Positions 1 through 64,000 of a DNA stretch of 64,000 bases are shown here, piece by piece (within the stretch, counting starts at the first letter, position 1; each line of letters begins with the position of its first letter). The notes below the pieces were generated by a model. That model made no database searches. It was not told the DNA's origin and worked only from the letters and a program-made list of their open reading frames with translations. Origin of the DNA: Obrimoposthia wandeli (Eukaryota). The stretch lies in NCBI GenBank assembly GCA_977020255.1, contig CDROCS010001717.1, positions 248,001-312,000 on the forward strand, in the 5' to 3' direction. Position numbers and translations under genes: made by a program.

Positions 1-625
1 ACTGACAATCAATTGTAGCTAGAAGAAGCCTTGCTAACGAAACTTGACACAACAGTGCTATACTATAGACTATTTACCAAACTGGCTCTTTGCATAGTTT
101 ATTTAAACTGTTGACTTTCACCAGATTATCTTAAAAGTAAACAGACTCTGATACATCAAAATTGTGGTTTTATATGTGATTTAGAGTTCAGAAATTTTTA
201 GTTTTCAACACGGTCAAACTGATTATCATGGGTATAAAGCTGAATTTCATCACTGATAATCAAATGAAATTAAAGATAACTAATAAAACTTATTATTCAA
301 CATAAATGAATTCCATTAATATATGGATGCATATTTACACTAACATGTGAAATAATAAATGAACTAACAAGAATCAAATGAAATAGTTATATTATACCAA
401 AAGTTGAATTATTAAAACTTGATTAATTGTTAATATTAAAACAAAAATCATCACATTCACCACTGCTAAGATTTGAGAGTCATTATAGTCGTCGAACGTT
501 GCTGGTAGTCTGCGGTTTTTGATCGGTCTCCTGTGGTTACTGTTTTATTTTGATGTTATGTTCATTATTTCAAGTTCTATTGATTGATGCTCTAGTAGGT
601 TGTTTAAATAGTTAGAGAAGCTATA

Positions 626-880
626 GAGTATGTTTTTTATAATTTAAATATATATTAATTTAACACAAATTTTACAGAAATCTCTGTTTTCTTCTGAACC
701 AGTAGAAGCAGCAGATTATGGTCGATTGGTAGAGGATAAAGATCACGGGTTGAGTATGTTTTTTATAATTTAAATATATATTAATTTAACACAAATTTTA
801 CAGAAATCTCTGTTTTCTTCTGAACCAGTAGAAGCAGCAGATTATGGTCGATTGGTAGAGGATAAAGATCACGGGTTGAG
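626..880 (+). repeat. 126-bp direct tandem duplication containing a 50-nt GT-AG intron-like segment (628-677) and a 76-nt exon-like segment
   Basis: 626-751 is repeated at 752-880, with GAG microhomology at the junction. GTATGT...TTTTACAG is followed by an open frame KSLFSSEPVEAADYGRLVEDKDHGL. Confidence 0.8.
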
Positions 881-1570
881 ACACTATCAGTGTTCCCGTT
901 AGGAAGTTTTATCAGTGCCACGTGTTGATTAGCTTGAATTAGGTCTTGGTGTTATTTGACGCTTCAGACGAATTTATGGGTACGGAAAGGTCATTTAAGT
1001 AATATATTTCCAAATTTTATATACAAATTGAGCAAAAAAGGAATCATGGGGTAAGATAGAAAGAACAAAATAAATTGTAAAAAAGTCGGAAACTAAAAAT
1101 TTCAGTGTATATTTTGTTTAGGAAATCTATAAAGCGAGAATGAGAAGGATTGTTTCCTTTGGGCACGGAAAATAAGAAACAATAAACAAATCATATTTAT
1201 TTACAGTATAACAACGAAATTACAAGTCCTAGAAACAGATCGATGCCCAAGATCATGGATGTACCCTTAAACTTGTCATTGAACGTGTAGTATCGCACTT
1301 GTTATGAATACTTACTTTGTTACTTTTGTTTTTGATTTGACATTTTAAAGTTTTCCTAAAGCTGATCCAAAAAATTCCAAAAATCATTATTATCAAAGAA
1401 ATCAAATTCTCAATCATACATTTCCTTGTTGGCCATTATTTTTGTCTTTGTTGTACAAATTGATATCCAGTTGTTGGAATTCAGTTTTACAACTGTGATA
1501 TACAATTTGAATGGGTGGATTTGATATAAATTGGTTTAATATAATGTCAGATTGTTATTATTATTGATCT

Positions 1571-2905
1571 ATGTCTAATATGAATACAGCTGCCATAGTA
1601 AATTCGGCATTGGAAGATATGGGAATATTAAACGAGAAGAATATGTTGGACAAAAAGAAAGTGGAAAGAGAAAGAGCACGAATAGGTAAAAGTAATATTA
1701 CAAGAGTAACGTCAGAAAACACAGAAATTGAATGTCTAGGATTTGATGGCAGAAAAGATGATACGAAAACAAAGAGTGGAACAGAGAATGAAGAACATTA
1801 TGTAATAGTTAAAGAACCAGGCGGAATCTACGTTGATCATGTTTATCAACATATAATCCAGATAAAAGCCTTAAAGACCTTGTTAATATCATCATGACAG
1901 TTTATGCTCCAGGATGGTTTTGGATTAAGAGTCATCCTAAAGCATATGAAGGAGCACCTAACTTTTGGTACCTCACCCATTTAATTAATGATTTAGACAA
2001 TGAAGAATACCAAATAATTATGGAACGTGTTTTAAAAAATAATTCATATTTTGCTCACCCAGAAAACATGTTATTCTCAATGGTAAGAGACAGAAGAAGA
2101 CATATTAGGGAATTTGCACTTCAAAAAATAATTCGCACAAGAACTACAGGTAAAATTGAAAGGAATTTTGAGCTTCCCAAAACATTGAATCTAAAGGCAA
2201 ATGACTATGTTGATATGATTGACTGGGATAAAGAAAACATCACAACGCCCCCTATTTTAAGACATTTGACAAACGACGAGCTTTTAATCTTACGAAAAGA
2301 ACCCCTACAACTTATTAATATCCCCTGTCATAGCCAAGTAGTAGAACATGCAGTTAATTTAGTTACAAGAGCATCAGCGGTTAGAATTGGCTACGCTAAC
2401 AGGCAAACATATATTTTAAATGTCATTGATTCTAGGAAGAAACTGCCTATATTTGAGTGGAAAAGTCAGTGGTCAATGTAATACGACGTATTATGTATAT
2501 AAATATATGTTCATTTTCTAAAAAGCATCTTTTATTTATTTTATACCACCATTAAATATTTGTTAAGTATATTATAATTATTCTTTAAAAATAGAATTTC
2601 TACACATTGCTCATATGAAGAATGAACTAGTTTTCTATAATTTACATAATCTTTATTCTATAATTCATAAAGTACCTTAAAAACACATAATAACATTAAA
2701 AATAAAGTTTATGACCTACATATCTCATCTAGTTTAATTGTCTGAATATATGGATTTTTTCCATAGATTTAACAAAAATGATGGGGTCGTATGCGAGGGG
2801 TAGGGTGGGTCGCATGGCAATGTAATTTTAGTATGTTGTTCAGGAACCCAAAGGGAACTCAAGGCATAATGTGTAATTCAAATATAAAATTTCGACCCGG
2901 CCTAA
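1571..2905 (+). mobile_element. Internally deleted hAT-superfamily (hATm-like) DNA transposon: transposase fragments 1571-1897 and 1894-2481 plus a probable right terminus
   Basis: N-terminal piece has CLGFDGRKDDT (first catalytic Asp region). C-terminal piece has WFWIKSHP, NNSYFAHPENMLFSM and PCHSQVVEHAVNLVTRAS, as recalled for hATm-type transposases. The minus strand at 2886-2905 reads TTAGGCCGGGTCGAAATTTT, a TIR-like end. No left TIR found. Confidence 0.6.
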
Positions 2906-3463
2906 TGTCTATCATATGAAACACTTGAAGTCAATATACTTCGAGATGACAATTAATTTCATTGATTTTGATTTTATAAGTGTTGGGGTTTCTATACGAA
3001 ACTTGGTACAGATCCTCTTAATGTGCGGAGGGCCCCAACGTGAGTCCGATTAGAAGCAGGTCTTAAAGTTGGTCGTGGCCTACTTAGTGTTATGGTTGCC
3101 TAATCTCTTGTACTATCTGAAGGTATTTGATTTGATGTTTCTCTTATTCTGAAGGGTGCAAAAACAACTTGTTCTAATGTAGGAAATTGTTTATTTGTAA
3201 TTCACGTAACTAACACAACAATACGTTTATGTACGTATTTCTAAAAAGTATGATAAAATTCCTAAGACTTCTGTAAGTCTCTACAAGAAGTGGGGATGAA
3301 CCACGTATCGATTTTACGTTCAGGTGATCGAGATTTTAGGTTTATTCTTCTTACTTAGGTTGGTTAATCTATAACGCAACTCTCTTAAATTTCTTCGCTC
3401 CTACTTCTTATATCTGGATAAAGTTTCTTGACTCCTTAACTCTATCTGCTGTGTGTTTGACCC

Positions 3464-3900
3464 CGAATTGTCCACTGTGAACAATGAGTCTCCTAAAAAC
3501 CTAATTGTCAAAGATGACAATGACAACTCACTCCGAATTGTCAACTACGGACAATGAATGAACCGAATTGTCAACTAGGGACAATGAGTGTACCGAATTG
3601 TCAACTAGGGACAATGAGTATTTGTTCCGAATTGTCAACTAGGGACAATGAATGAACCGAATTGTCAGCTAGGGACAATGAGTCTTACGGGAAAAAAGAC
3701 TGGTATAATTCCTAATTGTCGCTGGGGACAATGAATAAAATAGACGATCTTAATTGCCAACTAGGGACAATGATTGGGTTAATGAGTCAGCAATCCTAAT
3801 TGCCAGCTAGGGGCAATGAATCTGTTTAATAGGTTAAAATTTAGAATTACCAACAAGGGGTAATGAATGTATCCTAATTGCCAACTAGGGGCAATGAATG
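3464..3900 (-). repeat. Array of 12 palindromic ~24-bp units (AATTGYC-N6/7-GRCAATGA) with variable 5-30 nt spacers
   Basis: Units start near 3464, 3501, 3533, 3563, 3593, 3627, 3657, 3711, 3748, 3795, 3841 and 3872. The 6-bp stems covary: ATTGTC/GACAAT, ATTGCC/GGCAAT, ATTACC/GGTAAT. Confidence 0.9.
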
Positions 3901-4070
3901 CTCTAGTCGGTTGTCTTACCAATATGCTGCGACTAGTGTGGCTTTCCGATGCAGGATCCGTATGGAGCGCTTGCGAGTCTGGCGGAATCGTCCTCAAAGT
4001 TAACTGTAGCTTTTGACTTCTTCCGCGCTTTTCACTTCTTTCGAACCTTTCAATTCTGGATACCGACTCA

Positions 4071-4380
4071 ACTTTTCAAACACTGATTCGATAGTTCAAA
4101 TATTGATTCAACTTTTCAATTATTTGTTCAACTTTTCAATTACTGATTCGACTTTTCAATTATTGGTTCAACTTTTCAGTTACTGATTCGACTTTTCAAA
4201 TATTGATTCAACTTTTCAATTATTGATTCGATTTTTCAATTATTGGTTCAACCTTTCAATTACTGATTCGACTTTTCAAATATTGATTCAACTTTTCAAT
4301 TATTGTTTCAACTTTTCAATTACCGATTCGACTTTTCAATTATTGTTTCAACTTTGCAATTACTGATTCGACTTTTCAAC
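4071..4380. repeat. 20-bp minisatellite (ACTTTTCAATTAYTGATTCR), about 15 copies, partly alternating as a 40-bp dimer
   Basis: Direct periodicity of 20 nt is visible over 4071-4380. Confidence 0.95.
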
Positions 4381-4497
4381 AATATAGTCTAAATAATTTT
4401 AATTTCTATCAAATTCCCAATCACCACTTACCGATTCGTGGTTGATTTCTTCCAGTTGCAGAGATATTGATTTTCTTTTCGTAGTTCTTTTTCTGTT

Positions 4498-4631
4498 CTG
4501 GTTCTCTGAGCGATTTCCTTTTATAGAGGCAACTCTGTCAGTTAGATCGACAGCTGAAAATAACTGGTTCTCTGAGCGATTTCCTTTTATAGAGGCAACT
4601 CTGTCAATTAGATCGACAGCTGAAAATAACT
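4498..4631 (-). promoter_or_regulatory. 66-bp tandem duplication carrying a minus-strand TATAAAAG box; possible LTR promoter
   Basis: 4498-4563 is repeated at 4564-4631 with one substitution. Each copy reads GCCTCTATAAAAGGAAATC on the minus strand. LTR identity is inference. Confidence 0.5.
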
Positions 4632-5618
4632 CAATTCAACTCGCTACACAAAAAGGGCTTACCTTAATTGACGTTCTTGTCAATCAACTCTTGGAAATTT
4701 TGAACCGTTTAATTTACGTTTTTAATTATTCCTTTTTAATTAATGCTAATATGTTGCGACTTTTGGGTTAATTAATTTAACTTATATACATCTCACATTA
4801 TACACGACCTTCGTGGTCCTCCTAATTTTTACCCTAACTTCCACTAATTTCAATTCTGAAACTAAAATTAATATTTAATTTAATTTTCAACCTTGCTTTC
4901 AAGGATTTTTATTTTAGTATTTAATCGACTAAAATATTCAAATTTCTTAATTCTCAAACCTAACATAAGTAAAGAATATTTTGCGAAAATGCACTTTACT
5001 GATATAGAAGGTCGCATCATATTTGAAGGTTACAGATATACGTTTAATTATTCAGTAATTACAATTAAAATAAATCCATTACATGTTTTAAATAAAAAGT
5101 TTAAAAAAAGCTACAAGTATAATAAAGTTATTAAAAGTTCTTAATTATCAAACATCAGGTTAAACCTTAAATGTGTATCAGTAACTTTTAAATATAATGT
5201 GACCTTAGCTGTCGGTAAAGTGCATCTACACCAAATATTTAAATCACCAGAATTTTTTTTTATTTTCCCCTTCAATGTTCATTCTAACATTTTATATAAA
5301 CAGTTTTTAAAACATTAACTTGAATTCTTTTTTAATCAATTTCTACTTTATTATTAAATTACTTTTTGAATATTATTTAAAAAGTTGCTAATTACAATTA
5401 TAACAATGATATGTTTCTCTTTTAGAAAATGTTTCTAGATTAGAAAATTAACATTTGATGCTTAACGATTAAAACATGTAAAAAATTAGTAAATTTATTA
5501 TTATAAGCTTATGAGCTTACAATAAGAAAACATACAGAAAAATTACCAATCGAGTAATTTTTCTACTTTGAAGGGTGATTTAAAAAACTACTATTAGAGT
5601 TCTTATTAGGTGATAGAT

Positions 5619-5923
5619 CAGAGGTTTCCAAACTTTGTTAGACGCGGAACCCTTTGGTATTATTTAAAATATATTGGAACCCCTACCTATTTAAAAATAC
5701 TTCAAACTATTAAGTAAAGAATAAAACTTATTTATATTGAAAATTGAAAAAATATTTAAGTTAAACTAATGAAGTATTTGTTAAGTAGTTATAGTGAGCA
5801 GAGGCGAGTAATGTTTATGCCAATTTTTTGTAAATTTATGTTTTATTAAATTTCGGCTCGCAGAGCCTCTGACTTTGTTTACGGAACCATAGAGTTTCGC
5901 GGAACCAATTTTGGAAACCCCTG
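5619..5923. mobile_element. hAT-type (Charlie-like) MITE
   Basis: Ends CAGAGGTTTCCAAA ... TTTGGAAACCCCTG with subterminal CGCGGAACC motifs. The 8-bp flanks TGATAGAT/TATTAGTT match only 5/8. Confidence 0.75.
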
Positions 5924-6780
5924 TATTAGTTGAATTTCCTTATGCTGAACAGGATTCTGATCGAACTGAAGTTGGATTTTATGAACACACTGTATTGAAG
6001 TTAATGAATGTTTAAGAAAGTTGTATAATTGTTAGATTAACAAAATTGAAAATATGATAAATAATAATAAACTCGATGAATATATTAACGAATGAGAGTC
6101 AAATGATGTTTCTAGAACATTCTTATTTAAATAATCAATAGAATATTCTAATTAAATTTGTTTTACTGCATCAATGAATTAATTAAGTCATTAAAGTGTT
6201 AATTGATTTATTTTTAACAAGATTTCATAAAATGGAAAATCAACAAGAAATCAAATTAATTTTAGGTGATGACTCGCCCTCACTTAAGAGGAAAGTGATT
6301 CTTCTGGAATCTCGGATGCTTTGGGAAAAGCTGGAGGTAGAAGAAATCCCAGGATTCGTTAGTTTCAATCCAGGGAATGTTCCAGTCTTTGTATCCGCAC
6401 CGAAGTGGACTTAATGTATTGCTATCACATAGCAAATGAGAATGAACCCTGGCACTCTTCAGGGTCACAATTTTTTATTGTGTCTTGTTTATTATTATTA
6501 TTTTATTATTATTACTTAGATTTCTTTTTAAAAATCTTAACATTATATTTTTGTAGGTATAAAGTGTAAAGTAAGCACAAAGTCTATTCATTTTATAAAT
6601 ATTTAGTTTTCATTTAACCTATTTTACTTAATATTTATCCTATTACTGAAGATCTAAACTATATAAGTTTTAATTGATAGTCTAAAAAAATTAAGACATT
6701 TTTATCACATATTTTGCAAATAGTTGCAAAAAGTTTCATTAGATTTTTCAAATTATAAGCTGTTAATAAATATTTTTTAA

Positions 6781-7545
6781 ATGTTTCTGCATAATATCAA
6801 ATTGGTCAACATAAATTATAAGGGAAAGGTTTAAAGCTCCATCAAGGACTTACCTTTTCGCTAGTAGAAACCTCAACAATATCGTCTCAAGTGTCTAGAT
6901 CAGGGGCGTGCAACATTTTTAGTCGGCGGGCCATATAACATCATTTCAGATATTAAGTGGGCCACACTGAAAATCTAGAATTCATATGCATAATAAATTC
7001 AAAAATTTTACAATATATTTACATTCAGAAAAACATTTATTTAACCTATGTAATAAATCTTGGCAAATCGTTTTAAATTAAAGCGATAAAAAGTAAATGG
7101 CCAAATTTAAAACTGTAAAATTTACCTTACTGTGACGAAACAGATTCAAATCCGGCGGAAGGTAAAAAATAAATTTTGTTAGCGAGGGCCGCACTAACTT
7201 GCATAGAGGGCCACATGTGGCCCGCGGGCCGCTTGTTGTGCACCCCTGGTTTAGATTATAATGGGGTGTAAAAAAGTGTTAGATGAAAGCACTTTACCAT
7301 TTGATATAAAAATCGAAAGAATTCAATCGATTACTGTTAGTGTTGAGTTGGTGCATTAGATAAATCTTAATAAGATGAGAAAAATATTTGAATTGATGCT
7401 TTTTATGAACCAGAAATCTTTCCTGGACTGCGTTGTATTAAGTATAATCCACTTTGTGTAAACAATTTTGCAAGTAAGAAAGTTATGATTTTAGGTTTAA
7501 AGATTTTAGATTTTGTATTTATGGTTGAAGTTATTTTGTATAATA
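6781..7545 (+). pseudogene. TATA-binding-protein-like gene remnant, interrupted by a MITE
   Basis: After removing the MITE, frameshifted frames give IMGCK...IQSITVSVELVHxINLNKM...DAFYEPEIFPGL (7404-7430)...LCVNNFASKKVMILGLK. This is collinear with the TBP core CTGAK...IQNMVGSCD...YEPELFPGL...LIFVSGKVVLTGAK. Confidence 0.7.
6901..7248. mobile_element. hAT-type MITE with 8-bp TSD
   Basis: TIRs CAGGGGCGTGCAAC ... GTTGTGCACCCCTG. Flanks GTCTAGAT/GTTTAGAT match 7/8. Confidence 0.9.
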
Positions 7546-7614
7546 TATCTCTGTTCACTTGTGTTTTTTTTATTCTTGATTTATAAACAAAACTAATTTT
7601 GATCTAAAATAAAA

Positions 7615-8200
7615 ATGAATGATAAAGCGATTAGTGAAGTGGATAAAGATGAACGAAGAGTGAAATTTTTAAATGGATTAGCTTTTATGGAGCCTTTAAT
7701 AGTAAATGCTTCTAGAATGGAAATGATGCATATGACTCATCCTCTTGATAGATGGATTGATTCTAGATATAGTGCTTTTATTAAAGAAAGGTTAGAAAGA
7801 ACAAAAATGAGTGAAATTTTAATAAATCAGCTTTATATTGTTAATTATCGTGATGGGTCTGATAAAACTGGGCTCCTTCAAATGGGGATTTACTCATGTT
7901 ATCAATCATCTCAATTAGATATAATTCAATATAATTCAATATAAAAAGTTAAAATATAAGTTTTCGTTAAAAGGAAAGAAACAATAATGAAATATTTTAA
8001 ACAGACAAATAAAATTATTAAAGAAAATATTCAGAAAGGAGGAAATGTTTTAGTATGTGGTCATTATGGAACACATACTGCTGTGTGAATTGTTATAGCC
8101 TACTTATCTCTTTCTATGTCTGTTAGTACTGCTTTTCATATTGTAAAAACTAAGCCAAGTGTTGCCGTTCCTTCTGAAAATATGTGTACTCAAATTCAAC
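7615..8200 (+). pseudogene. Dual-specificity phosphatase-like (atypical DUSP fold) gene remnant with a non-catalytic active-site motif
   Basis: MSEILINQLYIVNYRDGSDKTGLLQMGI matches the DUSP N-terminal strand. After a frameshift, GGNVLVCGHYGTHTAVxIVIAYLSLSMSVSTAFHIVK matches VLVHCxxGxSRSxTIVIAYLM. Confidence 0.75.
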
Positions 8201-8535
8201 TTTATAATTGTTTCTCAAACATTTAATATATAAATAGAAATATTTTATTCTTATTTCATTTAAATGTATACTCTCAATTATTTTAATAAGTAAGTTGAAG
8301 AAGCAGCTAAAACATTCATTTCCAAAAATGTTATTGAAGATGATGTTATTGATGCTTCGAATCTGGAAGAGCATGTGAGAAGACTCATTCACAAGAAAGC
8401 CGTGGAAAATTTCATCTGGGCATATAATGAAAGGAAGGAGGAGCACATGAATATATTCAGATGCTCAATCTGGGACAATACTATTTTTATGTGTATCAGT
8501 GTTTGTTTATTAATAAATTATTTTATCTTATAAAC

Positions 8536-8865
8536 ATGATTCCTTACCACTCATCTATTTATTATGGAATTGAAAACAACGGTGTTTTTTAAATTGTTGG
8601 ACCAAGTGGAAGTGAGAAAACCCATTTTATTTGTAAATTACTTCAAAATAATAAATATTTTAAATCGAAATTCAATAAGATATATTGGCATCAGGGTGAA
8701 GATGGAGAAGCTGATTTAACTAGTAATGAATTTAAGAAAATTAAAAATATTAAAGTCATTAAAGGATTTGATGATAATTGGTCTGATAGATTACAGCGTC
8801 ATGATGTTATTGTTATTGATGATTTGTATCAGGAAGCCAATAAAGAGAGTGATTTCAACAATCTA
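8536..8865 (+). pseudogene. Polinton/adintovirus-type A32/FtsK-like packaging ATPase, truncated
   Basis: Walker A-like IVGPSGSEKT (8599) and Walker B VIVIDDLY. Homologous to the minus-strand copy at 32960-33430. Confidence 0.75.
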
Positions 8866-9149
8866 ATCAAAACAGAAAAACATTTCACATCATAAAAAAC
8901 GAAGTTTTTTTTACATATAATTTGGAATATAATCATATTAGAGTCTTTATTTATCATTTGATGCCAAATTAATTATCGTGTAGTGTTATTAGATAATATA
9001 AACAAATGTGTTTGTTCTTATTGTAATGATGCGATTTGACCTTAGTGGATATGTCAATCATATATCGCTGACTCATTGAGGGATAGGGGGTACTGTGCCG
9101 GAATCCACACATCTACCTACTACTGTCTGTTTTCTAAATTCTATCTCAG

Positions 9150-9700
9150 GCAGATTGACAGAATAAAACTGAGAGAATGTCTTTGAAAAATTAATATCCA
9201 TTTATAACATCTTTATAGATTGATTTCAATGGGATCAGTTTATAAAAAATACCTGTTTATCAGCGTTGTACGTGTCTTGTATTCCATACTCTTCTATTTT
9301 TTGTAGCCAAAAAAGTCATCATGAATGGGCTATATGTTTGAGTATATGATTCTCCGTACAATTATATAAATTTTAAATCATGCCTTGCTATAAATTTACT
9401 AAGCCATCCTTGAGACTCTTCAAATTGATTTAAATCATTATGTTTGCTATGAGTAATGCTTTTTGATCAAAATCCCATCTATAAAATTGCACCAATGCTT
9501 TCCTATTGAACAATCCACATCGATAAAGCATGATTCACAACTTCATATTTTAATATAAGTGGATTGTGTAGGTTGATTGTTCAAATTTACCACTTACTAA
9601 AATACTTTACTTCGCATTTTCTGATGTCGTCAACATATTTTCCAAATTTCTTTTTTGAACTTCATAGAAAACGTTTCTGCAACTCTTTTCTCTGAAAAAA
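9150..9700 (-). mobile_element. pogo/Tigger-like transposase remnant (CENP-B-type HTH)
   Basis: Minus strand reads LKYEVVNHALSMWIVQ...FEESQGWLSKFIARHDLK...LYGES with stops. Confidence 0.6.
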
Positions 9701-10049
9701 TAAGTTTATACACAAAATATACCACTAATGAATTCTGAGGTGGATACATGAAATGTCGATTGGAGAGAGATTACTGTATTAACAAATCCACCAACTTTTG
9801 AAATATGTCTATTAAGTTTATTATTATTCAATTACAATATAATTAAAAAGGCATATAAAATCAGAATATTAATTAAAATAAAAATGTATATTTACCAAAT
9901 TAAGTCGGTATTATAATTTATTACCTGTTTGAAATTTTCATTTTATTCTTAATTTTACATTTGAAATTGATCACTCTATTTGATTAGAAGTTATTTGTAC
10001 TTAACAAAATTCACATATCAAATTGTATTTTAAACTAAATTTAATGAAG

Positions 10050-10800
10050 AAATTTACTCTAATATATTTATAAATTGAATTAAAAATTCAACAATAAATT
10101 AATTATTATTAATGTAATTATTTATTGATGAATATTATAGAATAGTTATCAATTGAATTGTATGTTATACGACTAAGTTTATAAAAACTATGAACATTAC
10201 AGTATTTCCGATTACAATTTACAATCAAACTGTTTAAAGTCTGTACAACGAAAGGACATTAATAATAAAACAGAAAGTTGAGCAACTGCGCCTTACTGAT
10301 GAAATATATTGGATTGGTTATATTCGATACACTATGTTCGAAACATTTCTTAAAGCAGTTGTCTAATTGTGTAATTGTAAATTGTTTTTAGAGTAAATTA
10401 TTTCGCATTTAAATACGTAACTACAACGTAGAACAATTTTTCGACAACAGATAAATACTTCGGATTGAAACTGTGTTCGTTTTATTCCTACTCAATTAAT
10501 CAACGGATTTATCTAATGTAAGTTGTAACATTTTCTTCATTCAGTCCAGTGAAATATTCACATTTAAATTTGTAAAGCTAGCAAATAAAATTTTGATATA
10601 ATTCAGATTGTATTAAAGTATCTTTTTACATCTACACATATATGTTGCAAGACATTTCTATCGAATCATTAATTTTGATTTGGTAAGAAGAATTTTATGA
10701 CATCGAACAAGACTGATAAATTATATTTCATGATTATTAAAGTTTACAAGAAAAATCGTAATTTCAAATGATTTATTTTACAATGAAGTTTCAAAAAAAA
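10050..10800 (-). mobile_element. Highly decayed DNA transposase remnant, possibly ISL2EU/Harbinger-like
   Basis: Only short motifs (YFTGL, DC..EI) among many stops. Confidence 0.3.
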
Positions 10801-11026
10801 TAAAAAGCAAATAATTCAAATATGTTTTATATTGTATTTTTAAATGAGTTATTTACAAATTGACATATTTTGTCTACTATTTTACTGTACTATAGGATTG
10901 TTTGGATATATATAAATTGTTAAGTTTGAAATTGAGAAATTTGAGCGGCCGTAAATGATAAGATAAGATTTTAAACAAAATTTATTTATTTATAGATCCT
11001 GCAATTGATTCTAAAATTAAAATTTC

Positions 11027-14000
11027 TGTAATGAAGCTACTAATTGAATTATTACACAACAAATATTATTAATAAAACTTGCATAAACACAACACAAAGG
11101 AGGAAAAGAAAGTGCAGGTGATAATGGGGTCACAACTTTAACTTTTCCCCTAAGTTATGGAGTAACAAAAGAGTAACAAAGGTATGAAAGATAGTGAAGA
11201 TTTTATAGTAGTTATCTTCGTCCTCAAAGATGATATCCGAGTTTATGACGTGTAGTTGTGTGTTATCAGAATGGGTTGTATGCGTGTGAATTTTACTTGT
11301 TTCTTGATTTCGAAGGGATTGTTGTTTTTGTGTTTCTGTTGTTTATGAGTGTTGCTATTTGTTTTTTATTTACTAAAGTGGTGTTGTTGTTTTCATTTAT
11401 GATATTGTACGGTCCTCTATATTTTGATTCCAGTTGACGGGAGTTTCTAAGTTTGATGAATGTTTGTTTGTTTTTGAGTATGGGAATGAGGGTTGGTGTA
11501 TTGTTGTGTCTTGTTTGTGTGGTTATTCGTGGGATGTGGTTTTTAAATAGTTGTTGTCTTTGTTGTGAGGTGTGTTGCGTATTCCCATCATGATTCAGTG
11601 AATTGTGTTTGGCCAGTTGTGTAGTTGTTGTAACCATGCTAAACTATCTTTGATGCGTCGATGAAGTCGTTCGATCTTTCCGTTGGTTTGTGGGTTGTAC
11701 GTGGTGGTTTTAATGTTCGTGATGTTGTGGGTTTTACAGTATCCGTTGAAAGTTTCGCTTATGAATTGTCGCCCTTCATCTGTTATGATTTTAGTAGAAA
11801 ATCCAAATAGAGTACATCAGTGTTTGTGCATTTTGTTAATTATGGTTTGTGTGAATATGTTGTATGTAGTGGCAATGGTCCTACGAGATCTGTATGTATG
11901 GTGTGGTAAGGCGTGTCGCAGGTTTAATGTAAGTTTTTTGTGGTGTTGTGTTTTTGGGATTTGTATAAATTGAAAGATGAACATGATTTGATGAAGTTTT
12001 TTGTATCTTTTCTCATGTTGGGCCATATATAATGGTATTTTATGAGCTCTTATGTATCTTTGATTCTTGGATGATGGATGTTGTGAAAGTATGCAATGCA
12101 TCCCTGGTTTAATTCTCGTAGTAGTATGATTCTTGTGATGCCTGTGTTTGTAGTGTCATGCCATATGTTCTAGTATAGAGTGAAATTATATGTATTGTGT
12201 GTGGATTTACGTAAGTCTTCTTTGCCAATGAGTTCGTTTTTTTGGAAAAAATTTTCCATAGTATTTATAGTGTTTGTTTCGTCTAAATCGGATGTTCTGG
12301 ATAATGTGTCTGCAATAATGTTTGTGGAACGTGGAATATACTTGATGTCTGTGTTGAATTGTGATATGTAATTTAACTATCTTTGTTGTCATGCTGTAGA
12401 AGTTTCTAAATGTGTAATTAATGTATTGTTGGTTTATGATCTTTGTAGGTGATGAAAATTTTGTCGATTAGTTGTTCGAAGTGATTGATGGCTTGATATA
12501 TGCTTAGTAGTTCGCGGTCATATGTTGAATACTTAGTTTGATGAGTCTTAAGTTTTTTGGAGACGAAAGCTAATGGTGATGTTATTTTTTATAATCGGAT
12601 TTAATACTGCTCCGATGGCTAAGTTGGAATCGTCGCTAGTTAAAGTTATTTCCGCATTGTGTGTTGGACTTGTTAAAGTGGTGGTAGTTATGTGTGCTTC
12701 TTTTGCGTTGTTGAAATCTTGAAGTTGTTGATCGTTTAGTCTCATTTTTGGGATTTTTGTTTTTAATTATATTGTTTAATGGTGCTAATAAATGTGATGC
12801 ATTTTTTATGTGTTGGTGGTAAAGATTTACCATTCCAAAGAATTTGAGTAATTGTTTAACTGTTTGTGGTCGTTGTAATTCTGATATGGTTTTGAGTTTG
12901 TTCACATTCGAGCTGATGCCATCTACGGACAACGTATAATCTAGAAAGTTTATTTTTTCCTTATTGTATGCACAGTTTTTTTGTCGTATATTTGCGTTGA
13001 ATGCAGATTGATTTGGGTATTAAGGAAATGGCAGATCCAGAATCAAGAAGAAAGCTGTATGGTGTGTTTGAAGTGTGCACCTTGAAAATAACCTTTAAGC
13101 CAGTGTATTGTGGCAATGAAATACCTGGTCTTAAGCGTTGTTTGATTATAAGCATGGAGTTTCGCATTTGTATGCTCGAGAACCGTATGTTTTGTGATAG
13201 TAACAGAGCGGGTCAGTTTTGTATGTCTCACGTGTGTCCTTGTTATGTGTGTTGAAGTGTGGTGAAACATTTCTGAAATGTGTTGCTTGGTTGTATGTAT
13301 GTTTGTATTTGGGATGTGATGAGTAGTTTGTGGAGTAAGTTTTTTTGTTGGTCTGAAATGTGGTGAATTGTTTCTTGAGTTGTTTCTGAAATAGTTTTTT
13401 TTAATTGCGGAGGTAGTCAATGGGTGATTTAGTGGCGATATTTTTATTTGTAGATATAAGTAATTGCATCAGTTTGTTGTTTTCTACTATGTTGTCGTTC
13501 ATATTTTCCAGTATTTTTATTTGCGTGTTATCTGAGTCTGAATTTCCTTTCTGATTATGTATGGTGTTGACATATTCTGTGTAGTTGTTATTATGTAATT
13601 TATCTGCCATGTCGGCTAAATGGTTGATGTTTGTGTTTGTCGATGTTATAATTTTGTCCATGGTGTGTTTTGGTAAATTTTTTAAGAATGTTTCTAATAT
13701 AATGTTTGTACTCTCGTGATTTATATAAGGGTCTAATTGTTTTAAAATATTGTTGAGTCTTTTCTATATAACTGATGGCTTTGTTTCATCAGTGACTTTT
13801 GGGTTGATAATATTTTGTAATAGTTGTATCTGTTTTTTTAGTTGACGAGTGTTGTGAGTTCTGCTATGGGTGTGTCGGAAATGAGGATGTCCTTGATTTC
13901 CTCAGCTAATTCTTTTAGGGTTTCTTCAAGTAGTTTTGAAAGTATTTTTTGCAAAATTTAATGGTCTGTTAAGTTATATTTTTATTCCAGGGTACTATGT

Positions 14001-15100
14001 GTGAGGTTTATCCCTTGATTACGTGTTGTTTTGGTCGATGAAATAAGTAGGAATTGTGATGTTTTGATTTTTGTATGGTTTTATATTGCAGTTTGTGTTA
14101 GTGTTGTTGTTTGATTGAACCTATTTTCTATTTGGCATGTTTGTTGTAGAATTAATATCAGTTGGTTTATATTTAGACTTACGAGGCTTGTGCACAAAGA
14201 TTCTAAAACCTTAATATAACAGAGTTTGTAGGGAAAATTAAATGTTGTTTTAGTATATGTAACAATAAATGTGTGTAGGGTTACTATGATGTGGTGATAT
14301 AAATACTAATCATGTAATTGTTGAAGAGCAAGGAGCAGATGAATAAAGACAGTAAAAACAGATGAATAACAACTAACCGTGATAGATTGCTAAAGTTATG
14401 TTGTCACGGTTTTCTTACTCCTGCCGGTTTGTAGAGTTGAGTAGAGTAGAGAATTGTTGAATTTGTGAACTTGTCATTGTGGTTATTACGATTGTTTCGC
14501 TGATATCTTTGCTTGTAATTGATCTGTAGGATGCGAGTTGAAGTAGTTTGGCTTTTCTGGCGTGTCTGAGTAGTTGTCAGATTGTTGAAGCAGGTTGTCG
14601 TAGATTGTGATAGTATGAGATTAAGGGAATTGAGAAGAACGAGAAAGAGATGAGGTTGTTGGATGATGAGAAGTTGTTGTTGAATTGAATGTTGGCTTTT
14701 TGGAAAGATTGCGCGAATATTTGTGATCGCTGCTAGTAAATAATATGATTTGATTTGTTTTATTTGGAATTGACTAGTTGATGGTAGTTGTTGAGTTGTA
14801 TTGGGATCTTCTTACATCAAATGTTATGCTTGAAATCGAGGTAAGACTGTAAGTAGATTGAAAAGTCTTACAAACTAATTGATTTATTTTTTAGTAATTT
14901 CAATTTCAATTAATGATAGATTCCTATCATTACAAACTACTGTAGCGAGGCTGCTAATCGAATTATTAAATTCAAATTATTCATAACGATAACAGTAAAA
15001 ACATAAAATGTACACACAGGGAATAATAACAAAAACAAAGAAACACATAATAAAATATTCATTACAACGAGAGGGTACAGGAAAGGATATAGTCATAACA
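11027..15100 (-). mobile_element. Decayed Ty3/Gypsy LTR retrotransposon (gag, protease, partial RT/RNase H, integrase)
   Basis: Protease FLLDSGSAISLIP (12961-13167), RT thumb TVKQLLKFFGMVNLY, RNase H LTSDDSNLAIGAVL, integrase fragments 11293-12101, PPT-like AGGGGAAAAG at about 11143-11151. LTR-like ends at 11027-11142 and 14941-15100 share a TAATAATTCRATTAGYAGCYTCRYTACA 3' end. Confidence 0.85.
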
Positions 15101-16713
15101 ATAAACATATATATTTAACAGCTGTAAACTGAAACTTTAGCTAAAAATATACGAAATCTCTTGAAAACTCCAGAAGATTGTTTGAACAAAATATCTTTCA
15201 GAAGATTTATAAGATATAAATCAAAACATACATTGGCTCATTAATTGAAATCAGCATCTAATATAAATCAATGATGCCACAAATACTATTTAATTACCTA
15301 CTATAGTAGGCATTCAGTCAAACACTCATGGGGAAAAATGAGTGTGTACTATTTTTCAAGTGTTTTTAGTAAAAATGAATAGTGTCGTGAAAATGCATTA
15401 GTGCTGCCATTTTTGTATAAAAAATGTGATATATAAAAAATATATCCCTTAGTCTAAAAAGTAAAATTGAAATCAGCCTACTGAATATTTCAAATGATTC
15501 AATGAGGTTATTTTTTTAAATTTTAGTGTTAGACTAAGAAAAATTGAATATAAAATAATAAAATAAAAATTTATACTAAATAAATAACTTTCTAAATTGA
15601 AGGTTATAAAATAATAAAATTAAGATAAAATAATTCTTTCAAAATAAATGGCAGCAAGAAAATGAGGACCTTGTACGGCCATGAAAATGAGTGTATAAGT
15701 AAAAAGAAGTGGAAAAAGGCCGAGGAAATAAATATTAAGTATATAATCTCGGAAGTATAAGTATAAAACAACCGTTTCGCGAGACGAGTCACCACTTTGG
15801 TTGTCCTTCTGGCTCCATTTGCCCATTTAAACTAATTGCAGATTAAACAACTTTGCATAATCAGCAATTAATCAACAAATTTGTACAAATTTGTTAAATC
15901 ATAATATTTGGATATTTTCAAAATTTGCACCAAAAAGACAATCTCGGCGAGGGGCTAAAACCCTTTTATCCTGGGGTTACATGAGCACACAGACAGGGCC
16001 AGATTCAGGCTCAAAGAGGCCTCTGGGTTAAGAATTTGTGGCTCTTTCATTAAGCAGGTTTACTCTTATGTCTATAAAAGAAATAGATATTTCTTGTGAA
16101 GCTTTATTGGTGTACAACATCAAACATTTCAACTATACGGTTTAATGATTTTGGTATTCAACAAATTTATTTTATAAGCAAATTCATGATAGTTTTATCC
16201 GAAGTTTATGCGCTCAGATGTATCTAGAATAAAAGATTGTATTACATTAACATTTTAGTATTCAAATTCAATAGAAAATTACTCTAAAACAGAGATGGTG
16301 TCCAAATACTTTATTTTTTCCCACTATTGCATCTAAAAATAAGTAAATCTCATATGTTCTTATATCTTTATTTTAACAGGACTCCAGTACATACTAGCTC
16401 TATGTAAATCCAGACTTACACACATACTATTAGCCGTAAAAGCATTTGAATAAAGAAAACTATATTTAATCGGCTATACCATTTAAAACATTGAGTTTTA
16501 CTTCTTTATTGCTTTAGGAAAAAAGCAACCATTTAAAGTAACTTTCTTTATACCGAAAGTTATGACAAATATATCGGCTGTTTATTATTTGGAATGAATG
16601 TAACTTTTTGTTTTAAAGAAAGTAATAATTTACTGTTGTCATGTCTCAGTTGTGTCATTCGAGGCTGTGTAACATCCCAATTTTATCTCATAAAAGCTCG
16701 GACATTGCAGTAG

Positions 16714-17121
16714 CGAATGCTGGTCGCTCCTCACAACCGGGTCGGTCTTGCGACCTTGACAAACCGTGAGGCCATCTACGATGGAGGTCTCCTCGGTCGC
16801 TTGATCTCTGGCGTCTCCATATCCGGCTCGACCTCATCCGGTTCCCCTAATCTAGTTCTCGGAGTCAATCTCAATGTGGTTGCCTACATCAGCCAGCTTT
16901 TCTTCAACAGCACCCGCTATAGCGCCAGTGGCATCGGCTTCAACAGCAGCAACAATGAAAATTTACCCTTCACCGTCCCCGGTAATAGGAGTGACACTGT
17001 GTTGATCATTATCTATTTGCTGCTGCCGCTCTTTTGTTGTCTGTTTCCGGCCATCATCTGGGCGATCCTGCATAAAGCCAGGCATCACCATTTCACCTAC
17101 TTGGTCACCGATAAAGTCAAG
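16714..17121 (+). CDS. Prominin-like gene, exon A (N-terminal ectodomain part and TM1)
   Basis: GC-richer open frame with N-glycosylation sequons and a hydrophobic segment VLIIIYLLLPLFCCLFPAIIW. Phase-0 donor AAG|GTTAGT at 17122. The 5' boundary (TAG acceptor at 16711-13, or ATG at 16717) is uncertain. Confidence 0.65.
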
Positions 17122-17627
17122 GTTAGTGACCTTGAGCAGAAGACGGTCGGACGTTTCTCAAACTTCAAGCTGCTTTGTACATTTCCCTACATTCCAACAA
17201 CCCTCCCCAAATATATCAACTCGACAAAAAACTACTCCAAAATAAACTAACGTAGATATACATATAAATTCACTCTATAACTTAACATAAGAACAAAGGC
17301 AAAAATCATTCTGAACAATACTGCGTGTTCAATTGTGAAGCCGTTCTAACATACAATATTGTAAGATCATACATAAGGCATGTCTTTTACCACACAGAAA
17401 CTCTTCCATTGTTTTGCACTCAAACACTTTATCGTTGCAAATATTTCCAAGCCGTTGTTTATAATGGTAGACTCAAAGATAGACTCAATCGATGTACTAA
17501 TAGATAAATGGTTGTGACCTACACGACTCAAACCCAATACCCAAACAATGAAATTTTGTAGTGCATCCAATTATCGGATATGTCAAGATTTTCCATCAAT
17601 GAATATGGGTTTACAGATAACATTTCA

Positions 17628-18800
17628 TAGGCTGGTGCATAATAAATAGCGTATTTTGAAAACCAATTTCCACAAAAATTAAATCGAAAGTATACATCAA
17701 TTCTAATAGGGTTTTGTATTAATCATAGAAGTTCAAATATATACAAAATTGTTATGCCTATATACAAACATTTATTTAACATAATGACCATCCTAATCGA
17801 TGACTACCTTGAGATTGCTTGTCCATCATTTCTTTGGTAAACGTAGGAAGTTGATTTACCAGGAATTCTTGTAGGTTCTCTTTGTCGTTAAAATCAGGAT
17901 TATTTCTTCGAAGTGATTCCAGTTGTGGTAAAATAAATCGATCACACATATTGGTGACTGGTGAGTAGGAGGATCGCTTGAGTAAACGGATATACTTTTT
18001 ATTTATTAACCAAAACCGTTGATGGTTTTTTGTTTAATGCAAATATTCGATATATTCGACATATTGGGATTATATAGATATGTTACAAAAGCTATGTCAT
18101 TTAAAAATGAAGCAACATATTTTTATTAACGAAACAATATACTTTTAAGTATCATTATATTCTAGAATCTAGATGAACAAAATAGTCACCTTTATGTCCA
18201 ACAGTTTTGAGATGTATCAGGAAAAAGTTGAAATGTCTTTTGAACAAATTCAATATGTTTTCGTTTTGAAAGAGTTCACCTAACTGAAGGCAAAGGTTTA
18301 TCCAACTCTTATTTCCAAATGCTCTACCATTGTCCCGATAAATCCATTCTTCATCCATTGTTATACATTGACTAAGAAAGTTGTTGTTTCAGCACAGTGA
18401 AAATAACTATCTTGAAATATCAAGTCGTCATTTAACTTACGAGGAATCGTCTAGTCATTGTTTAAATACTCACCACGCCATGCAATGACCTTGGTTCATC
18501 TCATATGCAATACTTCGCATAGTAGCACTTTGTAACAGCTTGTTTCTGTTAAGCTAACTCCAAAGAGGGTTGACCAATACGTTTTTCTTCTGTTGAGAAG
18601 TTGCCTTCATTATATTTCTTGGATAACCTTTCGTATGACTGTCCAGAAACTGCATTAACTCCTAGTACTTCATTTATCTCTTTCATGATTTCAGTGGTAG
18701 TCGTCTTTCTAATCCAGCAATAACAAATAAGTTTTCTATCATATGATGTACTGAAATCCATTTTAAAATATGGCCAATATCGAATTATTGACTTAGAATT
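17628..18800 (-). mobile_element. Decayed mariner transposon
   Basis: N-terminal RKLICYCW..TTTEIMKEINEVLG (18549-18761), catalytic ITMDEEWIYRDN (about 18360), terminus TA|GGCTGGTGCATAATAAATAG at 17628. Confidence 0.75.
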
Positions 18801-19099
18801 TTCTATAGTTTGTACATCAAAACAAAAATTAATTGAATGAATCTGTTGTAAAGATAATTTTATAAGGATTTTTTTTTGATATTATATATTTGAGCCCTAA
18901 ATCGGGATTTTAAACCAAATTGTTCAAACACAAATATTTCCACAGTATTACTTGCGCTGCACTCAAACAAAAACTTTCTTAGTCAATGCAAAGCAATGAA
19001 CAAGGCATGAATTTATTGTAACAATTATGGAGCATTTGAAAATAAGAGTTGGAGAGGAACCGGATATGAACATTTGGCCTTTGTTAGGTGAGCTATTTC

Positions 19100-19560
19100 A
19101 AATCGAAAACAGTTGATATCCATGTTTGGGATTCGAATAATCTTTACTAATGCTTCAATCAACTCATCATTTTACTGTAACCAAAGGGATAAATTGACTG
19201 CTGCTATAAGAGCAAAGCGAAGACGTTTGTTTAATCAAGGAGTACACAATATAAGCATTCACTTGCATGAGAATGGCAGCACCCACACAGTCTGAGTGTT
19301 TCAAGATAATCTCAATAATTTTGCTTTTAGTTTTCTTCCTCATTCTCCGTAATTTTGGACTTAGACCACTATGATTTATATTTGTTCCACCCCCGAAAGT
19401 TCAATACGTCAAAGAAATTTAAAGATTCTATTGAAGTAATCGAGGTTCTCCATAACTTGTTGACCTTATCTGCATGTTTTCAAAAGGCATTTTAACTTCT
19501 TCCTAATAGATGGCGAAAGTGTATTCGACAAAATCGTGATTATTTTGTTCAGCTAAAAGA
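19100..19560 (+). mobile_element. mariner transposase C-terminal remnant
   Basis: LHLHENGSTH (HDNA motif region), LPHSP (HPPYSPD region) and LPNRWRKCIRQNRDYF. Confidence 0.6.
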
Positions 19561-20799
19561 TAATGATACAGACATTGTTAATAAAAATGAGCAGTTTTAA
19601 TTTTAAGCTACATAACTTGTGAAACAGACAAAATTAGAACAACTAACTACTGCTTTTTTAAATCAAAAGATCGGGAGAAAATATCTTGTTAGGGATGTTT
19701 ATTTTCATTAGAGATGAAACCTCGAGTCAACCTGCATGTTTGTAATAATTTTTAATTTTCCGTTGAATATGATATATTGGAAAAGGGAATTTTTGGTCTT
19801 ACGAAAGTTTCCAATTCACTGGAAATTGAATGAGCTTACATATGGATTTCTAATCAATTTGTGACTTTAATTAAATCTGTGTCAAGTTAAAGCAAACAGT
19901 TCTCTAAGGGACGATTGGATTTGGTGTTTGCACAAGCCATCAAACATCGGATGGTTTCGTTTGGTTTCCATAACAACCGTGATTGATTCCACTCGACTTT
20001 TAGCCCCTTGTCCTGCTTTACAATTGAAAATCGTCTGTATTCTGGTGAGCTTTTGTTGATGGAGGTTTTCTTTTTGTCGAAACATAAGTTTCTAAGTGGT
20101 TTCACACCAATACTAGTTACTAAGGGTACCTATAAATAGATGGGATTCATATTGCGTTTATCAAACTTTCTCTGATCTATTCAGATCGTGATCTGAGGAC
20201 AAACAAAAATATGTACAGTCAGACCGGTCTAATGTGAACCACGTCTAACATGAACATTTTATATTATGAACACTACGAAAATTTTAGACATTTTTTACCG
20301 TATAAAGAATAATTATATTTTGTACAGTACACAGTGAAAATAAAGATATTTTTGTTGTTGTTGAAACCATTATATAGTTATACAGCATTTTTAACTGTAA
20401 AAATTATACTTTAAAATGAATGTTTTTTTTAAATTGTTTCTGAAGTAAATGTTTTTAAAATTTTAAAATATGCATAAAAAACAACTAAATGATTGGACTA
20501 TTGGAAAAAAGAAAAAAACAGTCAACGAGCTTAAGCTACTTATTTTAAAGTACTGTTGGATAGTATAAACTCAATAATAAAAAGTTAGCTCGAAATTATG
20601 AAGAAAATAAAAATGCAGCAATAAGAAAATGTCCGTTAGCAAATTTTTATTTTAGCAAAGGTATTTGAAATTGTTCAAATTAAAAGGGAAAATACCCTAT
20701 TATCTGAAGATATGATAAGCATTATTGTTTTGTTGTGTTTATTAAATATTAAAATCAATATATTGAGAGTTAATTTTTTTACAAATAGATATACCTAGT

Positions 20800-21200
20800 T
20801 TATATTGAAAATGATTTTATTATAATAAATATTAAGATTTAGAAAGTTTGTGTAAGGGAATTTTTGGTCTACAAAAATTAGGCATAACTTTGATTAAAGT
20901 TCACAAATGATCAAGATTAGATTTTTCAAAGAAGAACTTTTAAGTAAGTCCCAGTTATATACAATTATGTTTTCCGATTGAAAAAGATTTTACTTAGAAG
21001 ATTCTGATGGATTTTATTCTTAGGGACACGATGAAAATACACAAAATTAATTTTTGAAAAGATAATTTTGTAAAGATATGGAGCAAGATGTCAAATTCTG
21101 AATAAATAGTAATTTCATTCATCGATGGAAATATAAATATGGAAAAATATGTACATTTTTTAATGGAGAATATGTTTCTAACCTGAATTGATTTCTCTAT
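20800..21200 (+). mobile_element. Tc1-like transposase remnant
   Basis: MFSDxKRFYLEDSDGFYSxGHD at about 20967 resembles the Tc1/Tc3 VFSDEKKFNLDGPDG motif. Confidence 0.55.
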
Positions 21201-21455
21201 AAAATGTGGTAAATTGTTCAGCGAGTAAATAAACTACTTTAAAAAAACTACTTAAAAAAACTACTTAATTAAGCTACTTAAAATTTTAAATACATAATAC
21301 CCCTTCAAAAATTCTTAATTTAGTTATCGAGATTGATTACGAGCCTTGATGATTCAGTGACAGAGTGTACAACTTGCAATTAATGAGACTTGTAGTCATA
21401 GTAAATAATTTCTTCCCTAACCGAATATATCAAATTTCAATGATTAACTGTGCAG

Positions 21456-21678
21456 ATGCTATTTCGCTTGCGCTTTAATAAGGTGATGGGGATGGACAGA
21501 GTTGTCAAATTCAGCACACCAGCCAAGCGACAATCGAGCCAGAAGAAGACGCTGTTCATACGGATTCTTATCTGTTTCTGCGGTTGGGTGATGTTAGTAA
21601 CTTTTGTGTTCGCCTATTGCTTCGCATTTGCTGCGATCGTGGATGTGGACTACAGTCTTCAGAAAAGACCTCATACAA
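21456..21678 (+). CDS. Prominin-like gene, exon B (cytoplasmic loop and TM2)
   Basis: Acceptor TGCAG|ATG (phase 0), TM segment FIRILICFCGWVMLVTFVFAYCFAFAAIV, donor A|GTATGA (phase 1). Confidence 0.7.
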
Positions 21679-21841
21679 GTATGAAAATCCGGATTTGTGT
21701 TCTAGTCTATGGCTTAGGGTGTACTAAACCCTCAATCATATTCACTGCACTTTATCAGTGATCTCAAACTGGTGTCACATGAATACAAGGTTGTCAGATA
21801 GATTTTTATTAAAATATTTGTATTGGTTTGTTAGCATAATT

Positions 21842-22030
21842 ATGGAGGAACATACAAAAGATATACGTTAGTTAATTTGTTATTGCTTCAAGCATGGTTT
21901 AAATGCATCTATAAATGCAGCTGAAATTTTAAGGCGAATCTATTTTGAAAATCTCTATGATATTGGTTATACTTTCCACATCTCACTTATTCACCGGATA
22001 TGGCTGCCAACGATTAACATATATTTATTT
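21842..22030 (+). mobile_element. Internally deleted mariner remnant
   Basis: MEEHTKDIRxLICYCFKHGLNASINAAEI is joined directly to PHLTYSPDMAAND. Confidence 0.55.
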
Positions 22031-22449
22031 CAATGAAATGTAAACCGAAAGATATTAATTTTGAAATCGTCCCGGTAACTACAAGATGCTTTTTTTGAAA
22101 CGGTTTGCTTCACAAGCACACATTAATTTTTCAGTAACCATTCACTCTTGTACCAAAAAGATGACAATACGTAATCGACAATTATTTTGATTAATTTGAC
22201 TAAACTTTTTACACTTGAGGTGTATTTTTGGATAATAAAATTCAGTCAAAACTCATCCAACAGCTTTAAATAGATATGGATATTATGGTTGGGATCAGAG
22301 TTAATTCATTTTTTAGGAAGCCTCTAGCTCATGAGTTCTGAACAGTATAGTATATGTGTGCATCGCCTATCCTGATTCTTATCTCAAATCTCAAGGTTTA
22401 AATATTTTGTCTCAAAGATAGTTACTAAAATCAAATGTACATTTTCACT

Positions 22450-23450
22450 ACAATGTTTCAAAATTCAAAATATATTTATAATAGTATGACAATATGTCGA
22501 ATACATGTAGCCAATAATCAAATAATAATTTTTCCCACTTATTTGAAATAGCCAAAATTTGGGCTAACAAAAATAAATTACTTCAGAAGAAGAAAAAATT
22601 AAATGTATACATTTTTATACGGAAAAACATCAATAATTTTCTTTGACTGACGGTTTTTACATTTAAAAATATTTAAATTTATTTTACTTATTCATAAGTC
22701 GTAGAATTAGGTAAAACATAGGTTTTGTTTATCAACATTTAATAGTTAGACAAAAGATAAATAAGGTCAAGTGAATAAATAATATGTAATAATAGAAGCA
22801 CTTCTTGATAAATGGATTTTTGCAACAAACAAAAAACAAAGATAAAAAGTTTCTTTAATATTTTTAATGTAATAGCCGGCTTTAATTTGTTGACTGATTC
22901 CAACTTAAGCATTTTAACATCCGAGTTACAGGTTTCACAGATGCAGAAGGCGTTGATCGATCCTATCTTATCCTATTTGACTGACTAAAATCGTATCAAG
23001 TAGTCAAAATTTAGTAACTGAAAATCCTCGAATAAAAATGAATTGAATTTGTTGAAGACAAAATCATTTTACAGTTTCACCCAATTTGAAAGCAGTTTTG
23101 TTGCTTTATATCGCAACAAGAATTATTAAATAAAATCAATTTTCATCGATTATAATCAACTTTCTCCCATTCAGATCTAATGGACTACCAAAGTTCAATA
23201 CAAGTTTTCATTTGTGCTTCGGCCACTTTCTTTGGAATCCATACTCTACATTTCTGTTGTAGATCAAGTAATTTCGTAAAAATATCATAGATAAAGCCAT
23301 GGCTAATATTTAATCATTGGCTATTTAATTTCTTACAATTAAAGTGCTGTCACAGAAACTTTGATAGCTGATGACTTAAGACTTGTTTCATGACACCTGT
23401 AAAACAATTCAAAACGACCAATTTTTAAGGAAGTTAACAAATTTTTCAAT
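22450..23450 (-). mobile_element. Decayed mariner transposase
   Basis: Minus strand reads LNISHGFIYDIFTKLLDLQQKCRVWIPKK (HTH and WVP motif region) with many stops. Confidence 0.55.
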
Positions 23451-23903
23451 TTTTTTTAACAAAACACAATATATGTATCTGATAATTATTTATCATAGCT
23501 GGAAGTCTTATTATATTAATGAATAACTTTTATTTTAAATTAAACAATTTGTGATTGTTTAGGGCGATTTTGAAATAAACTAATGTGAAGTTAATACAAA
23601 ACGAAGCTTACAAAATTTTATAAGGTGGATTTATACATATAACCAGATCACATATATCTAGAATAGTTAAAGTATCAAAATAACATTTTTCGAAATTATT
23701 TTCCAATTATGACATCAAAAGTTCTCATGAACAAAATCGGTTAAATTTTAGTAAAATTTCACTAGGATTTTAATACCTATATTCAATCTATTAAATGAAA
23801 TACAATTTATAAAAATTTTATAGCGTTCAACTGATTTTTCATCATTTTGAATGAAAGCTATCAACCTAACCTAAAATAAATTAAAGGATTTTCAACAATT
23901 ATG

Positions 23904-24191
23904 TGTTTTACGTTTAACGACGACATTGATGTAAGAGGCAATAGAGGCAATAACTTTTATTTAACTTTTCTAATCGATCCACTTTTTAATTCAAACTTCT
24001 AAATCAATTAACATTTAACTTTTAAAACTTTACTTTGGCAACATCGATACAACTTTTAAATTAAAACCATACCATCTAAATAAATTTAGAAAACTTTGTC
24101 ATAAAAACATTTTGAATCACCAAGGTCATCTTTACTCTTTTAAACAAACTTTACATTTTAAATATTTTATATAATAAGTCGATCCTAAACA
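23904..24191 (-). repeat. 3' LTR
   Basis: Minus strand TGTTTAGGATCGAC...CGTAAAACA, immediately after the PPT. Highly similar to 29556-29853. Confidence 0.9.
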
Positions 24192-24329
24192 TCCTCCCTC
24201 CTTTGATCTAACTATATGAACCTTAACCTAGCCTATTCCGATACAGTTTATGATCATGCCGGATCATACTTTGATGCAATTTTAGATTATTCCGGATCAT
24301 ACTTCACCTTATTTTGTTGGTAGCTTCGG

Positions 24330-27300
24330 GACCTTCCCACCATAATTTATCTTGGCTCAGTCGATGAACCTCGGCTCCTCTTGACAATATATCCGCTCGG
24401 TTTAACTTTGTGGGTACATGTCTCTACTAAGCTATACTTGTTTTCTCCTGTATAAGTCCTACGCGATTAGCAACAAATGCATTATAATACCGCCATGGCT
24501 GGCGTATCCACCACAGGAAGTTCAGACTGTCAGACCAAAACTTTACTTCCTCTAACTTTAAGTCTAACGCACTCGTGAGTACCTTTGCCAATTTAACACC
24601 GACATTCGCAGCTAATAACTCTAAACGCGGTATACTTTTTACGTTTACAGGCGCCACTTTTGTTTTTGACCATATGAAACTAACTACTATTTTTTCCTCT
24701 TCTTCATTTCTCAAGTAACCTACTGCTCCATACGCCTGCTCAGAAGCGTCTACAAATATATGTATTGAACATTTACTAGCTACTCCATCTGGGAACTTTA
24801 ACCTTATACAGTAACTTTACGTTTTCTACCCAATGGATTATCTCTTCTTTAATACGTCCTTCCACTTTCTCATCCCATTCCCTTCCTGAAAGCCATAGCT
24901 CCTGCATAATAATCTTTGCCCTTATTACTATCGGACTAGCAAACCCTAATAGGTCAAATACTTTTGACAGAAGACTTAGAAATTTCCTTTTTGTAATGGT
25001 CGTTAACATCTCTAAATTCGTCGTCATTTTAAAAACGTCCGCCTGCGCGTTCCACGCCCCTCCCAACGTCTTTATACTTTGCATCGTTTCGCCATCCGCA
25101 ATTTGTAAGACCTACGCTTGATCTGCTATGGCGATTTGTTGATTAACTCGGTGATTGCTACTTAGCCACTTTTTGACACTCATTCCCGCACCGCCCCACA
25201 CTTGCAGTAAGTCTTGTTGTAATTGTATTGCCTCCTTGGCTGACAGCATAAAATCCAAACTGTCATCCATGTATGTGGACTTTAATATCATCTCGATAGC
25301 CCTATCACATACTCACATGAACCTTTCAGTGTTCGGGTCACTAACTGTGCTAAGAATGGTGACGCATTGATCCCAAAAACTACCTGATTAAATTCGTATG
25401 TGTCTACTTGTTCGCGGTCTTTTTATAGAAATCTTAGCCACGTTTTATCTTTCTCTGCCACCTTTATCTGGAGATACATCTCTGATATATCACAAACTAA
25501 TGCTACAGCATTTTTTCAGATTCTTATTAAGATCGTGACTAAATCTCCTTGCAGCTTCGGCCCACAATGAATTAAATAATTCAAACTTGTGCCTCGCACC
25601 TCCGCCACCGCACCAAACACTATTCACACCTTCGTTGTATCCTTTTCTCGCTTGACGACCCGAAAATGTGGTAACAACCACTTTGTCATTTTTACTTCTT
25701 CTTCCGGTACCTTCCTGATATAACCTTTCTGGATATGGCTCTCGATAACACCCATGTACTCTGATCTCAACCGCGTGTCCTTGTCTAATCTTCTCTCCAA
25801 ACTCTTCTGCCGCTGGTTTGCCATTTCACTATCCCATCTAACATTTACGTTCTTATTTTTCCACGTTAGGCTGACTTCATACCTTCCTTCAACTTATTTT
25901 ATTCCGAGTCGTGTTTCTTTTAATACCTTTTCGTCGTTCTAACTTAACTTGATTTAGAGATTTGGTACGGCTTCTACTTCCCAAAATTTTTCTATATTAA
26001 ATTCTTAAGTTTTGATCTGGGTTCCAAATAGGTGTGGGCCAAATTCGTGTGTTGGCTACCTCTATTAGCTCCTCGTACCTGACCAATACAAGTCCATCCC
26101 AACTGTATAAATCTTGCTATCGGTGCACCTGGTCCTTCTCTCACTTCTCTAAGGGCACTCTGCAATTTGAGGTTGTCCGCACCCAGTAATAATTCAACTT
26201 TTATCTTTACATGTACCGCTTGGAATTTTATACCCTCCAAATGCCCCCACATTTTTGCTTCTACTGACCAATTTATTATCTCTAAGTCCCCAGTAATATC
26301 TGGTACTGTTAATGCGTTGATTAGCTTCACATTTTTTTGATCCATTCTACCTAATTCTATGTTAACTTCAGCACAGTCCATTTTTCCCATGTTTACTCCA
26401 ATGACCCCCACCCGAATACTTTTTTTTAGTCCTGAGACTCTTAGCGTTCGTGGCAAATCCTTACTAATATATGAGCGTGTGCTGGCATCATCTAACAAGG
26501 CGTTGACCACAAATTCTTGACCTCTATGCCGTACCATAACTGGTACAGTTCTTAATGCCAAGAATGTAGTTTCTGCTCTTGTCCCTCTCGTGAAGTAGGA
26601 TTGTGGGCACGTCTGATTACTACGCTCTTCATCCACATGCAATATCCAATGATGTTTTTCGGTGCAATTCCTCATTTTACACAACTTATCCACCTTGCAT
26701 TGTTTTACGTAATGATTATTTCGCCGACTATTTCTACATAAACTTTCCTTGAACCCACCGGCGTCTGTCTGCTACGGATAATCTCTGCAATTCTTCACAT
26801 TTGTCTGTGTAATGCTCCTTCTTACACCTTATACAATTTATCTCTCTCCCCACCTTTAAAATTGTTTAGACACCATTCTATTATTTTGCTTTACCGCTCC
26901 TACGAAGGTTTTTGCTCTTTCACTATTTTTATATTTTGGTGCTTCTCTGCTGCAACTCGCTATTTCCTCGGCTATTCGCCAACTTTCGGCCTTTTGTTGT
27001 ATCCATTCTTCTAAAGATCTTATACTCTTTCGCTTATCTCCTGCTTCTAACCTTTCTGACCATGATACTGTTCCTAACATTGGTAGTTTCTGTAGCAATT
27101 TTTCATATAGAAAACCTCCCCCTAATTCCTCCTCTTTTCTAAGTGCTCGTGCTCGTACTGTTACCTCTTGTAATATTTGGTTATATATCTAAATCCCGAT
27201 AGTTGTTCCACCTTATTGACCTGAACCTTTCCACATTTTCCTTTTAACTGTCTATAATTCCTGTCCGTCCCTCCGTATCTTACTGAAATTATCTTCAGTG

Positions 27301-27900
27301 CTTCATCATAGCTTTCTGCTGAGTGTCCTAAGCTACAAATTAACCTTAATGGTTCTCCGTCCACATATTGCAGTAGATGCAGCATTTTCTCCTCTTTATC
27401 CACCGTTGACTGGTCGATCACTTTGTTAAATATAGCTCGCCAGTTTTCGTACTTTTGTACTTCTCCTCTAAAAGTTGGGAGCTGAATTTTCTTCAACTGA
27501 CTTACTCCATTGTTTCCTTTACCTATATTTCCTTTGAGCTTACCTCGCTTCGTGTCCTCTGTCCTTTTCCATACTTTCCCTTGTATTTCGTCGAATTTGT
27601 TTTCCATCTTCTTCTGCTCGCTAACCCATCTTTCTTCTTTTCTGCTGTCATCCTCTTGAAATGCCATCTCGATCTTTTTCTCATAGATTTCGGTTAATGA
27701 CCTATACATCTCTTCATAGATGTTCTGCTTCTCTTTTTCTTATCATCTTCCAGCAAGAAATTGTTTATTGCAATATTGAAATCACACCTGGTTGGCTCCT
27801 TTTTCTAAATTTCTTGTCATTGTTATAAATTATATCTTCCTTATGTACTTTTTTTTCTTCTCTCTGTAGCAAAACTGTTCCTCTCTTAGTCCCCCGCTCT
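24330..27900 (-). pseudogene. BEL/Pao gag-pol, frameshifted: gag (DUF1759-like), aspartic protease, RT, Pao-type RNase H; integrase absent
   Basis: LPTFRGEVQKYENWRAIF; ALLDDASTRSYI; WLLPHFRVVKREKDTTKV; YMDD; FVDASEQAYGAV; SKTKVAPVNVKSIPRLELLAA; WRHVPTKLNRADILSRG...LWWEGP, then directly 3' UTR and PPT. Confidence 0.9.
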
Positions 27901-28169
27901 TCACTTCCTCTATCAAGTCCACCCCTATACATTTTCCCTTTCACCTCTAGCTTTCGTGAGTTCCATAAATCATGATCTATTCCCAACAATCAAAATATAC
28001 GAGGGAGGAATATGTATTTCCTCCTTATCATTTTTACTCTGTGTCCCTATACTCCAGAAGCCCCGCTTATCGCCTGGTTGTTCAAGAGCACAGAAACTAA
28101 AGAAACAATAAATTATCTTTATTAAAGTTACACAACTTTCCCAGAATAATAACAACAAAATATTATCAC

Positions 28170-29601
28170 ACAAAATATCACAACAATCGTCATCTTCACC
28201 ATCTCCTATTAATTGCTCTGCTTTCTGAGCTTGTGCTTCTTTCATTGCTCGTTCTTCTTCTTCTTTGCGCACTTTTTCTGTCTTGTAATGCTCCTTGCGC
28301 ATGTAAGACATATGATGCTGTTTCTTGGTAAAGAATACTTGGTTTCGTAAGTCAAAGTTATAGTACTGTTCCAGTAGATCGTGAATCGTATAATGATGCT
28401 GATCCAATCTCTCGATTTGTGGAAATGAATTTAAATCTTGGGCCAACTTAAATGAATCTCGAGTGCGAAGCCATTCAATATCACTGAACATCCATAGTTA
28501 TCCATAAGGTAAACAAACTAGATGTACATTCAAAGAACGGATCTCCTGAAACATTCTCTACAACATGTCTATAGCAACTTCTAGGGAATCTCTACATCAA
28601 TCTGATGATTATTTACGAGCAGCATTGTAATCAAACAGGAAATGATAGGTTCAATCTTCTTTAGTCTTCGATCGCCCATTTGACAAAAAAACGGTTCCTG
28701 GGTTTTTCTATTGCCAGTGATGCTCATTGAAGTATAGATGATCCGAATACATTTCTCTTGATGCCATGAACAGCACTTGGCATTGAAGAGCATTGTGCCC
28801 AGTCTTCGTAAGTCTGTGGACAGCTTAAGCAGAATGTCCACTTCGTCTTTGTAAAGATTATCTGCTTCTTACATGCGATAATCAAATTCAAACAAATGAT
28901 ACAGATCCAATACATGTTTAGGTGCCTTTTCTAAAGTGCGTAGAAACTTGCTTGTGATAATCGAAGATATGACCCACAGAACTACTTTGACTTGCGCAGA
29001 CTAAGTACAAATCGAAGGACATTACGCACAATTTATGGAGCATTTCTTTTCGGATATTTGCTTGCTTTGGATCCAAGATACTAGAGAATTTCGGGTACAA
29101 AGTTACGAGTTTGTTGATTTCATCTAAATACTTTAGTCGTATCACGCGGCCTTTTAACATTTTCGGATACTCAATCTTCACTGCGGGGTCGTGTAGACTA
29201 AATAGATATAAACTCACATATAGATTTGTACTGACGGTCTGGATGATCATGTGCACTTGATCAGGATGAATCTGTCGACGATAACTTACAGTAGCATCAC
29301 AGTTTACTTTCTTGAATTGCATAGGCAACACTCCAGAATAAAAGAAAAGTTGAAGTAAGTCCGCTGTTAGTTCTCCAAACACACTGAAAATTGTATTTCG
29401 GAAATCTGAGGAAAGTATTTCCTGATTTTCTTTTAAATCAGAAAATAACAAATCGTCGTAGAGAAGAATCATTTCTTCAAATATAGCTCCCGTCTTTATG
29501 ACCAATTTATCTTTGTCATCTTCTTTATTTGTATTTTTACCACGCTCTGCTACCAATTTTACGTTTAACGATGACATTGATGTAAGAGGCAATAGAGACA
29601 A
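28170..29601 (-). pseudogene. Unrecognised extra ORF region inside the LTR element, upstream of gag (227-aa piece 28918-29601 plus frameshifted continuations)
   Basis: Long open frames at 28918-29601, 28581-28915 and 27970-28491 lie on the element's sense strand. No gag, pol or env motifs recognised. Confidence 0.55.
29540..29555 (-). other. Primer-binding site complementary to the 3' end of initiator tRNA-Met
   Basis: Minus strand TGGTAGCAGAGCGTGG directly follows the 5' LTR. TGGTAGCAGAG is the complement of the metazoan tRNAi-Met 3' end. Confidence 0.85.
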
Positions 29602-29853
29602 TAACTTTTATTTAACTTTTCTAATCGATCCACTTTTTAATTCAAACTTCTAAATCAATTTAAGTTCTAATTTAACTTATAAAACTTTACTTTGGAAACA
29701 TCGATACAACTTTTAAATTCAAATCTTTACATACCATCGAAATCAATTTATAAAACTTGGTCATAACAACTTTTTGAATCACCAAGGTCATCTTTATTCT
29801 TTTAAACAAACTTTACATTTTAAATATTTTATATAATAAGTCGATTCTAAACA
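29556..29853 (-). repeat. 5' LTR
   Basis: Starts TGTTTAGAATCGAC on the minus strand. Homologous to the 3' LTR with scattered substitutions and short indels. Confidence 0.9.
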
Positions 29854-29929
29854 ATATGACCAATATTTAAAAACTTTCTCAAAAAAAGTGTTTAAAAATC
29901 CCAAATTTATTAGTTTCCTTGAGAAAGCC

Positions 29930-30200
29930 CTATAACACTTAATCTAGCGGTAACAAATCAGGTGAGTGGTTTGTCCAAATTATAGAACATCTTTACTGAT
30001 CCAACGGTGGGGATATGTTATGTTTAGATAATTGCAAACAATTCTTCCATCATGAACCGAAGCTCTTTCCTGTTGACAAATGCATTTTATCCTGGATGTT
30101 AGACGTAAAGATGGTAAAAAGCATTTTTAGCATATCGAAATAATTCTCAGATTTCACATTTTCATCTAAAGAGAATGGACTTCACAAAAATGTGTGGGTG
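29930..30200 (-). mobile_element. Tc1/mariner C-terminal remnant
   Basis: HSPDLLPLD motif at about 29950-29975. Confidence 0.4.
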
Positions 30201-31899
30201 ATTCCTATTTAAACATAAACTTTGCTTTATTGCGTTCTATTTATGTTATCAATGTGTGATGTAGCTTCCTATATTCTGCCAATATGCCTATTCACCTGTT
30301 CCTTGATACTCAATGTCGTTTCATAAGAAAAATTATTTGCTTCAGAAATTAAAGATTTTCCTTCTGTTTTTTTATTTGATTGTTTTCCTTCTCGCTGTCT
30401 GTCTTTAACGGATGTTGTGTCTTTAAATCGAGTAAATGTATCTCTTCTTTGACTTGGTGCATATTTTTATTTCTCATATTGAAGTTTTCTTCTCTCAAGA
30501 GTCACTTGATTTTATTTCTGTCATAAGTAAAACTAATGTAATTCTCTCATAAATTAATAACATTTGTAAACCCACGTTTATAAAAATTCCGGATTTTTCT
30601 CAAAGTAAGAAATTAAAACCTTTTTTATTTTGATTAAATTTCAATAAATTGTCTTTCATTTGATATGTTGAACAAAATATTTTATAAATTTAATATTCGT
30701 TGGGACTGAATTAAGAAGATACTTACTGATAACGATGTACAGATAAATTGTTTTAAATTATTAATTTTCTATCTATTTAGAGTTATTCATATTAAGAATT
30801 GTTTGGTGACTTACAATGCATTCTGCATAAATACAAATTTTAATTTTTAAACAGCAGTCTTTCCATTTCCAGACATTCATGCGACGACGAAATTAGAAGG
30901 GGCTTCTTTCAGTACCACCTGGAAAACTGCAACGGATTTTGTTGACTCCTTCTTCCAGAAAGTTAATCAAGAAAGTTACTACATCTTCTCAGTCACTGTT
31001 GACAGCATCACATCTTCCCTGACGGTAGTGATTTTCCAAAATTATACAATAATATACAAATAACGCTATAAAACCAAATCTTATTAAATAAAGCCTAGTT
31101 GTTGTTTTATGCACTTTGAAGTGCTTATGCGTGTGTATCTGTGTGTGGATGTCTGGCTATATATTAACCATACATAGTGTTAGATTAATACGAGGTTAAA
31201 TTTCAGTGTGATTTTGATGTTGTTCTTTGTGATAATAAAGTGAAGTTCGGTATTGTAGTCAGAATTTTTACAGTAGATTTGAAGAAATAAATTTGTAATG
31301 AACAATAAAGAAGATGAGAATTTATGTATAATATTCTTAGCGTTTATTTAAATTAATTGCTACTTGATTTTCTATAAAATTGTTTAATTTTTTCATGATA
31401 TATCTATATGGTTTATTTTTCAGCACCATAACATGCCTTACAATCTGTTACCTTGAATTTAATACACTCATTTTATATTTTTCATATTAATTCAGTTAGT
31501 GATATTTACTATCCTAGCCATCTTTAGATTGCATTAATTAACTTATAATATAATCAATTATTAATTAATTCAAAGACATAATTATCAAACCGTACAATAA
31601 CTAAATTTATCCAGCAGCTACGTTACTGACTGTTGACAGAGGAATTCGTAGAACTGTTAAACTGTTTACTTGGAATCCAATAATTGTAGCTATATTTATT
31701 TATTTTATATGCGGTCTCAATTTAAATTCAATTTTCTTATTTTTACATAGAAACTTTCAAATATATTATCAATAGTTTCCATGAAATATTGACAAAGACT
31801 TTCAACATTGGAAAATAAGCAATCATATCATAATGTATATTGCTCGTGTACGTTCACTTGAATAGCTTGATACATTTTTATTTTTAAAATCGATAATTC

Positions 31900-32340
31900 A
31901 TATATTTTATTAATTAATTCCGATTCATAAACCTATTTTCAATAGCAGCTTCTTTCAATCCATAACTAAATGATGAACTTTTATTTTCAGTTAATTTAAA
32001 ATCATGTTCTTTAACGTGAGTTACATGTATTTTCTTTTCGTCATTAAGGTATCATATTTATATTTTGGAGTGATGTACCCGACGGAAAATAATCCATGTT
32101 TCATTTTCAACTACCTTAAACTTCATATTTTATTGTTTTCTCCTTAATATAATCAATTATTGATTCCGTTTTAATGGATCAAAGAGAATAATCAAATTAA
32201 AATTCTGTCAGAACAGCTTCTCAAGTCCCATGTAAATTTATTGTAGTTTGATAATCAATACTAAATTGACTTGCTGTATTATCTGGTTGAGTTAATGGAG
32301 AGCCATTACTTGGTCAAACACAAAACATTGAATTCATTTT
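31900..32340 (-). pseudogene. Polinton/adintovirus minor capsid (penton)-like gene remnant
   Basis: MNSMFCVxPSNGSPLTQPDNTASQFSIDYQTTINLHGTxEAVLTEF resembles the conserved FYLTLPSNSS..FPDNT.S.F...L...I.L.G.WEVAL.EI N-terminus. Confidence 0.6.
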
Positions 32341-32399
32341 ATCTGAGAAGCTAATATCCAACTAGGCTCACTGTATTAATTCCATTTAACCAGATAATG

Positions 32400-32950
32400 T
32401 TTATGCTTTCCCGATTCTTTGTTTCTAAGATTTCTTGTATTTTGACCACTTTAGACTTTGTAATTCTTTTATACTTGTAATTATTCATGATACATTTACC
32501 ACCAATTTAATTATTTGATTAATTATCCATAAAGTACATTACCGGAGCAGGTTTGGTATCGATTTTAGTGATACGAAACACTTCATCAATCCAATTCTCT
32601 TGAGTTTTCTCTTTATAAAGGAAGTAGTACTAATTTGTAAAATTCACATATAATCTCCAATTTTGTATTTTGGTTTATTTACAACTTGATACTGATTACG
32701 ACATTGCCATATTTCCATAGCATTTTCATCAGAAGTGTATATTGGTCTCTTTCTCTTCAATTATAAGTGCTCACTGTGATTATAGGGATGAATTATATTA
32801 GGTAAAACAGAAACCCAAGACTTATTCCCGACATTACTGAAAGCATTTTTATAATATTTCTGTCAACATCTGATTAAATCTCTCAACTATCGCAGTTTTA
32901 TATTGAGTAAATGCATAATAATGATTATGTAATAATTCTTCAATAATATA
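32400..32950 (-). pseudogene. Polinton-type retroviral-like integrase, C-terminal remnant
   Basis: KTAIVERFNQMLTE, WVSVLPNIIHPYNHSEH, KPKYKIGDY, NWIDEVFRITKI. Confidence 0.8.
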
Positions 32951-32959
32951 CTAACATGT

Positions 32960-33430
32960 CTATTATTCGGGTAAGCTTGCTTTGAAACAAAATCAACTAC
33001 TGTCTGATCATGAGAATTCTTGAATAAAACAAAGTAATGTACATTCAAATTACGAGTTCTCAGATTTCTTCCCAGATGAAATAGGTTTTGCGTAATGAAA
33101 ATAACTGTTACCTCACGATTTCGTGATATTTTAGGAAATAAATGATTAAAATCATTCTCTTTATTGGCTTCCTCATATAAATCATCAATAAAAATAACGT
33201 TATGATATCGTAATCGATCAGCTCAATTATCATCAAATCCTTAATGACTTAATATTTTTAATTTTCTTAAACTCAATACTAGTTAAACCAGCTTCCACAT
33301 CTCCACCCTGATACCAATATTACTTATTGAATTTAAATTAAAAATATTTTTTATTTTGAGGTAATTTACAAATAAAAGGGATTTTCCTCAATACAATTTG
33401 AAAGACGACATTGTTTTTAAACTCCATGAA
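32960..33430 (-). pseudogene. Polinton packaging ATPase remnant (second copy)
   Basis: VIFIDDLYEEANKENDFNHLFPKISRNREVTVIFITQNLFHLGRNLRTRNLNVHYFVLFKN. Collinear at DNA level with 8560-8865. Confidence 0.8.
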
Positions 33431-33699
33431 AAATTTGAGGTAGAGAACTTTCAACAAGCTATATGCAAAACTCAACTAGTAGAAGCAAGACTATATATAT
33501 GAGTGTTTAGGGATAATGTTTATAAGATAAAGTTATTTGAAATAATTTATTACTAAATAAGCACATATACACATAAAAAGAGTTTTTTTCATATTGAGCA
33601 TCTGAATATCTTCGTGTGCTTCTGTTTCCTATGATTATAGGCCCAAATAAGTTTTTCCACGGCTTTGTTACGAATAAGTCTTTTCATATGCTCCTAAAG

Positions 33700-33905
33700 C
33701 AGCGGTTCCCAACTTGTCTGGTGCGGTGACCCCTTGATAACATTTCCCAAGTTGCGGTGACCCCAAGGATAAAATAATTTTATCAACACAAGGACATTTG
33801 GTATCATAAAACAACTTTTTAAAAGGCCTTGCTGCCTTAGGCGACTCCAGGTAAATTGTCAGGCGACCCCAGTTTGGGTCGCGACCCACAGGTTGGGAAC
33901 CGCTG
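33700..33905. mobile_element. hAT-type MITE (206 bp) with perfect 8-bp TSD
   Basis: TIRs CAGCGGTTCCCAAC ... GTTGGGAACCGCTG. TCCTAAAG on both flanks (33692-99 and 33906-13). Confidence 0.95.
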
Positions 33906-33913
33906 TCCTAAAG

Positions 33914-34300
33914 GGTTAGATACGATTCGATGTGTCGATGAGCTTCATAACATCTTCTTCAATAACATTTTTAGAAAAAAATATCTTTACTGCTTCTTCA
34001 ATTTACTTTTTAAAATAATTGGGAGTATACATCAAAATAAAATAAGAATAAAATATTTCTGTATATATATTAATTAATTGAAAAACTATTAAAAATACGA
34101 ATATGAGTACACATATTTTCAGAGGAAGTAGCAATACTACGATTAGCTTTAACAAGATAAGAAGGAGTAATAACGGGCATAGAAGAATAACTTACTGCAG
34201 TAAATGTTCCATGATGCCCACATTACTAAAACATTTCTTATTTTTTAAATATTTTCTTTAATAATATTTTTCATAAAATTACGCAATTTTTTAAATTTCT
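33914..34300 (-). pseudogene. Second copy of the DUSP-like gene region of the old Polinton
   Basis: Inverted homolog of 8010-8330. The motif reads NVLV(C)GHHGTFTAV. Confidence 0.6.
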
Positions 34301-34703
34301 ATATTTTCTAAATCAAAAGAAATTTGTTAAATTTTTTCTAACATTTACTTTCCCATTTAGCTGTTTGTATAATATCATTTATATGAAATAGTTGTCCAAT
34401 GTCGAATCGAATTATTTTTAATAATTCAATATTCGATAAACCGAATCATACTTGAATATCTTGAACCCTTTAAATACTAACGTTCTACATATAGGATACT
34501 TACATCTTAGGTCAATAAGTCATTATATACTTATCCATGATACTTATCAATTTTATATTAATACTATATAGTATATTGAATACATGTATGCATTTTAAAA
34601 TAATAAATATGCATATGGTTGATTAGGTTTTTATGACTCTGCGTTTAGCTACAATTTCCATAGTTAAAAGATCTTCAATGTTTATAACCTAAAGGTTTAA
34701 TAG

Positions 34704-35011
34704 CCTCCTACATTCAATACAAACCAATCATGCAGAGCTTACTACAAACCGGTATCCGGAATCTGACGACTTTATTGATGAAAAATGTCAGTGTGCCAGA
34801 GCTCTTCAATGCGTCAAACTTGCTTATAAAATCGCTTGAAATCACAGTGGACTCGATGGAGTTTATTAGACAAAACGCAAAGGGTATCATTAGACAAATT
34901 GATATCAAGAAAGGAAAGTTGGAGGCAATGTCAGATCATCTCTTTGATTCCATAGATTACGTCTGCAACATTACCAGTGGAGTGAATCTTATTAAATGCA
35001 GAGAACTTCAA
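34704..35011 (+). CDS. Prominin-like gene, exon C (first large extracellular loop)
   Basis: Acceptor AATAG|CC (phase 1, completes ACC with exon B), helical ectodomain ending YVCNITSGVNLIKCRELQ, donor CAA|GTTAGT (phase 0). Confidence 0.75.
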
Positions 35012-37699
35012 GTTAGTTGAAAATTTAATATTTACTTTTCAAAAAATGTATTACTGATATTAATAAGTAGTTTCACTAAACATAAATATATTTAACTGTA
35101 GCTACTCTAAAATTCCGTCTTTACTACTCACTCGTGTATAATCTTCACCTTAAATTTATTTTGACGTTAGAAAACCTTGTATAATGTGCACTATTTTTAA
35201 TTAAGTAATGAGGTCACATAAATACCGCTGAAATAAAATTATTAAGGTTATTAAGGTCTATATCAGAGTTATAAAATGGTTGTGATAAAAATAAAAAGAT
35301 GTATTCGGTTCTTTTAGTTTATTTTGTTTTTGATACTTTATTCAAAACATATTCTTGTTCTATTTTTCATTTTTTTAATCACAGTTTAAGGCATAACTAC
35401 ATTGCATCTAATCTTATTTGGTCTAATTTACAAAAATAAATAAAATATTATGACACAAAATATTTTGATAAAAAAATTAAAATAAAAGTATTTTGATGTT
35501 TGCGCAAATTTTAATATAAATAAACATTTCCTTTTATTCATTAGAAATACAATTATTAATGAAATAAATGCAATAAATGAGTTTCAATTACAATTCATTA
35601 TCTTTTTTAAAAATCGTCAACCAATTACTGTAAATCAACACTCTAATTGATGAGTTTAAAGTTTGGATCAACTGAAGTCTTTAATTTTAAATATTTTATT
35701 ATCAATCAATCTGAAAAGCTGTTTTATTCTAACCAGTTGTCCCCAATTTTGGCAATTTGTAAACTATATTCATTTGACACTTTGTCTGAATGAGTTTTCT
35801 GTTTATAAATAGAAAGACAGACGGGTAGAAGAATATAATTATTTTGTTTTGTAAAACGCAGCTGTAAGATTTTTCACCCGAAATTTCCACAATGCATAGG
35901 TCTAAATAGAATATTTAAATAATGTATAATTTCATTTAATTTGAAATTAGTATTTAACCTAAATAAATGTTTATGTAATAATAAAACAAATTGAGATTAG
36001 TCGCAATGTTATGTAACCAGGCTTTAAAAGTACTAATTTTTAGATTTTTTTTTGTCAAATAACTCTTTAAATAGATTATTTAAAAAGTAATTTTGAAAGG
36101 GATGATTCGTTAATTATTTATAGCTATTATCATGATGGAATATGAAAAACATCAATAATCATATTCGGTCAAAGAAATTTGGTCATTGGGAAGTTTGCAG
36201 AAGAAAATCACAGTAGAGTGGCTTTTGATAACACGTGAAGTAAACGAAAGTAATATTTGCCTATGGAGAAGAAACAAGAATATTTTAGAAGTCATGAATC
36301 CGAAGAAGAGAGATAGGAGAGTTGGAAATAAATATGAGGGATTGGGGGATATCGTTGAGGAAAGATGAAATACAAGTTTCAATAACTGCCATCAAGCTTA
36401 AAGCAAGTGAGAAAAGGAATGATTCGTTCACTAACGGAGTAAAGTTACGAAAAGATAAAATTTTAATATTATATGAAGTATGTGTAACTATCTGCTTTAT
36501 TAATGATTTTCAGAACCTAAAATTCATGATAGGCCAATCAACCTTGGAATGATGACGATAGAAGCAACTCAAAATATGCTATACAGAGGATGCTTTTTTA
36601 CTTTTCCGTGTATAATACACATGGACTATATTAATTAAATTTGGTTTATTGTATTTTTATTATTTATAAAATGCACACAATATATGTGGAATTTTAGATT
36701 AACGTAATTATTAAAAATTAAAATTTGAATAAGACTATTATGTGACAATTATTCTTTACATATACAAGAGCAGTACAAATTTTTCCTTTAACTATTTTCA
36801 AAATAACAATATTTTAATAAAGAATTAACATATTCGTATAAATATTTCTTTACAAAACTCATATAAAAATTTGTTAATAGTTTAAACTAAAACTATTTAA
36901 TATATCAAGTATTTTTCAATAACTTCATAAACATCATTTTCAACCTAAAAGAGCACTGCATGAAGACTGATTCTATTCTAGAGCATCCTACATATTCTAC
37001 ACAGTGATAATGCAGTTATTTGGGCATATAAGACAAATCCAGTATTTGTCAATGTCATTTGTTTGAATTGTCCAAGTTTATCAAACGTGTTTCAAAATGT
37101 TTATAATAGAGTTAAAACCGGCTGCTATATGTATAAAAATTGTAGTTTTTGAGAGTACAAGGAAAGGGGCCCTATCGCCATCTCCTAATGCGCTGTACGC
37201 ATTGGCGGGGAGAGTTTCTCTCGATTACGTTAGTAGGGGGTTATTATCCTAAGAAGCACTCTTTGTTCTCAGGGAACAAAATTCATGACTAGTGTCCTTT
37301 GTTATTATATTTTTAAGTAAACATTTAGTAGTATTTCTTTGAAGGTGATTCTTATGTGAAGGTTATGCTTGGAGGTTTAAATGTATTTATATTTTTTTCA
37401 AAGTTATATATGATAGGTTTGGTCTGACCTTTGTCAGACCTTCGAGGGTTTAAAGTTTAACTTTAAACCTTCAAAAAACCTATTTAATTGGCAATCATAA
37501 TAAAAAACCCGGCTTTTGCTAATACTCTCTTATCCGCTAAACCAGTAAACTTTCTTCGTAATGATTATAATCTAACCCGTTCGGATATCATATCTTCATT
37601 TCTTCTTGAAATCTTATCAAAACGAAGTCGTTTAATGCTAAGTTCTCCATTTTGCGAAACATAATGTGCAACAAATTTAGAAGTCATAAAAAATAGAAT

Positions 37700-38850
37700 G
37701 AGGAAATTTTCAGATTATATACTATTTAATCTATTTTTAAACCACTTTGCAAATTAACACTATAAACAATATCAAGATAGAGCAAGCACATATATAGGTC
37801 TGGTAGTATTTATATGGATTATAATAGAAATGATCAGAGAGAAAATATTAATCCATTACTGAAACAATAACAAGACCTATACGAGAAACCGAAGAACGTA
37901 AACTCTTTAAGGATATGGCTAATACTAAACGATTTTCATAAACAACATTATTAACCAATTAGAAACAAGCTTCAAAGGATAAACAATTGAATATCCGAAT
38001 TTAGAAAAGCTATACCAACCTATGCACAAATATCACGGATATGATATGCATTTTTTAAAGACATCTCACAACTATAATTTTATTTTTCCTGTCAACATAG
38101 AGACGCTTAGATTTTATTTTCAGTTATTAAATTTGACTTATTAAATTCAGTTATTAAATTAAAGACAGGATCAATATTCTCTTCAAACAATTCCAGATCA
38201 AATATGAGCTTCAGGAAAACAAATTCATAATCAAAGGACAAAAAGCCACTTTCAAGCAGGAGCATGGATCAATATTCGATGGACCTCCACCAAGAAATCA
38301 GAATTCAAGGATAAAAGATCGGGCCTTCTGGATTGATAACACTTATATGGAAAATAATTGAGGCAGTTAAAGTTGGCTAATGCAATTTAATATGTATATC
38401 TTTATTTGCTTCTTCTTTATAAACAATAGTAATAATTTAATAATACTTTATAAGAAAATGAGTGAAAAAGCTATTACTAAATCATTAAAGACTAAAAAAT
38501 GAAGAGTGGGAGTGTTTCTTTTATATTAGGGAATCTTTTAAGTAGATGGTTTGGTGGAGTTAATACGAATGCTCTAAAATTGAAAAATAATATGGATTTT
38601 ATTGCAAGTATACAAAATGGGAATATCATACTTGATATTTTTGTAAGATTACATAAAGCATTCAATGCAAGTGAAAAGAATCCTAGTGCATATCTTGGTA
38701 CAAAATTTTTCGCTAAACGATCCAAAGACCCAAATTTAAAAACATTTAATTCAATTTTGCTATTTATAAATTTGATAAAGTTTAGTAAATTATATACAAA
38801 TTATTTTGATGAGTATTTAAATGAAATTAGAAATGAATTTTTTACCAGTA
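37700..38850 (+). mobile_element. Decayed non-LTR retrotransposon (LINE) ORF2 remnant
   Basis: RWFGGVNTNALKLKNNMDFIASIQNGNIILDIFVRLHKAFN resembles the RT Q.GFR...IFLDLSKAFD region. AYLGTK resembles KYLG. Confidence 0.45.
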
Positions 38851-41289
38851 GATAGTTAGCTACCTATAGTAGTAAGTAGCTAAAATTCTAAAAAATATTT
38901 TTCTATATCGTTTTAAGACTCCATTAACAAAAAGTTCGCGACCCTCCCATCCCTTTCTTTTGTAGCCCCATTGAGGTCTTTTTTTGTGCATGCATGTGAA
39001 GGACTCACTGCCAGTTTTTTATAAGAAAGTTTGGAGACCAATCAATGAAGCCCAGGATCTCTTCTACTTCAAGAGATTCCCGGAGCATCAACCCTTCTGC
39101 GAGATAGCACTTCTCTGCTAGAGAGTGCTTCTCGCTGTTCAGGAACTCGTTCAATAAAATGTATCGTTTGCATTCCACTTTATAAATAATGAAATGAAAC
39201 TAGAAAAATATCTCATATACTCTTCTCGGCCTAATTGATTTCATTGATGCGTTAAAACAAATGATCTTTTAAAAACAATGGATAATATTATAAACTTCCT
39301 ATTTAAATAAAATATACATAGTATATAATAACCTAGATACATTGACCTGATTAAAATTATTTTAATGCATTATCATTTAGTTAGATCACATTTGTTTATA
39401 TAATATATTATGAAATTGATATATTTAAACAAAATATTTTTATGTGGAAAGGATCCTTTGTATAATATTATAAAACACTAAGATTAAATTTTGATAAAAT
39501 ATTTGTTACTTGTGATAAAAAATAATATAAAATTAAAATATAAATATTTAAAACTTTTAAAAGTTAGAAATTTTTAAAGTTTTTGAAATTTTTATGTTTT
39601 TTGAAAATTTAAAGTTTTTAAATTTTTTTTAAATTTAAACAAAATAATTTTAACTAAAATAATTTTCGAAAAATTTGATCTTGAAAATCTTAAATTAGTG
39701 CGCACGAATATTAGTGTATTTAAACGAAAATGGCTTTAAAATTATCATACTATAGTGTATACCTTTATACCTTTAATTGATGCGTTTAAACAAAATAATG
39801 ACCTTTAAATGACCTTTAAATAATTTTTAAATAACCTTCAAATGACCTTGGCGTACTTGGCATAAAATGACACGTGTGCTGGGTGCCATGGTTTCCATGA
39901 TAACATGCTACGTACTCAGAAGAGTTTGCTCTCGTGGGGTACTTTTTGCCTTGAGTTGAAGTATTACTTCCCTCTACTGACGTAACCACCTATAACATAT
40001 AGGTCAGTCGTGGGTCAACCACGTGATGGTGTTTCAAGCACTGGGATATTGAGGATTGTTGTGTCCCAATATTACTGGAGGAACATCGTTTTCGTCGCTA
40101 GGCTCCGGCTATTTGACATCCATTTGTTCTAGGTTCGTACCCAGACTTGTTCAAACTTTAACTTCAATTTACTCTAGACCTACACTACACCCCATTAGTT
40201 TTATGGACCTCCCAGTGATACCATACACAACTCTCTACATATCACAACAACAACAAAACATAAAAAGAAAACCTTCAGATTTGAAACTTGAATTAAGTAA
40301 AATAAGAATAGGTAGACAACAAATATATGTAAGACCTATCACTATAGAACTCACGTTAAAGGGGTCCATACAAGGATCTAAGAGTTTCAATTAGAAACCC
40401 AACATATTTATAAAAATTTATATGTTTAAAACTATTTAGTTAAAATTATCTATGTACATATTTGAAGATTTCATCTATACTTAGTTGCTTGTCATTAATT
40501 CATATAATATGCTATTGTAATTCCATCTGTCTTAGTCCCCCCTCTGTCACTCAGTTATTACACATTATATTGAACAAGATCTTATCTCAAGTGTATTTAA
40601 GTCAGAAGTGCCACAGCCCCATACTGAAATTCATATTAAATCATGTGCATTCAATGAAGAAAGCCACACATCGAACCTAAAGGTATAACAAAATTGAGCA
40701 AATTAATTTGTTATAGCAGGGTTTCGTTATATCAAAGTTTCACTTGTAAATCCATACAATTAAATTATATAAAGAGTGTTTTCAATTTTATATATGTATT
40801 AAAAAGGAGTAATTGTCTATTGCTTGGACTGGATCTTCTTTCCAATCAATGCGAACTCTAACTTTTGAAGATCATCAGCTTGTTCACTGAATTATTTCTG
40901 CAAATTAATCCGATACTGAAAAGCTAATTTTCGGGGGACTGACTCAGACTATTGCTTTTCATCTTCTTAATCTTTATCTACATCTACTCTATCTTAAATC
41001 AAATTAGTTTACCACTGCTGCATATCCCTCCTTGGAAAGCCAATGTCTTAATGGAGATAAATTTATAGAAATTTCCAGATTCAACTGCATTCTAGATATT
41101 GATGGGTGAATATTTTCTAAACAGTCAGGTATGATATTTGTTTTGTCGTGCTCAGCTGCTGGAATTCCAGCTGAAACCAATTCACCGCTGATGCAACAAA
41201 AGTGATAATTTGTCTCTTTTTGAATTAATTAATAATTGCTGGATTTGAATGTGTAAACTTCATTCTTAACCAAAGTTGGCATGAGAGAA

Positions 41290-41800
41290 TATTTAAAAAT
41301 TTTTTTTGAAGAAAAGCAATTTTATCCGAATTTTTTCCCAGACAACGATGTACAAGTAATTTAAAAATTTTCTAATTTCTCGGCAATTTTTTTTTATTTA
41401 AACAACTTTTTTTAGATAAAATATTTTTTTTGACACTTTGGAAAAAATAACTTTTTGAAAATTTTGACCTTTGAAGGTACCAAGGTCAGACCAAGCCTAT
41501 TAAATATAACTTTAAAAAGTAGAAGAGGTTGAACCTTGAAGGTTAACTTTAAAAAAACCACCCCAAACAACTTCTTTAAAGAACCAATTTTAAAGAACCT
41601 CCTCAAAGAACCACCTTTAAAGAACCACCTCAAGGACTACCCAAAAAGAAACATCTTCAAAGAATCGTGTCCTCAAAAGGTCATGTTCTCATAAAGTCAT
41701 AACTTTGTGAGGTCAAGGGTGACGTCATAGCAACGGTTGCTATGGTAGCTGCTGCCACGGCAACACCTCCTTGTCCTGATAAACACATTGTTTTCTGGGA
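41290..41800. repeat. Dispersed repeat with AAAGAACCACC tandem motifs; second copy at about 60170-60660
   Basis: Shared blocks TTTTGACCYTTGRAGGT, CCTTGAAGGTTAACTTT and repeated AAAGAACCACCT in both places. The AT-rich part near 39470-39560 resembles 60000-60150. Confidence 0.6.
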
Positions 41801-42239
41801 AGGAGAGGGGAAAGCATCTCTTTGTCCCAAAATACACATTTTTTCAAAATCGCCAAAAATAATCAAAATTTGACCATATTTACCAAAATATTCCGATTTT
41901 TTCCGTTTTTTTTAAAATTCGTCGATAAAATCACATTGTCGGAATAAAGCTGCTGGAATTATGTAATTTGGACTCAAGAATACGTATGCTAATACATTAA
42001 AAAGAGAATACAACCGTACTCATATCTCAAACATTATGAAGAAAAAATGCACAAAAAGGTTTTCCTCGAAAAACAGAACAGATAAAATTTGTAATTCTTT
42101 AAAATGCGATAGAAACTCAATTCTAGGACATTATTTTGAGAAATTTGGAATAATATCCATATGTTCTAAATTTGATTTAAAATAAGCAAAAATTGTTTCC
42201 TATAAAATTAAGACTATTAGCTTTCCAATTTGTCAAAAA

Positions 42240-43270
42240 TCTAGACAACAATGAATGCAATTAGAAAATCAAGTTGATGAAATGATTGAAAATTTACTCA
42301 AATCAAACGTAATAAAACGTTGTGAAAGTTTTGGAACTCACCGGTGGTCATTGTGAAGAAGCCAGACAATACAATTCTAATGTGAATTAACTACAAACAA
42401 TTGAATGTTGTAACCAAGAATTTGACATTTCCAAAACCGAATGCCCAACTCTCGTTGTCTGGGCGATGATAAAATATTTATGACACAAGATATTGGACAA
42501 GCTTATTACAAGATAAATTTAGAAAATGATTATCTGCCTTCGGTATAAAACTAGAACATTTTTTGTTGTAATTTGTTGCCAATTGGGTTGGCTACAGCAC
42601 CAGAAACATTCAAGAGTCTGATGCATAATATATTTGATGGGGTTCTGTTCAAAGAAACAATTATATATCTGGTTGATATCCTTGTTTATAGTAACAATCA
42701 AGAGGAACATTATAAATTATTAAGAAAAGTATTCGAATGAATAGCAGCTGCAGGACTCCAAAGAAACTCTAATAAATTCTGCATTGGCGGAATACATACA
42801 AATCAGTCAAAAGTCAACAAAATTATAGATTACAATAAAACCAGATTGCAGCGGAATAACAAATTATTATGTGTATGTTATAGGTGTATGCAAAAATTGC
42901 CGCAGTGGTTTCGGAAATAAGAAGTCAATACAATGGTCACTGGATTGTAAAACAAGTTTTGCACTCCCCAAACAACATACAATAAAGAAGATATCATCCA
43001 AGACGAAAGAAAGAACCAACAAATCGCAGCGGAAAAGTTACAGAAGTTAGATAAAGAAAAAAGAGAGGAAAGGATATTTTATGTTAAGGAAAATGTGATT
43101 GTTCAAAAGTATCCAATTTAAAGAAACACGAATGGCGACAAGTATGAAGGCCCAATAGAGTAATAAAATTGTTAAGTTCACGACAGGTATTGATTCAGTT
43201 TCAAAGAGGAATCCTCCACAGGAGAATCGAATGGCTGAATAAGTGTAAGTTTTAATAGTGAAGGGTAAGA
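42240..43270 (+). mobile_element. Heavily deleted Gypsy pol remnant
   Basis: RT N-terminal SPVVIVKKPDNT region, TAPETFKSLMH, KYEGP near 43140. Related to 61230-61620. Confidence 0.65.
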
Positions 43271-43457
43271 GTTATGTAATCAGAAACCAGAATATCCCAC
43301 CGAGAATATTCGTTTATAAATATCCTGTATACGTGAATAAATATTTTGTTTGTACAATCTGACTCTTTTGAATTATGTATGCGATGGAAAACATATATGT
43401 ATATATTTATTTACAAAAGCTACTTTTACTATATTATACAAATATTTCCCCACACAG

Positions 43458-44504
43458 AATGACTCCAAGCGACTGGTGGTGCCAATTATCACAACCAATA
43501 TCAACACCGAGAGCAGCGTCAACATGCAGTTTATGCTCTCACAGCTCAATCTCAACATCACTGAAGTTAACGTAAATGTCAAGAATATTGAGGTCGAATT
43601 CGCTGCACAGCTTAGAAAATTGACGCAGGAAAAGACCAATGTGCTCAAACTAGCCAATTCTGTCAACAATGTTCGTGCCGTTTGGCTCTACATTAACAGA
43701 ACCGTATTTCCATGGAAGAACGATTTCTCCCAACTCAATATTCAGGTTGCCTCGACAACGAGCTTCATTGGTGCTTCCTTTGTTGTCGTCTCGACGTTGC
43801 TGATTCTCGTACCCACTATGTATTTCGTGGCGGTTTACTCTCTTGTGTTATATTGCATCTCATACCGGTTCTACTTGGAGTACCTCATCTCCCAGTCGAG
43901 CGCCACTGCCAATTTGTCACAGGCGCCCTTCATGTCAGTGCTGGACAACTATAAATCCAAACAGAGCCTCGTCAAATTCCGACATAAAACCAACTATCGT
44001 GCCGGTGGCTTCTATGTCTACTTCATCGTCGCCTCCATCCTAATCTTCTTTATTGCCCTAATCTCCATTATCTGTTACACCACTGGATTTCTCGTCTACA
44101 ACGAAGTCTGTGTTCAATTGAACTCCATCGAAGGCCAACTGCAAATGGATTCTATCATCAACACCTTCTTTCAACGCTACTGGAAACTACTAACATCATC
44201 ACTAGACATCTCCAAGAGTCCTGTTGAGTTGATCTTCAGCCAGCCCTCCAACATTCTGTTGAAGATCAAGTCCAACTGCACAGGCACAAACGGGCTACTC
44301 TATGCAGCCGAGATTAACAACATCATCAATATCTCATCTTTCGTATGGAGTCCCGAGAATATGGCAGTGCTACGAAATGGCCTCAGGGGAACTTACAATG
44401 CAATTATCGATATCAACATCATTGACATTATCCCATCGAATATCTTAGAGCTTTTAGTTACCGCCAAAAATATCACGGAATACTTTGACAAGATCAACTA
44501 TCAA
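43458..44504 (+). CDS. Prominin-like gene, exon D (end of loop 1, TM3, TM4, second extracellular loop)
   Basis: Acceptor CCCCACACAG|AAT (phase 0), 349 open codons, two TM segments, GFLVYNEVCVQL and SNCTGTNGLLY motifs as in prominins, donor CAA|GTGAGT (phase 0). Confidence 0.8.
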
Positions 44505-45656
44505 GTGAGTCTCAAAATTGCTAAATAAACCAGTATAAACTCGACAAATAATAATAATAAAAAATAACAACAACAATGATGTATTTAATATAGTACTTTT
44601 ATCTGATCAACCTGGATTTTATTACTCAAAACATCTTTGTGTTTTTCAAGGTAGGTATTATCTTGCATAAAGTTTCTAAATAGTAAAATATTTCGATGCT
44701 CTTTGATACACTTTCTTATTATGTAAATTATTACAAATATTCGGAGTTAAATTTCAAATATTCCATCACTCTGATTGTTATTTTAAAATTATAAATCTGC
44801 AACCACCATCGTTGTACCTAAGATTCATATACATTTAATAATAAGGCATTTATTGGCATCCAATGGAGCTTCATTGAATGTTCACTTGAACAAGTTTTTT
44901 TCTCTACCTCAAATATAATATTCACGGTTTTGTTAAAATGGTTTTAAACTATTTTATTGATAAACTGGAATAATGAACAGCAAGGAATTATGAAAATCAA
45001 GTCTCGATGTAATAGTATATTATTTTAAATCTTGAATATGACAAAGTATGTTTAAAAACAATGTATAAATCCTTGTCGTCCATAGTTTTGCAGAATGGGC
45101 AGATGTAATACACCCGCCCACAAGACTTTGACCGATAGTAGGCGGACATTATCTTCATGCAGGAATCTCCTGCATTTTGGAGCCGAAGCAGCACAATACA
45201 CTAAAAACAGGTTACAAGTTATGTGAAATAATAAAGATTAATAAAGATTAAAAAAATATAGGTTATTATCATATTAATTATTTCAAAAATTGGGGATATA
45301 ATGAAAATATTTACTGTTATTGAATTTATTCCTTCAATGAGAAGAATTGTTTATCTGTTATTGGTTGATAATATTAAATTTTATATTTTTTATTTCTTCA
45401 ATTAAAAGAATTGTTTATTTGTATGTAAGGTCATTTATCATTGGTTGAAATTGTTAATTTTTTATATATTGTATTTCTCCAATTAGAAGTATTGTTTATC
45501 TACATGTTAAGTAATATAAAGATAGACTTAAACACTTTTTAAATGCCCAATGTTCACCATGATCGCAATATGGATAGCAAATATTTCGTGGAATTTTTAA
45601 TAGATAATCAAGTTAAGTATTTCAATCCTAATTTTTGCAAATATTTTTTTAATGTC

Positions 45657-48598
45657 AGTAGGTGGATGGGTCCGGTCTAATCCACCCTCTGAGGTGCTAC
45701 CACTGTCCTTTAAAACACTGCATGTGTGTGGAGTGAAATTTCGTGCATGTGTGTGTCCATTCCTTCCGAACTGGGGGGGTCCCTAATTTTTTTTATTTTA
45801 CTTTGAAATTTACCGCTAATCTTAAAAGTGATTAGAGAAGACCACGGGAATCCATATTTGTCCCGGTGGCTTATCGCAGATGAGATTTCAAATAATATGT
45901 GAATATAAACTAACATTTTTACATTCTAAAAAGAAAGAGTCAGTGTCCCCAGCTGCAATTTTGATCTCACAATTGAATTCTTGCCGATATTTCTCTAATT
46001 CTATATATTGAAGCTCGTACATTCTGAGTTTAGAAATGTCTAAAACCGTTTGACCTATATAACTCGGTCAATCGGGACAAATACTCTGTTTTCCTAATAA
46101 CACTGCTACCAAGTCATCTGCAATTGTAAAACTACGCTTGAAGTTGTACTTGCTAGTATATATTATTAGTTTACGCTCACCATTGCTAAACCGTAGAAGA
46201 ATACGTTTCCGCAAGTTCTCTACAGTTTTTCTAAAGATACTATTACTTTTTAACTTGTAAAAATCCCGATCGAATTTGCTAGTGGCCAAATTACGTTTTC
46301 TAGAATTCTTCTTAATTTAGTCTTTAAACACAAAGTTTTGACTGAAGCTTATAGCACAATGAATTCGAGTGACTTTCGCTTCCAACTTTAAGTAGAATTG
46401 AAGAAGCCGCCAATGCACAACATAATTCAACTTGTCTTCATGGGTTAACAATAATTTCTTAACCTTTGAATTAGGTGGGCATTGATGAACAGGCGCTACT
46501 GGAAGATCATCTAATTTATCATGCACATTGGGAGGGATTTTTAAGTCAACCTCAACCAAATAGCCGATGTCTGATGAAACTGTATCAACAGTAGCCAAAT
46601 CTGTCACCAACTTATTCAACTCTTCCTCATCATAAACCCACTTAAAGTTGGCATGAAGAAGAGATTGAATAAGTGCCCACCCATACAAATTATTAATGTC
46701 GATGTACAGAATCTCGGTGGATTGATTTTTGACAACATGATGTTTGTTGACAAAAGTCATTCCACCGCGTATACCATAATCATACATTTGATACATCACG
46801 GGATCTTGCAGTAACTCGATATAAATATTAAGAGTTTTTATTGCTGTTGCCCATGAAAGACCAGGTAAACTATAAAAATGCATGGGATCTAGTTCATCTT
46901 CTGCTAAAGAATTTTCACGAAAGGACTCAAAAACATCAGCTAAAAGATAAATGTTTAACTTCATATAATAAAACATATAATCTAGAATATTTCGAAAATT
47001 ATTCTCCCAAAATGTACGGGCCTCATTATAGTCTTGAAGACAAATTCAGTTATGGGTGGGATTTCTGTAGTATTTTCTAAATCTGCAAAGGTTTTCGCAA
47101 ATTTATACGGAAAAATCCCCTTATCATTAACCAAAGCTGGGAACACTGACTGTGTGATTGGCCATGCATTTAAAGATGCCGTTAAATTTTTTAAAGACCC
47201 ACTCAAAAACTGCAGAGAATCTATGAATCTTAAACTACAGAATTCAGTATATGCAGTTAAAGATAAATATTTCTCTGAAGTTTGAGGTATACAAGAAATT
47301 TCCCAAGAACCTTATGTACCCAACGCGTAGTTAAGTATATGAGGCAAATCATATTCTTTGAGATTATGAAACACGATGGGAATGCGTCTAATGATCATTG
47401 CATGATGAACATTAAGATCATACTACGGTTTGACAATTGTAGTTCCTAATTCTTCTAATTTTAACATAAAATCTAAAATCACATTAAATTAAATGATATA
47501 TTTTTATTTATCAAATGAGAGTTTAATAAATCGAAGAGATTGGATCTCCTTGCTGCTTCTGCCAAAGTTGCTGGACGAGTGGCTTCTGTGTTCTGCCGGG
47601 AAGTACAGTCTTCCCAATTCTCAATCGAATCCTGACTAGTCATTTCGATATATTGGGATCTCTGTACCCCACCTCTCACGTCCATTGGTTCTTCTCTTGG
47701 AGTTGAGTTGACCAATGGCGATTCTTCTAGTAACAGCTTCGTTATTACTGATGATTCTCTTTCGTCTTCTTCGCTCACAACCGACGAGTCTTGACTAAGT
47801 AAGTCAATGTACTGCACCGGTGGTGGCGTTCACTGCTGTACTGGAGAGAGATCCCCATACAGTTGAACCTCCATCTCTTCGTCTAGGTCAACGTTGTTGA
47901 AAATAGGCATTCTTGATTCTTGATTTTGATTTATGAAAAATAATGAAAAGAGGTCTCCTTATATATATAAAACAACAGACTCTTTTGTCGTCCAATGAGA
48001 GCGGGTTATTCAAATAATTTATTTGAAAAATCCATAAACTTTTCTCACTTTTTTAACGACGTTTGAATGCGAGAATGTTATTGGATAAAAAAAACTTTTA
48101 TTCAAATATAGTACTATTTTCTTAAGTTTTTGTTGACTAAGTTCAATATCCAATGAGAACGTATTATTCAAATAATTTATTTGAAAATTTATAGAATTTT
48201 CTTAATTTTTCGATGATGATTGAATACATGTATATCTTTGCATTTAAAATGGTAATATTTTCTTGACTGTACACATTTGAAGGGTATAATGTAATAAAAA
48301 GTAGCCTTTTGAGTGTATCTGGATATAAATACTTATAAGGAAAGTTTTTTCGCGACCCTGTATATATATGTATTGCTCGTCAGGCCAAAGCGGGCCTGAA
48401 GGGCACGCGTTGGCTCTTAGATGGCCCCTCAGGCATATCCTAACTAATATTTTAAAGGGTGTTAAATGGGGTTAATTAGTTTTTTAGGGTAATTTTGTAG
48501 GAAATTTCACTCCACACACATGTACGGTTTTAAAGGACAATGGTAGCTTCCCCGGGGGAGGGGGAGGTGGTGGATTAGACCGGACAAATCCATCTATT
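45657..48598 (-). mobile_element. 2.9-kb deletion-derivative Polinton (copy A) with TIRs and 6-bp TSD
   Basis: Left end AGTAGGTGGATGGG, right end (reverse complement) AATAGATGGATTTG, about 90-bp imperfect TIRs, AATGTC at 45651-56 and 48599-604. Contains the ORF1 5' part and pPolB pieces. Confidence 0.9.
45900..47450 (-). pseudogene. Protein-primed DNA polymerase B fragments (palm domain)
   Basis: LLADVFESFR, GIRGGMTFV, ILYIDINNLYGWAL, GYLVEVDL, FYKLKSNSIF, YIGQTVLDISK, AGDTDSFF (about 45935-45955). Confidence 0.9.
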
Positions 48599-50459
48599 AA
48601 TGTCTTATATTTTTTGTCATCATCTAAAACATAAAAAATTCCACTTTCAATATAAAAATTAGATTTAATTGTATTGATAATACATAATTATCAAAAAGGC
48701 TTATTTCCTTCTTTCCATTTTAATAAATAAAAATATTTAGGGAGATATAAATTAATAATTTTATTATTATAATCTCAAGTCCTAAACGGGATATCAACAT
48801 AAAATATGAAATGCAAAGAATGAAAAATGTCACATATATCCATAATACATAATTATTTTTATAATATAATCTGTATGTTTGTTAATGGAAGCCTCAAAGT
48901 CAATGATATAATCTTGCATAAATACCCAAATATGTTGCAAATTCCTTTATAAAGAATTTAAATAGAAACTAATAATCAAAATTTATTAAAATATCAAAGT
49001 ACTCCGTATTCATTTTTTCTGTTAAGATTGCTACATATTTTCAATTCTCTTATGAATATTAAAATAAATTATATAAAATGTAATCCTAGCTAATAATATT
49101 GAAAGTAAGTGCATATTTTATCTGCAACAATTTATGGAGTATCGTTTTTTGAGAAATAATTTTTTCGTAATCTACCATTAAATTTGGAGATAATTTAATG
49201 TATAATTTATTCAATTTTATTTTATCATCCATCTTATAAAACAATATATATAAAATTGTTTATATTAAGTATGGTTATGTAAAATATTTAGTCGATAATA
49301 TTAATTATATTTATATATATTTATTGATTAACTTTATGTAATTGATATGATATTTGAATCATTGATTTATTTTACACGGAATTTAGAGATATTTAATGTA
49401 TTTGATATTGGATTTGATTAATTATCATGGATTTATTAGATATGTAGAATATTTGATTTGGTTTATCTGGGATTATGTTTAATTTACATGGATTTAACAG
49501 ATATAAAAATGAATGGAGCTATGGATTTCAATATATTTACAAGTTCTCATTTATGTTTAGTAGGGTTCACATGGGTTGTCATTGATTTTCATAAGTATTT
49601 TCATTGACTTTACTGAGATTGCATTTAATTACATAGGTGATTTTAAATTAGCTATATATTGGGATATAAGATTATATTACCAGTTATGTAATTATATATA
49701 TTATTATAATTTACTCTCATACATACATATACGTATAATGATATATCGATTCTTGATGTAATCTGTGTAACTCTGTGAATTCAACCTGTGTATTCCACCA
49801 ACTTGCAAAATTTTGCAAATACTTGCAACAACCAATCAAAACACAGACATCTTCACATACGTTCATGTTTTGTTCTAATATATACATTCACAAATATATC
49901 GACTCTCCTTGTACTTTTCAACCAATTTTCTGTAATTTTTGAAAGAGCTTCCACAAATCCCATCAAATATTAATTATTGAGCATAGAGAACATTGAGCTT
50001 ATAAAAAATGTTTTTCTTAGAATTTGGAATAATAAAATTTTAAATAATCTTATTTATTTAAAATAAAACATCTTATAAGTAAGAATAATTTTTTTTTAAA
50101 AGAAAAATTACATGGTAAATCTATGTTTGTTTTACTGTGTTATTTTTAACAAAGAAAATGAAATACAAACAATCAATTGATATAAACAGGCCAATTTCTA
50201 TAAACAAACGAATTATTAGTGTTTAAACTATTACAAAATTACTAATGTAAGCAGTTTATTTTTGATATTATTTTACTAATTATATTTTTAGTGCAATATT
50301 ACAAAAATGTATGTTTTAATCAATACCATTTGATTTGCAAATCAAAGATGCAACGATATTTTGAAACAAAGTTCTTTGGACGTATTTTCTATATGTTTCC
50401 AATGTGAACCGACTGATGATCAGCCTTTTTCATTCATCAAGCTCATTTCGGAAATTATT

Positions 50460-53400
50460 ATAGTCTTCATTATAGTCTTGAAGACTTACACCCTCAAATT
50501 CAGTTATGGGTGGGATTTCAGTTGTATTTTCTAAATCTGCAAAGGTTTTCGCAAATTTATACGGAAAAATCCCCTTATCGTTAACCGAAACTGGGAACAC
50601 TGACTGTGTGATTGGCCATGCATTTAAAGATGCCGTTAAAATTTTTAAAGACCCGCTCAAAAACTGCAGAGAATCTATGAATCTTAAACTGCAGAATTCA
50701 GTATATGCAGTTAAAGATAAATATTTCTCTGAAGTTTGAGGTATACATGAAATTTTCCAAGAGCTTAATTTACCCAACGCGTATTTAAGTATATGATGCA
50801 AATCATATCCTTTGAGATTATGAAACACGATGGGAATGCATGGTTTTTTAGGGAGACGACGGCCAAGGTTACAGAGGTTGCACGCCGCTCCCAAGTATCG
50901 CCCCGTAACATGATCGTGATCTCTGACTAACTTAGACTGGGTTCCACACAAATAACATAATCTACAAGAATTAAAATCAACCCAGTCTATGCCTATCATG
51001 ATCATTGCTTGATGAGCATTGAGATCATACCACGGTTTGACAATTGTTGTTCCTAATTCTTCTAATTTCAACATAAAATCTAAAATACAATTTGGACCGG
51101 AACATTTATGATACTGTGTTATATTGGGGCCTAGGAATAGTAGTCCTGCTGAAGCCGGTAGGTGAATACTCTCATACTGGTCGTGCAATGCTAGAATTGA
51201 CTCAAAATCAGCATACACCCTGAATTCCACGGGTATGCATTTTGCCCAATCCCTGAATTTTAAATCCTTAACCTTAGGCATGCTATATAGCGTATTGTCA
51301 TCAGGATTCAGTGAACATAATGTCAGATGTTTGCTGTAAGAGAGCTCGGATCGGAACCCATGCAAACATCTATGACACCACTTACACCTTATCCTAACCG
51401 GTAAGGCTCCATTATCTAAATTTAGAAGACGATCTAAATTAGGAATTGCAGCATAATGAAATTTTTATTATGTTCGAGCAAAATTAAGTTGACCTGAGTC
51501 CCCTCATTTTTGCTCCTATAAATTACATCTACAAAAGGATTTTTAAAAATTTCTTCATCTGTTACATTAACTGGGATATCAGTATTATATTTGAATACAT
51601 TAATACTCAAATTATTAAGGTGTTCAAATCTTGATATCGCAGTTAATTTAACAGGAAAATCTATTCCATGATACTGCAATTCATTTAAAAAAGGGGCATA
51701 TTTACTGACACGCTCTCTATGCTCAGTAATTACATCCCTTTTGAGGATGGGCAAAACGCTATACAGGAAGCAAAGGTTATCACTGTTTTGTACGTTAACA
51801 ATGGAACGTGAAAGTTGAAGAGATCTAGGTGAAGGAATGTATGAACTCCCCGATAAATATAGCATGTCAGTGAACTTTGTACGAACAAAGCTAACATCGT
51901 GAATTCTAACTAGATTCCATCCACTATTTAACTCGCAATAATTAGCAATTTTTTCATCTAGGTTTCTTCCAATTTTAGTTACAAAATTATCATAGAAAAC
52001 AGTTGCTTATGGGAAATTACCCAAGTTTTAGTCTCCTCATTGACATTTTTAAACTGCACTGTTGCGCGAAATTTAACCTTAGCCAGTCCTAATTTAGTCA
52101 CTTCTGATTTTAAAAGATTTTCAATATTTGAATCTACACCTACGTTTAATAAAATTTCATTTCCTAATGGCACCTTAACTATAACATACTTATTATTTAG
52201 GTGATACTCTATAGTAGCACCGTTTTCTCTACGTTTTTTGGGTGGGACCTTATTAAGAAATTGGCCTCGCCTCTTTCTTCCAACAGTCGCTGACTAACCT
52301 CGCCCTAATTGAACGGGAAGACAACTAGTTATATTAAATGTCGATGTTGAGGCAATCACAGCTGATGTGGAAGGGGCTACTGTAGTAGATGCTGCCGATG
52401 CTGAGGCAATCGTAGCTGTAGTAGACGGTGCTTCCGCAAATGATGAGTCAGAAGCAGCTGCATTTGAAGTTGGAGTAGCTGAGGTAGTCGCTGGCATTGC
52501 CGATGAAGAAGCGGCTGTTGTAGAGGCTGATGCTGCTGAAATAAATATATTAAAAAATAAATATATTTTTTAAAATTATTACCTCTAAGGCGTGCTAACA
52601 TCGATGTAGGCACTCGCGATGGAGGAGGCATAGATGTCGTAGCAGACGACGGCTGTATGAAGGTAGTCGCTGGCATTGCCGATGAAGAAGCGGCTGTTGT
52701 AGAGGCTGATCCTGCTGAAATAAATATATTTTTTAAAATTATTACCTCTAAGGCGTGCTAACATCGATGTAGGCACTCGCGATGGAGGAGGCATAGATGT
52801 CGTAGCAGACGACGGCTGTATGAAGGTAGTCGCTGGCATTGCCGATGAAGAAGCGGCTGTTGTAGAGGCTGATGCTGCTGAAATAAATATATTAAAAAAT
52901 AAATATATTTTTTAAAATTATTACCTCTAAGGCGTGCTAACATCGATGTAGGCACTCACGATGGAGGAGGCATAGATGTCGTAGCAGACGACGGCTGTAT
53001 GAAGGTAGTCGCTGGCATTGCCGATGAAGAAGCGGCTGTTGTAGATGTTGATGCTGCTGAAATAAATATATTAAAAAATAAAAAAAATATTTTTAAAACT
53101 TATTACCTCTAAGACGTTCAAACATCGATGTAGGCACTCGCGATGGAGGAGGCATATATGTCGTAGCGGACGACGGCTGTATCACTGTATTTCCTGAATA
53201 AAAAATAAAAATAAATAATATATATTTACAATTTAAAAAAATAATCAGTAAAATAATAATAAAAAAACCTAATGAAGGCAAACCAACAGGAGCTGATTGG
53301 AAGTCCTTTTCATTGACGGAATCCATCCAGCTGTCGTTCGTGAACTCGACGAAATCGGATTCCTCGATGGTCTCCAACCAGCTGTTGTCGCTCCACTGAG

Positions 53401-53880
53401 GCTGCTCTATCTCGAAATCTGACTGGATGATATTTTCCATCCATTCATTGTTCGAGAATTGGGTTTCTGGCGCCAACTTCTCAAAATCTTCTTTGGAGAT
53501 GTCGTTAATCCACTCATTGTTAGTCATTTGAGTGGATGAAGCAGCTGCAGAATCAGGAGACGGTAGAGAATGACCAATTGCAGGACCGTAAACAGGTTGA
53601 TGACTGCATCTGGAATTGAAGCAAGAGCTGGAGTGGCCTGCGAATCGCGCACCAATTGCACGATATCCCTCTTCTTGTTGTTGGCTGTGAAACAGGATAG
53701 GTGAGCTCGATGTTCACCGAAGAAGTCTCAAAACTCCTTCTCCTCCATTGTTCTGCAGAAGGGGCAGACGAAGAAGTGAAGCCCGCAAGACTTTGTCCGA
53801 TAGTAGGCGGACATTATCTCCATGCAGGTCTCTCCTCCATGCGGAGCCGAAGCACCACAATACGCAGGGAATAGGTTACA
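50460..53880 (-). pseudogene. Spliced pPolB gene: Cys/His exon, acidic Trp repeats, S/T/A-rich tandem exons, NLS-like region, then N-terminal, exonuclease and EndoVII-like domains
   Basis: NSGWNLVRI, GSSYIP..IVNVQNSDNLCFLYS, RVYADFESIL, CYLC...VRDHDHVTGRYLGAACNLCN, IPIVFHNLKGYD, LRFIDSLQFL. GT-AG introns at 53194-53268, 53057-53106, 52878-52924, 52715-52745 and 52536-52582 keep the frame. One TAG (52294-96) and some frameshifts. Confidence 0.75.
52481..53193 (-). repeat. Tandem exon-intron modules: three identical-length 132-nt phase-1/phase-1 exons separated by 31-50 nt introns, plus partial flanking units
   Basis: Exons 52583-52714, 52746-52877 and 52925-53056 encode about AASASTTAASSSAMPATTFIQPSSATTSMPPPSRVPTSMLARLR. 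Confidence 0.9.
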
Positions 53881-54988
53881 CTTAATCTGAAATAATAAAT
53901 ATTAATAAAAAAATAATAAATATAGATTCTTAAAAAATTGAATTTATTCCTCCACTGAAAAAAATTGTTTATGTGTTATTGGTTGATAATATTATTTTTA
54001 ATATTTTTTATTCCTCCAATTAAAAGGCTTATTTGTAATTGGATGAAAAATTGATTTTTTAAATAATGAATTTTTCCAATTAGAAGAATTGTTTATCTAC
54101 ATGTCAAATAATAATAAGATAGACTTAAACATTTTTTATATGCGCAATGGTCACCATGACTACGATATGGACAGCAAATATTTCGTGGAATTTTTAATAG
54201 ATGATCACGTGAAATATTTTAAGTATTCAACCTCAATTTAAGAAAATAATTTTTTAAAGTCTTATACTTTTTACCATCCATTTCATCTAAAACATAAAAA
54301 ATTCCATTTTCTATATCGAAATTAGATGTTATTGTATCGAAAATACATATTTCACAAAAAGCCTTATGTCCTTCTTTCCATTTTAATAAATGAAAGTAAT
54401 TAGTTAGATATAAATTAGTAAATTTTTTTTTATTATTTTAAACTTTTAAATGGGAAATCTATTTGAAACATGAAATGCAAATGATGAAAAACTACAAAAA
54501 AAAACAAACATCCATAATACATAATTCTTTTATAATATAATCACCATTTTGTTAACGAAAGCCTCAAAATCTATGATATATTCCTGCATAATTATCCAAA
54601 TTTGTAGCAAATCCCTTTGTTTATAACGAATAAAAAAATCATTAATCAAAAATTTATTAAAATAACAAAGTACTCAGCATTCAGTCTTTCATGTTAAGAT
54701 TGGTATATATTGTCAAATCTCCTATGAATATTAAAATAAATTATATTAAATGTAAACATACCTAAATATTTCGAAATTAAATTACATATTTTATCTTCAA
54801 CAATTTCCGGAGTATCATTTTCTGAGAAGTAATTTTTTTATAATCTTCCATTAAATCTGGAGATAATTTTATGTATAATTTATTCCAATTTTTTTTATCC
54901 ATTTTACAAAAAACATTATATATAAATTTGTTTATATTTAGACAATTATTTAACATAATCAATAAAGACAAATTAATAATCAAAACAT

Positions 54989-55309
54989 TTATTTTTTTGT
55001 AGAAGGACCCTCTTCCGGTTTAATCTGGAGGATTCTCTTTCTTGCTGCTCGCCGAACATCCTCCATATCTTCTCTTCTTTTTTCATCCACCTTCCTTTTT
55101 TCCAATTCGATCTTCTTATTCCACTCCACGATCCGACGTCGTTCTGCTAGCCGCCTATCTTGTATCTCCACCCGGCGATTCCACTCAATCGCGACAGCAG
55201 CATACAAATTTTGATTGAGGACTCTCTTTCTTAAGTCCCCTTTCTTTTCATTTATTCTGATGTTTGCTTCTATCTTCGTTACCAAACTTTGCAATTTAAT
55301 GAATTCCAT
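54989..55309 (-). CDS. Polinton ORF2, 106-aa basic/charged predicted coiled-coil protein of unknown function
   Basis: Intact ATG-to-stop frame, GC-richer than its flanks, internal repeat EWNRRVE/EWNKKIE. Confidence 0.55.
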   Translation of the reverse strand: MEFIKLQSLVTKIEANIRINEKKGDLRKRVLNQNLYAAVAIEWNRRVEIQDRRLAERRRIVEWNKKIELEKRKVDEKRREDMEDVRRAARKRILQIKPEEGPSTKK

Positions 55310-55599
55310 TTTTTTAATTATGAAGAGGTTAATAAATTTGAACTTATATATATAAATTTAAGATATTTTTAATCCAATCACAGGCAATTAAATGATATAT
55401 TTTTATGTATCAAATGAAAGTTTAATAAATCTATAACTAATCATTGCAATTATATTTAAACCTAAAAAAATTTAAATGATTCCTTATTAATCCAAACACA
55501 GTCGAATAAATTAACTATTTTTTTCATCTTGATATTTTAATAAACTTAAAGATGGTATTTAAATAAATATTAACAAGAAAACATATGAAACTAATTTTT

Positions 55600-57688
55600 A
55601 TAAATTATATTCTTAAAAATCTTTACAAAGTCTTCATTGGGATCATCCTCATCGAAATCCCTCCGACTAAGTATTATTGGAGAAAGCGGTACTGGCTCCT
55701 TCTTTGGCCGACCCGGTTTCTTTTTCGGCTTCACCGGTTGTTTTACAGCAATTGTCCTTCCCTCAGCTTTTGGTAATAGTTTTGGAAGGAGGTGCAGCCG
55801 ATGTTGATGGCCCCGACATAGAAGCAGTAGCCTTCCTCTTCCGCGGAGCTTTCTTCTGTTTCTCCTTCTCACGCTAAAGCTGGCGTGAGACGGCATCCTG
55901 TTGCCCTCGCGAATTTGGAAGCATTGCCGGTGTATCCAGTTCCGCCAGGAATTCGTCCAATCCAGCTTCATCCCAGGCTCTCTTCAAGTTCTGGCTGGTT
56001 GTTGGACGAGGAGAAGCTGGTGATGTCTCCTGCAGGCGTCGTTGACTTGATGGCGGACTAATCTCGATCGGTAAGACTGGGATCCTCTCGTATAGTATTA
56101 GACCGTCGTCCACTGGAGATGGAAGAATTGCCTGTCGTCCATTAAACGCCTCAGAAGAATGGCGAATTGAGGTGCTACCTTTTCTCGAGCGCTTTGTCTT
56201 CTTCACCTCTGCTCGCTTCATCCGTTTCTTGGGAAAAGGAGTAATTTCTCCCCAAGTCTCCTCAATTATCCGGACGGGTTCCTGCAAAATAAAACATTGA
56301 TAAAATTTTTAATGAAGTTTTTTTATTTAAAAAAAATATTTAAATATCTAAAAATTTACCTCAATTATCTGATACGGAAGATTTTCCTGTCGCTCTATCG
56401 TTACTAAGGTCGAATTGAGCAGACACGATTTCGCCTTTCTAAGACGCCTCGTCTTCCGTACAGCAGCCCGCCTCGTTCGCTTCTGCGGGAAAGGATACAT
56501 TTTGCCCCATATCTCCTCAGTTAATTGTATTGGTTCCTGCAACAAAAACATCAATAAAATGTAAACATATAAATAATTTACCTCAATGACGGGCAGGTTA
56601 GCCTGTTTCACCAACTTGGCCTTCTTCCGATGGACCGTGTGGGTTTTGACCCGATGGCGTTGAGGTTTCTTAACCGCCGCTTGTTTCCTATCGACGGGTA
56701 GTCTGAGAGTTGCCTCCTCCCAAATTTCCTCCACCAATTCGGCTTCCTATGTGAATAATTAAAATTACTAACTAATTTATAATAATTTACCTCAAATTTA
56801 TCCGGAGTCAGTAGCAGTATCGCAGCTCACTCCTGGGATCATCCTGGCTACATTGACTCGCCAAGTACTGCAGTACATTCAGCCTCTCCACCGTGGTCAC
56901 TGACGGTGCCAAATCCAGTTGAAGTTTCTGAAAATGAAATTAAAAAACATTTTAAATAAATTAATAGACTAACTCATTTGTCACCTTTATTCTCCTAACA
57001 GGACGTATCGAACGGCCTTCTGAACAGATCAGGCACCGTATTGTCGGCTATCGGATTTGGAATTGCAGAGGGAGTGAGACCATCCCAATCGTCGGTGAAC
57101 AGGCGCCACTCGTCCTCATCCAATTCTGCCACCATCGAATCGTTGGCTCCTGGGGCTCCGATACTTAGCTGTATCCATTCATCGATGAATGGAGTCAAGT
57201 CCTCCTCAACATTCGACGAAACGTCATCGGTGAATAGCTCCTCGTCTGAGTCTGGTGCGAGTACTATCTCCGGCTGAGACAGCGGGATCAATTTCTAGGG
57301 GCGTTTGATTGCCGCCTCAAAATTCTCGAAGATATTGGATCTTCTTGCTGCTACTGCTGAAGTTGCCAGACGAGTGGCTTCTGTGTTTAGCCTGGGAGTA
57401 CAGTCTTCCCAATTCTCAATCGAATCCTGACTAGTCAGGTCGATATATTGAGATCTCTGTATCCCACCTCTCAAGCTCATTGGTTCTTCCAATGGAGTTG
57501 AGCTGGCCAATGGTGCTTCTTCTTTTAACAGCTCCGCTTTTGCTGCAGCTTCTTCTTCATCTCCTTCGCTCACCACCGACGAGTCTTGACTAAGTACGTC
57601 AATGTATTGCGCCGGTATTGGCGTTCGCTGCTGTACTGGAGAGATATCCCCATACAATTGAACATCCAACGTTGTTGAAAATTGGCAT
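55600..57688 (-). pseudogene. Polinton ORF1 (copy B): spliced acidic-then-basic nuclear protein with SIM-like motifs and a C-terminal AT-hook-like motif
   Basis: Homologous to 62757-63977 with short GT-AG introns. YIDVLSQDSS and YIDLTSQDS motifs, KKKPGRPKK near 55700. Frameshifts and stops present. Confidence 0.7.
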
Positions 57689-58081
57689 TCTTGATTCTTG
57701 ATTATTGATTCTTGATTTATGAAAAATAATGAAAAGAGGTTTCCTTTTATTCAAAAAACAACAGACTAACCCTCTTTTTTCGTCCAATGAGAGTGGGTTA
57801 TTCAAATAATTTATTTGAAAAATCTATGGGCTTTTCTCAATTTTTTAACTACGTTTGAATGTAAGAATGTCATTGGATAAATAAATATTTTATTCGAAAA
57901 TATAACTATTTTCTTAAGTTTTATGTTGCCTGAGTTTAAAGTGTAATGATAGTGTATTATTCAAATAATTTATAGTATTTTCTTTATTTTTGTTAATGTT
58001 TGAATACATGTATATCTTTGGATTTGAAATAGTAATATTTCTTGTCCGTACATGTTTGAAGGGTATAAACATTTTTTCCAG

Positions 58082-58205
58082 ATGTCATTTAAGGTCAAGT
58101 TAAGGTCATGACCTCATGAGGTCAAGGTCATTTAAGGTCATTGTGAGGTCATGATCTCATGAGGTCGTCATTTAAGGTCATTGTGAGGTCATGATGACTC
58201 ATCCT
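58082..58205. promoter_or_regulatory. Cluster of AGGTCA motifs including a perfect AGGTCATGACCT palindrome (58103-58114)
   Basis: About ten AGGTCA/TGACCT-like hexamers in about 120 bp. Regulatory function is inference only. Confidence 0.4.
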
Positions 58206-61200
58206 ATGACTCAACTCATCCGAATAAAATGAAAATGTTAAAATCATTTCCAATTTATGTAGTTGAAGATTTAAAAATTTTCGCGACCCTGTATATATAT
58301 ATATGTATGGATATAAATTCTTATAAAAAAATATTTTTCGCAACTACAGGGCGCGAAAAAAAAATTATCATGTACAATTTTTTTTAGGGTCTCAAAAATC
58401 GATTTTCTCAAAAAATGCCATTTCAAAAATCACGTTTTTTTTCCATAAATCTGGCTGTATAAACTTGAGCTAATTTTACTTTATAATACCTTAAAGAAAA
58501 TATAAATGCACTTTGGTGGATATTCTTTTCATCTTTCTATGACTCATCACTTTCGATTTATTCGAATTCGAATGTTCGAAAATGACGTTTTTCAAATTAT
58601 TTTCCTTTCGAGTTGGATGATAATTGGCACGATTTTAAGATTACATCATCAACAAAAGAGTTTACTTTATATTTTTGCTTTGAGGTTTAATACTCAAAAA
58701 TGTTTAGTTTTGATTTGAGGGGTATGTGTAAAAATATTAATTTTTTGTGCACTGAATTTCAACCCTCTCTGGAGCCGGCTGTGTGAATCCGATTGATTAG
58801 AATATTTAGTATGTTAAAGACAACACGGGAACAAGGTTGAAAGTATTCAAATAATTTTACTGTGACTTTTAATTTTTCAGATATTCGAGCTCGAAATTCG
58901 AAAATTTTAACAGCTCTGTATTCATATAGAAAATGAATTTTTAGAATTTTAAAGTGGGATAATTCCAGTTTTTGAGCATTATTAACTTAAATATATAAAA
59001 ATATTGTAAAAAGTTTAACATGTAGTGTGTGGGGAAAAAAAATTTTAAAAATCAATAATCAAAAATATCTCTTAAACCCTATGTCAGAAGTTTTTAAAAA
59101 TCTAATTAAATCTCAGCTATAAAGCGCTTATTATTATGTTAAAAGCCTTAATAATCTGAAGATTTTGGTGGGGTAGAAAAATGTGTCATTTTTGCTATTT
59201 TTCCCATTTATTCGTAACTTTCCTTGCAGCTATGAACCTGAATTTCATGTCATGTCTAGAACATAGTATTTACGTATATTTGAAACCATTCACGTTTCTA
59301 TATGAATTATATTTTCAGAGATATTCTTGTCTGAATCATCGATTTTCCCGAAAAACCCGACACTTTAGAAAGTATATGTATTCGTGTGGAATAATAATGA
59401 TATTATTAGAGTCGGATATTATCAGGGTCGTATATTATCAGGGTGGGAGGTACTCAAAATTCAAGCCACAGCAATGCTGTTCTACTATATATGTATTGCT
59501 CGTCCAATCACCGCGGGCACGGAGGGCACGTGTTGGCCCCTTTGACGGCCTCTCAGGACCTTCCTCACTTTTTTGGGAGCACTATGAGATTTTCAATTCT
59601 AAAGAGTGTTATATGGGGTTAATTAGTTTTTTAAGTGTTGGGTGGGGGGTAGAAAATTCCACTCCACACACATGCATGAAATTTCATTCCACACACATGC
59701 ATGGATTTAAAGGACTGTGGGGGGAGGGGATGTGGATTAGACCGTACACATCCACCTACTACTATGAGATTGGGTTTGAAAGTTGATTTGACATCTATGG
59801 GATAAACTACTTTAAAATGTACTATAGTACGCTTAATTTAATAATTTTAGTTTCATCATTTAAGAGTTTGCTTCATTTCAAAATGCAACAAAAACACTAA
59901 AGCAGAATTTTCTTGGACATTCAAATACTCGTAACCGGAATATAAATTTTGAATTAACACGCATTGAGATTGATGCATTTAAATAAAACAACTTTTTAAA
60001 GTATAAATTTTGATAAAAATATGTTACGGGTATTTAAAAAAGTACTTTTTGAAAAAGAAAAAGTTATAATTTTAATAAAACTATTTTTGTAAAATATGTG
60101 TTACTTGTGATTAAAAGTAATATAAAATTTATTTGTTTTATATAGTTTTAAAGCTTTTAAAAAAATTATTTCATTTCAGTAAAAGCAATTTTTTTTTCAC
60201 AACAGTAAAATAATAATAATAAAATTGAAGAAATAATTTTAGGGGTGAAATGTAAAAATATATAAAAATTCATATAAAAGAATCTACCCACCCCCCAAAA
60301 ATGATGTACCAGTAATTTAAATCTTTTTAATTTTGGCGCCAAAATCTTTTGAAAATTTAAACAATATTTTTTGAACTTTTGGAAAAAATATATTTTGAAC
60401 ATTTTGACCCTTGGAGGTCCACCCCTTGGAGATCTGTAGATTTTGACCCTTGAAGGTTAACTTTGGAAGAACCTCCTTCGAAGTATCACTTTCAAAAAAC
60501 CACCTTATACGAACCACCTTCAAAGAACCGTGTCTGCATGAGGTCATGACATTGACCTTAATCTCAATAGGGCATGAACGATGACACCATAACAACGGTT
60601 GTCGTGGTGGTGCCAATATAGTAAAGGCTACCATGACAATGAGGGACACACATCCCCCTACCACCTAACAGTGGTAATAAAAAAGTTTGTCGAAATTTAT
60701 TTTTTTCCATTGTTTGTTATGTACCTACGCGACATAATGAATTATTTCATACATTTATTTGTGCTAGATAAATAAAATAGCCAAGACAATTACAATGGAG
60801 TTAGCTCACACAAATCAATAGAATTGTGACCAAGTTGTTTTCTTTCAATGCAACTGTTATTGTATGTGTGTTGGAGTGAGAAATATTTAAAGATGGTTAT
60901 TGCATAACATTTGTTTCACTGAAATTGTCTGAGTAAAACCAAAATAACGCTATTCAAAAGCGATATTTTATGAGAAAATTTAATTATTGCAGTTGAAAGC
61001 CCTAAATTCTTTTAGATTCAATTGTCAAATACAACAATTTCGTTATATTGAAATTAGAGAAGTTTAACATGATAAGACACGAATTCTGAACATTGCTGTA
61101 ATAATAAATTTCAAATAAAATTAAATAAAATTATTTATCTGGTGATTGATCCTTGGAGGTGAAAATGGCATGTCTTTATAATATTTTCAATTTACTTCTT

Positions 61201-61229
61201 TATTTTAAACCAATTTGATTGGCAAATTA

Positions 61230-61869
61230 TTTTAATTCCATATTCATAGTTTTAACCCATTTAGCCAAAATAAATGGTCCCAGTTTTGTCGGAGACTCAT
61301 TCCCTAGATTTACCCTGATAATGTCTATTGTCGTAAATATTTTTGCTTCATCCACATAATTGAACAAGAGTTGTGCATCCGGTATTTGGAATGTCTGAAA
61401 ATTGTCTGTAGTCAACACACATTCGAAATGTATTGTCTGGCTTCTTCACAATGACCAATGGCGAGTTCCAAGGACTTTCAAAACGCTTAATTACGCTTAC
61501 TTTCAGTAAACTTCCAATCATTTCATCAACTTGATTTTCTAAATGCATTGATTGTTGTCTAGATTTTGACAAATTGGATCCGCAATAATCCATTGAACAA
61601 CACTTTAATATTAAACCCACACAAAAGTTGTTGATGACTACTCAAAAAAACTCCACTCACATATAAATTATTCTTTCTCATTTTGTGATATCCTCCTGTT
61701 TCCCAACAATCCTTACTCATTACAGTAACTGGTGCTCCAGATTCCCACAGCATTTCAACATCTACATCATGTATCCTTATTATACTCCATTTGCAACCAT
61801 CATTCTTCAAATACTGAGTAAAATTCCTACCTTATCAGTATTATTTCATAACATGCATTATATTATAAA
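61230..61869 (-). mobile_element. Gypsy protease/RT remnant
   Basis: VEMLWESGAPVTVMS (protease) and PWNSPLVIVKKPDNTFRMCVDYRQ (RT). Confidence 0.7.
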
Positions 61870-62127
61870 AGTAGGTGGATGTGTCCGGTCTAATCCACAC
61901 CCCCCTCCCCCCTTGTCCTTTAAAACCGTGCATGTGTGTGGAGTGAAATTTCACTCCACACACCTACACGAAATTTCACTCCACACACATGCACGGTTTT
62001 AAAGGACAAGGGGGGAGGGGGGTGTGGATTAGACCGGACACATCCACCTACTTTTATAATATAATGCATGTTATGAAATAATACTGATAAGGTAGGAATT
62101 TTACTCAGTATTTGAAGAATGATGGTT
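61795..62127. repeat. Perfect inverted repeat (158-bp arms, 17-nt spacer) including a Polinton terminus and 75 bp of flank
   Basis: 61795-61952 is the exact reverse complement of 61970-62127. AGTAGGTGG terminus at 61870. Internal 30-bp palindrome GTGTGTGGAGTGAAATTTCACTCCACACAC. Confidence 0.95.
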
Positions 62128-62182
62128 ACCTCCCCTACAAATTTTTCGCGACTTTCGGCGCGAAGAGCTCGGGACCGACATT

Positions 62183-62300
62183 GGTCACAGACTAGTCCTG
62201 TGATGTTCGGATATCTCGTTCTCATATAGGTCACAGACTAGCTTGGCGATGTACGGATATCTCGCTCTCATATAGGTCACAGACTAGCTTGGCGATGTAC
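62183..62300. repeat. 46-bp tandem repeat running into an assembly gap
   Basis: Units start at 62183, 62229 and 62275 (GGTCACAGACTAG...). Confidence 0.9.
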
Positions 62301-62471
62301 NNNNNNNNNNNNNNNNNNNNNNNNNNNNNNNNNNNNNNNNNNNNNNNNNNNNNNNNNNNNNNNNNNNNNNNNNNNNNNNNNNNNNNNNNNNNNNNNNNNN
62401 NNNNNNNNNNNNNNNNNNNNNNNNNNNNNNNNNNNNNNNNNNNNNNNNNNNNNNNNNNNNNNNNNNNNNNN
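62301..62471. other. Assembly gap (N run)
   Basis: Run of N characters. Confidence 1.
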
Positions 62472-62475
62472 CTCC

Positions 62476-62725
62476 GCCCGCCCCTTCGGGCGGGCTCTAT
62501 TCTCACGAAAATAACTACAAAACATGCGCTACAGTATCACTTTACCTCTCACAACTACAAATGTAACCGACCCGTGTCATACCCTAACATATACCACCCG
62601 CCCCTTCGGGGCGGGCTTCATTTTTGATCTACAGGCACAAAAAAAACATTACAAAAATTATTTGAATAAAAGGCTCTCATTGGACAATAAAAGAGGGTTA
62701 GTAAGATGTTTGTGTATATAAAGAC
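62476..62725 (+). promoter_or_regulatory. Polinton ORF1 promoter: two inverted GC-box pairs, ATTGG (CCAAT) box, TATA box
   Basis: CCCGCCCCTTCGG(G)GCGGG at about 62477 and 62597, ATTGG at 62679-83, TATATAAA at 62715-22, ATG at 62757. The CCAAT block is conserved in copies A (about 47990) and B (about 57785). Confidence 0.6.
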
Positions 62726-62756
62726 ACCTCCATTCATTATTTTTCATAAATCAACA

Positions 62757-63977
62757 ATGCCATTCTACAACAACGTTGACCTAGACGAAGAGACGGAGGT
62801 TCAACTCTATGGGGATCTCTCTCCAGTGCAGCAGCGAACGCCACCACCGTCGCAATACATTGACTTAGATAGTCAAGAGTCATCGGTGGTGAGCGAAGGA
62901 GAAGCAGCAGCAAGAGCGAACATGTTGGAAGCCTCATTGGCCAGCTCAACTCCAAGAGAAGAACCAATGAACGTGAGAGGTGGGGTACAGAGATCCCAAT
63001 ATATCGATCTGACTAGTCAGGATTCGATAGAGAATTGGGAAAACTGTACTCCCAGACAAAACACAAAACCCAATCGTCCGGCAACTTCAGCAGTAGCAGC
63101 AGGGAGATTCAATCTCATAGATAATTTTGAAGTGGCAATCAAATGCCCCTGGAAATTGATCCCGCTGTCTCAACCGAAGAAAGTCCTCGCACCAGAATCA
63201 GACGAGGAGCTGTTCACCGATGATGTACCTTCGGATTGGGAGGAGGACTTGACTCCATTCATCGACGAATGGATACAGCCAAGTATCGGAGCCCCTGAAG
63301 CCAACGAGTCGATGGTAGCAGAATTGGACGAGGACGAGTGGCACCTGTTCACCGACGATTGGGATGGTCTCACTCCCTCTGCTACTCCGAAAGCAGATAA
63401 TACAATGCCTGAACCATTCAAAAGGCCAAAATCTCCTGTTAGGAGAATAAAACCGACGAATGAGGTTAGACATCATTTATTTTAAATGTTTTTTAATTTC
63501 ATTTTCAGAAACTTCAACTGGATTTGGCACCGTCAGTGACCATGGTGGAGAGGCTAATTGAACTGCAGTACTTGGCGAGTCAATGCAGCCAGGAGCTGCC
63601 AAGGAGTCAGCTCCGATACCTAGCGTCTTCAGATAATTTTAAGGTAAATTATTTAGATATTTAATTTAATAATTCACATAGATGGAGAACATTCACGAAG
63701 AGGCGACGTCTATTCAACCGGTGGATAGGAAGCAAGCGGCAGTTAAGAAACCGCAACGCCATCGGGTCAAAACCCTCACGCGGAAGAAGGCCAAGTTGGT
63801 GAAACAGGCTAACCTGCCCATCATTGAGGTAAATTATTTATATGTTTAAATTTTATTAATATTTTGCAGGAACCCGTCCAGATATTTGAGGAGACTTGGG
63901 GAGAAGTTACTCCTTTCTCGCGGAAACGGACGAAGAGGGCAGAGGTGAAGAAGACGAGGCGCTCGAGAAAATGTTAA
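62757..63977 (+). CDS. Polinton ORF1 (copy C), spliced; 365 codons open over four exons before a probable premature TAA
   Basis: Exons 62757-63464, 63509-63643, 63682-63828 and 63870-63977. Introns of 44, 38 and 41 nt, all GT-AG phase 0. Confidence 0.75.
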
Positions 63978-64000
63978 ACCTCAATTGGTCATTATTCTGA

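Follow-up and report, generated by a model that had tools for sequence, protein, structure and literature searches.

A twelve-unit stem-loop array inside a likely Gypsy-type solo LTR

Results

The locus and its surroundings

The window, the whole 64-kb stretch of DNA analysed here, is AT-rich eukaryotic sequence full of decayed mobile elements. Between positions 3466 and 3897 it holds an array of twelve short repeat units with the form of stem-loops, which lies inside a 1,985-bp element (2981 to 4965) that is likely a solo LTR. The array, the element, its target-site duplication and its segments are given below without strand.

The array is preceded, at 1568-2904 on the plus strand, by a transposase-like frame that is broken. 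It gave no Pfam match and has four unnamed relatives of 659-729 aa at 36-59% identity; presumably it is hAT-like. The frame ends in a TIR-like CGACCCGGCCTA (2893-2904), with GGGTCG as subterminal motifs. On the other side, 4975-5047 and 5167-5239 form a 78% inverted repeat that is MITE-like, immediately outside which the array-bearing element seems to have integrated. Decayed pieces resembling Polinton/Maverick elements lie at 7300-8900, 32800-34300, 46300-47400 and 50400-52300; Pfam identified an ATPase and a protein-primed polymerase B with an endonuclease VII motif in them, and TBP-like and phosphatase-like fragments were noticed by eye. The minus strand carries a decayed Gypsy-like element, recognised by eye, at 11100-14400 and a decayed BEL/Pao element (Pfam Peptidase_A17, DUF1759) at 24400-27750, neither of which shares sequence with the array-bearing element. 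A 395-aa open frame at 43341-44528 (plus strand), which we take to be prominin-like, has hydrophobic stretches and no Pfam match. An assembly gap is marked by a run of N at about 62300-62475.

Twelve units of a single pattern

Scanning the 64-kb window with the pattern AATTRYC-N6/7-RRYAATGA gave twelve matches, all on one strand and all within 3466-3897, where 100 shuffled windows gave a mean of 0.06 and at most 1. The units start at 3466, 3503, 3536, 3566, 3596, 3630, 3660, 3714, 3752, 3798, 3845 and 3876, and each consists of an A, a 6-bp stem closing a loop of 6-7 nt, and GA. The stem is ATTGTC/GACAAT in seven of the twelve, ATTGCC/GGCAAT in two and ATTACC/GGTAAT in one; the remaining units, at 3466 and 3752, each carry one C-A mismatch, which is U-G on the minus strand. 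Loops are of 7 nt in ten units and 6 nt in two, and all twelve face the same way, with none inverted. Nine positions, AATT and AATGA, are invariant throughout, three of them unpaired, while the inner pairs swap and the loops drift. The spacers between units measure 8-32 nt and are mutually dissimilar except among units 3-7, which are recent near-exact duplicates. A first-pass annotation of this DNA had described a twelve-copy stem-loop array with irregular spacers that no stop-free frame crosses. The counts confirm this description, and the stops present in all six frames across the array rule out a coding role in any of them.

A covariance model built from the twelve units recovers every one of them from the whole window at E<=2e-5. 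The best match in the window outside the array has E=0.24, and 20 weak matches lie elsewhere in the window at E<=10. A perfect hairpin at 4667-4684 (ATTGAC-GTTCTT-GTCAAT, preceded by A), within the middle segment of the element, resembles a unit with a double transversion. The model did not report it at E<=10 and we do not count it as a thirteenth unit.

Known structured RNAs were not recognised here. None of 4227 Rfam families, the iron-responsive element (IRE), the hammerhead and the histone stem-loop included, matched at E<=10 over 2500-5500, and the hammerhead core pattern is absent from both strands of 2900-4800. An IRE has 5 nt between its bulged C and CAGUG; in unit 1 CAGUG stands 8 nt from the bulged C, and we rejected this identity. 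The Helenus, Ajax and Cassandra TRIMs, whose LTRs contain tRNA- or 5S-derived sequence (PMC10886601), were set aside as well, with 0 genes from ARAGORN and 0 Rfam matches. A bacterial promoter scan gave chance-level results that are irrelevant to the array.

Stem changes occur in mirrored pairs

When the twelve units are aligned on the minus strand, all 71 two-sided cells pair, one of the 72 cells being lost to a gap. Both-sided changes are seen at two of the six stem pairs and make up four cells of this alignment; the four-cell count was reached by 1 of 500 shuffles and the two-pair count by 34 of 500. Controls in which the partners were slid gave 13-67% pairing, against 100% for the true partners. 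In a simulation over a hand-set unit tree, two compensated pairs arose from 5-6 random stem substitutions with P=0.0005-0.010. The mirrored stem change, read earlier from the series TGTC/GACA, TGCC/GGCA and TACC/GGTA, is real, and the covariation consists of two independent events at one locus. A selected hairpin is the best reading of the unit; a DNA site would also account for the data, with less neatness though not poorly. The invariant AATT/AATGA, taken with the swapping inner pairs and drifting loops, fits a protein that reads the base of a folded stem.

Singly the hairpins are weak, with predicted energies of -0.8 to -5.9 kcal/mol. The five near-identical units of 3536-3660 have predicted own-stem probabilities of 0.04-0.28, because such units cross-pair with each other in the prediction. 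CUAG is present in seven of the twelve loops, all by descent, and on the plus strand these loops read two purines, CUAG and one purine, a layout that we take to be that of the HIV-1 DIS. Units with a CUAG loop and a perfect stem are predicted to be 7-8 kcal/mol better as a homoduplex than as two hairpins. We regard the loop as a lead only, since a 4-nt palindrome occurs in 23% of random 7-mers.

The parent element is probably a solo LTR

Identifying the parent element was a check that the first-pass annotation had proposed, and it led to a likely solo LTR, which that annotation had not named. The sequence TAAG stands on both sides of the element, at 2977-2980 and 4966-4969, as a candidate 4-bp target-site duplication. 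The left end reads TGTTGGG (2981-2987, plus strand), a putative integrase-recognition motif or short inverted repeat that matches TGTTRNR, and the right end reads CCTAACA (4959-4965), which matches YNYAACA. In either orientation the element fits the consensus described for LTR integrase ends, TGTTRNR...YNYAACA (PMC3601003). Inverted similarity between the two ends amounts to about 10 imperfectly matching bases, and there are no long inverted repeats. Pairs of TGTT and AACA with a shared 4-mer are common by chance, occurring 102 times among the 514 TGTT sites of the window, so the boundary of the element rests on the depth edges.

At these edges YNYAACA with TAAG has a chance of 0.002 of falling in the 200-nt bin of the depth collapse, and TGTTRNR one of 0.017 of falling in the 10-nt zone at the left edge. 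A contig from run X5 begins to align at 2978, beside the left end. At the right end a unique contig from run X3 (depth 51.3) aligns from 4965 to 5673 with 0 differences and is preceded by 24 unaligned letters. With 31-letter words, an element-free allele should begin to align at exactly 4965, after exactly 24 unaligned letters, and from this start and letter count we infer that the contig fits an empty-site allele. Together the ends, the duplication and the depth edges make 2981-4965 probably a solo LTR of a Gypsy-type retrotransposon.

The element belongs to an interspersed multi-copy family, with no second copy in the 64-kb window. The sequences covered showed no copy with paired LTRs, a primer-binding site, a polypurine tract or gag-pol. 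Neither the unit pattern nor the left-end pattern was found in the viral contigs or prokaryote genomes scanned. A small hairpin, GTTTC-TATAC-GAAAC, occupies 2988-3002, 7 nt inside the left end.

Solo LTRs of animal Metaviridae (Gypsy/Ty3) are described with the same 7-nt ends, a short target duplication, AATAAA and TATA-like motifs and high copy number. The present element differs from them in being 2 kb long, in being known without an internal domain and in its twelve-copy hairpin block, which is not among the conserved features given in the available text of that study (PMC3601003).

Depth divides the element into segments

Other copies were viewed through the contigs of four runs aligned to 1000-7000, X1-X3 coming from one sample of organism A and X5 from a second study. 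Unique contigs have depths of 5-11 in X1 and 40-52 in X3 (seven of the eight long pieces listed; the eighth has 77). Summed depth does not equal copy number, and its division by 31 was used as a floor. On this basis the left segment has about 1,100-1,400 copies and the right segment 900, while the array bins have 340-780 and the middle segment 4-12.

The left segment (2981-3465) is the most repeated, with a summed depth of 0.87-0.93 million in X1 and 1.7-2.1 million in X3. In X1 the depth is about 0.9 million over 3010-3411 and 0.09-0.25 million over 3412-4014, and the array lies below both flanking high-copy segments. The low-copy middle segment (3935-4747) has 1.0-2.1 thousand in X1, measured over 4015-4617, and 6.6-18 thousand in X3, which is 30- to 240-fold below the array. 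It is bounded by two plus-strand copies of a 14-bp direct repeat (3921-3934 and 4748-4761, 13 of 14 letters alike), a length reached by 0 of 2000 shuffles. The right high-copy segment (4762-4965) follows; the bin 4819-5019 sums to 0.45 million in X1 and 1.4 million in X3, the next bin to 199 and 2,154, and the fall exceeds 600-fold in each of X1-X3.

The middle segment is probably a captured or subfamily-specific piece. It shows no similarity to the left segment above shuffles, and no joint crosses it from 3934 to 4762 among the 15 of 156 joints listed, which counts against a simple insertion. Within it lie a 20-bp minisatellite of 15.6 copies (4068-4379) and a 66-bp duplication (4498-4631) that carries the minus-strand box TATAAAAG at 4591 and 4525. 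Because the depth here is so far below that of the array, most array-bearing copies probably lack TATAAAAG, and these boxes cannot be the promoter of most of them. The minus-strand TATA box reported about 0.6 kb upstream of the array is present, in this low-copy segment.

Some smaller features of this region were noted. Each 66-bp monomer has CTGTC-A[AG]TTAGATC-GACAG, resembling the TGTCA[AG]CTAG of the unit, and in the first monomer CCAGTT follows TATAAAAG on the minus strand by 24 nt. GT motifs like splice donors occur near 4655 and 4430. Positions 3898-3914 match 587-603 over 17 nt, but shuffles scored higher and the match was dropped.

The array varies among copies

Ten of the 15 joints listed (156 in total) link 3621-3654 or 3739 to 3870-3876, with differing spacer letters. 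Three single X3 contigs that join 3739 to 3871 have depths of 15,554, 7,563 and 2,271, or about 300, 150 and 45 times the unique depth, and represent near-identical copies with a unit of the last type (GCC/GGC). The other spacers at the joints and these deep contigs indicate that unit order and spacers vary by subfamily and that the last unit type is present in many copies. At one joint, of depth 823, a unit that ends like unit 12 is followed by a spacer whose homologue, alike in 15 of 21 letters, stands behind unit 9, which suggests that the unit 9 mismatch may not be common to all subfamilies. In loose contig ends there are loop variants of 8 nt whose right stem arm is intact, and an X5 contig that spans 3489-3739 differs there in 21 letters and has 5 gaps.

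Neither strand is favoured

The two strands fold alike, with folding z-scores of -3.77 (minus) and -3.48 (plus) and a mean probability of a unit's own stem of 0.38 and 0.39. Any transition in a perfect stem is G-U on one strand, so the G-U bias assigns no strand; two of two mismatches as minus-strand U-G has p=0.25.

Motifs were no more informative, TATA and poly(A) motifs being no more frequent on either strand than in shuffles. The minus strand has TATATAAG (4788) in the right segment, and TATAAG (3407-3412) and AATAAA (3341-3346 and 3190-3195) in the left segment. The plus strand has TATAAC (3370-3375), an Inr-like CTACTTC 31 nt on (3401-3407), GATAAA (3417-3422) and a GT-rich stretch at 3450-3459; if this set were used, the array would fall at the start of U5. 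Candidates for the order TATA, AATAAA, GT-rich exist on both strands, and none of these motifs rises above shuffles. On the minus strand the array has an A content of 0.23-0.30, lower than the 0.35-0.47 of most other bins, and this may be a weak echo of the A-depleted R regions described in PMC3601003. Overall, G-U bias, folding energy and TATA/poly(A) motifs favour no strand. The first-pass annotation had read the single mismatches, which it placed at 3464 and 3748, as minus-strand U-G pairs and the array as RNA hairpins in the leader of a minus-strand transcript; the mismatches are as it observed and a hairpin is the best reading, whereas the strand and the leader position are unsupported.

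Discussion

We tentatively favour a reading in which the array sits in a likely Gypsy-type solo LTR and its units are RNA hairpins forming a multivalent packaging or dimerisation signal, packaging being one of the functions (binding, packaging, localisation) put forward earlier for the array. Genomic RNA includes all parts of an LTR, whether at its 5' or its 3' end. The element would be the LTR left by recombination between two LTRs, and a full-length parent would transcribe the array, as a leader if it lies in R/U5 or as a 3' tail if it lies in U3. A protein, most simply the Gag nucleocapsid of the element, might then read the invariant AATT...AATGA stem base on the folded stem, and the inner stem pairs may swap while this base and its flanks are read. 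Alternatively, the CUAG loops could pair between two RNAs. Template switches during reverse transcription would add or remove units and could give rise to subfamily-specific arrays. There are precedents for parts of this scheme: stem-loops are described as kept in long R regions (PMC3601003), kissing loops and palindromes mediate the dimerisation of Ty1 RNA (PMC5454406) and dimers of HCV 3'X are reported to be mediated by a CUAG loop (PMC6092582).

The main rival, possible though somewhat unlikely, is that the same solo LTR carries a DNA enhancer made of tandem palindromic transcription-factor sites beside the LTR promoter, with the mirrored changes produced when short inverted repeats undergo template-switch repair. 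The ACAATG of the units presumably resembles a Sox/HMG site, and we count it in favour of an enhancer. At a distance of 54 nt from the array there is a minus-strand TATAAG (3412), the depth of the array below both flanks is as expected of a variable U3, and the invariant flanking bases, with nine constant positions, fit a DNA site as well. Sirevirus LTRs are described as holding palindromic repeated motifs just upstream of the TATA box, which vary among members (PMC2829016, PMC4728375), and template switching between stem arms can yield mirror changes without selection and fix a stem in one step (PMC8794818). However, a dimer site does not select mirrored changes, and GCC/GGC and ACC/GGT alter both half-sites. 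All twelve loops keep one orientation, so that loop inversion, one of the footprints of template switching (though the rarer one in the available text of PMC8794818), is not seen, and the TATA-like motifs are at chance level. The same mutational process would also have to maintain symmetry if the array were a neutral LTR minisatellite, grown by slippage from a chance inverted repeat. This we consider quite unlikely; there are further tandem repeats in the element (20-bp and 66-bp) and units 3-7 are recent near-exact duplicates, but the 22-nt core is conserved far better than the diverged spacers of 8-32 nt, and diverged units persist in many copies.

Two other readings change the class of the element. 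It is very unlikely that the element is a non-autonomous cut-and-paste DNA transposon, Ginger2 or IS3EU/IS481EU-like with TGT...ACA ends, in which the array serves as subterminal transposase-binding palindromes. The very high copy number and lack of a coding frame would fit a MITE-like element, and Ginger elements are described with TGTNR ends and Ginger2 with a 4-bp duplication (PMC2836005), where we find TGTTG, TGTTA and TAAG. Yet the reported inverted repeats of about 40-270 bp in Ginger1 and 50-180 bp in Ginger2 (PMC2836005) contrast with the ~10 imperfect bases here, and their target preferences are absent, TAAG being neither CCGG/CCGT (Ginger1) nor within RTATAY (Ginger2); the target reads TTATAAG. 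The array also occurs once only, 0.5 and 1.1 kb from the ends, and not at both ends. GingerRoot/IS3EU was rejected, as the element has neither the 6-bp duplication nor the 100-150-bp TIRs expected (PMC6839031), and the same short ends fall well below the TIRs of IS481EU (PMC10045372).

We find it highly improbable that a distinct non-autonomous Helitron occupies 2981-3907 and that its 3' terminator hairpin has been multiplied to a stack of twelve. Helitrons end 3' in a hairpin followed by CTRR and insert before a T; at 5' an A precedes TC, and they are not known to make a target duplication. The last hairpin (stem 3877-3895) is indeed followed after 7 nt by a plus-strand CTAG (3903-3906) and a T (3907). 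Depth falls near 3890-3900 by bin arithmetic, if depth is flat, and none of the 15 joints listed shows a link to the right segment, 12 of the 15 being uninformative. On the other hand, the left edge is G then TG rather than A then TC, the trailing CTAG follows only the last unit, and both the 4-bp duplication and the contig that fits an empty site make 2981-4965 a single insertion.

Returning to the RNA hairpin reading, LTRs with palindrome arrays are already known, and so are structured cis-signals of retroelement RNA. One of the closest likenesses is to the repeated motifs of Sireviruses (PMC2829016, PMC4728375), which are likewise many short LTR palindromes, variable among members and able to form hairpins. 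Sireviruses are plant Copia elements with GC-rich CGG-CCG cores in CpG islands (PMC2829016), whereas the stems of the array are AT-rich and have no such core. The array is further set apart by its asymmetric 6-7-nt loop and mirror substitutions; the word 'compensatory' is absent from the available text of PMC4728375. The SL1a/SL3a and PAL sites of Ty1 (PMC5454406) and the HCV 3'X (PMC6092582), as described there, are likewise short stem-loops with a self-complementary loop or stem. The Ty1, HCV and HIV-1 signals have one to three sites with longer loop complementarity, in contrast to up to 12 weak units here, with a 4-nt palindrome in seven. The Drosophila gypsy insulator consists of 12 Su(Hw) sites in the 5' UTR, which are non-palindromic DNA sites outside the LTR without known covariation. 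That insulator shares with the array its twelve short conserved units, irregular AT-rich spacers and Gypsy-type element. A dozen co-varying hairpins in an animal LTR were not found described in the literature covered, with Repbase, most subscription journals and supplements outside its scope.

More speculatively, and in our view unlikely, an abundant animal LTR family may use an expandable array of roughly twelve co-varying hairpins within its LTR as a multivalent RNA packaging and dimerisation module, combining CUAG kissing with a protein-read stem base and tuning unit number and order among subfamilies. Whether it is a hairpin signal or an enhancer, the array is a transposon-internal feature and not a host regulatory RNA. 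Few cis-signals are known through which the RNA of invertebrate LTR retrotransposons is packaged, dimerised or localised. A family of hundreds to thousands of copies with a modular, co-varying 22-nt unit makes a strong covariation test and simple binding assays feasible, and could show whether hairpin copy number is selected as avidity. If the array were instead an enhancer, it would be of modest interest as the animal counterpart of the palindrome region in Sireviruses.

One similar arrangement was seen in a metagenome contig (L001), which is GC-rich and has its own short-repeat cluster with other flanks and loops; we treat it as unrelated. Its cluster, at 9880-10170, is intergenic and consists of about ten AATTGCC...GTCAAT/GGCAAT repeats, a pattern match by convergence.

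Follow-up and report, generated by a model that had tools for sequence, protein, structure and literature searches.

A TBP-like gene in one clade of integrase-bearing Polintons and a candidate promoter box upstream of their virion genes

Introduction

The window analysed here, a stretch of 64,000 nucleotides from the 1.35-Gb genome of the animal Obrimoposthia wandeli (contig C1717, positions 248001-312000), holds a broken TBP-like gene directly before genes of Polinton type. This raises the question whether the TBP-like gene belongs to the element or to the host and, if to the element, what it would do there. The answer bears on how the capsid genes of integrated Polintons are switched on and whether any outside help is needed for it.

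Polintons/Mavericks and adintoviruses share pPolB, an integrase, an A32-type ATPase, a double jelly-roll capsid protein, a penton-like protein and a protease, as well as TIRs and a 6-bp duplication (excerpts of PMC8502044). In the excerpts of this paper (Starrett et al. 2021), the label 'TBP' occurs once in the main text, in the MELD-virus legend of Fig. 5, and the animal adintovirus maps of Fig. S2 show no TBP label. Unlike the elements described below, these excerpts present no clade-wide distribution of TBP, no reduced lobe and no promoter box.

The broken gene and its neighbours

The TBP-like gene is preceded by the TATA-like sequence TATAAGC (6754..6760, plus strand), which is neither canonical TATAWAWR nor YATAAACR and is typical of the window subfamily. 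A 5' piece with a reduced N-lobe (6781..6900, +) contains stops at 6832, 6862 and 6865. The 3' piece (7255..7571, +) encodes the C-lobe with YEPEIFPGL and contains a stop at 7357 and a frameshift near 7380. Between them lies a MITE with CAGGGG termini (6901..7248), presumably hAT-like, flanked by an 8-bp target duplication (6893-6900 and 7249-7256). As the first-pass annotation had implied, it is an insertion into the gene: it is missing from the 10 closest paralogs alignable across the site, the eleventh having no 5' side. Right after the MITE, about 73 nt present in paralogs are deleted. With a MITE inside it, a deletion next to the MITE, a frameshift and four stops, the gene is a real remnant, but dead.

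A profile of element TBPs matched the window at about 6784-6900 (E 2e-4), 7252-7392 (E 1e-12) and 7389-7571 (E 6.5e-19), the last match including YEPEIFPGL. Searched alone against Pfam, the three pieces gave no TBP match; a natural intact copy of 144 aa (L014) matches Pfam TBP (PF00352, E 1.3e-17). The first-pass annotation had seen both TBP-like repeats at this place on the plus strand, immediately before a DUSP-like gene and the packaging ATPase. The placing agrees with the profile matches and with a Pfam DSPc match downstream. The C-lobe repeat stands as well, but the first repeat amounts to a reduced lobe whose conserved Phe has gone with the deletion.

The DUSP-like gene (7615..8223, +; DSPc, E 1.1e-8) is broken and has a YATAAACR box about 32 nt before its ATG (7582..7589, +). 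The catalytic loop of the window gene and its paralogs reads C-G-H-Y-G-T-H and lacks the Arg of the CX5R motif, so that the protein may be a pseudophosphatase. DUSP-like genes were found in 23 of 40 genome loci. A second YATAAACR box (8529..8536, +) stands about 34 nt before the ATG of a truncated, broken A32-type packaging ATPase gene (8564..8883, +), 64% identical to an intact A32-type ATPase. The termini of the remnant were not found, and neither integrase nor pPolB lies within its 6.8-8.9 kb, both being present in other elements of the family.

A decayed insertion of the same family at 31658..34271 (-) contains the DUSP end, the ATPase, the integrase and the start of the penton gene, with a YATAAACR box before the latter. 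It is a separate insertion, 78-87% alike, in which no TBP piece was detected. The earlier statement that this inverted copy ties the DUSP-like and ATPase genes to integrase and penton was correct (31.7-34.3 kb).

Copies in the genome and linkage to Polinton genes

A Pfam TBP search of the genome yielded 19,768 first-look candidates; the 150 that were scored comprised 10 host genes and 140 sequences at 48-54 bits. For linkage we sampled 40 further copies, 20 from this search and 20 from a search for the closest paralogs. A Polinton core gene was located within 5 kb of all 40 and the packaging ATPase within 5 kb of 38. The control consisted of 19 stretches of 10 kb (L183-L201), picked by hand at round coordinates, and 10 of these stretches lie on known long contigs. 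Some core gene was present in 14 of these, the ATPase in 4 and a TBP-like gene in 6. Since so many control stretches hold a core gene, linkage to any core gene is uninformative and only linkage to the ATPase counts (Fisher p 1e-8). By this measure the other copies are linked to Polinton genes, in line with the linkage supposed at first. The six TBP-like genes in 190 kb of control sequence correspond to about 43,000 copies in the genome (95% interval 16,000-93,000). Polintons are altogether extremely abundant in this genome and belong to several families.

Among 11 regions checked for TIRs, one bounded element was obtained, on contig C2687. It has 533-nt TIRs starting with AGTAGT, a 6-bp target duplication and genes for pPolB, protease, MCP, penton, integrase, ATPase, DUSP and TBP, the TBP being sister to the window subfamily (100/98). 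Elements of the family match PF03175 (pPolB), rve (integrase) and Pox_A32 (packaging ATPase). Their MCP is nearest to double jelly-roll clusters and gave no PDB sequence match. Peptidase_C5 was detected in the element contig L063. A search of the own genome for the adenovirus protease family gave no match, nor any for the controls, but tblastn found protease homologs in own-genome elements. The gene that we take to be the penton is so named from its position and motifs and has no Pfam match. A conserved ORF of 120-160 aa adjoins the TBP gene in 34 of 40 loci (e.g. L014:1806-2237, L116:201-599 and window 37986-38368). It has no Pfam match either, and we call it SSB-like by resemblance only; in one family CCAAT and TATA are found upstream of it. 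Two element families (L025:640-1452, L027) carry a gene with a BIR (inhibitor of apoptosis) domain.

With the intact L014 copy as query, 43 of 50 candidates were relatives, and 136 representatives reached E 1e-10 or better, canonical TBPs among them. A metagenome scan confirmed 133 stretches, 80 of which were kept, and many outside contigs contain relatives with 50-60% identity. Nothing was found in IMG/VR when an animal TBP, an ATPase alignment or an MCP alignment served as query. Of 39 outside loci of at least 3 kb (38 metagenomic and one on a giant-virus-like contig), 29 contain a core gene, usually in the order TBP, ATPase, integrase, penton, MCP. Within one clade of integrase-bearing Polintons, the TBP-like gene is part of the regular gene set. 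The first idea of a TBP carried by an integrating virus is supported, but this is no one-off capture.

Protein fold and DNA-facing residues

The AlphaFold model of the natural intact copy (mean pLDDT 94.5) is a TBP saddle with the full set of strands. It aligned with human TBP over both lobes (VIA-align, Z 13.6, rmsd 2.5 over 144 residues), and in a Foldseek search of the PDB every match listed at E 0.001 or better was a TBP. Viral TBPs came at the top of the BFVD structure matches. By Pfam match and two-lobed saddle the protein belongs to the TBP family, as the first-pass annotation had supposed. The first lobe of the 144-aa model, however, has neither H1 nor H2, which canonical TBP has, and no helix besides one turn. 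Because relatives of 165-180 aa retain the H1/H2 stretches by alignment, this loss is probably secondary and occurred in the branch that includes this genome.

Residues were counted over 34 element rows, with yeast numbers assigned by offset in agreement with Table 1 of PMC12529657. The phenylalanines F190 (34/34), F207 (34/34) and F116 (30/30) are kept, as is P191, but F99 is missing in all 30 rows covering the position. The element proteins therefore have three of the four intercalating phenylalanines of a canonical TBP. Nor is the TATA-reading face hydrophobic as in canonical TBP, owing to seven near-fixed replacements: V71N (26/30), V122R (33/34), T124M (34/34), N159S (31/34), V161T (31/34), I194R (26/34) and L205N (34/34). 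Positions 71, 122, 124, 159, 161 and 205 are DNA contacts, and the herpesvirus protein ORF24 is polar at most of them (excerpts of PMC12529657). Replacements at 194, 203 and 205 give TBP a different specificity (excerpts of PMC1636458). The two glutamates of the C-lobe stirrup, which bind TFIIB (excerpts of PMC7221094), are retained by sequence (E186 33/34, E188 34/34). Helix 2 of the N-lobe, lost here, binds TFIIA, Mot1, TAF1 and Brf (same excerpts).

A box before virion genes

Upstream sequences were compared in 40 of the 80 metagenome contigs (at least 2.5 kb, 5 near-copies dropped), using the interval 15-70 nt before the ATG. The motif ATAAAC, first noticed by eye, occurred in 69 of 101 virion-type upstream intervals against 4.8 expected from shuffles, and in none on the reverse strand. 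Its context is YATAAACR, and 51 of 91 sites form a peak 30-44 nt before the ATG. In the metagenome contigs the box preceded ATPase (17/22), MCP (6/10), penton (8/13), core-like (13/15), exonuclease-like (13/19), PLA2-like (10/12), integrase (5/14) and protease (1/4) genes, and was rare before pPolB (1/6), SSB-like (1/12) and TBP genes (2/39). The own genome, the copies of which are not independent, gave the same picture (ATPase 41/46, MCP 22/24, penton 31/32, TBP 0/41). In the TIR-bounded C2687 element boxes are found along the ATPase-to-capsid block, on the coding strand. The box is biased in position, strand and gene class. As it is found before non-virion genes as well (DUSP, BIR, exonuclease-like, PLA2-like), 'late' is used here as a label by gene class and does not refer to timing.

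Taken with the residue pattern, these data suggest that the viral TBP-like protein is a late-promoter factor that reads YATAAACR before virion genes and works with host TFIIB and RNA polymerase II; we put the probability of this reading at about 0.65. The N-lobe of TBP contacts the 3' half of the TATA box (excerpts of PMC1636458). It is in its 3' half that the new box departs from TATA, which would match the N-lobe, where the protein has changed most. A wider proposal, to which we give slightly better than an even chance, is that transcription in this Polinton clade proceeds in two steps and relies on a single minimal, orthogonal TBP and a core-promoter box of the clade's own, with TFIIB and Pol II from the host. 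In the first step, host TBP would transcribe the viral TBP-like gene from a TATA box of largely ordinary type. In the second, the viral protein would use its re-tuned DNA face to bind the variant box, in which position 7 is C and position 1 is T or C, and host TFIIB would dock onto the protein's conserved stirrup glutamates. By losing H1 and H2, the proteins of this branch may have escaped the host regulators that attach to these helices. The early host-TATA step is only partly supported, because canonical TATAWAWR is found before 9 of the 39 TBP genes outside this genome and in 33 of the 70 own upstream matches, and the window subfamily has TATAAGC. The 70 own upstream matches, a few of them spurious, further comprise 20 with TATAAGC or similar and 17 with neither, the box being found in none.

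Alternatively it might be that the box is a weak TATA variant or an initiator read by host TBP, a host paralog or another factor, the viral protein acting e.g. as a decoy for TFIIB. YATAAACR is one or two changes away from TATAWAWR, the host possesses four or more genes of the TBP family, including two divergent ones, and the TFIIB glutamates, the best-kept surface of the protein, would be needed by a decoy too. However, one-base variants nearer to canonical TATA are not enriched: 82 of 183 YATAAACR sites precede an ORF, compared to 0-12% for one-base variants and anagrams. Moreover, the box is rare or missing before the TBP gene itself and nearly absent where no TBP gene was seen. In 17 integrase-bearing Polinton-like IMG/VR contigs without a TBP match, which are partial and partly redundant, it preceded 1 of 163 ORFs compared to 82 of 318 in the TBP-bearing contigs, a contrast that is essentially one clade against others and hence no case of independent co-evolution. 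A decoy would also leave unexplained a DNA face that is fixed to new residues instead of decayed. We consider this alternative improbable, though it deserves attention. The first-pass annotation had left the choice between a basal factor and a decoy; the promoter-like box and the residue pattern favour the former, with the decoy as the weaker reading.

Very unlikely, in our view, is a forkhead-type site for some factor, of the host or the element, that has no relation to the TBP-like protein. The forkhead consensus is RYAAAYA, which ATAAACA fits; this is the commonest form of the box, and 76 of its 212 sites stand before an ORF. Nevertheless GTAAACA, the main forkhead form (3/51), ATAAATA (12/178) and the reverse orientation (3/215) are at background, ATAAACG is enriched (15/45), and the position of the box is narrow.

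There is equally little reason to regard the box as the polyadenylation signal of the upstream gene or as a by-product of conserved codons. In its favour, the genes follow one another closely in head-to-tail order, 16 of the 82 sites coincide in part with a stop, and YKQ or HKQ is encoded at some. Against this, 27 of the 82 sites fall within the coding region of the preceding gene, where two reading frames are represented, 39 sites are non-coding, AATAAA is not enriched (20/659), and the distance to the next ATG is narrow. For the late-promoter reading, factor, box and residues can each be named, so that a single small protein and a single reporter would be enough to test it.

Origin of the gene and an intron-like insert

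The phylogenetic tree (85 rows, 174 columns, LG+G4, midpoint root; one plant row badly trimmed) places all 34 element rows and 4 unlabelled rows in one clade (100/99). The two main host TBPs sit with animal TBPs, and 10 IMG/VR TBP rows lie outside the element clade. Forcing the own element rows together with the two main host TBPs was rejected (AU p 1.65e-5) in this tree, which has long branches and no TRF2/TLF row. The comparison with host TBP called for at the outset thus separates the two. Between lineages dN/dS was 0.08-0.37 in 8 pairs, 2 further pairs being saturated and undefined; 5 near-identical own-genome pairs with few changes gave 0.27-1.10. These values support purifying selection on the element gene, which together with ATPase linkage and the separate clade bears out the view of an integrating virus with a TBP of its own.

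That the gene derives from host TBP, as a processed pseudogene or by recent capture, might come to mind because the host has several TBP paralogs with two intronless copies. This reading is refuted at the level tested in this tree and has next to no probability given the separate clade, the 50-60% identical relatives outside and an intron-like insert.

This insert is AT-rich, about 37 nt long and located at the Gly of F-K-S-G in all 11 closest paralogs fetched (92-93% identical), most of which have GT..AG ends; the 37-nt insert lies in phase 1 of the Gly codon. By a strict pattern, 33 of 71 loci have an insert of 36-44 nt, 9 have none and 29 were unscored. The outside contig L077 shows a 40-nt insert at the same site. 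The first-pass annotation had described the gene as free of introns, which fails for the family, as most paralogs hold the insert and the window copy has lost it. We infer that the 36-44 nt GT..AG insert is spliced as an intron; two introns of host TBP measure 47 and 48 nt. Four runs of one sample, which are DNA-like, cover the insert, and none of the 15 joints listed, out of 33, spans it.

The host has two head-to-head TBP genes, TBP-family loci being L001/L002 (C238), L003/L006 (C968) and L004/L005 (C60, C1092), and also two divergent TBP paralog types, one of them intronless and without close database relatives. The best animal matches of host TBP are lophotrochozoan and flatworm proteins. 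A search for TRF2-type relatives with a divergent host paralog as query gave none at 1e-10.

Comparison with other TBPs

With cellular TBP and its paralogs the element protein shares the two-lobed saddle, the YEPE stirrup and F116, F190 and F207, but it is only about 24% identical to cellular TBP and differs by the loss of F99, the seven fixed DNA-facing changes and, in the branch including this genome, the loss of the N-lobe helices.

KSHV ORF24 likewise combines a TBP fold and a polar DNA face with a TATA-variant box on late genes and host RNA polymerase II, and the late promoters of beta- and gammaherpesviruses are TATTWAA (excerpts of PMC12529657). However, ORF24 is a multi-domain protein of 752 aa that needs five viral partners and has all four phenylalanines but no TFIIB glutamates (same excerpts). 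The Polinton protein is a bare, single-domain saddle of 144-180 aa with three phenylalanines and intact glutamates. The analogy is also partial because the TFIIB residues are missing from most viral TBPs (excerpts of PMC7221094) and ORF24 apparently makes no direct use of TFIIB (excerpts of PMC12529657). We would liken the two in their working only; their origins are likely independent.

The TBPs of Nucleocytoviricota and mirusviruses are similar in being viral TBP folds that lost N-lobe regulator sites, but they usually come with a viral TFIIB and have variable glutamates (excerpts of PMC7221094). No TFIIB match was found by Pfam in the 73 ORFs scanned out of 114 on 10 element contigs.

Among titles and abstracts, with subscription papers mostly outside the search, no Polinton TBP clade and no YATAAACR box was described. 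If the two-step programme is real, it would show how Polintons express their virion genes without a helper virus. It would also provide a natural TBP of 144 residues with changed specificity, and an independent and the smallest case of the herpesvirus/poxvirus strategy of a re-tuned TBP for late genes.

Further features of the window

Decayed pPolB and exonuclease-like pieces at 45870-51988 (-), 48613-48858 and 54102-54536 (-) belong to other Polinton copies. More MITE-like insertions with CAG-type termini are located at 33492-33950 and 5619-5923, and retrotransposon-like remnants with strong GC skew at 11-14.8 kb and 24-27.7 kb (-). A 395-aa open frame at 43341-44528 (+) contains hydrophobic stretches and has no Pfam match. 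The region 61795-62127 is a perfect 158-nt inverted repeat with a 17-nt spacer, which could be an assembly artefact.
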